From NCBI RefSeq assembly GCF_037042905.1, contig NC_087245.1, positions 33,978,001 to 34,038,000 of the forward strand: DNA of 60,000 nucleotides. Direction: 5' to 3'. Of the stretch, positions 1-60,000 are shown piece by piece. Within the stretch, counting starts at the first letter, position 1, and each line of letters starts with the position of its first letter. The stretch is from Lytechinus pictus. Its lineage: Eukaryota. Below the pieces are notes generated by a model. That model was given only the letters and a program-made list of their open reading frames with translations. It did no database searches and was not told the origin of the DNA. A program made the position numbers and the translations under genes.

Positions 1-522
1 GTTTATTCTGAAGATAATAAAAATAGTATTCCAGTTCATATAAGACATGACCTTCTTTTTCACTGCATGTCTGATGAGTATGCGATCGATTTTGTCTATC
101 CCCATTTTTAGGTACTGTATGAACGAACGAAACACACAAGAGGAGTAAATAAGCAAATACAATTTTTCAGAAAATTTTGAAATTGATAAATAAATATTTA
201 TTCACTTTGGGGTGTAGCGGATGTACAGAAAGCCACCTGTTCATGATATATAGCTTCGTGATAACTGAAATAGTAATTATTTCAGGCTAACCTCGATTAG
301 GAGTTGCTTATTTCTTTTTCTTTTGGCATAGGGGAGTGGGGTAAACAAGGCCACCTTTTTGTATAATTCCAACTATATTTTTTAATGTAAAGCAGTAGAA
401 ACATGATTAGATGTCAATTACTAGATCTAGATTAAACTGAAATTATCCATTAGAAATGTCAGAACTAATCAGCCTAATTTGCATATTAACAGGCCATTAA
501 TACTTCAGTCGGGTGGCCTTAT

Positions 523-1781
523 TGGTGCGGCAGCCCAGGAGATTTATTCAACCGAAAGCCGGACAAGCAAATAGCTGGATGACATTGACCCTGAAGTTTA
601 CAAAAAAGCATTGCTGCCGGGTTTTATCCGTGGTCTTCCACCAAAATGACGTAATATAATTATGACGTCATTTCAAAATGGCCCTATTTCACCATTTTTT
701 AGACATTCTACACATAGCATCAAGTCAATGGAAAATATCTCAGCCAAACCATGTTTGTGTCTTTTTAAACTTTCACAATATGTTGTTCAAGTAGTGCACA
801 AGTGACATGCAAAATTTCAGAAACACTGAGAAATGTTTACATATGCAAATTAGTTCATGAAATTTGCATATCATTAGTTTGGGGATCTCTTGCTTCAAAA
901 ATTGTCGAAGATCAATTCAGAAATCTATTTTTTTTTGGGTACTTTTTTGATATATTTCCTGTCAAGCATAATATTGTTCTCTTTATCATTTATATGTCAG
1001 TAATTGGAAATGACATTATAGACTGTGGTTTCAGCCCCCTTTTCAATATGATACGTACATAGAAATCATGCGTTTTTGCCTGTTTTTCACCATATAGCTG
1101 AGTTGTGTGAACGATACAGTATGTCTTTTTTATTGGTGTTTCCTGCATATTGCATGATATTAAATCTCCGAAACAACATATTTTCATCTTCATTATGTCT
1201 CTGCTATTAAATTAATGATTTCAGCAAAGATTGATCGCCCACTGGACAAAACTGGACAGTCTATAGGCTACGTTTTCAGCCTAATTTTCAACAACGAACC
1301 TATACCATGAATGACTGCATTATTGCAGTCGAGTCGGAAATGGGGGTTCATGTCCACCGTGTGTATTTGAGTTTTGTCAGACGTGTATCAATCAGATATG
1401 ATTATTTACGTCTGGGACCGACCTTTAACGTCACCATCCGAAAGACGTGACCAGGGCTCGAACCTCGAACCTCTGCATCAATTTGTAACTTCCCCACAGC
1501 TTGGATTATAGGCGCACACCACAACGCCCAGTTAAAATAACATAACCATCATAACATATATTTAATTAACATTTTGTATTGCCTGAAGTGTCTAGTTAAT
1601 GAATCCTGATGTCCCCTTTGCCAAATCATGTCCCACGGGGTTCAAAATTGATAACTTTGGCGGCCCTCTTGGATTTTTGTTATGAAAACCAATCATCAAA
1701 TTCAGGGTCCATGCCATCCATCTATGGGGTCATTTGCTTGTCCGGCTTTCGGTTGAATAAATCTTCTGGGCTGCCGGACTA
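523..1781. mobile_element. Non-autonomous TIR transposon with 3-bp TSD (TAT) and TAG...CTA-type termini (Academ-like)
   Basis: TIRs T(G/A)GT(G/C)CGGCAGCCCAG.AGATTTATTCAACCGAAAGCCGGACAAGCAAAT. Removing the element and one TAT restores the host motif GGGTGGCCTTATTTGCCCC. The superfamily call is an inference. Confidence 0.7.
1359..1532 (-). mobile_element. Short SINE with 7SL(Alu-domain)-like head, B-box and Deu-like core
   Basis: Minus strand: CTGGGCGTTGTGGTGTGCGCCTATAATCCAAGCTGTGGGGAAG...GGTTCGAGCCC...GTCTTTCGGATGGTGACGTTAAAGGTCGGTCCC...CAAATACACAC. Confidence 0.6.
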
Positions 1782-4265
1782 TATTTGCCCCACCTAAATG
1801 GGGCAAATGAGGCCGCCTGATTAAAACCTATTTCATGTTGCTTTTTCGAAGTAAAAATAGTTCAGTTGGTTTAATACAATCACTAAACATTTATTAGAAA
1901 CAATCATATTAACATTTAGTTATTTACCAAATGACCCTCATTTTATGAATAATTTATTAATCCTATCCAATATTATAGGGAAAAAAGATTCTCAGATTGT
2001 GTTTTCTGCTGTCATAGTTACATTTTTGTGTATCTACGTGTTTATCGATAGTTTACACATATACATTATATATAATCAAGTGTGATGATGCCTACACTGA
2101 ATTTCAAAGTTTTTACAGATGTAACTATAAAGTTTCAATTATGTATTAATCCGGGTGGCCTCATTTGCCCCATCAGACATGTCGAGTTCATAGACATCCA
2201 GTCAGAAAAAAAGGGAAAGTTGTGACATTTACTACGGTTCTGGCATGCAAAATAATACCTTACACAAGTAAACTAAGATAAAAGTTAATGGGTAGGTACA
2301 GTCCTCGCCTCTCTAAAGTGGCAATGCTACTTTCAAAATTTTGATTTGTATGTGTTGCTGGGTTTGTGATCCTCCTGGCCCTGAGCACTGAGCTGTGACA
2401 CGTTCTCTCTGCTAAAAATCTGTGCTGAAGAACCATGAGAACTGTCTCAAATACTACGCAAACGGCAACCCATTTGACCCTACCATTCTTTAGCAGTGAG
2501 CTAAAAACTTAACAAGTGGCATATTTTACCCCACCCCCATACTTTTTTTCTGTAAATATACTTGAAGGTGAGATCTGGTAATAATTAAAATCAATTAATT
2601 AGAGGTAGAATAACTAAGTTTCGGTTCCAATTTCACAACGATGTTAAATATTTTGCTCTTTTTTTCGTCGTCATACCCCTTTTTTTAGTTTTTGCAGTTG
2701 ATTTTTTTTCTTCTACACGATATTCATGAAACAAGAAGCACAAGGTTTAATAACAATAACCCTCCCATAACTTTGATCATTTTACAATGGGGGTGGGTGT
2801 AATACAGAGACCGTTGTGCTTCGTAATGCATCGCCTTTAGATCATGAAATAAACGAGTGTGAACTAGATGACAATGCGCATAAAACACCATGTAAGTAAA
2901 TCCTATCTAAATCGCATTTGGCACGTCATCTAGTCCAAGATAAATTCCAGTACATTATCAGTGCCTACACGTCACTCAGCATTGCGTGACTCTTGGATAG
3001 TTTGGGATATCCCTTACACAGTATTAAGTTTGAACGATATAAATATCGATGATCTTGACAATGATATGAAGATAATGTGTCAATTAAGGAGGATCCACTG
3101 TTGGGGTGTTCGTCATCTCGTATGAGGCCCAAATATTAGCTACCTTCATAATGTGTTCAAGTCAGTGCCTATTGCCTCGGACGTTATGACTTATTCCAAT
3201 ATATCCTTTCATGGTGGGTAATCTTATTATCCATATTTTAATCTAAATAAATTTATCGAGGCAATTATGGTTCAAAACGAAATAAAACATTTTTTATGTC
3301 TATATCCTTTTTTCTTTTATATCCTTTTATATCCATATCCTTTTTTTCATGCAGATGCATGGCAACAACCTCTTTTTCAAAGCCATGGAACGAAATTGGG
3401 CTATTTTTGCTCTATGAATCGGTGTTGAGGAACATAAACTCGATTAACCTTTAGACCCTAATAAATAGTGTAACGTCTCCACCCCGTCCTAGCTTTCTCC
3501 GCTCAAAGTACGCATCCGATCAACGCGCGGCAAATAACACAATAAGGTTTATCATTTACCTACCTTGCATTTCTTCTATACCTTACTATAATAGGATTCG
3601 ATCATCAGAAGCTTATTTCAGGCTCTATACCTTCCAGGCTAACCTATATCCTACATAATTATTGGGTAAGTCAACATTTTCATTACTTAATTCAATGTTG
3701 CAATGGTGATGAGATCAATCGAATCTGTTTTTTTCTTTACATTTATGTATTCTTTATGATTTCGAAAGATGTGTTTTCTCTGTTACACATGCCTGAAGTC
3801 TCAAATGATATCTGCGGGAATGTGTCTTAAGAAACTTTGATTAAAGATTAGTAGGCTCCCTGTAGGAATAGATTGGAGTAGTTTGCCAAGGTAGAGCACC
3901 GGAACACGTAGTATCTACCGGAAGACGTGGATTCAACATATGCCAATAATTTCTAGCAATATTGATCCCGTTTCCTTTGTTTTCGGGTGTTTTATAGGGA
4001 GTGGGGGAGGGATAATAAACTGTATTGTGTACCAGCTAGCAATGAGCTTGACCAAATATGACGGAATTCAATGAAATATTGAACACAAGCCTACTTGAGG
4101 AGTGGGGTGACAGAAAGTTCATGGAATTTTTGTCTCTCTTGATAATCTTTGCCAGGTAACGGCACAGATCATGAATTTATAATTAGATATGATCTTAAGT
4201 CTACCATCATGAATATACAGTCTAAAGCCCATTTCCCCTTTTCTATAGCAAAGTAGTAATGAGTA

Positions 4266-4547
4266 CACTGTTAGAAAATGTATCCTTAAAATAAAAGAAG
4301 TTGCTGCAGCAGAGTCTCGAGAACACCTGTAATCTTTACCAGATTGCGTAATCTTACAGGAAATTGGTATTTGGTGTATGGAACCTTAGAAATATCCTTG
4401 AATAAAACACCCTTTTCCCCTTTTCAAACAGACCTGTTCTATTAAATTGCAGAAAAATTCCTGTTTTATGAATTTACAGAATGATTCTGTTATTGCTTTC
4501 TGCAAAATCTTCTTTTTTCTGTATAATCAGGTTTTTTTTTAACAGTG
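4266..4547. mobile_element. CACTG-ended MITE, TA-flanked (second copy at 58118-58418)
   Basis: Termini CACTGTTA...TAACAGTG; near-identical body at 58118-58418. Confidence 0.8.
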
Positions 4548-4857
4548 TACACTATGTGTGTTTGAATATAGAAAGCAAAGTACACCCTTTGATCAATATT
4601 CTGCCTAAGTTTGGGCAGGTCTTAGTCATGTTTATATCTATATATTCAGTTAGCGTAAGCAAATTTATTTTGTTTGATTTATTGCTTGCTATCTTTAAAT
4701 CGAAATTTCGATATGAATTATATTTTGTTGAAGGTCCCCGTTGAATAGATGTTGAATACATAATTTCATTCAATGTAATTGATTATAAAACGCTCAGTGT
4801 AGCAATATTTCCCATGGGAATGTCACAGTGGATCTTGCAGTGATTATAATCCATCTA

Positions 4858-5008
4858 GGTCCCGTTGCAGAAGCATTTGCATTTAAACGCAACTCAAGAA
4901 GTCAAGCGCAAGTTCATAACACGCGCATGTCTCATTGGTAGAAAAGCAAATTACGATTGATCTTTTTTTAGTTACGATTGATCGTAACTGTTTCTGTAAC
5001 GGACCCCT
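4858..5008. mobile_element. Small PIF/Harbinger-like MITE
   Basis: Imperfect TIRs GGTCCCGTTGCAGAA ... TTCTGTAACGGACCC; motifs shared with 50221-50493. Confidence 0.5.
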
Positions 5009-5070
5009 GGCCTTGAACTCTAACGAAGGTTTCCGTCCTGAATATAAGTACCGGAGTGTTATCGGTAATT

Positions 5071-5990
5071 AGGGCATTTTAGCAATGACATCGCAGTCGC
5101 TTTCTATGAAGCAGGGAATCTTTTATCAAAAGCCCTTCATAACAAACAGCGTTTGTCGATAATCGGTGAATCAAAATAGCGGTGTCGTCCTGGAATTCTT
5201 TTCCATGTTTTTCTTATTCTTCTTACATGGTAGTTATGTCATGTAAAGGGATGTGTTTTTTGTTTGAGCTGCAACTTCCCACAGTCGAATGAGGGGGGGG
5301 GGTCCTCCATTGTCGATTTGCGGGGGACGGATGCTGTCCCCTTCTCTGTTCGAGCCTTGTCTGAATGGTGTTACATTTGGTGTAAAGGGATTGATCTTTT
5401 GTTTTTTATGCTGTTTTAATTGCTTGTTTTTATTGATTGAACATGTATTGTTTTCTTTTTATCTGTATGAACGCACCATATTATGTGAGTGCCTCCGATT
5501 TAAAGGAGTCTGTTCAAATAAAAAAAATAAAAATAAATAAATAGATAAATACATGAATGAATGACTGACTGAATGAATGAATGAATGAATGAATGAATGA
5601 ATGAATGAATGAATGAATAAATAAATAAAAAAATAAATAGATGAATAAATAAATGAATAAATGAATAAATGAATAAATGAATAAATGAATAAATGAATAA
5701 ATGAATAAATGAATGAATAAATAAATAAATAAATAAATAGATAAATAGATAAATAGATAAATAAAGAAATAGATAAATGAATGAATGAATGAATGAATGA
5801 ATGAATGAATGAATAAATAAATAAATAAATATTTGCATTTTTGTCCGGTCCGAATCTTCAGACGATATGCTGTCCCGGTCCACCAACTTTCGACGATGAC
5901 CTCTTATCTGCCCATTGTGATTTAACGGACATTTTCAATAGATTCTGAACGTTGCAGAAAGCGTCTCCAAAGTGGATGCTAAAATACGTT
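5071..5990. mobile_element. MITE split by an insertion and a microsatellite; an intact inverted relative lies at about 28425-28704
   Basis: 5071-5140 and 5831-5990 match the reverse complement of 28425-28704 (AGGGCATTTT...; TCCGGTCCGAATCTTC...CCCGGTCCACCAACTTTCGAC). Confidence 0.55.
5517..5830. repeat. (GAAT)n/(AAAT)n compound microsatellite
   Basis: Direct reading. Confidence 0.95.
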
Positions 5991-6850
5991 AATGATGTGT
6001 CACAAAAGACCGGGATTAAACGCCTTATTCACAACCACGACAGTTCTTCCTTTAGGATATTTTTGCTGTCAATCCGGAGAAATGGGGTTTTAAAAACATT
6101 TGCTGTTAGGTAAATAATATGGGCGTGAACATGGGGAAATATAAGTTATTGATTGTCTGCATGTGACGATGATTTTCACATCGATATAGACTATAGAAAC
6201 TATAGAAATCGAAATATTCAGAAAAGTCGGTTAAAGAATAAGTTATTGGAGGATGAATGTCTTTCTCTTTAACATCATTAATTGGCACCGTTGCTTTCAA
6301 AGCGGCGCGCTTTCGAATAAAAAAAAATATGTACTGAACTCCATTTGTAAGAATTGTCTTGCCGATTATCTCTTTGAAAATATATACATATCTTTTTTAA
6401 AAATACACTTTTGCAAGATTTTTTTTTCTAAATCTAAGGAGGCAAGCTAGTGCTTGAGACGATGATAACAACCATGAAAGCTCATCTAACAAATCCCTTT
6501 TTAGAGGTCAAAGTATCAGAAAAGAGTAAATTTACTCAAGATTGGATAATAATAATTATAATAATGACAATGACTGCCTTTCGGCAGTCCCCTTCATAAC
6601 CAACCTGCTATATAAACTGCATGCTGTACCGTGTGTACATTATGAACACATTGTTTGATAGATTTTATTGTTTTGTATTATGCATACTATGTTACTTGAA
6701 TTGTATTTGTTTGTTGGATATGGAAATATATGAAATGAATGAGAACAATAATATCAATAATAGTGATAGTAATGATAATCATAATTATAAGGATGATAAT
6801 AATAATATTAATAATCAGTTTTATACAATAAGAGGACAAGCACCTGCCTA

Positions 6851-7172
6851 GAACTTGAACAAAGCTGTATGATCGGATGATGTCCATTGAGAAGCTGTTG
6901 TAGGGGCAAACTTATTAGGATATTTAATCTGTTAATATTTAATAGGTGTTCGCCAAATCTTTGATATATTGTATATTTCTTTAAATTTTCCTGCTGTTAT
7001 CAAACCACGCCCACTGAGCTTGAAGAAAGCTGTATGATCGGAGGATGCGCATTGAGAAGCTGTTGTGGGGACAAACTTACTAGGATATTTAATCTGTTAA
7101 TATTTGATAGGTGTTCACCAAATCTTTAATATATTTCTCTAAATTTTCCTGCTGTTATTAAACCACACCCAC
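6851..7172. repeat. Two-copy tandem duplication, about 165 bp
   Basis: AAAGCTGTATGATCGGA...AAACCAC.CCCAC occurs twice. Confidence 0.85.
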
Positions 7173-7317
7173 CGTTAGGTCAGACATCTCATCTCTTTTA
7201 ATGATTGGACGATGATGATCTTTTCTTCAAATCTGTTTTATTTGATCAAGAGCGGTAGCTACTACCACCACTGGCTTATTGATGGGGGCGTGGGGGTAAA
7301 GGACCCCCCCCCCCCCC

Positions 7318-7351
<34 letters not shown>

Positions 7352-10300
7352 ACATAAAAAAAGAGAAAAATAGGATAGGAAAAAGGTGAAATATACTATA
7401 TTTTCTCAAATGTGTCAAAAATATATCATTAAACAGATTTTAGTATCGAGGTCGAACAATTTCTCGCTCGCTTCTCTCGCTAGCAGTATTTTCCCCCATG
7501 CGCCATGTCTGGTCTGACCCACTCATTTTGGTACATTACGCCATCACTTGCGACCAACAGTCAGAAACACATTTCCTATCTGATTTATCATCACGGGTGT
7601 GGACACTTCAGTCATATCGGAGAGAATTTAGTCACCTCGAGTGGATAGGCCATTGACTGATTATGTTATCTTTATTTGCAAATATATTAATCGTTAAGTC
7701 GAAGTGCGTACAACAGTGGTGCTATATCATGTTGATACGGAAGGATTTTTAAGATTAGCAGTACACGCGTAGAAGGGTGTACTGGGGGCTCTGCCTCCCC
7801 CCTCCCCTCCCCACCCAAAAACAATCCATGACCAAGAAGAAAATATAAAGGAAAAGGGAAGGGGAAAAGGAAAAACGAGGGAAGGAAAAAGTATGATTTT
7901 ATCTTTGATATGTCAAAATCTATCCTAAAATTAGAATTGATTTTTTTTTGCTCGCTGGCGACTTACACCTTTATGCCATGGTGACCCTCAAAATCTTTGG
8001 CCATTACGCCACAACTCGGATCTATTCCAAGATATTCATATTTGTTTTGGGATGAAATCCTCGATGCTTTGTCATTGAATAAGTACTAATTGCCATTTTT
8101 GTATTATTAACTATATACGTCATAATAGTAATGAACACCGTGAAGAACGCGAATGTCCTTGAAGTAATAGATTTATTATTTCAATTTCGAAGTTCAGGAA
8201 CTTTAAGAATAGTTGAAAATCCGATGATACACGCTAAAATGCAATCATTCTTACTGCTCTCTGTGTCTGGTGTTTTTCTTATCTCTCCTCTTTTTTCTTT
8301 CTAGCCCTTTTTTCGATTTCTTAAAAATTATAGGAAAACCGGTGCCTCCCGATCCATTTTAGCTAAGCCAGTGTAACCTGGCTCGTAGTATGGGTGGGGC
8401 ACGAACTAAGATTGTGAGTTACCTATTGAACGCGCAGAGCGCGCTTGATAACCAATTATACTGACCTGAAATATCGACAATTTAAGGATTGTTTGTAGAA
8501 TATGAAGATGATGTTTATCTCACTAATTTAATAACGCGAGAGCAAAGCGCGAGCTTAACATTTTTTTTCAATTTAGAGGTTTTGAACTTTGTTTACATGT
8601 TTGAAAGTGATGAAGGGGATACATACCTCTGAAGAAAAAATCAAGTATGAGCTGAATTTTTCTAAGATTTAGACCTAAAAAGGGGAATTTCTGGGTACTT
8701 TTTATAATGTATAACCATGTACAGGATACGATTTTTTCATATATATTCAGACCATAAAAGGAAAATAGCATAAGCGCTTTTTGTGATCATGAACAATATT
8801 CACGTATCTCATTAAAAAATAGTCATGATGCTTGGAAGTGTAAGCAGAAATATTGTTTGTATATCATTTTGAAAGCGGAAAGTTTTGTTTTCTTTTTTTT
8901 TCTTTTTTTTTGGGGGGTAAGCGTCCCTAAGGCCTACCCCTTATATGTACGCCACTGAATGAACTATGATCATAAGTTTCATTCCACGATCACGGACGCA
9001 ATTGTCCAATGCCAAATATCTAATGGAGAGTAGGAGTGATGCCTAGCCTCGAAGAATTTGTTTTGGCCAGTGACGTATTGGCCAAAATCTTTGAGTGAGC
9101 CAGATACGGCGTATGGCGTAATAAAAAAAAACGACCGAGAAAAAAAATTCGACCTCGTTTATACAAAAGGAAAATATTTGTGATAGATTTCAAGATATTA
9201 AAATAATATATCCCACCTTTTTTCCTTTCATTTTCTTTATCTGTCCTCTCTTTCTTGGGCGTGTACGTTTTGGGGATCCAAGCTCCCCCTTCCATCTATA
9301 TAGGCCAGTGTTTTCTGCCTTATAATTTTCTAGCAGATCACATAATCGATTTGAAGTTGCTGGGAAATTCATTTTTGCGTGTTGTGGCCCCACACTTGTG
9401 TTTTATTTCTTAAGATAATTTTTATGCCAAGATCAATGATTCCGTAGTGCTATAAAAAAAAAAACATAAATACATATATTGGCATTCCAACTTGTCAAAA
9501 TTAATTTCTATTTTGTTTTTCATTGAGGACGATCCCCCTCCCCCGATCGGCGCCATGCAACTACCCCACCCTGTCCGCGATTTTGTAACATTGGAATATA
9601 GGAACGGAACCCCAGTATTATTGAATATCTACCAAAATTTTAACCTAAATTTTATTCATTTGATTTGTTTATTAATGCATTTATTTATTCATTTATTTAT
9701 TTATCTATTTCTTTCTTTCTTCATTTATTCATTTCTTTATTCATTAATGAAATATCCTTATGCAGGAAAAGATGCTCAGATTAACTGTTTTTAGCATGGT
9801 CCTGATAACGTAAAAATAAGAACAGTATAAAAGATATAAGTTAGGTTCTACAGATATAATGAATTGCCTACGTTAAAATCGGAAAAATTTGCGATAAATA
9901 AATATGATAAATTTACGAGGAATCGGTGAAATTAGAAAAGTTTTACTCCTATAATACTAGATAATACAATTACAGTAAAATAGAAAATAACGAGTGTGAT
10001 ACCATTATTCTCGGCAAACAAAATGACAAAACAAAATAATATGCGATTATGTCGTGGCTTTATTCAATAGAGATGAACGCTTCCCGAAATTGGTGTCACA
10101 ATCACATAAGTATAAAACATGGATATGAATACCTCTGATTAGAGACTTACATTCATGTATATCTGAAACCAACCGATAGCCTCGAATTAGCTCCCCGAAG
10201 GGGGGTTAAACCCCCGGCTAGAAGGCCCCCCTCCCAGAAAATTCAACGTTAAATTTCGCGGCTGCTTTCCCACTGGTTCTCTGCTAGCCGGACAGGAATA

Positions 10301-13159
10301 CCAGCACAGCTATGAACTACATTTATGAGCTACCGGCAAATCGGTGGATTACAGATGTCATACTTATATCATATAATATACATATATATATACCAGCCTT
10401 CCCGCATGAGAAATTGGGTGAGGCCTAAATTTCACGAAAAATATAAATGTATACAGAATACCAGCCTCCCCGCCTATGAGATCAGGTGAGGCCTAAACTG
10501 AAAGTTCGAGCGTGACACCCTTACATAAAATATAAATGTATACAGAATACCAGCCTCCCCGCCTATGAGATCAGGTGAGGCCTAAACTGAAAGTTCGAGC
10601 GTGACACCCTTACATTCAAATCTACAATTGCGTTCTTAAAGTACTATGTAAAGTTATAAATAAATCCCCTTCGTCTAGGTACCGAATGAGGACCCGATTC
10701 AATATGAAATATTAATCAACGTACATGGCATCAAAGTGGAAAATCTAATAACTAGAGGCGAAAATATAATTCACTGCTTTAAACACCTTGCAAAAGTGAC
10801 CATTGTGGATTAAAGAACATATGCCATGTCAATAATAAGACAATACAATTCATGTGAATTACCAATATATAACGAACACCCAGCCACAAAAACGGGTAAG
10901 GGCGAAAACCCACCTGACCACAGACCAAAATAGATCAGAAGGATAAAATTCCCTTACGGCCCACATTTCTAAATGCACGACGATCTTTGTATTGTTTTGG
11001 TGTGCGACCAGGCAAACTGCCTCCGGATTTGAATTCGTGTTTCGTTATATAAATCAATATTATATTAATGTAAGTAAACTAATTCAAATGTCCATTATCG
11101 ACAGCTCTACATCCCGTTATTCCATTCTGAACGAGCTGTACATTCCAATAAAACACAAATCAACTCTGAATGATACGTATAGCGTATCTTCATTCTCGAC
11201 CTTCTCCAACGCATGTGTTTAAACAATATTCCAACATCGTTTGACCCAAACGTACCGTTTACATGGGTGGTTGTTGGGGAGGAGGTGGGAAAATTACAAG
11301 CGAATATTTTGGACGTTCATCTCCGTTGAAAGCCAAGACTAAAATGAAGGATTTTTCGCGCCTTCACACCTAGGCGCGCGCGCCAAAACATGCGCGCTCC
11401 TTGCGCCCAGTACAAATTATTATCATTGTGCGCATAAACCAAACAGGCTGGCGCTCCATTGTGACGTATCACCTCGTCAACCGCGCCATTCCAAATTACA
11501 AATACCTTCATGACCTGGCATTGTTCACCGACTAATAAATCATTTTAAATCGCCGAGTCGTCTTTAAAATACATTATTCTCGGCAAACAAAATGACAAAA
11601 CAAAATAATATGCGATTATGTCGTGGCTTTATTCAATAGAGATGAACGCTTCCCGAAATTGGTGTCACAATCACATAAGTATAAAACATGGATATGAATA
11701 CCTCTGATTAGAGACTTACATTCATGTATATCTGAAACCAACCGATAGCCTCGAATTAGCTCCCCGAAGGGGGGTTAAACCCCCGGCTAGAAGGCCCCCC
11801 TCCCAGAAAATTCAACGTTAAATTTCGCGGCTGCTTTCCCACTGGTTCTCTGCTAGCCGGACAGGAATACCAGCACAGCTATGAACTACATTTATGAGCT
11901 ACCGGCAAATCGGTGGATTACAGATGTCATACTTATATCATATAATATACATATATATATACCAGCCTTCCCGCATGAGAAATTGGGTGAGGCCTAAATT
12001 TCACGAAAAATATAAATGTATACAGAATACCAGCCTCCCCGCCTATGAGATCAGGTGAGGCCTAAACTGAAAGTTCGAGCGTGACACCCTTACATAAAAT
12101 ATAAATGTATACAGAATACCAGCCTCCCCGCCTATGAGATCAGGTGAGGCCTAAACTGAAAGTTCGAGCGTGACACCCTTACATTCAAATCTACAATTGC
12201 GTTCTTAAAGTACTATGTAAAGTTATAAATAAATCCCCTTCGTCTAGGTACCGAATGAGGACCCGATTCAATATGAAATATTAATCAACGTACATGGCAT
12301 CAAAGTGGAAAATCTAATAACTAGAGGCGAAAATATAATTCACTGCTTTAAACACCTTGCAAAAGTGACCATTGTGGATTAAAGAACATATGCCATGCCA
12401 ATATATCTTATGACAACAGTGTTTAGGCGGCATAATTTGACAAATTACCGCCAAACGAGAATATATTTTATATATATGATCGGCCGCCAAACACTTCATT
12501 CATTTTTTAAGCCTTCGTTCATAATTTAGTCTAGTTTTGCATTAGCTGGCCAAGCTAAATCAGTTATCATGCATATGTAGTCAAGTAGGCCTCCAAGCCC
12601 TCCAATAATTTTAAATGAATTTAAAATATATCATCTTTGTATAAAATCTTTGTACAGCCTTGACGTCGCTGTCTTACATGACACAGTTACCTGAAGGCTG
12701 GCATTCTTTGCCTCTAGCTATTCTGGCTGATATAAGAGTGATCATTTTATATGCAGTATACCTGTTTTCTATTCTTGACCAACATACCAGCCCGTTTTAA
12801 ACCAGCATGAAATGACAAATACTTTGCACCTGAATATTTCACTTATTGCATTCCAAAACCAGATAGAAAAATTCAATTCAAGTATATGAACAAATATCCA
12901 TCTCAAGTATAATGAGAGCATGAAAAACACTTCAATGTATTCAGCTGTTGGAAAAATCTCCCAATAGAAATACATTAAAACATAACCGTGTCAGAACTTC
13001 ATTCACAATTAAAATCTGATTACCATGCGCAAAACTAAACAAAACATATGAAGGAAGACAAGATAATATGCCATTTGAAGTATCATGATTTTTATACAAA
13101 TCTATTGCAATCTTCAAAATTGAAATTCATTGCATCACTAATTTTGATAAGTTATCAAT

Positions 13160-14002
13160 GGTGGCTGAACGCCTTCAGCTTGACCATATAATTAACAAAT
13201 ACTGGCATCCCAACATTGCTAAACTAGCAATGCATGCCGCACTGAGGTACTGCCTCTGTCTTGTTGTCCCATTTGCCATACATGTATAACAGTGCATAAT
13301 TTAACCCTATGCACACAAATAATTCAATTGTGGACAATCGATCGATAAAAACCAAACACGGCATTTAGCTAGTCACTTCACACTTAATTCCAACAGATAC
13401 GGTACATATCATACCATTCTGAGTTGTAATTTTATTTTATTCATTTTTTCATTATTAGTATTTTTTATGGATTTTATATACTGTTCTGTTGGAAATGAGA
13501 TAAGATAAAATCTGAAACTGAAAACTTGAGTAACATCCACAGAATAACCCCATATTACCAATGGAGTATAACCATGATAACTGAAGGCACTAAAACCAAT
13601 TAGATGGCCGAAAGCCATCAGTTTGACCATATAGTTAACACATACTAGCATCCCAACATAGCTAAACCAACAATGCATGCCGCACTGAGGTACTGCCACT
13701 TTCTTGTTGTCCCATTTGCCATATAATTATAACAGTGCATGACTTAACTCCATGCACCCATATGATTCAATTGTGGACAATCGATCAATTAAAATCCAAC
13801 CACAGCATTTAGTTAGTCACCTCACTCTTAATGCCAACAAACACACATCATACCATTCCTGAGTTATAATGGATTTTGAATACTGTTCTGTTGGAAATGA
13901 GATAAAATAAAAACTGAAACTGAAAACTAGAGTAACATCCACAGAATAACCCCATATAACCAATAGAGTATAACCATGATAATTGAAGGCACTAAAACCA
14001 AT
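13160..14002. repeat. Diverged two-copy tandem duplication, about 440/400 bp
   Basis: GCATGCCGCACTGAGGTACTGCC...AAGGCACTAAAACCAAT occurs twice. Confidence 0.85.
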
Positions 14003-17000
14003 TTGAACATGAAACCTTCCCGATCAGGACTACTCCGTTAGAGCTACACTCCTCATGCAGCCAAACTAAGAACCAGTGAACATAAACTGGAATTTTACCG
14101 GGGATGTTTCATTTTTCGATTATGTATTCACATATCGACGTAAAACATGACTGACTTTTTGTCTTATCATCTTCACCACATCCATGAAATAATTGTTTAT
14201 TTCAAAAATAAAATAACATCCGACGAGTAGTCCTTCAAAGGATAATGAATAAAATTTGAAGTGCCTTATACATTTATACATCCATATATATATATATATA
14301 TATATTTGTCCTGAACAATATGTTACATTCTTGTTGGCAAAAGCACAAAGAGGCAAAGGGCTTTCTTCATATGTTCAAGTTCCAATCCCTTCCAAGTGAA
14401 CAATGTGGAGGACCTAATAAAAAGTCTGAAAATGAAATCATAATGAACTCATCCTCATATCATGGACTCATTATTCAAGATAGCCCACTGTATCATGATG
14501 TTTCAAACATGAAATTGTTTTCCCTGCTGCAATACTGTTCCTTGAAGGCTAAGATGTTTGTTCACCAGTTTTTTTTACTGAAGAAAACCTCTATTCCTTG
14601 GACTACGTATTATAAATCCACACCTGTCGGTAAATTATTTAGATGAAGACGTTGACCACTGCTCCAATTACGGTAATTTCCGGCAGCATAGTTCTCAGGC
14701 TATACCCAGTTCATTTCTATTTATTACAAGAGCGTATTAACGCCAAAATTGACATCCATTACCATGGACTCTAGGCTATCTGGTCAGGAACTAGATCCAA
14801 CCAAAGGGAAACTCTTTGCAGCCAGACTTGGAGCGTTCTAGGCATACTATAGTAGGTCCAATTGTCATCAAACTTTCCTGCCAGCCTACCTTGCCTCGCA
14901 GTAGTCAGCTTGAATCCATTTTATCCAAAGAGCCGACTCTGCAAAAGAAAACAAGAAAAAAGCCTGGGCAGAACACCTAAATCTGTATCTCGTACCAAAA
15001 CGGGTTTGTCCCTCTGCTTTCCCTTTCAATTTATCACTCAATTATGAGCTTAACACGAAAGGAGCAGCTTCCCGAAACATCTGAAAACCGCCTTCACGGA
15101 ATAATCAGTAGTCCTGCTCCTTATGTTTCATTTTTAACTTTAATTTTCCAATTCCCTACAGTACAACCCCAACCAGCGATGCAATATCATCTGCATACAT
15201 GTTCGTGTCGCAACTTAGACAATATTTCAAAACCAGATTAAGCTTCAAATAATCTGTTCCAAATGACTATAACTGTTATTATTTTGAAATATATTATCAT
15301 TATTATTTCAGTATTCAGTTTACCTCTATATCACTGCAGAAATAATCGAGCCAAATTATTGCATCCAGCCCATTGGAAACATTTTCATACTCAACGGGCC
15401 ACCAACAAAATATTTCACACGCTGTACAATTCCAAAAAAGAAGATGTACTTTTGTAACCTGGTTCCTGATTGTGCAATCGGTAAATTTCGTTTGATTGGC
15501 CAGTTTACCTACATGGCTTATTGCATTAAAGGCATCCGTATTGTGTCCCCCGAAAGCAAAGGGGGAATGACAGCATGGTGCATCTACAAGATTTCAGACT
15601 TTCCCACACATGCCCATTTACACTCAATGCCTTCCAGGAATTAACTCCTCATTATTTATTATTTTATTTGCCGCCTTGATCATTTATACCAAATCTATAA
15701 TAATTATCATTCTTTTTAAAATGATATTATCGATATTATCTCAGTTCAAATCATTGACCAGCCAAATAGGCCTATTTGATACATACCTTGAACCATGAGG
15801 TGTAACTAGGTTCAATTGTGAAGCGCTTTGAGCAGTTCGACTTCGAGGTTGATATAAAGCGCTATATAACAACCAGTAATTAAATTCAATTCCAATAGGG
15901 CCTAAGCATTTCTATTTCTTTTACACAAAATAAAATCCACACAAAATCATCGCACATAAACGACTCCTATTACATAAAGGTTTCTTATTAGGAGGCCTAT
16001 AATATTATAACAAACTGCTCGTTGAACCCCTTGACTTCAATCTAAACTAATTTGGGGATTCCAAGCTAGTTCGAAATTACATCCGACTATTATGTGCATG
16101 GTAAGTCTACTTTTACGTGTACCATGTTTCCTCGAAACGTGAAGCTCACATTTCCAGCAAGCATCGGCATTCAATTCATGCAAAGTGAATTCCAAAAAAC
16201 CAACCCCTTTCAAGGCGTAAATGTATAAACAGAACTCCTTGTTGCAAGGTGGAGGTATTTATATTTAATGTATAATCATTATCACACTGTATCATCAACA
16301 TCAGCAATAAATAGTATTATTTTCAATACTATAAACTCTAGTTATTTTCCTTTAAAAGACTGTAAGAAATCCATACAATCACATGTCATAATGCTAAGCC
16401 ACATCCGCCACTTTTCAAGTGACTGATTCAACAATAATATCATGCCCGTCGCAGTCTGTAGATGTTCATTTAAAAACTGAGTAGACGTATGCATATCTAG
16501 TATAAGCTCTTCCACTACCGGTCTATCCACATAATTTTTAGACCAAGAACACAGCTCATGCTGGCCAATATCCAGAAAAAGTCACAGAGGTCAAATACTA
16601 CTTTTATAGGCCTAACTGAACCAGCTGATTTATCCCCAAAACAGACATGTAAAACCGCGTCTACTGTAAGTAGATCTAACGTTGGACCTAGCCTAATTTC
16701 CTCTGTGGTGTCACCATTAAATTGTAGTCCGAGTACCTGTTCTAGTAGTAGACTACTTGTAAATTTATAACAAAGACAAAGTGACATTTCTCACTCAGTT
16801 ATTTATCAGTACCGAAAAAATTCGAACTTTTTGCCAATCACTAGTAGACCCTCTGCTATTCTCACCATTTTTGCCAAAAACGGCGGCTTAAAATTAATCA
16901 TGGTCTTAAATACATTTTAGCCTAGCCCATCACTAGGCCTAGAATAAGCTGTAATGCTAGAACCAATTTCATATCGGCCTCTATAGACTTCATTTTTCTT

Positions 17001-18685
17001 TGATTTTCCATTGTAAATATACATCGATTCTGGCCGAAGTTTTAGAACCTCAATGTAGGCATATACTGAGGAGACTAACCCCAATTTCCAAACCACCGGC
17101 TGTGAAAATGTATTTACATCCATATTAATCACAGCCATGAACTAGGGCCTACACCTAATACGATACGGTAATTAACGTTAATAAAATTGTTGAACTCATT
17201 TTAAAAATCACCATGACACACCTAGTGACCTAGTTCAGACACTAAAACAAGTCGTCAAGTAGGAACAGGCCTAGGCCCGTGTTTGAATTATGACGATAAC
17301 CCCTCCCTTTTCCATCATGATCGTATAAACCGCTTGGACCAAATTTAAAATTAATTCCAGGCCAAGACCAAGCTATGTCTTATTATGGCTTGACATATGA
17401 CCTACATTCAAATCTAAACCCCAATTGTGTTAACAAGCCAAATAGCCCCCCCATCGAACCATGTTTGCCTGACTACCTTAACTAGTCTTATGCCTGGCCT
17501 ATGGTTGGTAATAGGATCTTCGCGTTCTAACGTGAAAACCGGGGGGGGGGGGGGGGGTTGACGGGCCATGAAATTGAAATGAAAAGGACTCAGAGCCTAT
17601 TAACTCCTGACCAATAAGAACATGATTTTGTTCGAAATCTAAAGCCAGGCCTAGACAGGCCTACCTGCTCGTTACAAAGCAGGCCTCTTCTACGATTCAT
17701 TTAAGCCTAACTTCTACTCTAAGTTAGCACTACATCAATAGGCTTAGCGTTAGGCCTAGACCTACTAGCCTAGGCCTATACTATTTGACACTAAACCGTA
17801 GACCTAAATCTAGACTGAGTCTAGCCTAGATCTATTCCTGCTTCGTACTCACCGGATAGGCTAGGTCTTGTAGAGACTGGAACTTGTGAATTGTCTGGTA
17901 GTGGTACCGACCACGAGTACCCCGTTCCCCGTTCCGTCTGCCAATCCAGACCGTCGCCTCACCTCCCACAAGCAGACTCGAGAGCTCGGACTCAGCCTCC
18001 GGAGTAGGACCTCTGACTTCCGACAAACATTCAATACTCATAGTCATATCATTGGGTGATCATGATGAATCATAGTCGACTGTATCATGGCGTCGCCGAC
18101 AATGTCTAACTTATGCATGATTTCGTTGCCAATGTAGGCCTAGGCCTAGTCTCTAACCTTGTGCCAGGGCCCGTGCTCAAATGTTTTGTTGGCTGGGTTG
18201 GCTGTTGCCAGTCCCAAATCCTGCTCGTTAACGACAAGACTCTCAGACTCAATAAAAATTCCAGGCTTATGAAAAGCCGAATGAACTGAATTCCACCTAG
18301 CAGCTTGAGTCACATTCTCATCATTCGTTCCCATCGTTGCTGAAACCAAACAGCTCAAAGTTAGGGCCCAGCCAATCTGCTGACTGTACTGCTGTAATCG
18401 ATACGGTCGCTCCCCGTCGTATTAAACTTGATTCAAAGTCAAAGCAGACGAGTTATAATTGTTAATGTTAGGCCAGGCAAGAAATAGAGCATCATCAAGT
18501 AATTCGGACTGCATTTTCAGCTTCATAAGCGAAATTGTTGTGAGTCCCTATCGATGATGGTTTCAACAAAAAATTCTTGTAGATTTCGTTGTTCTTTGTA
18601 GATTACGACGTCTTCAAAAATGCAAGGTCGTAAGAAAAATTACAAGCGAATATTTTGGACGTTCATCTCCGTTGAAAGCCAAGAC

Positions 18686-20311
18686 CAACGAACGTAGAGG
18701 GCAGCAACACACGACAGTGTTGCTTTTAGGAAGGTCCACTCGATACGCGCATACAAATGAAGTGCGCGCACAATTTGGTAGGCATGCCAACGAAACCATG
18801 AACCGACGCGATACATTCAGAGATTAATAACAAAATAGAGGTAAAATAACAGATTATGACAAGACTAAATCCCAATAATAGAAATAGAAAAATATAAAAA
18901 CAATTGAAAAAAAATGTACCACATTTCAAAATTAAAAATATTACCAGATTATTGTCTTTTGTTTGTTTAATTCTTCAGTAAACAGGATTGATTATGCCAT
19001 CAAATAAACCAATCTGCTAATTTCACCCCGATTTAGTCAAGCTCATTTTGTGACCGCTATTAAGCTCCGCCCCTCACTCAGCGCACTTTTTTAGTAAATT
19101 GTAGAGTTGATTTTTTTTTATTTCCTCATTTTCAACATTTTTAGTTGATAGACTTTTACAGCAAATATCACGCATAAAAATATTCAACATTTATTTCTGT
19201 ATTTTTCCTAAAATATTACGTGGTGGTGAAAACAATTTCATGACTTTCGCATATCAACATGATAACAAATATACGTGAGGTTGAACATTCTTCATCTATG
19301 TTTCGCTGCACCACATTAATGCGCCTACACAATCCAGCAACAGTGCCATCGCTTGAGTGCAAGCGCCATGGCTGACCGCGCCAGCGCCCCGGCCGGCCGG
19401 TCGATGCGGAGGTAGGATACGGTTGGCTGGTATTTGTGCATGCTAATTGCACAAATTAGGATGAAATTATGGAATGAAAAAAGTAGCTGTGACATATACC
19501 TTCGTCTCTTGATAGTTCACAAGTCAAGGCCCGTCAAAACATATATGGCTCGATACTGGACCAGATAATTTTGGTCTGTTAATTAGGTCTAACTTTAGAC
19601 TAGGACTTACCTGGGCTTGAGCTTGACTGGTGGCCGTATTCGAGCTCTGCCTGATGTCTTGCAAAAACGTTGGGTCGGATTCGTAGATATCGATTAATTC
19701 TTTTATACTTTCAGACTCCGATCTACACTGTAGGGAAAAATTTGGATCCTAACCTTGAACATTTATCGTTGCAACTGGCAGTTAGTGCCACATCAATGAC
19801 AGATTAAGTCCATATCGTTCAAGTCCATATCGAGTAGCGTCTAGATATCCTGCCAGTCCTGCTAGTGCGGACAGCATTGCATTTGCGCAGTACGCGCACC
19901 GATGTGTCCCGGAAGTTTCGGCGCGGCTATGCCAGAAGATCAAGGTATTGGCTCTCGTGTTGGCTGGTGTAGCTTTGTAGGGGCAGCGAAATTAAGCAGA
20001 AAAACGGTAATTCAATGTCATCAGACTATGTATGTTTATTGATGTGCAAACTACAATAATCATGATTACGTTTTGTCTTACTTTTTTCAAAAAATAAATG
20101 AACAGTTATAACAGAATATTTACATTATTTCGTGGAGTTTTCAGTATCCATAAGAAATAGTAAAATTTAACAAACGAAAAAAAATCAACTCTACAATCTA
20201 CCAAAAAAGTGCGCTGAGTGAGGGGCGGGGCTTAAGTGGTCACAAAATCTGAGCGGAGTGGACCTTCCTAAAAGCAACACTGTCGTGTGTTGCTGCCCTC
20301 TACGTTCGTTG
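18686..20311. mobile_element. Non-autonomous TIR DNA transposon with 8-bp TSD GCCAAGAC (P- or hAT-type)
   Basis: About 56-bp TIRs CAACGAACGTAGAGGGCAGCAACACACGACAGTGTTGCTTTTAGGAAGGTCCACTC; TSD at 18678-18685 and 20312-20319; empty site at 11332-11339. Confidence 0.9.
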
Positions 20312-21414
20312 GCCAAGACTAAAATGAAGGATTTTTCGCGCCTTCACACCTAGGCGCGCGCGCCAAAACATGCGCGCTCCTTGCGCCCAGTACAAATTAT
20401 TATCATTGTGCGCATAAACCAAACAGGCTGGCGCTCCATTGTGACGTATCACCTCGTCAACCGCGCCATTCCAAATTACAAATACCTTCATGACCTGGCA
20501 TTGTTCACCGACTAATAAATCATTTTAAATCGCCGAGTCGTCTTTAAAATACATTAACGTATTAAAAATTCCACTAAATTTTCGAAGGAAATTAGTCAAA
20601 TGAGCATTAATATTATATTAATACACCAGCATTAAACATTTTCCCGGTGCTTTTGAAAACGATTATTTCCCACCTGGTTTGTTTCCATTTGTCTAAGCGT
20701 GATCACATGGGTGAAATATGAAGGTCCAAGTCTTGAATCGCATTGATTAAACTGAAATGCGAATGGCATCCTCCTAGTACTCTATCAGGGTAAATAAATT
20801 TGAAAATAGACGCTATGATAAAGGTCAAGTGACACCTAATATCAACGTAACCATTTTATGCTCGCATTAATCATTCCTTAGTCAGTTTAATTTTGCTCTT
20901 CCTATTACGTATGTTTAATTATTAATAATATTTTCTAACTGAAACATCGTGCAGCTGCAGAGACTCAAGTAATATAACGTTTATATGTAGATAGATTAAT
21001 TTTAGATATTACACAATTTCAAGGATTTGTCATAAATCAACATCGGCAATTTATAATGGGCAGCCGAACATTCAATGTATTTCCAATCCAAAGGATTAGA
21101 AGGCTTAAATTCAAATATTTGGGCTTTGAATTCAAATCTCCATTGTTTACGTCTAAATTTAATTCTTGACTGATCACTATTCACAGCCGATCTTGATTTA
21201 TTTAACAATCATTAAAATCTAATGCGCCATAATCATGAGACCATTATCATTCGATTGTGCATCAGGCTCTGGTATAAAAAAGTTAGCGATTAATCGCTAT
21301 ATGAAATGGCCTATCAAGATCATCCTTGTATGTGCATTTCGTTCAGTAGACTGACAAGAAACCAATCTCTTTCAAAGTAGAAATTAATCGCTAACTTATG
21401 TGTTATGGGCCCTG

Positions 21415-21585
21415 GGGGCCGTTTCATAAAGCTGTTCGTAAGTTAAGAGCGACTTAAAGAACGACTGGTGATCCTTTCTTACGCGCTAAACCATCGCCAG
21501 TGAATATACCAGTTACCACAAGAAAGGATCACCAGTCGTTCTTAAAGTCGCTCTTAACTTACGAACAGCTTTATGAAACACCCAC
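21415..21585. mobile_element. Palindromic PIF/Harbinger-like MITE with CWG flanks (relatives at about 44525-44700 and 50036-50217)
   Basis: About 65-bp TIRs GTTTCATAAAGCTGTTCGTAAGTTAAGAGCGAC...; CTG and CAG flanks. Confidence 0.8.
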
Positions 21586-21781
21586 CAGGTCCGGTAAAGC
21601 GGAGGAGGTATGCGGAAGAAAGAAGGAAGGAAGGAAGGAAAGGGTTAAATCCATGAACATTTTTTGTGGATTTTTGAAGTTTTGCGATGTAATATGCGAG
21701 CAGCTCCCTCATTCGCCATGTGACATAAATTACATAAATGAGAAAACTGAGAATGATTTTACTTGTTCGCATTATAGTATG

Positions 21782-22079
21782 ATAATAATAATAACGGTAT
21801 ATTTACCCAGGGTAGCCACTTCAGTTCCGAAAATTGTTCTCCCAGCGGGCCCTGCTATTATTATATATTATTACCCGGTTAAGCACTGCAGCTAGGCTAC
21901 CTATTCAGCTTTTTCTGAGGAATTACTTCCTGCCGGTACCTATTTACCTCACCTGGGTCGAGTGCAGCACACTGTGGATGAATTCCTTGCTGAATGAAAT
22001 TACGCCATGGCTGGGATTTGAACCCACGACCCTCTGCTCCAAAGTCCGGAGACTAATCCACTGGGCCACGACGCTCCAC
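21782..22079 (-). mobile_element. tRNA-derived SINE (SURF1/Nin-type core)
   Basis: Minus strand: GTGGAGCGTCGTGGCCCAGTGG (A box), GGGTTCAAATCCC (B box), CTCGACCCAGGTGAGGTAAATAGGTACCGGC core, (TTA)n tail. Confidence 0.85.
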
Positions 22080-22134
22080 AGTATCACAGTATCAGTAACA
22101 ACATTTTAAACCCGCTTCTAGAAATTGTATTTAA

Positions 22135-22737
22135 AGGACAAGTCCACTCCAACAAAAGAATGATTTGAATAAAAAGAGAAAAATCCAGCAAGCATAACAC
22201 TGAAAATTTTATCAAAATCGGATGTAAAATAAGAAGGTTATGACATTTTAAAGTTTCGCTTAATTTCACAAAACAGTTATATGCACATCCTGGTCGGTAT
22301 GCAAATGAGGAGACTGATGACGTCATCCACTCACTATTTCTTTTGTATTTTATTATATGAAATATAAAATATTCTGATTTTCTCCTCATTGTCATGTGAA
22401 AGAGTGATTAATTCCTCCCTGAACATTTGGAATTAGCATCGTTTAATACTATATGGTTCAGTCAAGTCGGTCCCTATGGTCAAATCTGTAAAAAATGAAA
22501 TATTGTACAATTCAAACAATAAAAAACAAAAGAAATAGTGAGTGATGGACATCATCGACTGACTCATTTGCATTTCACTGAGTTGTGCATATCACTGTTT
22601 TGTGAAAAATAAGCGAAACTTTAAAATACCATAACTTTCTTATTTTACGTCCGATTTTGATGAAATCTTCAGCGTTATGCTAGTTTGATTTTTCTCTATT
22701 TATTCAAATCAACATTTTGCTGGGGTGGACTTGACCT
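22135..22737. mobile_element. Non-autonomous TTAA-TSD transposon (Kolobok-like) with long TIRs
   Basis: TTAA|AGGACAAGTCCAC ... GTGGACTTGACCT|TTAA; about 140-bp imperfect inverted arms. Confidence 0.8.
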
Positions 22738-23474
22738 TTAAAAACCCCAAAGTGTATATACATTAGTCATCGTATTTAGCGAACAGTATGTACAGACATC
22801 CGTTATGTTGCTAGGAACGAAATATCGATAACAAAATCGTAATGTTTGATACTGAACGCAGTCCGAATCAAATTCACTTCAAAAAGAGCTACAGAATGGG
22901 AACAACAAAAGTAAGCAGTTTTTTTATTATTTGTTTTTGTTTCTGGGGGAAGTTAAAGAAAGAGGAACTCAACCCAAATGAGAAGTTGTTTTAATGATCC
23001 AAAGAGTAGTCCTTTGGATATGTCACAGCCTGCTCACCAATTTGTGATTAATAATCTCGTGGAGATCTTATTATTCTTAAATCATAACTTCCTTATTCTT
23101 GGTTCCTTCAAAGTTCGCTACTCTGTTTTTTTTTTCGTATTTTTTTCCTTCATATTAAAACCTGAAATACAAATGTCGGAGTCTAGCACTTTATATACTC
23201 TTGACCATTCCATCCTGAGCCCTGTAATTTCTGCTATATACCTAATTCGACAATAAATTAAGGTCCATTAGTCCAAAGGTATATTATCATTGTATCTTTG
23301 CTGTGGTATGATATTGCTGGTTTTGAATACAACGCCTGTAAAATTCATTAGGTCAAACTCCTCTGCATGTATATTCCCAGTCATTGTCCAGACAACTCCA
23401 AATATGACGTCAATTTAAATAATGTTGTCGTTAATAGTTCATGACATATGATCAGGGGTAATGTCCGACAATAT

Positions 23475-23778
23475 GGCCCGTATTCTGAAGTCAGGTTTAA
23501 CTTGGACCATGGTCTAAATGTGCTAAATTATGGGAAGCCAAAAGTGTCAATTGTTTTATTAAGTTGTACGTTTCTTATGTTTACTGTGTTCTTTCCTGAT
23601 TCATCGATGGTGAAGACAATCATCTATTTATACTTCATAGACAATTATGAATGATTTGAGAGCCAAATGAGCTGAAACGTAATATATCTTAGTGATAAAT
23701 GTAACAATTGGCTATCCATACTTAAACCAAAACTTTAAAACTCGAGTTTAAGTTACACCCGACTTCAGAATACGGGCC
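23475..23778. mobile_element. Harbinger-like MITE (copies at 35442-35753 and, inverted and degraded, about 50550-50852)
   Basis: TIR GGCCCGTATTCTGAAGTC ... GACTTCAGAATACGGGCC. Confidence 0.8.
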
Positions 23779-24811
23779 TACAACTATACCGTATAAACCG
23801 AGTTATATTATTCGTGAAATCCTAATATGAAAGAAGAGGTTGTATCGTTCTCAAGGCGGCCTTGAATTAACCCAAACAGCCGATCCCAATCTTTAAACGT
23901 CTTACGTGCATTGCTCAAAATAGTGTATAAAGTTGATGATGAGTTTCAATCATAATTGCAGCAATGGGAATACATTCAAGTTTTTTGCGACATGTCTGTT
24001 GAATTAGTCGCCAAGGAGAGGAAAATAAACAACGTTTTTCGAAAGGCTTGAATACAAAATTGATATGTCGAACACTATAAAATGGGAAACCCAAATAACT
24101 CACAATATAATTACTGTTTATGACATTGTATTGATATTCGATGAAGGTCATAAAGAGAGCCAATTTCTTAATAGTCGGTGAAGGGCCAATTTTACTGATT
24201 AGGATAAATCCCATGTAAGTATAAAAAGGGAATTTCCACCCCTTCCAAAATGGGTTGATTTATCAATGATGATGATGATAATAATAATCATAATAGCTGG
24301 ATTAATACAGTGCTTTTTGCCTGAGGATACAAATCAAACAGCCATGATGTGAACATTTCAATCAGAATAAGATAGGATATCAAAGAGTCGTGAAATAATC
24401 AAGCTTATACCTATTTTCAAATAATCGTTCCATTAATTTTTCGGGTTGTCCTTTATTTCATTTCGGTGACAAATTGACGTTGGTTTTACATAGCAAGAAT
24501 TGAAGTTTTGCCTTCTCCCCCAAAGTGAACTGCTTGTATTAAAATAAACGTATGGAAGAAGACAAAAAAATTATTCGTGAGGCTAAATAAAGCATTCCTC
24601 TAACATCTACATCTCCTTTGTCTTAATATTCGCATTCCTTGTGATAAAATATTGGCTCATGCAACTATAAAGTGATATGGGGATTTGCCCTCCCAAATGG
24701 TCTAATTCTGAAATATTTCGACTTAATGCGTTATAAATCAATAATTTTACCTCTGTACTCTCTTTGTTGTTTTTGTCCTAGTTATCGTCTCAATAGGAAG
24801 CACAGACAAGG

Positions 24812-25014
24812 ATGGGAAACGAGAGAGTGGTATTGGTAGTCGCTGTGAGTGCAGCGATTGCCGTGGGAATCGGAGTAGGTGTTCTGATCGGGTGGTACTC
24901 GGGTCCCGATCGAGTGACGAATACATACGAGAATGCCCGAAGAGAGGCCGATGAAGCGATTTCGAGTAAGCTCATAAACGAAATGAATGGTCAGAACTGC
25001 AGGGACGTGTTATG
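24812..25014 (+). CDS. Gene A coding exon 1 (short cytoplasmic tail plus transmembrane anchor)
   Basis: [30 protein letters not shown]...CRDVL(W); donor TG|GTAGGT, phase 2. Confidence 0.88.
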
Positions 25015-28000
25015 GTAGGTAATGTAGATATTACAGAAAACTTGTTAAAGTTTATTTTTTATATTCATTTTCTCCAGATTCATTGAATTCTTAATCTATC
25101 CCAGTGACTATAATTCTATGTGAACAATAATGATACAGTTCATTTCATTCAATTTTATATCACAAAATAACATTTACATGAACAGTATGTATCCATTGAC
25201 ATGACATATACATTTTCACGATGTAACATTATTGTACGCAATAGTCAAGATGGTATGACAATAAAAGCGGAAATTTTACAGCTATACAGTGCGTCGAAAA
25301 AATGTCCCTCTAACATAGGGCTGAAGTAATTCCAAAATGTGGTGGTATTTTCAATCAAATGCACATGGGTAGAAAGCTTATTTCATAATCTAACTTTTAT
25401 GAAAATTTCATTGGACTCGCTTCAGCGGTTTTGGATACACACTCTGTTACGCAACAGTGATGCATTTCAGCCCATTCCAAGTTTGCAACACTACTGTATT
25501 TCTGCATTTTCTTTAACATGTTAACACCGGCACTTTACCATCCAGGATCTGAGCAGGGACATTTGCCTGATCAATCCAGGCGCTCATCAAATCATAAACT
25601 TGAGCATAAGCAGAAGGGTGATAACCATCAAGAATAAAGTTGCTACACGAATCAGTGCACCAACTTGAAAGAAATACGAATGATGGATAAGTACAATAAG
25701 CTGAACAATGAAGAGCAAACCACATGTGTATCACACTTTGAGCCCATTAACTTAATGATATAAAAAAAAGAATGAAATCAAGAATGTATTATTGTTGGAA
25801 TTAGGCATGAAACGCACAATGTTTTGTCTCTATCATTGTGCATCTCCCATTATCAAACTTGAAATGAATTGTCAAGAACTCTTGTTGCCCTTTTTAACAT
25901 GCGCAAGGATGTCATTTGATGAGCCTGGTTAGGCCATGGAGATTTCCTAGTCAGCTCAGGGAATTCCCTGATCAAATTCTGAATGATCAAGGGCTTGATA
26001 TGCTAGGCAGTGCAGAACCAGCAGTGGTAGCAGTGATGTATAATTATGTATGCAAACTTGGAATGGGATGAAAAGCACCATTGATACATAATAGACTGTG
26101 TATTCCAAACCGCTGAAGCGAGACCAATGATTTTTTTTAATAGAAGTTAGGACTTGAGAAGAGTTCCTATTACCATACATTTAATTGAGAATAATTTTAT
26201 TTTTTTCAATTAATTTAGCCGTTTACCTCTGTATCAGAGGGACATTTTTTTGGGGGGCGGGGGTGCGCGCTGTATCAATAAAGCCTTCAGTGGGGAAAGG
26301 GGTGTCTGCACAGCGACAATGAACACAAAACAAATTTATATATAAAATAGAACGAGTTAAAAACGAACATAATATTATGTTGATGGTAATGACTGAGATG
26401 ACAATGACTGATAATAATAACCCCTATAATGGTGATGCGGATGAAGGCAACGATTCTGATGATGAAACTGATGTTAAGGATGATGATGGTGATGATGATG
26501 ATGATGATGGTAATGTTGATGCATGGTAATGATGATGATGATGATAATGATAATGCTGACGATGACGATGTTGATAATGAAGATGATGAATATAATCAAT
26601 GATGATGATAATGGTAATGATGATGATGATGATGAAGATGATAATGATGATGATGATGATGATGATGATGATGGTAATGATGATGATGATGATGGTGGTG
26701 GTAATGATGATGATGATGATAATGATGATGATGATGGTGATGATGATGATGAAGATGATGGGGATGATGATGATGATGATGATGGGGATGGTGATGGTGA
26801 TGGTGATGATGATGATGATAATGGTAATGATGATGATGATGATGATGATGATGAAGATGATAATGATGACGATGATGATGGTAATGATGATGACGATGAT
26901 GATGGTGATGATGATGATGATGAAGCTGATGGTGATGATGATGATGATGGTGATGGTGATGGTGATGATGATGATGATAATGCTGATATTGATGATGATG
27001 ATGATGATGATGAGGATGATGATGATAATGAAGATGGATGGAGGATGAAGCAGGTAAAGAAAAACAGGAAAAAAGAAATGAGATCATGACAGGAAAGTCT
27101 TGGTCATGTGACTTTATAATACCTGACATGCTCGATTTCTTTCACACAGATAAAAAAAAGGAACGTCTTGCGCCCCCACGTTGAAAATCGAAATACCTTG
27201 GTCCTGCATTTGCTTCTCCTTCAACTCTCTTTAAAAGAATATTAATACAATACTTTTCTTCAAAATGTGTCTAATATAGCAGCTTTTTTGCCATTTCGTA
27301 ATGAACTGTTGATTCACACAATATTCCGTCATTTTTTCTTCACACCTTACCTTTGTCACTTACGGTGTGCATTCATATTTGCTTTGATTGTTAAATGTAC
27401 TAAGTATCCTCCAAACAATCATTGTTTTAAGTCCCTATATTTAGTTTTTTATATTATCATATAGGCCTAATCATACTCAAATATCATTTGTATATTGCTT
27501 TTTTGTATGTTTTTGGGGCGTCGTGGTCTAGTGGTTACGACTCTCGTCTCTCAATGATAGGGACGTGGGTTCGAATTCGAATCCCAGCCATGGATTGTTT
27601 TCCACATTGTGCTGCACTCAACCCAGGTGAGGTGAATGGGTACCCAGCAGGATTAATTCCTTGAAATGCACTGAGCTGCTTGAGCTAAAACTGGGGTAAT
27701 GATAATAACAAGGCGCCTTGAAAAAGAGTATTTCTAGAGAGTTGGTGCAATATAAATGCCTATTATTATCATAAAAATTATATTATGTTTGTACATACAT
27801 ACATGCATACTCATTGTTTTTAGAGATGGAAGAAATAAACGGAACTGGATATTATTGTCCCTTGTTTTCATTCCCTCTATCACTGTAAAAAAAACACCAG
27901 TTTAAAATCAAACAGGAGTTGTTTGACACTGACTAGTGTTGTTTAAACATGTTGAACGTGTGTTAGCCCATAAGCTATATACACAAACCGATGTTTCAAT

Positions 28001-30831
28001 ATTTTCCTTATGTTCTACTACGTGTATATATAGATGACGGGCTGGTGTTAAAAATAAATGGTACTTGTGGTAATCATTTCAAAATGGGTGTGTACAGAAT
28101 CCAATGAAATGACCACCCAAGTGTATGTATGAACAAAAACATATGTGTGCCAAAGGATTCTGAAAGAATCTGTTTAACTGCTAAGCAATTAGCAAAACCA
28201 ATTATGAAATCCCAGCCCGATGTCTTGTTTTTTCCCAAGCAATTTCAGTATAATGTCCCACCTGTGCTTATTTGTGTCGGTGAGCTACAGTATAATTGCT
28301 TTTCACCTTAGATTTATCATGGTTTCACAAAGTTCAGTATTATTTAAGTGTTCCACATCTACTCTAGATCTAAGATTAACCTATAGAGACGCTCCCATGA
28401 TGCAATCAGTGTTTACTCTTTCATTGGCGTATTTTTGCAATCACTACGCGGACGCCTTCTACAACGCACCAATTCCTTTGAAAATACAAGTCAAATCACG
28501 GTGGACAGCTGCGAGGCTTTTGTCGAAAGTTGGTGGACCGGGAAAGCAGATTGTCCGAAGATTCGGACCGGACGAAAAAAGAATGCAAATGTGTCCTTTG
28601 TCTAGAGTCAAGGACGACACTGCTGTTTTGTCATTTAAGCTATTTTGACAAAAGGTTTTCTGCGTTATAGAAAGCGTCTACGAAGTAATTGCGAAAATGC
28701 CCTTAGGGCTTGATGGGTGCGTCGTGGTCTAGTGGTTCTGACTCTCGCCTTTCAAACAGAGGGTCGTGGGTTCGAATCCTAGCCATGGCGTGTTTTTCTT
28801 CAGCAAGAAATTTATCCACACTGTGCTGCACTCGACCCAGGTGAGGTGAATGGGTACCCGGCAGGAGTAATTCCTTGCATGCACTGAGCGCCGGTGATGG
28901 TAGCTCGAGCTAAAGCCGGGGTAATAATAGCAGCGCATTGTATATCATCAGGCAAAAAGCGCTCTATAAATCCAGCTATTATTATTATTATCTTTCAATT
29001 AACACCGCGGTTTTGTTGTGTGTAATAACTGTACCCCGCATCCTAGCTTTACCCCCCCCCCCCACCCCCTCTTCTCCCTCCCCCTCCAAGTTCCTGAATT
29101 CGACAATGTCTCTTTGCATGTTCTTTTCATATCTGTCTTATACCATAGGGCATTAACACGAGATCCCCACGTTGCAGGAACGCCACAGAACAAGAAACTA
29201 GCTGATGACATCCTGGCTAATTGGACAAGCTATGGATTTGAAGCGAATATCTACGCTTACAACGTCTTACTCTCATTTCCATCAACGGTAGAGGGAGAAG
29301 ACAACGCGGTATGTCTTTTCTTCTAAATCTAAGAGACTTTTTGTATCCTTTCTTTAAATTGTTTTACTAACTCATACGTGGATTGAAAATCATTGAAGTT
29401 ATACTGGATTAAACAGGAGATGCACACTTTACAATGATTAAAAATGTCTTGTATTAATAGGTTATGATAAATCATCGATGATCCTCAGTTTTTTTTTATT
29501 CTGGGATCCAGTTTATAATTTATTTGTATATCGATTCATTTTGAATATATATAAATCTAGCAGTGTTTAGTGTATAAATTCATCTGTCTACCCATTGCTA
29601 AGTTGTTTTATTGATTTATCAAGTTTATTTATTCATCCACCCATTTATTTACTTATTTCTTAATTCATTCGTTCTTATTCTTTAATTTGAATTGAATGTT
29701 TATGTTTCAGTTTGACTATTTTATTCATTTAATCATACTAATTCATTCATTTGCTAATTCCCTGAAGTGTCTTCATAAAATTCAAAATTTCTTCAAGTTC
29801 ATCTTTTTTTACACAACAGCATCACATTTTCTGTACTTTTTCCAGTCTTTTTCGTTTTTATATGAATTTATAGATATGGATTCAGCTATATACCTTCATG
29901 TACATGAAAATCTGTACTTATAAAATAAATACATATCTACAACTCGTCATCCCATACAGATCAAAGTCTTCAACGGGAGCGACGTGATCTTCCAGAGTCA
30001 GTTAAAAGAGGCTCCATTAGACGATCTATCCCGGGAAAAAGAGGACCTTATTTTACCTCCCTTCAACGCTTATTCTGCCTCGGGCGTACTCTCGGTATGG
30101 TTACGTTGTCATGGTGATGAGGAGAATGATGATGAGGAGAATAATGATGTTTATGAAATTATGATGGTGGTGATGATGGTGGCGGTGGTGATATTGGTGA
30201 TGGTGATGATGACGATAGTGATGGTGATGATAATGATCATGATTATGGTGATGATAATGATGATGACGATGATGAGGAGGTTGATGATGATGATGACGAT
30301 AGTGATGGTGATGGTTATGATAATGATGGTAATGATGATGATGAACATGATGATGATGATGGTGATGATAATGGGGATTTTTATTATTATTATTTTATTT
30401 TGCATTTTTAAAAACATAGAGAATACAAACAAATCAGATATGATGATACATGATAGAGAAAATAAGACCTGGATGAGAGTTGGAGAGGCTGCCTGGGTAT
30501 GGAAAATGCTAACTTAATAGCCACAACCCACAGGTCTTCCTCCCCAAACCTCCCCAACTCCATCCAGGTCAGAAAACTAATGGTAAAAATAAAATGAAGA
30601 TATTTAGAATCGGCAAAATACAATGGTCATACATGTGACTTGGTCACTTCAAGCCAACCCCCACAATACCTCCCGCAATCACATCATTATGTATCTACAA
30701 GCATTTGAATGATAAGCATGAAACATTAAAGCAATCGTAAATTTAAAAATATAAATATATGTACTGCATCTATCATAAGTAATGGGATATAAGACGACAC
30801 GATGATTATAATGATAATGGTGATGATGATG

Positions 30832-30864
<33 letters not shown>

Positions 30865-33800
30865 ATGATGATACTGATAACAATGATTATAATTATAATT
30901 ATAATAACAATGATAATAATAATTATAATGATGATGACATTACAATGATAATAATAAAGTTCCCCACTATACCATAAGATGTTCAGTTCAATGCTTAATT
31001 AAATTCAAGCAGCTCTGGAAACATGTCATTGAAAAAATCACTCCGCCGGTGGAGTATATATATAGAGAGCATAGAACAAAACTGAACTATTTCAGAAATC
31101 GTCAATGAAAATAGAATAAAGATTACCATTATCGTTATCCTCATAATCTTTAACATCTGTCCTTATTACTATGTGTGGTGTATCTTTATATCGGTTTTAG
31201 GGCGATCTTGTGTATGTGAATTATGCTCAACTCTCAGACTTTGAAGACCTGCAAGACCTCAATCCTCCCGTCAACCTTACTGGCAAGATCGCTATTGCAA
31301 GATATGGTAAATTATACAGAGGAGACAAGGTAAGTTCAATTTAATACAGTGCAAAAACTCCGGTGTTCATTTAACACCAGCCCGGAATCTATATATGTCC
31401 ACACCAGAGAAGTGTTAAACAGCACCAGTTTCGTTTTGGTCTAACACCAGATAGGTGTTTATACAACACCAATTAGTATTAAAACAGCATCGGTTTGATT
31501 CCAAACTGGTGTTGTTTCAATACCTCTCTGGTGTGGACATATATAGATTCCGAGCTGGTGTTAAATGAACACCGGAGTATTTGCAGTGTACAATCCTGAT
31601 TACATGGATTATCCGATTTAAAACAATTTAGTTTTTCATCTGTTTGATGTATTCATTTGTGTATTCTTTATCTGTTAACTCATTTACAAACATATTATGT
31701 TTGATGCCTTTTTGTATTGATACATTTATTTGTTCATTCATGCATTCATGCATTTAAACATAAATTAAGTTCCTGTTTGTATTCATAATCACCCTATCTT
31801 AATACAAATGTAGTTGATAACAATTGCTCTAAATGGTAGTTATATGGTGTATACAAGTTTTCTCTCTCCGGAACTGTGTTGCATCATCATCTCTCTACAT
31901 TTAACGAGTATCATGCTAGTTTCTATGTACTTTGATTACCACAAGTTTGCAGTATACAATTTTCAAGTAATTAACCTTAAGAAGTTGAAATTTTGTGTGA
32001 ATATCACTCGAGTCACAATAGAATGGCTGTGGAGTCTTTATCAATCAAAGAGAGGTTTTATTTTTTCTCTCTTCTGCAAGGCTGCACGATTATACTCCAT
32101 AAAGAATATTGAAAGTTTTCATTTCCAACTCCCCCAACAATAGCAGGAATTTCAACACGTTCAATGCAAGTTATCCAATATAAACTATTTGGTATATTAC
32201 ATACATATGCTAGGACATCAACATACGTAGTAGCATGCTACCATGTTTGACTATAAACAATATAGTGATAGAAGTCTCATTTCGTTTTATATTAGAAATC
32301 GTCATAGGCCCGTTTTCTTAAGTCCAATACAGTCAATGCATCAGGCTCCGAAGTAGGAGTGGGGATATGTGCCCTCTCTTTTGGTAACCATGTATTCTGT
32401 TAGAAAAATGAGCCCCCCCCCCCCACACACACACACAATTAAAACATGCATTCTCTCAAGATTGTATGGAGTGGTGATCAAAAGTTAGTGAACCCCGTCA
32501 GAAAATGAAAAGATTTAAAGTAGTCAAGTTCTGCCATATGTTTCAGATATTTAATTGTAAAGTCAGGTGATAAAATATTACATTCAATATATTTTTTCTG
32601 AGCTCTCCGAACATTGTAGTGTTGTTATTTACCTTTAACACTCGGCATGAATGAATGAATGAATTCATTCATTTTGTGGTGGGGTTCACTAATTTTTTTA
32701 GCACAAGTCTATAAAATCATGATTTGATACATTTGTGTACATACATGTAAATTATTATTTGTTAATTATCATACACAAAATACGATTGCTTTCTAAATAA
32801 AATCCATCCAGGCTAAGTTCGCTGCACAGTTTGGAGCAGCAGGTTTGATCCTGTATTCCGACCCCAAGGATTATGCCGTTGAGGGCGCTGAAACATATCC
32901 TGATGGTTTATACCTACCTGGTACTGGAACACAGAGGGGTAGCTGCTTAGATGGCAACGGTGACCCTCTAACTCAAAGCTATCCTGCAATAGGTACGTAC
33001 GTTCCGCTTAGATTGTGGTTATGTGAGTGTGTGGGAGGAGGAAAGGTGGGTGTCGAGATCTGTGTGTGTTTAGAAGGCCCCGTTTATAAGTGGGTATACA
33101 TAGATCGGGGACACATATGGATGCGTTTATGTGTACGTGTAGAATTCAGTAGGTTTTGGAGGCATTGTGTGTGTGTGTGTGAGGGTGTATGTGTAATATC
33201 TCATCAATTTTCGGGAGAGGCAGACGTGTGGTGTGGGTGTGTGATATATGATTCTCACAGGTTTGGTAGAGGCAGTCATGTGGTGTGGGTATGTGATATA
33301 TGATTCTCATACTAGGTTTTGTAGAGGCAATCATGTGGTGTGGGTGTGTGATATATGATTCTCATAGGTTTGGTAGAAGCAGTCATGTTATGTGGGTGTT
33401 TGATTATTATCATAGGTTTGGTAGAGCAGTCATTTGGTGTGGGTGTGTGATATATGATTCTCATAGGTTTGGTAGAGGCAGTCATTTGGTGTGGGTGTGT
33501 GATATATGATTCTCATAGGTTTGGTAGAGGCAGTCATTTGGTGTGGGTGTGTGATATATGATTCTCATAGGTTTGGTAGAGGCAGTCATTTGGTGTAGGT
33601 GTGTGATATATGATTCTCATAGGTTTGGTAGAGGCAATCATGTGGTGTGGGTGTGTGATATATGATTCTCATAGGTTTGGTAGAAGCAGTCATGTGATGT
33701 GGGTGTTTGATTATTATCATAGGTTTGGTAGAGGCAGTCATTTGGTGTGGGTGTGTGATATAATTATGATTCTCATACTAGGTTTTGTAGAGGCAATCAT

Positions 33801-36800
33801 GTGGTGTGGGTGTGTGATATATGATTCTCATAGGTTCGGTAGAAGCAGTCATGTTATGTGGGTGTTTGATTATTATCATAGGTTTGGTAGAGGCAGTCAT
33901 TTGGTGTGGGTGTGTGATATATGATTCTCATATGTTTGGTAGAGGCAGTCATTTGGTGTGGGTGTGTGATATATGATTCTCATACTAGGTTTTGTAGAGG
34001 CAATCATGTGGTGTGGGTGTGTGATATATGATTCTCATAGGTTTGGAAGAAGCAGTCATGTTATGTGGGTGTTTGATTATTATCATAGGTTTGGTAGAGG
34101 CAGTCATTTGGTGTGGGTGTGTGATATATGATTCTCATAGGTTTGGTAGAGGCAGTTATTTGGTGTGGGTGTGTGATATATGATTCTCATAGGTTTGGTA
34201 GAGGCAATCATGTGGTGTGGGTGTTTGATATATGATTCTCATAGGTTTGGTAGAGGCAATCATGTGGTGTGGGTGTGTGATATATGATTCTCATAGGTTT
34301 GGTAGAAGCAGTCATGTGATGTGGGTGTTTGATTATTATCATAGGTTTGGTAGAGGCAGTCATTTGGTGTGGGTATGCGATATAATTATGATTCTCATAG
34401 GTTTGGTAGAGGCAATCATGTGGTGTGGGTGTGCGATATATGATTCTCATAGGTTTGGTAGAAGCAGTCATGTGATGTGAGTGTTTGCTTATTATCATAG
34501 GTTTGGTAGAGGCAGTCATTTGGTGTGGGTGTGTGATATATTATTATCATAGGTTTGGTAGAATCAGACATGTGGTGTGGGTGTTTGATATATGATTCTT
34601 ATAGGTTTGGTAGAGGCAGTCATGTAGTGTGGGTGTTTGATATATGATTCTCATAGGTTTGGAAGAGGCAGTCATGTGATGTGGTTGTTTGATATATGAT
34701 TCTCAAAGGTTTGGTAGAGGCAGTCATGTGGTGTGGGTGTTTGATATATGATTCTCATAGGTTTGGTAGAGGCAGTTATGTGGTGTGGGTGTTTGATATA
34801 TGATTCTCATAGGTTTGGTAGCTAGAGGAAGTCATATTGTGTGTGTGTGTGATGTCTGATTCTCATAGGTTTGGTAAAGGTAGTCATGTGGTGTGGGTGT
34901 TTGATATATGATTCTCTAGGTTTGGTATAGAGGCAGTTATGTGGTGTGGGTGTGTGATATATGATTCTCATAGGTGTGGTAGAGGCAGTCATGTTGTGTG
35001 TGTGTTTGATATATGATTGTCATAGGTTTTGTAGAGACAGTCATTGTGTGAATGTGCGATATATGATAACATTACTTAAGGTTTGGTAGAGATAGCCTTG
35101 TGGTGTGGATATGCGGTATATTCATTAGCATAGGTTTTGTAGAGGCACTCGTGTGGTGTCGGTGTGTGGTGTCTGATTATTAATAGAGCTTTTAGATCCA
35201 GAGGCAGTCATGTGGTGTGTATGTGCGACGTCTGACTATTAGAGCTGCAGAAATGTGGTGTGGATGGGTGATGTGTGATAATTATAGATCTGGGAGATGC
35301 CGACATGCGATGTGCGATGTCTGATTATTTGGTTTGGGAGAGGCAGACATAATATGTTGTTGATGTGCGATATCTGATTATGATATGTTTTGAAGTGACA
35401 TAAATGTGGCGTGGTATGGGTGTGCGATGTCTGATTACTATGGCCTGTATTCTGAAGTCAGGTTTAACTTAGACCATGGTCCAACTATGTGCTAAAATTA
35501 TGGGAAGCCAAAGGTGTCAAAATTTTTATTAAGTTGTATGTTTCTTATGTTTACTGTGCTCTTTCCTGATTCATCGATGGTGAAGACAATCATCTATTTA
35601 TACTTTCTCGACAATTATGAATGATTTGAGAGCCAAATGAGCTGAAGTATGATAATCTATACTGTTAGTGATTTATGTAACGATTGGCTTCCCATACTTA
35701 AACCACAACTTTAAACCCGAGTTTAAGTTAAACCCGACTTCAGAATACGGGCCTATTGGTTTTGTAGAGGCATGTGTGTCTATACGAGTTTGTGCATGAG
35801 GTTATGTGAGTGGGTGTGATGTATGGAGTCGCATTTACCTACATATTGGCTCATAGTGATTTGCGATTTCCTTTATCCGACAGAGAGTGCCTATCGTTTA
35901 CCCATGGAGAAGTCTACCATGCTCCCCACCATCCCAATCCATCCCATTGGATACGACGATGCCAAACTATTGCTTGAGTGAGTATCGTTCCAGGAGTTAA
36001 ACATCTTTTGAACGTATGCATGGTTTAGCTTTGCATCCCTCTCCCTATCTCTATCTTTCTTTCTATATTCTAGGCAGTTGTCATCGTATTGTCCACCTCA
36101 TGTACTTGTGTTGTGTTGTGTCGTGTTATTGTCCTTGTCTCTGAATTTCAAAATTCTGTACATAAGATTTTTGTTTTTGTTTTTCCCCCCCCCCCCCTTT
36201 TCGTTACTTATTTTCATGTACTCCTTTACGTATATTTCAATATTCCTTGTATCTAAGTTTTTGAGGGGTCCACATTCTACAAGCTTTGCTTTTTAGTGGA
36301 CCCCTCCATTCTTCTTATTGATATATACTTATATTGATTTTAATTATATTATATTTAATTATATTGATTATATTGATTTAAAATTGATATACACGTTAAT
36401 CTATATTTGAATTACTTATTGAATGTTGAATCTTGTTCATGCTTTTGTTTAAATTGAATCAATTATCTTGTACATATTTATATTATGTTGAAGAATGAAA
36501 AATAAATTTGAATTGAATTGAATTGAATGGTATGGTGGTTCCGAAAGACTGCTAGCAACACGGGAAGCCTTATGACAATATCCCGACAGACTGACAGATC
36601 TGAAGGAATCGCCAACCTGATTCCGAAGAACACTCCTGCGCATGCTGAAACGCTGTAGTATCCCGGTTTCATAATTTTCATGACATTACTAAGACATATA
36701 AAGGAGACATGCATACTCGCTTGCTGTCCGTTGTCAGATCCGTTATAAACACACACACACCCACCCACACACACACACACCCTACACACAAAACAACTAT

Positions 36801-39135
36801 CTCTTTATTTGTACGTATAATAAATTTTTCGTAATTTTGTTTTCACTTTCAGTTCCTTTGTTGTTCTTTTTCTGAGATATCTTGTATTTTCCCCCTTCTT
36901 TCTTAGCGCTTTGAAACTTTTGTATAAAGCGCTCTATCAATTTTGTATATTATTATTATTATTATGATCCCTCTCGTTAGTCCCTTGATTAGATCAATCG
37001 TCCCAGCAATGATAATGTCCTGAATTTAGATATCCAATCGTGCTGTTCCACTATAATGTGATAATAGTAGGCAAGTGTTTATTTAAAAAATAAAAGAATA
37101 AAAATAACGATAATAATCGTGCGTTGTATCATCCCTTTCTTCAGGAAAATGGGTGGAGAGCCCGTAGAGGACGAATGGGCGGGTGGTCTAGACTTGACCT
37201 ACAGATATGGCCCAGGATTTAGAGAGGAATACGAACAAATGTAAGTTGTAACACTGTAATCTGATTTGTGGTTACTTATTTTGTCGATGACTGAATAAAA
37301 AAATATGTTGGATTTTAAAATTCGTACGGGTGAAAGATTTTTAAAAAGCAGGGTTCGTCAAATTCAAAATGTTTATTTCAAAATACAATGTACCACGATG
37401 CTTTTGCAAGTATTTTAGTAATATCAACTACTATGGTTACTGACTTTTTTCAACAAAATAAATGTCTTGGACTTACGTGAAGAATAATTGACCTATATCA
37501 TGAACGAGGGCATTAATGGTATTCAAGTGAAACTGATCATGAATTGCAGGCCACGTGATCAATTACTCATTTATAATATCTTGTTCCCGTGATCGAAGTC
37601 TTGCATGGCTAATGTATGCATATTGGAATGGATATATTTTAGATTAAATCTAGACTAGATTTGGGAGGTTATAAAGTCAGAAGATTTTTTTCTCGAAATT
37701 TTAGAAGTTAGATGTGTAACATATTTTTGGTCTCAGTGGCAATGGGGGAGGCATAAATTGTGACCGCGAGTAATCGAAGATCCATCCTGTTTGAGAAACA
37801 ATTTTTAAAGGTTCTCATTTGCAAGTCAAACTATAATTCAACCAAGGTGGAATCAGATGCACACTTTTTTTTATCTTTTTAAATTTTGGTGAAATTCAAT
37901 ACTTTGTAGGGAGGTGACAATGAGCATCTACACCAAAAACCAGATGGCATATGGATGGGATGTGATCGGAGTAATCAGAGGAAGCGTTGAACCAGGTAAG
38001 AAAACATTACCCACTTAGTTCAGTCAAAAGAGGGATTCTATATTGGATGGGAGAGAGCTAGGCTATTTTTCTTCCTAATTCCAAAATCGGATAGCAAACA
38101 GATCGTGTACTGTTAGCGGGACTCTAGGATATACCGTACTGCCGCTGCTGCTTCTGCTACTGCTATTGATGTCGATACTACTGCTACTACTACCAATTAT
38201 GACAGCAGATTTTGGGAGGCGTATGGGGCTATTCTGATCTACTGATAAAGTGTTGATATGCATATTATTATACTGACATGAAAATTGTACATTTTAAACA
38301 GTGTATGAATTCATAAACGTGGTAACACTGATGAAATAATGCACTCACAAAGTAATTTATTTTTTAAAGTGCTTACCCGAAAATTTCGATTATCATTTGC
38401 ATAATTACCATATGATTAAACATATAGTTTGTTGAAGTTTGTTGATATACTGACCTGAAAACGGTGCATTTTAAGCATAATTTTGTAACAGTGAAGGAGA
38501 AACATTCAACAAATATACCGATCGCGAAGCACGACCAAAACGTTTTGGTATATTGCCTTGAACAATTTTATTGAAAACGTGAACACCTACGATATGTATA
38601 TCATGAGACATATGATGCAGACTTTAAATGCTCAAATTTAAGTAGATACACTGGCCTGAAAACGAATATTTTAAGCGTTTTTTTTTTAATACTTCCAAAA
38701 ACAAACTAATCAGAGGGCGAATAAAAATGCGAACTGAACTACTTCTTTTTCATATTGACTTTAGACCGAGACACTTTAAGCGCGATGTAATTCTATATCT
38801 CATTATTAAAACGGGTAGTGCGAGTGTAGAGTACTCCTACCACCACTCCCACAAACCCTACCTACTACTACTATTACCACTACTTCTGCTGCTGCTACTT
38901 CTACTACTACTACTACTACTACTACTACTATTACTACTACCACTACTACTACTGATGCCACTACTACTACCATGACTTCTACTACTTACTATTACTACCA
39001 ACTCTTCTTTTATCTCCGCCTCCGTCATCACAATCGTCACTGGTCGTACTTCTCCTACTATTACTACTACTACTACTACTACTACTGCTGCTACTACTAC
39101 TACTATCATTACTACTATTACTACTATTACTACTT

Positions 39136-39168
<33 letters not shown>

Positions 39169-42100
39169 GATCTTCTTCTACTACTACTACTACGAGAACT
39201 ACTACTAATACTAGATCTACTTCTACTAGAACTACTACTGCTGCTGCTCCTTTTGGTGAGGAGCAGAGGGACGGAGGGAAATTATATTACTCTGTGACAA
39301 AGTTTCTTTTATTCATCGAATCGCTCTTGTCATTGATAAAACAATCTCTCTTTTTTCCAGATCGTTATGTATTGATTGGTAACCATCGTGATGCTTGGGG
39401 TTTTGGTGCCATTGATGCTGGTAGCGGTACAACTGCCATGCTTGAGATCAGCAGGGCCATGAGTGTACTGGTAGAACAAGGTAAATATATCACTGATCAG
39501 GGGAAGCACGGTATTTCAATAACAATAATAATATAATAATTAATAAAATGAATATTTAATTGAATAAGATAATAATAATAATATTATAATCATAATGATA
39601 ATGAATCATGATAAATAATACTTACAATTTTCATACTTATAAAAATAGTAATAATAGTGATGAAAATAATCATAATAATAATAATTATTATTATCATTAT
39701 TATCATTATCATTATTATTGTAATTGTTATTATTACATTATTATTTTTATTATTACCATTATTATTATTATTAGTAGTAGTAGTAGTAGTATCATTAGTA
39801 TTATTATATGAGGTGGTAGATGTAAACATCAATTTTTTTTCCACCCAGGGAAAAGAAAAAGCTAAACAACACATTACTATCTTTTGATGCCCTTCTCTCT
39901 TATTTCTTCCATTTCCTTCCTCTTTTCTTTTCCTCTTTTTTTTTCTTACTACTTGGAATGAAAAATCAAATAGTCCAGCAACCCCATGACCCCGATAGTA
40001 TCACCCCCGTATGTTTACGGATGAATGCAATACACAATCATCTTACACCCAATATTTTTTTTTAAGTAAACCAGTGTTAGCCATCAAAGTTCAGAGTCTA
40101 TTAGCTGGGTTTACTTTTATTGTCCTATATCACACTGGAGTAATATGAAGTCTAATTTCATATAAAATATGGAGAATGTCCTCCCTATTGTATATTTCAT
40201 GCAAAATGCCTTCCAGTATCGTATTCAATGCATACAAGTCGTTTCCACGAAACTTTTCGTTCATCTGTAGAGAAAGGGAGAATAAACTCGTTCTGAAAAT
40301 GAGATGGTACATAGTTTATTGTTGCTTTGTTGGTAGGCTGGAGACCTCGTCGTAGCATCATGTTCTGTAGCTGGGGTGCCGAAGAACAAGGCTTGATTGG
40401 GTCAACAGAATGGGTTGAGGTAAGTAAGTCTACATGATTCCATAACCAGTAAAGACACGATCGTGATTCGATGACGTCGCCAATTCAGACGTTGCTCTTC
40501 ATAAGATGATACTTAACATTTTATCAATATCAATCTTCTATAGGGTTACTTAGCCTTTATAGCCAATGCTCAATGCATTCTTACTCTCCTTTTTGTCCTA
40601 TTCAATGAAATATATTTCCCCGAATTTAACCGTCGTGGTGGTTCATGAACGGGGTGTTGTGGGGTCGATCCCTGGCCTACGATCTAGCTAGGTGTTGGGC
40701 ATGTGAGAAAGAAGACAGGTGATTATGACAAGTCAATGGTATGTTTAAGCAAGACCCGATGGAGAATTGCAATATACAGGAGTTCAATTTTAGTCATTAA
40801 TTCGACATTTTCGTTCTTAACTTTTTTCCCCTCAGAGTATGACAAGTCCATGGTATGTTTAAGCAAGACCCGATGGAAAATTGCAATATACAGGAGTGCA
40901 ATTTAATCATTAATTCGATATTTTCGTTCTTGACTTTTTCCCCTCAGGAATTCGCTAAGAATTTGGGAATAAGAGCTGTAGCTTATTTAAATCTTGATGT
41001 TGCCATGGATGGTGAGTAATTTTGTTTTTTAAATGCAAAATACTATTGTTTTATCGGGTGTTCAAATAGTATGGTGTCTTTTGGGGGGGCCTACATATTA
41101 ATCGCTCTCAAATAAATGAATTTATCATGTGTATTGTAAAAGATAAAACACTTTTTAGAAGAAGATATTAATGCATAAAGTACTTCTTGACAATTTCAAA
41201 CAAACTTACATTTAAAGCTTCCATTGACCCAGTTTTATTATTGCTTGATTGATAAGTCTAATTGAATCGTTATTAAGGTATTGTGTAAAATACAAAAAAT
41301 CATTCTTGGTTTATTTGTTGGAGGTTTATTGAGTTTTATTGAGCCGCAATGCTATTACCTATCCCTGACTAAGGGAAGCAGTTTGTTTTAATCTTTGATT
41401 TAAATATTTTCTTATTTCATATTGTCTTTTTAAGAAATATATTCCTACAAAACTTGACTTTACTTTAATACTTGTATTTCACATTGACACAATTAAATGT
41501 AACCATCATTCTCGTCATTTTGTAATGATTTTCTTTCCTAAACTTAGGTACGTATGTCCCTAATATAGCTTCCACACCGAATCTGAATAGACTGATTTAT
41601 GAAGCAACAAAGAAGGTAGGCACAAAACATATATCACGAATCAAACATCACGATCTTCAATGTAGTACTAGCTTAATTAATTTGTTCATTATCTTTACCT
41701 TTGTTTCAAACTTCGTTTTTCGAGCCATATATCATTTGACCGATTTTCAATGCAAAGGTACTTTTTTGTCTTGAATGATTCATGTCTTAACAAAGAAAAC
41801 CAATTATATGTTAGGAAAACTGTAGTGGATTTTCCTTCAAGACAGGCATATTTGTGAACATACAAACACATTATATTTTCCTGTCTTTAAATGGCTCTTT
41901 GTTCGGTTTTATATGATAAAGTAAACTATTTTCATGATTATTCTAAAACTTTTATCATGGTTATGATTGATTTAAGTGTCAAATGAGCTGACAAATGAAA
42001 CTTTACTGTTCACAATTCGCTATCCATAATGGCACCACGTCTTTGGACTAGAGTTTGAATTAAAACCGAGTATTAAAGAACACAGTCTGATCATACGCAG

Positions 42101-45100
42101 TGTTCTCAAAAGGTAGTTTCGGTAGAATTGTGTTGTGTAACTGTTTTGGGTCTATTGCATGAGTAAAGCTGTCTTAAACATTATTGAAGTCAACGTTATT
42201 ACTATCTTTATTGCATGTTTGTTTTCGTTTCTTTTGTTTTAAGATCCCTGCTCCCGGCGATGACACAAACACGATGTATGATCTGTGGAAAGAACGTGGG
42301 GAAAGTGGCACCGATGGGGAACCAAGGTGAGTTAAGAACAAGAATCAACTGGTACAAATGGCGAAACAAGTTGAGTTAAGAACTTGGGCCAACTGGCACC
42401 AATGGATTAGAACAAGGGTCAACTGGAACGGATGGCGAACCAAGGTGAGTTGGAACATGGATCAACTGGTACGATGACGAACCGAGGTGGATCAACTGGT
42501 ACGAATGGCAAACTAAGTTGAGTTAAGAACGTGTGTCAACTGGTACGAATGATAAACCAAGGTAAGTTAAAAACACGTGTCTACTGGTACACGTGGCGAA
42601 ACAGTGTGGGTTAAAAACGTGTGTCAACTGGTAAGAATGGCGAACCAAGGTGAGTTAAGAACCTGGGTCAACTTGTACGCATGGCAAACCAAGGTAAGTT
42701 AAGAAAATGTGTCAACAAGTACGGATGGCGAATCAAGGTGGTTTAAGAACGTGTGTCCACTGATTCGGAGGCGAACCAAGTTGAGTTGGAGCATGGGTCA
42801 AATGGTACAGATGGCGAAAAACAATGCGAGTTATGAACTTGGGTTAACTGGTACGGTGACGATTTAAGAACGGAGTCAATCGCTCTGCATGGCGAACCAA
42901 GGTAGTTTAAGAACGAGAGTCAACTGGTACGGATGGCAAACCAAGTTTAGTTAAGAATATTTGTCAACTGGCTTGGATGGCGAACCAAGGTGAGTTACGA
43001 ACTTGGGTCAGATTGAGAGGATGGCGACCCAAGGTGAGTGAAGAACTTGGGTCAACTGGTAAGAATGACGAATCAGGGCGAGTTTAGAACATGGGTCAAC
43101 TGGTAAGGATGGTGGACTAAGGGAAATTAAGAACATGGGTCAAAAGATACGGATGGCGAACCGAGGGGAATCGATGGTCAACTGATACGGATGATGAACC
43201 AAGTTGAGTTGAAACATTGGTCAACTGGTACAGATGGCGAACCAAGGTGAATTAAGAACGAGGGTCAACTGGTATAGGTGGCGAAACAAGGTGAGTTAAG
43301 AACTTGGGTCAACTAGAAAAGATGACGAACCAAGGTGTGTCAACTGGTACGAATGGTGAACCAAGGTGAATTAAGTACGAGTGTCAACTGATTCGGATGA
43401 CGAATCAAAGTCAGTTAAGAACGAGGATCCACTGGTACGAATAGCGAACCAAGTTGAGTTGGAACATTGGTCAACTGGTACAGATGGCGAACCAAGGTGA
43501 ATTAAGTACGAGGGTCAACGGGTATAGGTAGCGAAACAAGGTGAGTTAAGATCTTGGGTCAACTAGAAACGATGACGAACCAAGGTGGGTCAACTGGTAC
43601 GAATGGTGAACCAAGGTGAGTCAAGAACATTGGTTAACTGGTACGATGACGAACCTATATGAGTGAAGAACATGGGTCAACTGGTACGGATGGCGAACCA
43701 AGGTGAGTGAAGAACATGGGTCAACGGTAATGATGGCTAACCAAGCTGAATTAACCCATCTCCAAGATAAACAAATTAAACACATGGTTGAATTTATTAA
43801 TTTACATTGGACACGTGACAAAGTTATCCTCCAAGATTAAGATTTCATCTGTAAGTGGTACCATCTGAATTTTAATTATGTTACCGCCATGGTCATTGAG
43901 TTGATACGACACTGTTAACGTATTTATGAAAGAAACATGAGAATCGACGATAGAGTGTATTGATGTGTGTGAGCTAGATGAGGTTTTTGTTTATGGATGA
44001 GATAGAAAGAGACAATTTTTGGAAAATTGGAAGAAGATGTGAGAGAAAGAAACAGAATGAGAAAGTGATCAATTTGTGATGTTTTCCAAAATAATGTGTG
44101 TATAAATGAGGTACGAGTTCATGCTGCGATGTTAAGTGTTGCTGTACGAAATAATAATCAAGAGGATAAACTGTGGAAGAGATCTATATTACCAGTTCTC
44201 CTACATCTCTCTAGACTATATGAATGCAATTGACGCTTTTTCATCAATTATGATGGCAACATCAGATCTTTTAGATTAAAAAAATGTTCTGAAGATCATT
44301 CTGCAATCTCAGAAGCAACATCAATTGTGCCAGTTAATCCTGAGAATAAGTTTGAAAACTGTTTCTCATCTATTTTATTAGTATTGGTACTCTTGGATCT
44401 GGCTCTGATTATGCACCGTTCTTACAGATAGCTGGAATATCGGCAATGGACTTCACGTACACATACAATAGGGTGAGTATACATTCCTTGAGAGATATCA
44501 GTTAACCGATTTTTTTACTACCAGGCGGGCGTCTCATAAAGCTGGTCGTAAGTTAAGAGCGATCTTAAGAACTGGTGATCATTTCTTGTGGTAAATGATA
44601 TTCACCATTAAATGTTTATTGGAGATTATTTAGCTCGGAAGAAAGGATCACCAGTTGTTCATTAAAGTCGCTCTTAATTTACGAACAGCTTTATGAAATA
44701 ATTAGAAGCGTTTATGGTTAGTCTTCTCTTTTCAGGTTATGATGAAAGGTTTGAAATCCAAAATATGATCATGCTTTTGATTTGCTGATAAGTAACTAGC
44801 TTCACCAAGTTATTTTTTTATTTGATTATTATTGTTAGGCCCTATTCAGCAATCGTCCGTGTAAAAGGGTAAATGACCGATTACCATCATGGCCCTGTTT
44901 CATAAAGACTTGTTATAATAACAAATACACAATTTCTATAACAAGTTTACTATCAACCAGTCAAATCGAATAATTTCAGTAGCTTTAAACTGTTTTATGG
45001 TATCTGTCGATGCCACCAATCATATCCTTGTTTCGGATTGCAGGAAGCAACACCCGTGGCATCTTATCCCTGCTATCACTCCGTCTATGAGACCTTCGAA

Positions 45101-48100
45101 CTCGTCGACAAGTACTACGACTCGCAGTTCAGGTACATCCTGGCGGCTGGTCGTCTCTACGGCGAGGTGATGAGACAACTTGCAGATAATGTCATTCTTC
45201 CTATGGATCCGTTAGATTACGCCGTGACGGTGGCTGGATACTGGAACAGCCTCCAAACAGGATACATCGGTATACAGATGGACGCAAACGGCATAGACTT
45301 CAGTGAGTTATTTGATTATTATACAAATGCTTTGAATTTAATAGTAAACTTCGTTCACTTAACATGAATATTGTGTTATACAATTGCGGGCGCGTCGTGG
45401 CCTAGTGGTTCTGACTCTCGCCTTTCAAACAGAGGGTCGTGGGTTCGAATCCTAACCATTGCGTGTTTTCCTTCAGCAAGAAATTTATCCGCACTGTGCT
45501 GCACTCGACTCAGGTGAGGTGAATGGGTACCCGGCAGGATTAATTCCTTGCATGCACTGAGCGCCGGTGATGGTAGCTTGAGCTAAAGCCGGGGTAATAA
45601 TAGCAGCGCTTTGTATCCTCGGGTAAAAGGCGCTTTATAAATATAGCTATTATTATTACAATGATACAATGGTAACATAAGAAATAATCATTATTACAGT
45701 AACAGCTGTGTGAAAGCTGATAGTGGAGAATTTTAACTAAAAGTTTGCAAGATGTTGAATTGTCTGGTACAATAATTAATGTATGGCTATTGTTCAGGTA
45801 ACGCGACATTTACTCCTTCACAATATGCCTCTTCATTAATTTCTCCAAAATTATTAAGTAAGCTTTAGGGCTGTACTAATGCTCTTGATCAAAATTATAT
45901 ATTAGGATCAATTCAATTCAATTCAAAATGGTTCATTTAAATAAAAAATCAATCGCAGCTAGGGATAGCTTTGAAGCTAAGGCTTGCGTTGTGTGGATTT
46001 TCGATATATATATATATATATATCTTGGGGGGGGGGGTTGAGATATTATAGCGGGATCATAGAATACTTTTCCAGCCTACTGCAAAACATGATTTGTTAA
46101 AGAAATCAATGTGTTGGTGAATTCATAGAATCATGAGAATATTGTCCGGTACAGTTTAATAATAATAGTGATAAAAACTGAATTAATGTAGTGCCTTTTC
46201 CAGGGGATTAAAAGCGCAAATAATATTTTACCCGTGCTTTGATTGGCTTGAGGTGCCGCTTCTAGCGTTCAGAGTACTCATTTAATTACAGAGTTTTCGC
46301 AACTGCAACGGAGACGGAATTAAGAACACAGTATGTATTGAAAATGCCCGTCAAATGACAGCTGGGAGGTCTTTGTCGACAATTGGGGATCTGGAACGTC
46401 CATTTTGTTCTACGTATCGTTTGTCCAGAATCCAGAACGAAGATTTTACCAGTTTTCGAAAAAGACTTCTTGGTTGTCCTTTGTCATAAAGGACATTTGA
46501 CATTACATTTTCTATGTTCTTGAATCCCTCATTCGTCGTGGAGCGTTGTGGCCCAGTGGATTAGTCTCCGGACATTGACACAGAGGGTCGTGGGTTCAAA
46601 TCCCAGCCATGGCGTAGTTTCCTTCAGCAAGAAATTAATCTACATTGTGCTGCACTCAACCCAGGTGAGGTGAATGGGTACCTGGCAGGAATTTATTCCT
46701 TGAAACGCCGAGCGCGTAAAAGCTGCTTGATCATGAGCTACAGCCAGGGTAATAATATCCAAGTCCTTTGGAAGCGCATAGAGACGTTATTTATAATGTA
46801 TTTTGCGCTATACAACTGACTATTATTATTGTTATTGATAATAACAAAAAATAAAACGAAAATTTCCTATTGAAATATGCAGAATAGCCATTCCCTTCAC
46901 CTAGATTCTGATTGAGTGCAGCAAAATATTGACATTTTTCTTGCTGAAGAACGGCGTGGTTGGTATTCAATCCCACGACCCTCTATGTGAGAAACGGGGT
47001 CTAGAACGACGGCGAGTACAGACTGATTTTCAACTCCTAACATGTAATTCTTAACCAATTTTTCGTTCGGTCGAACATACCAACAAATTTGTCTTTTTAT
47101 CTTTTAATTCTTCTGGTTGTTCAGATAATTTTGTTGAGGAGTATTTGACCTTGACCTGTATCTCATTATGTAGCTCTCGATGCTTCATCAGTGATTCAGG
47201 AGTTTATATCTTCGACATTTTTGCGGGAGCAAACTATATAGACAAAATTATACCAATCATTTATGCTGTTATGAAATAAGAATTATGTATCTTGCTCTTT
47301 TATTGATTTATTACCTATTACTATGATAATAATACTTATTATTACTAGTATTACTATTAACGTTATTATAGTTATTATAATTATTATTATTATTTATATT
47401 ATTATTATTTATAGTTACAGTTACTAATATTATTATCATCATTATTATTTCACCTTCTCTCTCTCTCTGATTAGCCTATATGCTTTCGGCAGTGGGCAAC
47501 TTTACCTCAGCCGCAACAGATTTCAACGCTCAGCTCGAGAATATCAACAAAGATGAGTAAGTAGACTTTACCTACGCTGTCTAGTGCGCGGCCCCTGGTC
47601 TAGTGTCATGGCTATACAATTTTTTTTCTTCAGATTTAGGAGACAATGCCGACAAAGACTTAAAGCACGAATCCGGTAAATTAATAATGTTAGATTCACA
47701 CAAGAAGGGACTTGGGGTAATTTTAACAATGATTTTTTTTTTAATTCCCTTTTAATTTGCTGCAGATATTTTGAGTTTTACTTGAAATTTCGAATTAATT
47801 TTTGCATCATTGGATAGCCTACGATGTCCTCTCTCAATATTTGAAAGAAAGAAAGAAAGAAAAAGAAAGAAATCGTAAAAAAAATTCCCCAAGTCCCTAC
47901 TTGAGGGAAGCCGACGATGTTATAGGGCCCAAGATCAATGAGCGTCGGATAGAAATTAACAGGGAGTTTTTATTCCATCATCACCCTGTGATGGGGAGAC
48001 TATATAACAGTGTTAGTGTAATGCTGGAGAATCCTTTGGATAGAACCTTGTAAATGACCCGAACTGCAGTTCAAATTGAACTGGAAACTAAATTGAGAGT

Positions 48101-49641
48101 CATTCATGCATGTTGAATCATTGGATATGTTCAGTCTACGCTTGCCAAATGTTTGACGTATGTGTTGAATGCCCAGCCAGTAAAGAAAAATATCGTGTTT
48201 AGATTAATTTACAGGGTATCTAATTCTGATACTTGTATTGTTAAGCCCCCATCACAGTTATTCCGAATCAAGTAGAATTGGCCGGAATGAAAGGACTGTT
48301 GTTCGACCACCAGTTGGTCATTTAAATCTACTTCGAACACCGTTCGAAAATACCCCTCGAATATTTTGTACATGACCAAAACCTTCGGGACGGCCAAAAG
48401 AAATGACAAAAATATTTCGAATGCAGTCAGAATATTTAGAATGCGCCTAGAATGTCCAAGAATGTAGCACGAATTATAAATCTGACTCCATTGCGGTTCA
48501 TTTTGACTAGTGTATGATGATTCACCTGGTCAATTTACTGAATTTCAACTCCAGTTTGGTGAATTCATAAGTTCTTCCCAAAAATTTCTAGTTTTTTTAT
48601 ATATTTTTTTCGTTCCAGCTTCTGCTTGATTCCTGCTGATTCCGAATAAGTGAATCCAATGTGTATTAGATTGCTACTATTATGCTTATCCAATGCATTA
48701 TAGTATTAGCGTCAGTCAAATCGGTCACTCATCACCTTGTCACTCATCAATTGTTCTCTTTTACTTTTTCTTACTAGTCTTTTAGCTGTACGTCGAGTGA
48801 ATGATCAGCTGATGTACCTTGAGAGAGCCTTTATTGATCCTATGGGTCTAACCGGAAGACCAACAACTAAGTAAGTCACAGTGATTCTTATTTATCCAGT
48901 GTGGGTAAATAACCTCTTCAACACATTGATTTTCAAGCGGATCCTGCATAAACATAATAGTATCATTACCCTTTTCCATTCTAGAAAAGTCGAGCGCCTG
49001 ACAAGAAGTCAGGTCACACTTTTCAAGTATTTGGTACAAAATAATAGACAATTGTTTCCGGGATATTGCATTGTTCACATTTTTATAGTGATTCTTTAAA
49101 ATAAATATACTTCATCTGGATCTGAATTTAAGCCAATATAACAGGATCTTAGTCTAAACAGAATATCCTCACTGTCTCTATTTAGTGAACAGGGAATTCT
49201 GTAGAAATTTGGAAGCATTTTTAAGAACATGGATATCCCAGTTTTCCTCCCTCGAAATAAAAGACGGATAAAGGGAGATGACGAATTTCCATCGTACACT
49301 TTGGGGAGAAATTGATTATGAATATAATTCGCGCGCATATGGAATGGATGAAAAAACAAAAGTTTCGAGAAAAAAAACGTTTTTATCAACGAAAAATAAT
49401 ATTTTAACACATGTCACTGTTTCTCTGTATTTCCAGACATGTTGTATTTGCACCCAGTAGTGCCAACGCTTACGCAGGCGAAAAATTCGCCAGCATTGTC
49501 GATGCCATGTACAACATCCAAGATCTCCCCGCCGATCAGGAGCAATGGGAACTCGTCAAAAAAGAACTCTCAATCGTCACGTACTTAGTGCAGTCAGCGG
49601 CCGACTCTTTGAAACCGGTTGCGTTTCAGCCCCAGTATTAA
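24812..49641 (+). CDS. NAALAD-like: M28B zinc metallopeptidase (glutamate carboxypeptidase II / N-acetylated-alpha-linked acidic dipeptidase family), type II membrane protein, 18 coding exons, 743 aa (gene A)
   Basis: Exons joined by hand at GT-AG with compatible phases: 24812-25014, 29149-29308, 29960-30094, 31201-31329, 32812-32992, 35884-35977, 37145-37240, 37910-37995, 39361-39480, 40337-40419, 40948-41011, 41548-41615, 42244-42326, 44382-44472, 45044-45302, 47475-47556, 48778-48870, 49437-49641 (2232 nt including TAA). Motifs: N-terminal signal anchor, PHVAGT, PA domain ([32 protein letters not shown]), [31 protein letters not shown], TfR-like dimerisation domain ([18 protein letters not shown]). 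Exact orthology (FOLH1/NAALAD2/NAALADL1) is not resolved. Confidence 0.95.
25287..26272. mobile_element. Non-autonomous Tc1/mariner element in intron 1 of gene A
   Basis: TA|CAGTGCG...AAAAAATGTCCCTC and GAGGGACATTTTTT...CGCGCTG|TA; further imperfect inverted arms. Confidence 0.6.
26440..27035. repeat. (GAT)n microsatellite
   Basis: Direct reading; source of the poly-D, poly-M and poly-H ORFs. Confidence 0.95.
27515..27770 (+). mobile_element. tRNA-derived SINE (degraded copy)
   Basis: GGGGCGTCGTGGTCTAGTGG, GGGTTCGAAT, CTCAACCCAGGTGAGGTGAATGGGTACC. Confidence 0.8.
28715..28990 (+). mobile_element. tRNA-derived SINE (young copy)
   Basis: A and B boxes, core and (TAT)n tail; nearly identical to 45388-45659. 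Confidence 0.9.
29149..29308 (+). CDS. Gene A exon 2
   Basis: catag|[19 protein letters not shown]...[26 protein letters not shown]. Confidence 0.93.
29960..30094 (+). CDS. Gene A exon 3
   Basis: acag|[20 protein letters not shown]...[22 protein letters not shown]. Confidence 0.92.
30110..30375. repeat. (GAT/GGT)n microsatellite
   Basis: Direct reading. Confidence 0.9.
31201..31329 (+). CDS. Gene A exon 4 (PA domain)
   Basis: tttag|[20 protein letters not shown]...[25 protein letters not shown]. Confidence 0.95.
31347..31588. mobile_element. Near-perfect palindromic CACTG-type MITE, TA-flanked
   Basis: About 85-bp inverted arms (ACTCCGGTGTTCATTTAACACCAGC.CGGAATCTATATATGTCCACACCAGAGA). Confidence 0.85.
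32812..32992 (+). CDS. Gene A exon 5 (PA domain)
   Basis: ccag|[25 protein letters not shown]...[27 protein letters not shown]. Confidence 0.95.
33225..35440. repeat. 52-bp intronic minisatellite, about 40 units, decaying toward the 3' end
   Basis: Unit GTGATATATGATTCTCATAGGTTTGGTAGAGGCAGTCATGTGGTGTGGGTGT. Confidence 0.95.
35442..35753. mobile_element. Harbinger-like MITE (same family as 23475-23778)
   Basis: Same TIRs and body. Confidence 0.8.
35884..35977 (+). CDS. Gene A exon 6
   Basis: acag|[40 protein letters not shown]. Confidence 0.94.
37145..37240 (+). CDS. Gene A exon 7
   Basis: ttcag|[40 protein letters not shown]. Confidence 0.93.
37910..37995 (+). CDS. Gene A exon 8
   Basis: tgtag|[36 protein letters not shown]. 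Confidence 0.93.
38858..39245. repeat. (CTA)n microsatellite
   Basis: Direct reading. Confidence 0.95.
39361..39480 (+). CDS. Gene A exon 9 (zinc ligands His and Asp)
   Basis: ttccag|[43 protein letters not shown]. Confidence 0.96.
39520..39810. repeat. (TAA)n/(TTA)n low-complexity tract
   Basis: Direct reading. Confidence 0.9.
40337..40419 (+). CDS. Gene A exon 10 (catalytic Glu-Glu)
   Basis: ggtag|[38 protein letters not shown]. Confidence 0.96.
40721..40947 (+). repeat. About 112-bp tandem duplication that includes the acceptor of exon 11
   Basis: Both copies end TTTTCGTTCTT.ACTTTTT(T)CCCCTCAG (40835 and 40947). Confidence 0.9.
40948..41011 (+). CDS. Gene A exon 11 (zinc ligand Asp)
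   Basis: ctcag|[31 protein letters not shown]. Confidence 0.95.
41548..41615 (+). CDS. Gene A exon 12
   Basis: cttag|[33 protein letters not shown]. Confidence 0.93.
42244..42326 (+). CDS. Gene A exon 13
   Basis: ttaag|[38 protein letters not shown]. Confidence 0.92.
42290..43754 (+). repeat. 44-bp minisatellite derived from the 3' end of exon 13 plus its donor site, about 30+ units
   Basis: Consensus AAGAAC.TGGGTCAACTGGTACGGATGGCGAACCAAG|GTGAGTT; the first unit (42290-42333) is the exon end itself. Confidence 0.93.
44382..44472 (+). CDS. Gene A exon 14
   Basis: attag|[40 protein letters not shown]. Confidence 0.95.
45044..45302 (+). CDS. Gene A exon 15 (zinc ligand His)
   Basis: tgcag|[29 protein letters not shown]...DANGIDF; A|GTGAGT. 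Confidence 0.96.
45388..45659 (+). mobile_element. tRNA-derived SINE (young copy)
   Basis: Nearly identical to 28715-28990. Confidence 0.9.
46538..46840 (+). mobile_element. tRNA-derived SINE, followed by an inverted fragment (about 46880-47010)
   Basis: GTGGAGCGTTGTGGCCCAGTGG, GGGTTCAAATCCC, core and (TAT)n tail. Confidence 0.85.
47475..47556 (+). CDS. Gene A exon 16
   Basis: attag|[36 protein letters not shown]. Confidence 0.93.
48778..48870 (+). CDS. Gene A exon 17
   Basis: actag|[39 protein letters not shown]. Confidence 0.95.
49437..49641 (+). CDS. Gene A exon 18 (terminal)
   Basis: tccag|[25 protein letters not shown]...[10 protein letters not shown]. Confidence 0.95.
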
Positions 49642-50220
49642 AGAGGCCAACTCGTTAAATTTAATACTTTCACAGTGTCATGCAAACGAAATATTTATCA
49701 GAACACATTTTGCTACCATTTAGTCCTTTAGGTCGGCGACCAATTCGCTCTTTGTTGCTAAAAAGATATTACTCAAATTGGGAAAATAAATCTGAAAGGT
49801 CGTCATCGCTGCATTATTGGGTAGCTTTCCTTTTTTTTTTTTTACTTCAAATGAGAAGACTAACTTGGAAAACCATGAAAAAAAAATCGGCGCATGTCTG
49901 AATGTAAACCATATTGGACTTTGATGCATCCATTCGGATGAGAGATGAGTGGATTGACACTGGGTTTGGGATTGGGAGTTAGGGTTCCTCTGTTAGCTTT
50001 GGGAAATAGACCTTCCTAACATCAAAGTCCAATCAGGTGCCGTTTCGTAAAGCTTTTCGTAAGATAAGAGCAACTTAAAAAAAAGACTGGTGATCCTTTT
50101 TCATGTGGTAAATGATATTCACCACAAAATGTTCATTGGTAATTATCTCGTAGAAAGGGTTTCCAGTCGTTCTTTAAGTCACTCTTATTTTATGAACATC
50201 TTTGTGAAACACCCACCTAT

Positions 50221-50493
50221 GCCCCGTCCTACAAAGAGTTGCGATTGATCCGATCAATCGCAACTATGGAAAGCCAGCAAAGTCGACATATGAAATGCAT
50301 GTTTGTTCAAAAGATTTTCTAGATATGAATGTATATCCATGAATTCATTGATTTTTTGACAAATTGGTGTGTTTTCCTTTGTTTACAAAGGAAATTGTGC
50401 AAATTTCCTGTAGAAAAAATTATGACACTGATTGATTTCCAAAGAGTTACGATTGATTGGATCAATCGTAACTCTTTGTATAAAGACGGGGCC
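50221..50493. mobile_element. Harbinger-like MITE (two related partial copies at about 53095-53590)
   Basis: GCCCCGTC.TACAAAGAGTTGCGATTGATCC ... GGATCAATCGTAACTCTTTGTA...GACGGGGC. Confidence 0.75.
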
Positions 50494-52196
50494 CAGGACT
50501 AGTCTGAATGCCACAGCTATGAGCCAACGCTAAATATTCACACGGACACATTTTCTGCAGTCGGGTTTAATTCAAATTTTGGTTTAAAGTTATGGTTTTG
50601 CTATGGATAGCCAATTATTGTGACACCAATATCTAACAGTACGGATTGAATTTACTCATTTGACAGCAAAGTCCTTCATAACTTATTGCGAAATATAATA
50701 GGATAGTTGTCTTCACCATTAAAGGATGAGGGAAAGAATGGGTAAACACAAAAAATATTCAATGAAATCAAATTTTTTGACATTTTGGCTTCTCATAATT
50801 TTTTTCAGAGTTAGACCATGACCTAAGTTAAACTGGGCTTCAGAATACGGGCAATAGAGTATGTTTTTCTTTTCCATTTAGAATCATTCTCCAATATTTC
50901 TCTTTTATAGAGATTTTGTTATCAGAATAATATAAAGCAAATTGATTTGTGCGTTTCGCGTTGCATGACTGACGCATGGGGCTAGGTCTGTAGTTTTGTG
51001 TACTTGATTAACGCGAACGATCATATCGACGTACTCTAAATGATATATTTTACTAATAATGCATATTTATGAATGTGTGTTGGCAATGCTGTGCACTCGA
51101 GGGTTTTTTCGTGTTATTGCGAATACCTGAGATACCTGCATCGTCAATAACACCATGAATTTAAAAATGTGCATTATTTGTTTTATAAAACGGGTGGGCA
51201 TTGTAAAGTTGTAGTGGAAAGGTGCTGCAAAAAATGAATAGTGCTGCATAAAAAAAGTGCACGGCTGGGAGGTTGTGTAAAATTAAAGCATGAACACGTG
51301 ACTTGTATACGCGCTCACTATTGGCTGCATCCTTGAACCCGTTTTATACAAGTCGTTAGCAAAAGGTATAACACTTTACAAATAGTATTTGACATAGCAA
51401 AACGTTTCGCCGTGTATGTGCAGTGTACAATAAAGCAATACAGTAAGCAGTACGTATATCAGATTTACAGATTGGTTGTATTTTGGAAAAGATTTTCTGT
51501 ATATATATATGATTTATGGGGATGTGGGTATAGATTGATTGTACAGGAAACAAACATTAGTCCCCTATGTCTTTTACCAAGTTGGAAACCGGGTTATTCA
51601 AATTCATCTTCATCTAAGTTTCTGTCAAAAGGTTAAAGCACATTTTGTCCAGAATTCAATGTTATTTACATGTCTGTACAAATAAATATTTTATATCAAG
51701 TTCACAGTAACCATACAACGTTTACTTTATTCAATTTCATAGTTGTGTTGGTTCGGAAAAATGACTTTAATATACATCATCAGTTTTTTTTAGATAGAAA
51801 TCATCTTTGATGTTGTTGTTATATACCAACCCACCAAACACTTAATCCTACACATTTACTAATTGCTTGTCCATGCATGTAATATAGCTTCCATTTGTAT
51901 TTGGAAAAATAAATAAATGGCTAAAATGATGAATTTTAATGACGAAATGAAATTAAACTGATCGTTACTTTCTGTACATTAATGATGCATTTTCGATAAT
52001 AAAAACGATGATTATAAATAAACCCTTCTTTTCCTCAGTCTGTAATTGTGGTTAATTCGCTGACAAATTGTCAAAGTGACCAATGATTTTATATTTCGTA
52101 ACATTTTTTTACAGATAAATGGCGCTATACAAATGTTGTTCATCATCGTCACCAACAAGCTCTTCATTGCATCGCGTTGGTGCTATCATGCATTTT

Positions 52197-52798
52197 TTAT
52201 ACGCCCGTCCTAGACGGGACGTATTATGGTATCACGCTCGTTGTCCGTCCGACTGCAGTCTGTCCGGCCCCTAACTTTTCCTTGTAAACGCGATAACTTC
52301 AGTTTGACTGAACCTAGGCTCATATAATTTGATGTGTATAATGATAGCGTGGATCCCATGAAGCCTATCGATTTTGAGGTCAAAAAGTCAAAGGCCAAGG
52401 TCACACTGACATATTTCCATCTTACCCTTCTGCAGTCCTTGTAAACACGATAACTTTAGTTTAACTTAACCTAGGCTCATATAATTTGGTATGTATGATA
52501 CTATAATAAATCCCAGGAAGCCTACTGATTTTAAGGTCAAAGGTCAAGATCAGTGTGACATGTTTTCATCTTACCCTTCTGAAGTCCTTGTTAACACGAT
52601 AACTTTAGTTGAACTTAACCTAGGCTCATATAATTTGGTGTGTATGATACTAGCATAGATCCCAGCAATTCTATTGATTTTGAGGTCAGAAGGTCAAAGG
52701 TGAAGTCGCCACCTTCCACTTTTCTTGCTTGGCCAATAACTCAATTTTCCGCGTTTCAGGCGGGCGTATCTTGTGCTCGCCTTAGCGACACTCTTGTT
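52197..52798 (+). mobile_element. Non-autonomous Helentron-like (DINE-1/HINE-type) element
   Basis: Inserted in a T-run; subterminal IR ATACGCCCG...CGGGCGTAT; 5' palindrome CCCGTCCTAGACGGG; GTCC repeats; 3' hairpin TCGCCTTAGCGA before CTTGTT; three internal repeats of about 150 bp. Confidence 0.75.
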
Positions 52799-54565
52799 TA
52801 GGGGTAAACAGTTGAAGTTAAATTAAATTCCCTTGATGTGATCCTGATTAGAGGAATAAACATGATAACTATAATGATAATGATCAAATTGCAACAGTAC
52901 TCTGTAAAAACGTTGTTTAAGGTTTTAAGTACTTTGTTTAAGCCCGTCAATCTAACAAAATATTGTTTAGAGTTTTAAACAAGTTGTTAAAAGTTTCAAC
53001 ATTTTAAACATTCATTGATTCCAACAATAAGGGAATATTCTTTTCCGCATACGACAAAATATGATAATTTTCCACTCTACTCTACTCATTAATCAATTAG
53101 TTTAAACAATTGATGGCCAGCAACGTCAACATCTAAAATGCAAATTTGTTCATAATATTTTCTAGATATGATGTATATTCACACATTCATATATATTTAT
53201 ATATATATTTCTAATTCAGAGTGCTTCTCTTTGTTTATTAAGGATACTGTATACAAATTTCCTGAAGAATCAATTATGGTATGGATGGATTTTCATACAG
53301 TTGAGATTGATTGGATCAATCAAAATTCTTCTGGGCCCCGTCTTACCATCAATCTCAACTGTATGGAAATTCATCCATACCATAATTTTTTCTACAGGAA
53401 ATTTGCACAATCTCCTACGTAAACAAAAAGAATCGCATTGAATTTTCAAAAGAATGATGAATTTATGAATATACATCATATCAAGAAAACATTTTGAAGA
53501 AACTTGCATTTTAGATATTGATGTTGCTGGCCGTCCATAGTTGTGGTTGATCGGATCATTCGCAACACTTTGTAACACATGGTCCTGGTCTAGTATAAGT
53601 CAAATAATTATATTCAGTTCTTTCTGCAGTGCGTATTAATAAAAAGGTTTTGAATTAGAAAAAGTCCTGGGAATTGAAAAATACAATATGGTGATAATTT
53701 GTCACACATAGTTTGGGGTTTGGTCTCATCTATCAAATGGAAGTAAAAATTTTGACAGAATGTTCTATTTTTTGTAATGGCTCGCAGAAATCGCTTTGCT
53801 CAAAAATGCTAATTTTCTCGCTGTGACATGTAGAAAAAGGGCGAAAAACGAACTGACCGTGCTGTACATACATTTTATTTTTGGAAACAACTTTGCTACC
53901 AAAATCAACATTTTAACCATTAGTTAGCACAGCTGTTACCTTTTCGTGCTAGCTGGATCTCAGAACATGAAACAAAACCATGTGTTTATTTCAGACAATT
54001 CCAGAATTGTCTTTTATTATTTTTTTTTCATTTCAAGATATTTTCATAATACATCTAATACTTGTTTTTCCACACTTTTCCCAGGCATGACAATGAACAA
54101 CGAAGAAAAATCAAGCCTTGGTCATTTCATGCGAATCACTGCTACATGTGAAGCAGATATCATCACGATGTTAGGTGTGTGGAAGGGAGAGAGGGCACAT
54201 TGGCGCTCGAAGGAATGTTTTGGGCAATGAAACAAGTTAAAATGGCAAAAGATATCTTCAAATCAATCTTCCTAGCTAAAGCCAATGCTCTCATGATAAA
54301 CATTTACTCTTATTCATCTGTTTTCAAATTTTGCGCAAATAATTTTTGACGAATATTTTTCAAAAGTGGTGCTCACTAAGCGGAAAGATTTGTGGACAGT
54401 CATATCGTCATTCGCTTATAGAGGACTGTAAAAAATACATAAATGTGGAAAAAATTTGCAAGATATTATAAATAGATCATTTTATAGGATTATTTCAAAG
54501 CGTACATGTAAACTTTTTAAACGCAATGTATAACATTAAAGTATGAAATGAACATCTACTCATTA

Positions 54566-54749
54566 TCAAACGGGTTGCAACATGTAAGCTGCTGACTGGA
54601 TGAAATAGGTGACCTGAGCCAACTCCATTTTTACATATTCCCATTTTTCAGGATCGGGATTGATATCAATTTCAAACATGGCGTCCACGATACCCGCAAA
54701 CTTTTCCCCGGCGTACGAGTTCTTGCTGCTGGGAGCGAGGATGACATGT
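54566..54749 (-). CDS. Gene B terminal exon
   Basis: gacag|A; HVILAPSSKNSYAGEKFAGIVDAMFEI...YMLQPV*. Confidence 0.94.
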
Positions 54750-57700
54750 CTGTCAAAAAATAATGAAAAATAGAGTGAAAATGGTGAGGAGAAGACATAT
54801 GATGTTGGTAAATAAAAAAAAAGAAGAACAGCGTGGATGATAATGAAAACCCATATCAATAAAAACAATAAAAATATATTGCCGTCATGTAATATAATAA
54901 CAATAATAATAATAATAATAGTACTAATGATAATAACGATAATGATCATTATGATCATCATGATCATGATAATGATGATAATAATTTGAATAGTAATAAT
55001 AATAATAATATCAATAATGATGGTAATGATATAATGCTAATAATACGAAAAATGAAATCTCTACTTGTAAAAGTCGAATTCCATGATTTAAATTACATGG
55101 ATTTGAAATAAATACAGATTGACAGTAGCAATAATCAATAAAGTCAAGCTGGATTTATCTTAAATCCATGCAATTTAGGGTGCTTTTTTTAAGATTTATT
55201 AGAAAACATTTTTTTTCTTCACCTTTTTAATGCAAAAGTCTAACGTCGTGATAGATTTTAACAATATTCATGTTTCACAATTTTTGTTCATTTCGCTCCC
55301 CCCCCCCTTCGTTTTTCTTTCTCCCTCCTTTTTTTATTTTCGTGAAACATTTTAGGCTCCATGGCCTACCCAAGACCCCCCCCCCCCCTTACTCCATCTG
55401 TACGCCAGTACCCTGTTTTGTTTGTGACTTACTTTTCATATTTTCTTTCCGCGCTGAGACCCATGGGATTGATGAACATCCTATCCAAATACATGATCTG
55501 GTCATTCACAGCTCGAACTGCTAATATACTAAATAGGTTAAAATGAAATAAGGGGAAAAATAGAGTGAGAAACGGCAAGGGCGGATGAATGCGTTTGAAC
55601 ATGGTACAGAGTAAAATAAAAATTCATCCATAGAAATTGCGAAAGAAAGGGGAAGAAATAAGACGGAGAAACGGAAGGGCGGATGAATGCGTTTGAACAT
55701 GGTACAGAGTGAAGAAAATGAAAAATACATCCATAGAAATTGCAAAAGAAAGGGGAAGAAATAAGACGGAGATAGAAATCAGAGAAATGCGCCACTGTTT
55801 GTTTTAACATGTTTACGTCTCAACAATATGCATGAAGTATTTCAAGGCTATAGGCCTATATGAAATCAAGGATAACAATAACATAAGCAGAGGTACACCT
55901 GTCAAAATAGTAATCGTTCATGTGTTAATGTTAGTTTGATCAGCATGATTATAGTGGTCTGTGTGGCACTTTTATCATCATGGCCTTTCATTTAGAAAAG
56001 AACAATTTAAGCACAGGTATAGAGACGTAATGAGTAGACAAATCATGGGACGGACAAAAAAATCAAAGCGAGCTAGTAAGAAATTCGACATTTAAATTGA
56101 AAATCAAAATTTTTTACAGATTTTAATACAATATCCTTCAAATAATTTTTTAATCTACATTTTTCCCTTTCCGATAAGATCATTTCAAGTATGAATCGAG
56201 TCATGAATAAAAAGAAATATAACTTTATATTTCTTGAGATTTCATACTTACTCGTTCAGATCAAGATTGTTTAATCTCTCTTTGAATGCATATGCCTCAG
56301 TAGTCAGATTATTTACCGCCGACTCCATGTATTCTGAGAATAACGAATAGATACAGTCTAATTTTACCTTTGATTAACATTTCGAGTACAATCAAATGAA
56401 TTTGCACAATACTGTTAAAAGTTTTTACGGCTAAAAAGCCGTAATCCTAATGGTTGTCATGAAAATAAAAATTGATTTGTAGTTGGCATAAGACTAATAC
56501 ATTATTCATTTTCTGTGTTTTTACCCTTTGCAATTTAAATAGCGAACAAACGAAAGGTGACGAAAGTTCCGACGCGAATGAAGCCATGCATTTCAATAGA
56601 GACTGAGCCAAAAAAATGTTAAACCTTGTTTATATGTTTAGTAGAGATAAATTTGTTATGCTATCTTGTTGTGCATAATAGCAATAAACTAAACTTAGAT
56701 TGAACTAATGCCTTCTTGATTCATAGTAGTGAAAAAATGAGAACATGCAAATTAGCTTCCTGAGGGTCCGAAATTCAAAGTTTTCTCGCCAAGTCATCTT
56801 AATAAAACTATTACGTCAGCATGGCGAGATACATTAGTACCTCCACAAGTCAACTTAAGAGAAGTGGTATGTGAACATAGCGAGATACATTATATCTCGC
56901 CAACCCAACTTAAGAAAAGTGGTACGTGAGCATAGCGAGATACGTTGTATCTCGCCAACTCAACCGAAGAAACGTGCTATCTGGAGAAGACGATGGCACT
57001 TTAAAGCTTTCGCACGCCGCAAATCAGACGTTTGACGATCATATTTCATGGAATTGCCCAACATATTAGATCTACCAAAGGATAATCCTTGTTGCGTCAT
57101 CCTTGATCCAATATCCCCATCTCTTAGCTGGATAAAATATTTCTCAACCGCGCTGGCGTAGTCAGCAACGTCCATGGGTATGATGACGGTATCGGTGAGT
57201 TGCCTCATGACCTCGCCGATGAGTTGACCAATAGCGAGCATGAACTTGAACGATGGGTCGTAATACTTCGATACGAGGTCGAAGGTCTCATACACCGAGT
57301 GGTACATAGGATACCCTCGAATAGGGACTTCTTCCTAAGATATTGAGAGATGAGGAAATAAGAAAATGAGATGGGTCTTTATGCAGGGCGGATCCAGGGG
57401 AAATAATGTGCAAAGCACGAATTAGATGTCAAAGGTCACCTAACACCATGGACATAATAGTAGAGAAATCGGGAAAAATGTAACAAACAAAACAGACAAA
57501 AGATTCAATAGTCTGATCATGCTGCCGATTTCACACCAAGTGCTGACTTTACCTTGATTATGACTTTATGATTCAATAAAACATACAAATATAACAAAGT
57601 ATATAAATTTTTAAAAAGATGTATACACGCGCCACTTATTTGAATATACTTTAAACCCACAAATTAATGTACGGATATGCTTTTTTTCTCAGAGGTTCTC

Positions 57701-58646
57701 GGTTTGCTTTGTGTTTTGTGTATGTTTTTTTTGCTCATAATAAACAACAATAAAGTTACCACTGAGGGTATACATTGAACAAAAAACACAAGTAACATTA
57801 AAGAGTGTAAAAATACCAACAAAGGTATACAACCAAAATTAGACACCGGGGTAAAATTACTTGTGTTGTCCCATCATGTGCACCAATCAACACTTCAGTT
57901 TTTTTTAGGGGAATGAACTACACGTATACAAACAACAATATTTATTATTTTTGTTTGAAAGTTTTCGTTTATTGGTAAAACTAATACGATAGTTACATTG
58001 TGAGGACCAAAGGTGACACGATATTTGCTCCTGCGATTTTGCTCCGGTCTTAATATCCCAGAGGGTATAAAGTGTTGGATTGTAATAGAGTTTCTGGTCC
58101 AGAATAATGTAAAGATACACTGTTAGAAAATGTATCCTTAAAATAAAAGAAGTTCCTGCAGCAGAGTCTCGAGAACACCTGTAATCTTACCAGATTGCGT
58201 AATCTTACATTATATCATGCAAAATTACAGGAAATTGGTATTTGGTGTATGGAACCTTACAAATTTCCTTAAATAAAACACCCTTTTCCCCTTTTTTAAC
58301 AGACCTGTTCTGTTAAATTGCAGAAAGATTCCTGTTTTATGAATTTACAGAATGATTCTGTTATCGCTTTCTGCAAAATCTTCCTTTTTTTTCTTTAAAA
58401 TCAAGGTTTTTAACAGTGCAATGTAAAGGAACAGCGTTGATTTAGTTCTGGAGGTTAGATTTCATGTTTGGAATTATCAACGTGCCAGATTTCCATCGGA
58501 GCAAATGTCGCCGGAGCAAATGTCATGGAGCCGGACCTAGAGTAGATATACTCACACGATTAAAGTCATATAATGCATCCAATGCAGACACTCCAAGCAT
58601 GTGCAAGAGAGAACCATGGTCTGATCCCGACCCTGGAGTACCGATA
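54566..58646 (-). CDS. NAALAD-like: 3' part (last 5 exons) of a second M28B/NAALADase-family paralogue (gene B); the 5' part lies beyond the window
   Basis: Minus-strand exons 58646-58556, 57334-57076, 56333-56252, 55528-55433, 54749-54566 with GT-AG boundaries. Sizes 91/259/82/96/184 and phases match gene A exons 14-18 (91/259/82/93/205). Motifs [33 protein letters not shown]. Confidence 0.93.
55433..55528 (-). CDS. Gene B exon homologous to gene A exon 17
   Basis: tttag|T; ILAVRAVNDQIMYLDRMFINPMGLSAERKYE; AA|GTAAGT. Confidence 0.92.
55560..55770. repeat. About 98-bp two-copy tandem repeat beside a gene B acceptor
   Basis: AGGGCGGATGAATGCGTTTGAACATGGTACAGAGT...AATAAGACGGAGA occurs twice. 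Confidence 0.85.
56252..56333 (-). CDS. Gene B exon homologous to gene A exon 16
   Basis: ctcag|AA; YMESAVNNLTTEAYAFKERLNNLDLN; GA|GTAAGT. Confidence 0.9.
56818..56960. repeat. About 55-bp tandem repeat, about 2.5 copies
   Basis: CAT.GCGAGATAC.TT...CAACTTAAGA.AAGTGGTA.GTG. Confidence 0.75.
57076..57334 (-). CDS. Gene B exon homologous to gene A exon 15
   Basis: cttag|[32 protein letters not shown]...TQQGLSF; G|GTAGAT. Confidence 0.95.
58118..58418. mobile_element. CACTG-ended MITE in an intron of gene B (same family as 4266-4547)
   Basis: Same termini and body, with a roughly 17-bp extra segment. Confidence 0.8.
58556..58646 (-). CDS. Gene B exon homologous to gene A exon 14
   Basis: ttcag|T; IGTPGSGSDHGSLLHMLGVSALDALYDFNR; CGT|GTGAGT. 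Confidence 0.9.
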
Positions 58647-59274
58647 CTGAAAGTATAAATACATACAGGTAATAGTAATAGCAGTGACTTTCGGGACAGG
58701 CAAAGAGTTTGTGTACGTTTTTTTTCATTCGTTTTCGAATTGACTCGTGTACAAAAGTTCTGACTTAAGTTTTTTTTAAACCAAAATCTGTCTTATAACA
58801 CGTATGTCTATGAGTTTTTTTCAAAGTTTTGAATTTTACTTAGGAGACATTAGGAATTTCGAATTTTACTTAGGAAATATCATGTTGGTGCTGGACTTAT
58901 TATTTTCCACTGAATTCTGTCTTACAACACGCATTCTATGGAGTTTTGGCAAAGTTAGGAATTTCGAATTTACAAGGAAATATCATGTTGATACCACATT
59001 GTAAACTCCTGAAAAAGACGGAGGGTCGTCGAAAATTCGAGTGAATAATAAAAACTTTATTGGTAATCAAAGCATCATCATCAGCATTATTGTGTTATAT
59101 ATATATTTATACAAAGGATGTGGAATTTCTTTTCGGTATCCAACGCAAGGTGTTCCTTTTGTGTTTCTTACGTAACTGCGTATTTCGAGTTTTCTCGTTG
59201 CGCTAACAAGCATATCTTTTCCATTCTCGGCTCAGCATTATTAGCTCGACTTCCCACCCCCCCCCCCCCTTTTT

Positions 59275-59793
59275 TTGTTCTTACGGTTCTTACGCTTCGA
59301 CGACCTTAGCAGGATAAGAAGGAAGGACTGCACTCTTCATCATGACAGGCTAGTCCTACACTTACCCTCTTCTAAAACCGATCAATTCCGCCAAGGCAGA
59401 GATGTTACCATTGCTAGGACATCCAACCCGACCTGTCCCGTCATTATAGCCGAGCGATATTTCGCAGCTTTAGGCGATCCTCCTCATTCTCACCTACCAG
59501 TGATTCGCAGGCTTGCTCGTTCCAAACGCGGTCTAGTCGCCACTTCTCACGGCCTAAGTTACACCAGAACTCGCGAGATTGTCCTGGAGGCGTTGAAGCC
59601 CCTTGTTCCCGACGTCTCTAAGTTCGGTTTGCACAGTCTCCGGTCGGGTGGAGCTTCATCCGCTAGTAACAATCGAGTTTCTCCCTTTCTGATTTCACAA
59701 CATGGTCGTTGGAAGTCAGACAAAGCCAGGGACACATACATAAAATCGGACGCAACGTCAAATCTTCTTCCTTCACAATCCCTCGGGATTTAA
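59275..59793 (+). mobile_element. Tyrosine recombinase catalytic domain (5'-truncated), DIRS/PAT/Ngaro-like YR element remnant in an intron of gene B
   Basis: Uninterrupted frame with the full catalytic set: FLRFDD (R), SKTDQ (K), HSLRSGG (HxxR), HGRWKS (H/W), DTYIK (Y). No N-terminal domain, RT or RNase H upstream. Confidence 0.88.
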
Positions 59794-60000
59794 GCTTTAA
59801 ATCCCAATCCTTTATCATTGTTGTCGAGTTAATTTTCTTGGCTGTGTTTTTGCTTATGCATACTTTGCAATGTTCATATCATTCTGAACAAATATGAGTC
59901 TATTGAATAAACAGCGAGCTAATAATCATTGCCCAGCTCTGACCAAACATGTTCAATCTTTTGTCATTGTTGTTATTTTTCAGTATTTGTCACCTGAGGT

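Follow-up and report, generated by a model that had tools for sequence, protein, structure and literature searches.

The 174-bp element at positions 1532 (start of the head) to 1359 (end of the tail) on the minus strand of the window, that is, of the whole 60,000-nucleotide stretch of DNA analysed, very probably belongs to a chimeric 7SL-headed SINE family that arose by head replacement, a family of Lytechinus-like sea urchins that appears to be young and high-copy. The 5′ ~45–47 nt of 7SL RNA, comprising an A box and the SRP9/14-binding 5′ Alu domain, would have taken the place of the 5′ half of the tRNA head in an older tRNA-SINE. What would remain of that SINE is the 3′ half of the tRNA with the B box, a short body of the Deu/Nin/Inv type, a 3′ stem-loop and an (AC)n tail. 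Four points are direct observations: the element is modular, it is repeated at interspersed places, its ends are sharp, and its body also occurs under other heads. A preliminary description had read the locus as an invertebrate SINE that occurs in many copies, carries a 7SL/Alu-domain-like head and is separate from the tRNA-SINEs of the same window, and the present analysis supports this interpretation. By its 7SL-derived 5′ end the element may be counted broadly as a SINE1, but it has neither the canonical Alu-type build nor a full Deu domain.

Structure of the Element

All the pieces named in the preliminary description (head, B-box-like motif, Deu-like stretch and CA tail) were found again at their places on the minus strand. 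The features are as follows.

1488–1532, minus strand: 7SL (SRP RNA) 5′ Alu-domain-like head, element nt 1–45, aligned with positions 1–44 of the Rfam Metazoa_SRP model; it contains the closing helix, helix 3 with loop 3, the U-turn, and helix 4 with loop 4
1519–1528, minus strand: putative 7SL-type A box, element nt 5–14, by comparison by eye
1446–1482, minus strand: tRNA 3′-half-like segment (anticodon-loop side, variable region, T arm), nt ~51–87
1464–1454, minus strand: B box GGTTCGAGCCC, inside the tRNA 3′-half-like segment
1415–1451, minus strand: 5′ part of the Deu domain (the portion common to Nin-DC and Inv/alpha), by alignment by eye
1378–1413, minus strand: predicted 3′ stem-loop, a candidate LINE-recognition tail
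1359–1366, minus strand: short (AC)n tail, the 3′ boundary of the family according to loose ends in sequencing runs
1356–1358, plus strand: 3′ copy of a possible, weakly indicated 3-bp target duplication; the same three letters stand at 1545–1547
1533–1547, minus strand: 5′ junction, probably made up of the possible target duplication (1545–1547) and 12 extra letters

As SINEBase defines SINEs (PMC3531059), the element is short, interspersed and non-tandem, with a few head-to-tail joints also present, and it has the simple-repeat tail of SINEs, (AC)n at 1359 in all four sequencing runs considered below. It falls outside another SINEBase requirement, an identity of at least 60% to tRNA, 5S or 7SL over at least 60 nt (PMC3531059): the SRP-like part measures 45 nt and the tRNA-like part ~37 nt, each less than 60 nt, and jointly ~85 nt resemble Pol III RNAs. 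The short CA tail is confirmed and ends at 1359. At the 5′ junction, letters 1544–1537 duplicate the flank at 1558–1551. The possible target duplication is only 3 bp long and is a weak sign of insertion, one contig joining 1349 to 1545 with a single copy of it.

The 7SL-like Head

The head has Metazoa_SRP as its best Rfam match, with model positions 1–44 on 1532–1488 at 25.2 bits and an E value of 2e-5 in a 91-nt search (1470–1560). In a 501-nt search the match scores 25.6 bits (E 8.6e-5), and in a search of the whole window its E value is 0.01. The cmscan comparison proposed in the preliminary description thus comes out for SRP, which tops the matches and is not outscored by tRNA over nt 1–45. 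The gathering score of Metazoa_SRP is 70 bits vs. ~25 bits here, as expected with 44 of the 299 model positions covered, and the apparent descent from 7SL is judged against the Rfam consensus alone. By our own count, 33 of the 44 aligned positions are identical to that consensus; pairs 1 and 3 of the closing helix are altered on both sides relative to it, and pairing is retained. The ungapped alignment with the 7SL string quoted in the preliminary description was reproduced by eye, with 25 identities over 35 positions and 8 of the 10 differences being transitions.

The 5′ edge of the element was set independently by read depth and joints, and the SRP match starts within 1–2 bases of it. Compared by eye, the A box agrees at 8 of 10 letters with the one shown for human 7SL in PMC7245038. 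The remainder of the element adds just 0.4 bit to the SRP score (25.6 vs. 25.2), so only the 5′ Alu domain of 7SL is present.

Five copies of tRNA-headed SINEs in the window, at 21918–22079 on the minus strand and at 27515–27704, 28715–28987, 45388–45658 and 46540–46757 on the plus strand, represent one family or more, have A and B boxes and AT-rich tails, and were used as controls. Their first 9–12 nt resemble the start of the 7SL-like head. Two of them, put through the same Rfam search, gave no SRP match, so the match of the head is specific. One of these two gave a marginal tRNA-Sec match (E 8.2) and the other no tRNA match; since genuine tRNA-SINE heads yield a marginal tRNA match or none, the absence of a tRNA match for the head says little. 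The SRP match, the negative controls and the majority letters of the family, which stand nearer to SRP, together indicate a 5′ part derived from 7SL, with the Rfam consensus as the reference.

An ordinary tRNA-derived Deu/Nin-type SINE (SINE2) that resembles 7SL by chance, for instance through a 14-nt insertion into a tRNA-SINE start, is unlikely. It would account for the similarity of the first 9–12 nt to the window tRNA-SINE starts (11 of 12 letters for one copy, with 76 of 2000 shuffles as good and hence not significant), for the MAFFT alignment that puts the head onto the window tRNA-SINE heads with a 14-nt gap, and for the tRNA-like character of the rest of the head; the missing Rfam tRNA match means little against it. 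However, nt 1–45 show no significant similarity to the five tRNA-SINE heads (76 to 1070 of 2000 shuffles were as good), whereas the SRP match spans 44 positions with pairing kept. Moreover, the tRNA-derived A box and D arm of a SINE2 are lacking, although a tRNA 3′ half is present, and the family majority shifts toward SRP at nt 15, at nt 24 and in loop 4.

The proteins SRP9/14 bind 7SL near a triad of G4, U23 and G24, and the two loops pair through GGC/GCU (PMC12265939). In the window copy, nt 24 is A, nt 15 is U, and two loop-4 letters are missing relative to the run majority; this copy thus departs from the triad and loop letters that the majority letters keep in all four runs, and its head folds no better than shuffled sequences (z 0.21). 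With G24A and the loop-4 deletion, it is probably a weakened or dead copy. The G24A change reduces SRP9/14 binding (PMC11581171). Since U-turn mutants (G24C and G25C) still pulled down SRP9/14 in lysate (PMC12265939), G24 is not an absolute marker of binding.

The B Box, the tRNA 3′ Half and Loci with the Same Body

The B box named in the preliminary description is present at 1464–1454, but the head as a whole proved to be chimeric: only its 5′ ~45–47 nt are SRP-like, and the B box lies in a tRNA 3′ half. To judge from the sequence, the B box does not derive from 7SL. The linker 1487–1465, taken with the B box excluded, matches the tRNA-SINE head at 46540 in register at 14 of 17 positions, as good a result being reached by 1 of 2000 shuffles, and the segment of 46540 aligned with it is the anticodon-to-variable region. 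For the tRNA-SINE at 22079 the match is 13 of 16 (9 of 2000 shuffles); two more window tRNA-SINEs match more weakly (57 and 86 of 2000), and the fifth is not significant (340 of 2000). Because the linker is tRNA-like and nt 1–45 are not, the junction within the head can be placed at about nt 47–50, just past the closing helix.

A scan with a 26-letter core pattern brought up three loci in metagenome contigs (L001, L002 and L003) and no matches in viral contigs or genome contigs. The loci, L001 at 375–481, L002 at 325–487 and L003 at 172–372, are SINE-like, with three different heads and with tails ending in CA or CCAA repeats. Each is collinear with the urchin element over a stretch that starts three letters upstream of the B box and runs as far as the tail, with identity at 86 (L001), 96 (L002) and 93 (L003) of 108 positions, 26 of which were fixed by the pattern; the L003 alignment carries one 9-nt insertion. 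The 7SL head is absent from all three: their own heads are unrelated to it (322 to 1358 of 2000 shuffles as good) and have no SRP match in Rfam. ARAGORN found no tRNA in the window or in L001–L003, nor did Rfam find one in L001–L003, so describing the heads of these loci as tRNA-like rests on A- and B-box-like motifs seen by eye; tRNA-type A-box motifs were seen in L002 and L003. A match of 9 of 10 linker letters to L003 was dropped as not significant.

A canonical Alu-like SINE1 would consist of 7SL with a central deletion, both halves of the Alu domain and a 7SL-derived B box. A wider cmscan search did place the 3′ end of the model on 1456–1440, yet this extension is worth 0.4 bit, with non-standard pairing at 6 of 15 pairs. 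Here the element also aligns collinearly and without gaps with the B-box region of L001–L003, as well as with the tRNA-SINE heads. The combination of 5′ and 3′ 7SL segments around a central deletion with a 7SL B box is not found in the element, and such an origin is very improbable.

The Deu-Related Body and the 3′ End

A core of Deu type had been recognized downstream of the B box, and a part of it stands. Segment 1451–1415 agrees by eye with AmnSINE1_HS at 28 of 37 columns of the Deu alignment in PMC7245038 (Fig. S4), where the domain is printed with a length of 131–142 nt. The 5′ ~37 nt thus match, but the remainder of the domain is absent, except perhaps for one further short motif, so the label of a Deu core was overstated and no full Deu central domain is present. 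The Deu 5′ part is common to Nin-DC and Inv/alpha (PMC4758252, PMC5786205), and its position after the head and its extent fit the Nin-DC and Inv-alpha descriptions published there, the comparison being with the descriptions.

A nested stem-loop is predicted at 1413–1378. It is mostly invariant among the four sequences, with two pairs broken in L001, and the four-sequence body alignment contains no compensatory change or useful covariation in it. Folding energies of head and body were no better than those of shuffles (z 0.21 to −1.5). The tail sequence has no match elsewhere within the window.

A Repeat Family in Sequencing Runs

The within-window repeat search found no second copy in the 60 kb. 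Four of 24 listed runs, coming from four studies, were aligned to positions 1140–1690: X4 and X21 (organism A), X12 (organism C) and X9 (organism B). Of the 24 runs, 20 have just a small share of the sequence, no RNA run is listed as a holder, and the evidence given here comes from the four aligned runs. These runs may not be from the species of the window (best word share 0.12). In X4 the summed contig depth, which is not a copy number, as overlapping short contigs inflate the values, is 87 in the bin 1539–1557, 1,866 in the bin 1330–1348 and 1.0–1.2 million across 1368–1500, and the same block of depth covers the element in X12 and X9. Depth declines toward the 5′ end of the element, most strongly in X12, X9 and X21, which may be due to loss of alignment at the deletion of the window copy, to 5′ truncation, or to sister families with other heads.

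Before 1359, loose ends were found in 173, 162 and 35 contigs and in 797 reads, with a mutual agreement of 0.43–0.46. Because they are dissimilar to each other yet all end in (GT)n on the plus strand, they are read as the (AC)n tail followed by unlike flanks. Flank-bearing contigs number more than 100 each in X4 and X12, where contigs do not equal loci and the species may differ from that of the window. In X4, 4,076 of the 6,080 aligned records are at least 95% alike, flank repeats included, which suggests that the family is young. The multi-copy family presumed in the preliminary description is therefore supported by runs under three organism labels, and the sequence is not single-copy. In X4 and X12, position 1533 is also joined to 1359 via short CA-like spacers, as tandem copies or as insertions into the family’s own tail.

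The majority letters of the head, counted as summed depth among the differences listed, differ from those of the window copy. At nt 24 (position 1509) the majority is G, with 398,562 of 403,365 in X4 (102 contigs), 33,109 of 36,155 in X12 (60 contigs) and 1,946 of 1,972 in X9 (21 contigs); in X21 it is G in 174 of 205 reads. At nt 15 (position 1518) it is C, with 139,944 of 142,852 in X4, 32,851 of 34,973 in X12 and 1,352 of 1,393 in X9, and with 104 of 140 reads in X21. Loose ends at 1495–1498 provide two further letters of loop 4; in organism C they read AC, whereas in organism A they are A and one unresolved letter. The majority letters restore the G4-U23-G24 triad and the GGC/GCU pairing, so the family is more SRP-like than the window copy. 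A young 7SL copy would retain the triad and the loop letters even without selection.

Every one of the four runs contains a 7-nt deletion at 1457 (in X21, 311 of 1,137 reads). Part of the family is without the 7-nt direct repeat; collinearity with the tRNA-SINEs is seen in the form that has it. Several contigs connect both flanks without the element, e.g., 1349 to 1545 and 1358 to 1572; since the flanks are themselves repeated, such contigs may be other copies of an older repeat that hosts this insertion. In an RNA run, 2,167 of 12.9 million records aligned, both directions alike, with 83% running into unlike sequence and no pile-up of starts at the element. These reads are attributed to host read-through and speak neither for nor against Pol III transcripts.

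The same data bear on the idea of a one-off chimeric 7SL retropseudogene or of contamination by human Alu, which is scarcely credible. Its attractions are the single copy in the window and the second Rfam match, mir-1268, which we take to be an Alu-derived family. It is contradicted by the coverage of the head by 102, 60 and 21 contigs under three organism labels, continuous with a non-Alu body; as to contamination, the head differs at 10 of 35 positions from the human 7SL string quoted earlier, and the flanks belong to an urchin locus.

Surroundings of the Element in the Window

Inverted arms at 525–598 and 1698–1779, ~1.1 kb apart (48 nt at 96% and 28 nt at 86%), bracket the SINE, and the depth of the flanks is raised; the SINE may therefore sit inside an older non-autonomous DNA element. 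Farther along, two convergent genes resemble NAALADase / glutamate carboxypeptidase II, one at 24812–49638 on the plus strand and the second, more diverged, at 54569–58648 on the minus strand. The NAALADase-2-like protein of Lytechinus variegatus is placed on the plus strand in 18 pieces over 24812–49638, 14 of them at 83–100% identity, and its identity to one exon is 90%; the other four pieces probably overrun exon ends or are less conserved. The host accordingly appears to be a sea urchin closely related to L. variegatus, and perhaps a different species. Long degenerate tandem arrays with a strong strand skew lie within the first of these genes (33144–35436 and 42290–43755).

Three short repeat families were noted, the first at 23472–23780, 35439–35755 and 50553–50856, the second at 4256–4547 and 58109–58418, and the third at 21411–21590, 44520–44698 and 50036–50218; the first and third have self-inverted ends and are MITE-like. 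An 832-bp pair at 99.9% (10003–10834 and 11572–12403) and a 245-bp pair at 100% (11332–11576 and 20312–20556) represent very recent duplications or assembly artefacts. An open frame of 182 codons on the plus strand, 59245–59793, has a motif that is presumably of the tyrosine-recombinase type (DIRS or Crypton).

Proposed Mechanism and Its Meaning

In the proposed mechanism, Pol III would transcribe the element from a hybrid promoter formed by the 7SL A box and the tRNA B box ~55–65 nt downstream. The 5′ domain of the RNA would fold like the Alu pseudoknot, bind SRP9/14 and bring the RNA to ribosomes, and a LINE reverse transcriptase reading the 3′ stem-loop and the tail would insert the element by target-primed reverse transcription. 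By analogy with known Alu domains, binding of SRP9/14 by the 5′ domain and carriage to ribosomes are somewhat more probable than not. The head swap would then give a minimal SRP9/14-binding module a borrowed B box.

It is also conceivable, though with a lower probability, that the 7SL-derived head is a mere donor of the A box, that SRP9/14 has no role, and that, as happens in stringent SINE–LINE pairs, the 3′ tail suffices to recruit the LINE. The same body and tail have spread under the other heads of L001–L003, so the 7SL head is dispensable for mobility, and the triad and the loop pairs would be kept by a young 7SL copy in any case. On the other hand, an A box requires just ~15 nt, while the piece kept here runs as far as model position 44 and the closing helix of the 5′ Alu domain, the unit reported as sufficient in PMC12199147; furthermore, the triad and the loop pairs are kept by the majority letters under all three organism labels.

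Should the head indeed be selected for SRP9/14 binding, an echinoderm would offer a case of ribosome hitch-hiking that relies on a tail-specific LINE other than L1, and sister elements joining a tRNA head to this body would be a natural control for the contribution of the Alu domain. Elements that combine the body with other heads make this contribution to a SINE testable in a model animal by head swaps.

Whether the family is the first 7SL-headed SINE outside vertebrates, with a new build that unites a natural “minimal Alu” (the 46-nt SRP9/14-binding domain) and the B box of a tRNA half, is evenly balanced. If so, the echinoderm family would be the fourth independent origin of 7SL SINEs and the first outside vertebrates, reached by a different route. 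What is new in the present work is the run evidence under three organism labels, the test of the tRNA 3′ half and the loci with the same body under other heads.

Comparison with Known Systems

The known 7SL-derived SINEs had been listed in the preliminary description as those of Euarchontoglires, hagfish and amphioxus, and an amphioxus “Alu” is reportedly the subject of one paper. Euarchontoglires and hagfish keep their place in this list, amphioxus is absent from the accessible text of PMC7245038, PMC13023118 and PMC10886601, and Urop of shrew moles has to be added. According to these sources, 7SL-derived SINEs are limited to supraprimates, hagfish and one shrew mole genus (PMC7245038, PMC10886601, PMC13023118). 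Two of the papers, PMC10886601 of February 2024 and PMC13023118 of February 2026, are reviews whose authors curate SINE collections; in their accessible parts the known cases all arise via a similar central deletion. Among the matches listed in a literature search by titles and abstract openings, none described a 7SL SINE in echinoderms or in any other invertebrates. Sea-urchin SINEs are named as Meta, CORE or Deu types, and none is called 7SL-derived in the available portions of PMC4824008, PMC4758252 and PMC3531059; the available portion of PMC11481361 likewise contains nothing on a 7SL-derived sea-urchin SINE. An automated, unclassified consensus of the family may well exist in Repbase, Dfam or SINEBase.

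A close counterpart is SINE1-1_EBu of the hagfish Eptatretus burgeri, in which a 7SL head was likewise placed independently, via a chimera, on an older tRNA-SINE body, and which shares the non-mammalian host and a microsatellite tail other than poly(A) (PMC7245038). Unlike the urchin element, SINE1-1_EBu has in its head the first 96 nt of 7SL together with the 7SL 3′ end, i.e., the whole Alu domain with its own B box (PMC7245038), whereas in the urchin element just the 5′ ~45 nt are SRP-like and the B box comes from the retained tRNA half. The bodies differ as well, that of SINE1-1_EBu having RTE-derived parts (PMC7245038) and that of the urchin element being of the Deu/Nin type.

Alu, B1 and Tu of Euarchontoglires and Urop of the shrew mole have a similar 5′-terminal Alu domain with the A box, the U-turn triad and the loop–loop letters, and the leftmost unit of Tu is of tRNA or dual 7SL/tRNA origin (PMC13023118). 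In contrast to the urchin element, they arose when ~183 nt were lost from the middle of 7SL, retain the 3′ strand of the Alu domain and exploit L1 by way of poly(A) (PMC13023118); the urchin element has neither the 7SL 3′ strand nor an A tail, and its host is an invertebrate.

The engineered 46-nt minimal Alu domain, SA46/AY46, corresponds to the urchin head both in the 7SL span covered and in its 5′-terminal place in the RNA (PMC12199147, PMC11760393). In HeLa cells, such a 5′ Alu domain of 46 nt is enough for retrotransposition and for the binding of SRP9/14 (PMC11760393, PMC12199147). SA46 needs an external promoter, unlike the urchin family with the B box of its tRNA half, and its authors consider that the missing B box likely barred such a truncated form from evolutionary success (PMC12199147). 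The urchin family looks like a natural way round this limit.

Finally, the Deu, Nin-DC and Inv SINEs, among them the 5S-headed Deu SINEs and SINE2-3_SP of Strongylocentrotus purpuratus, resemble the urchin element, by their published descriptions, in the 5′ ~37 nt of Deu after the B-box region, and in the Deu superfamily the exchange of heads on a conserved body is already known, with 5S replacing tRNA (PMC4824008, PMC4758252, PMC5786205). The urchin element differs from these descriptions in that most of the Deu domain is absent and in that a 7SL head appears to have replaced the tRNA 5′ half.

Follow-up and report, generated by a model that had tools for sequence, protein, structure and literature searches.

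Host gene and junction array

We analysed a 60-kb window of Lytechinus pictus DNA, and all positions are those of this stretch. A GCPII/NAALADase-like peptidase gene runs along the + strand as a GT-AG chain of 18 exons, whose translation reproduces the 743-aa protein P0003 exactly, so that the exon number 13 and the coordinates given in the initial annotation are right. The end of exon 13 and the first nucleotides of intron 13 (2055 nt) form the first unit of a 44-bp minisatellite that continues into the intron. The features are as follows, with a slash marking the exon-intron boundary:

24812..49641, + strand: host gene, GCPII/NAALADase-like peptidase, 18 coding exons, identical to P0003 (XP_063956970.1, Lytechinus pictus)
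42244..42326, + strand: exon 13, 83 nt, phase 2 end; its last 37 nt are the coding part of array unit 1
42290..42333, + strand: array unit 1, lying across the exon-intron boundary and made of 37 nt from the end of exon 13 and the 7 intron nt that follow
42327..42332, + strand: authentic 5′ splice site of intron 13, GTGAGT in the context AAG/GTGAGT, with an immediate TGA on read-through
42334..43752, + strand: 34 intronic units of the 44-bp minisatellite (TRF and unit alignment)
42445, 42562, 42650, 42694, 42990, 43034, 43291, 43541, 43616 and 43703, + strand: strong pseudo-donors (position of G+1), AG/GTRAGT
43211..43622, + strand: younger higher-order duplication, period 250, units 23-26 versus 29-32, 92-98% identical
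44382..44472, + strand: exon 14, to whose acceptor both informative runs join 42326

With the exon at 45044-45301 a single relative was found, a Lytechinus variegatus protein that is GCPII/NAALADase-like. P0003 falls in a cluster of four proteins, two from L. variegatus (P0002, P0004) and two from L. pictus (P0003, P0005); each species has a near-identical pair under two accessions, which could reflect recent duplication, haplotypes or different versions of an assembly. Precomputed Pfam assignments place PF02225 (PA), PF04389 (Peptidase_M28) and PF04253 (TFR_dimer) on the cluster representative P0002. P0003 lies in the same cluster, and the host protein is thus predicted to have the full GCPII/NAALADase domain set. 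A second GCPII-like paralogue is placed tail to tail with the host gene; its 3′ exons (54569-58648, - strand) are 55-63% identical to P0003, and its equivalent of exon 13 was not found within the window. Just upstream of an acceptor of this paralogue (- strand) stands a pyrimidine-rich 103-bp repeat (2.2 copies, 55550-55772) that stops short of the AG.

Unit alignment resolves the whole array into 35 units (42290-43752). The initial annotation had rightly described a 44-bp unit running from exon 13 through the donor, but its count of about 30 copies was too low. TRF reports the period-44 array with a score of up to 874, far beyond chance. Across the 34 intronic units 212 of 1417 letters depart from the consensus, the mean pairwise identity is 0.75, and the single 250-bp internal duplication is the trace of a past change in copy number. 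Outside the array, the only match to the unit in the 60-kb window is one at E=0.89, and Rfam gave 0 matches in 41500-45200. No long open frame was found in the array on either strand, with 19-30 stops in each of the six frames. Candidate acceptors in the array have at most 11 pyrimidines in 20 nt, compared with 10-18 at the 17 real acceptors. On these two grounds we rejected cassette exons or recursive AG/GT sites within the array.

Other repeats occur in the window. Intron 5 holds a 52-bp minisatellite of 37.5 copies (33216-35168) that is wholly intronic, begins 224 nt past the exon and has AG/GT in most units. A 113-bp tandem duplication (40721-40947), with copies that are 92% identical, runs up to the acceptor of exon 11; it has left behind, at about 40835, a decoy acceptor whose pyrimidine tract is complete. 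In both informative runs exon 10 is joined to the real, downstream acceptor at 40948. Two identical blocks about 1.6 kb apart (10438-10615 and 12007-12184), each made of two exact 89-bp units, are possibly the termini of a young mobile element.

Pseudo-donors and the splicing of intron 13

A GT in register is present in 17 of the 34 intronic units, and three further GT dinucleotides were created at deletion junctions. The full motif AG/GTRAGT is kept in 10 of 34 units, 8 of those 10 reading CCAAG before the GT, which is short of the "many units" credited with the donor in the initial annotation. The companion statement, that the copies match U1 as well as the real site does, holds: pairing to the U1 5′ end is -10.6 to -11.5 kcal/mol for the ten strong copies and -10.7 kcal/mol for the real donor. 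Structural masking of the copies is unsupported, and local folding gives the real donor no accessibility advantage (P(unpaired) of 0.012, against 0.001-0.173 across the ten strong copies).

Use of the nearest strong copy, which is unit 4 in this allele, would produce a 201-nt exon, and the next one an exon of 318 nt. Read-through of exon 13 past the first donor gives CCA AGG TGA, as had been noted initially, and would end the 743-residue protein after residue 501. This premature stop is generic because it is built into a phase-2 GTRA donor, and the first read-through codon is a stop in all six phase-2 introns of the host gene. A premature stop with exon junctions downstream makes an mRNA a substrate for nonsense-mediated decay (NMD). 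A transcript leaking from an array donor would stop after residue 501 with junctions still to follow, and would therefore be such a substrate. Nevo et al. (2012, PMC3510495) report that more than 98% of latent donors in human coding introns are preceded by an upstream stop.

We compared 4 of 18 candidate runs over the region 40300-45400, two as contigs (X1, X5) and two as raw reads (X16, X18), with a read likeness threshold of 85 that left the tables dominated by transposon reads. The label of X1 and X5 as RNA is a guess, and their joints show that the contigs are spliced. In X1 (organism A, depth 76.5) and in X5 (organism B, depth 628), one contig each is spliced through introns 10-13 with GT-AG joints, 42326 to 44382 among them. 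No array bin of X1 has any depth, and the depth of its exon 13 bin corresponds to 84 letters, the exon alone. Among the joints listed for these contigs none starts in the array and none skips an exon, in tables that omit 65 joints and 501 letter differences; contigs drop rare splice forms, and contig depth is a poor measure of level. The main spliced form thus uses the most upstream donor, in agreement with the P0003 model. The proposal that the first site is strongly favoured fits both contigs, as well as the human precedents (PMC1557585). The raw-read runs, represented by about 6 in 100 of each run, contained only repeat-derived reads, with zero depth on any gene exon, and are thus uninformative for a leak. 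In intron 14, high-copy elements with inverted ends (44530-44700 and 44890-44995) attract thousands of reads from other sites in the genome.

X5 also contains a second contig of 281 nt at depth 8.77, aligned to 42310-42502 with 22 letter differences and 7 gaps; it has an intact GT in unit 2 (42371 T>G). Its placement is uncertain because the region matches another part of the array at 83%, and it could derive from a different part of the array of organism B. The loose 81 nt of this contig do not fall on the start of exon 14, where the excess depth is 79 and 193 would be needed, and the contig therefore resembles unspliced RNA or DNA. Sequence behind the first donor is thus present at a low level in X5, as pre-mRNA, DNA or leak.

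Decay, origin and age of the array

The letters of the donor have decayed like the rest of the unit. In the 34 intronic units 12 of 61 GT positions are changed, compared with 173 of 1140 positions outside the donor (p=0.36), and for positions -3 to +6 the count is 39 of 277 against the same background (p=0.71). Dropping units 28-32 leaves the picture similar, with 11 of 52 GT positions (p=0.23) and 37 of 237 positions from -3 to +6 (p=0.76) changed against 145 of 974; all of these tests have low power, the units being non-independent through common ancestry. The donor 8-mer occurs 8 times, which is the median of all 44 consensus 8-mers. Nor was there a signal of preferential loss of nearby donors, as strong copies account for 1 of the 5 units close to the exon and for 9 of the 29 beyond them. 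At the power of these tests, the donors appear to be neither preserved nor purged within the array. The initial annotation had asked whether donor bases are more or less conserved than the rest of the unit and had named equal decay as the sign of a neutral expansion; equal decay is what we observe. An ABCA7-type repeat with selected donors would be expected to keep its donor letters better than the rest of the unit, and this expectation fails here.

The coding sequence at the end of exon 13 is old: across 15 echinoderm proteins, comprising the four cluster members and 11 of 60 matches, residues W488, R491 and P500 show little or no variation. Together with the lack of matches to the unit elsewhere in the window, this indicates that the array most likely arose from the exon rather than the reverse. 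Between unit 1 and the array consensus there are 7 differences in 44 positions; all are coding and 3 are synonymous. Four of the exon-specific letters are missing from every intronic unit that could be scored (0/34, 0/34, 0/34 and 0/33), and the remaining three occur in 9/30, 2/34 and 2/32 units. At the two variable residues both L. pictus proteins read E-S and both L. variegatus proteins A-T, while the array consensus reads S-T. Judging from these letters the array may keep an older state of exon 13, making it a possible fossil of that exon: its consensus Thr is the Thr of L. variegatus as opposed to the Ser of L. pictus, and 3 of the 7 differences between exon and array are synonymous. Polarising E-S, A-T and S-T by an outgroup failed, there being no further close echinoid among the matches and the rest being too diverged.

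Related repeat DNA is present in organism B. Among the exon differences listed for this organism, K>N at 45112, V>M at 45167 and R>S at the joint of exons 14 and 15 are those of P0002 and P0004, so its exons match L. variegatus. The presence of related repeat DNA in a second organism suggests that the array is probably old. The array seems to persist in two species, something that neutrality permits without requiring it.

Interpretation and known junction minisatellites

We consider this likely to be an old and essentially neutral junction minisatellite in decay, with position deciding in favour of the first donor. Its seed would have been a tandem duplication that took in 37 nt from the end of exon 13 and the first 7 nt of intron 13; the array would then have been amplified to about 35 units that decayed through point changes and short deletions, with one later duplication of 250 bp. 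The spliceosome would define the 83-nt exon 13 and pick the most upstream donor; from the human F7 gene we infer that this choice is made by position. The copies would be silent or nearly so, lying farther from the exon's acceptor and having no acceptor of their own. Any rare leak would carry the stop of the phase-2 GTGA donor and be fed into NMD.

The copies might be leaky without being selected, with unit 4, the nearest intact one, used in a few percent of transcripts that carry the stop and are degraded. U1 pairing as good as that of the real donor is in keeping with this, as are the low-depth X5 contig behind the first donor (8.77 versus 628), with its intact GT in unit 2, and human precedents, namely the extra donors of IFI6 and CBS (PMC1557585) and the one-unit retention isoform of ABCA7 (PMC5954066). 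However, the joints listed all start outside the array, X1 shows zero depth over it, and the loose end of the X5 contig lies off the start of exon 14; we regard appreciable leakage as unlikely. A larger role, with the length of the array or stress adjusting expression by way of NMD-coupled donor use, exon skipping or the loading of U1, we judge very improbable. It could draw on the repeat DNA in the second organism, on the donor-containing repeat of ABCA7 that alters exon skipping and expression (PMC5954066) and on the latent donors that heat shock activates in human cells (PMC3510495). Yet the donors show no excess conservation, the strong motif is absent from 24 of 34 copies, no skipping joint is listed, and the units are only 75% alike, where a VNTR that is homogenised and changes rapidly would have more uniform ones. 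We find no positive evidence for the copy-number-tunable NMD or U1-loading element suggested in the initial annotation. In its fullest version the array would be a long-lived splicing rheostat common to two Lytechinus species, with donors switched on by stress or in particular tissues and stop-carrying transcripts lowering GCPII output according to the number of intact copies. We give this little credence; if true, it would be an invertebrate case of expression control by a donor array, and tuning by the array would amount to heritable, length-based control of mRNA level outside mammals.

A further suggestion had been that the array could rewrite the last codons of exon 13 by gene conversion. 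The two species do differ at the codons concerned (E-S versus A-T), and unit 3 has 2 of the 7 exon-specific letters (columns 20 and 23), the sole hint of a possible exchange near the edge. However, the E-S codons of L. pictus rest on letters that no intronic unit has, the array consensus reads S-T, and the two proteins within each species agree. The exon has diverged from the array and not towards it, which makes such rewriting extremely unlikely.

The array is a member of the class of exon-intron junction minisatellites with pseudo-donors known from human F7 IVS7, CBS and IFI6: unit 1 spans the authentic boundary (42290-42333, donor 42326/42327), and the donor is reiterated downstream. Among the papers listed by our literature searches, judged by titles and the openings of abstracts, none dealt with a sea-urchin case of such a repeat or with the present locus. 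Human F7 intron 7 holds a 37-bp VNTR with identical donors, of which the one farthest upstream is the only one used (Borensztajn et al. 2006, PMC1557585). The sea-urchin array resembles it in having its first unit across the exon-intron boundary, its donor reiterated downstream and the most upstream site alone seen in use. However, F7 has 5-9 units with identical donors and 4 exonic bases, whereas the urchin array has 35 units with 37 exonic bases, is 75% identical between pairs of units and retains 10 strong copies out of 34; furthermore, the F7 repeat is a vertebrate (human) VNTR, and the invertebrate array is known at the length of one allele. The same architecture is described for minisatellites of 10-25 copies in IFI6 (6-16) intron 2, CBS intron 13, LMNB2 and PDGF intron 4 (as cited in PMC1557585), which are similar to the urchin array in copy number as well. 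In 6-16 and CBS two pseudo-donors are reported to be used, whereas none is seen in use among the joints listed for the urchin contigs. The 25-bp VNTR in human ABCA7 intron 18 (De Roeck et al. 2018, PMC5954066) ranges from about 12 to 427 units and likewise has a donor within the repeat, with a premature stop at the next copy. It differs from the urchin array as observed here in that its length tracks exon 19 skipping and expression. Latent 5′ splice sites (PMC3510495) are also unused intronic consensus donors behind a stop codon, but they are dispersed chance matches, unlike the urchin copies, which are tandem duplicates of a real donor. The array thereby extends to a sea urchin a class described in human genes, adds a long and decayed example to it, and could be used as a natural minigene for position-based donor choice in an echinoderm.
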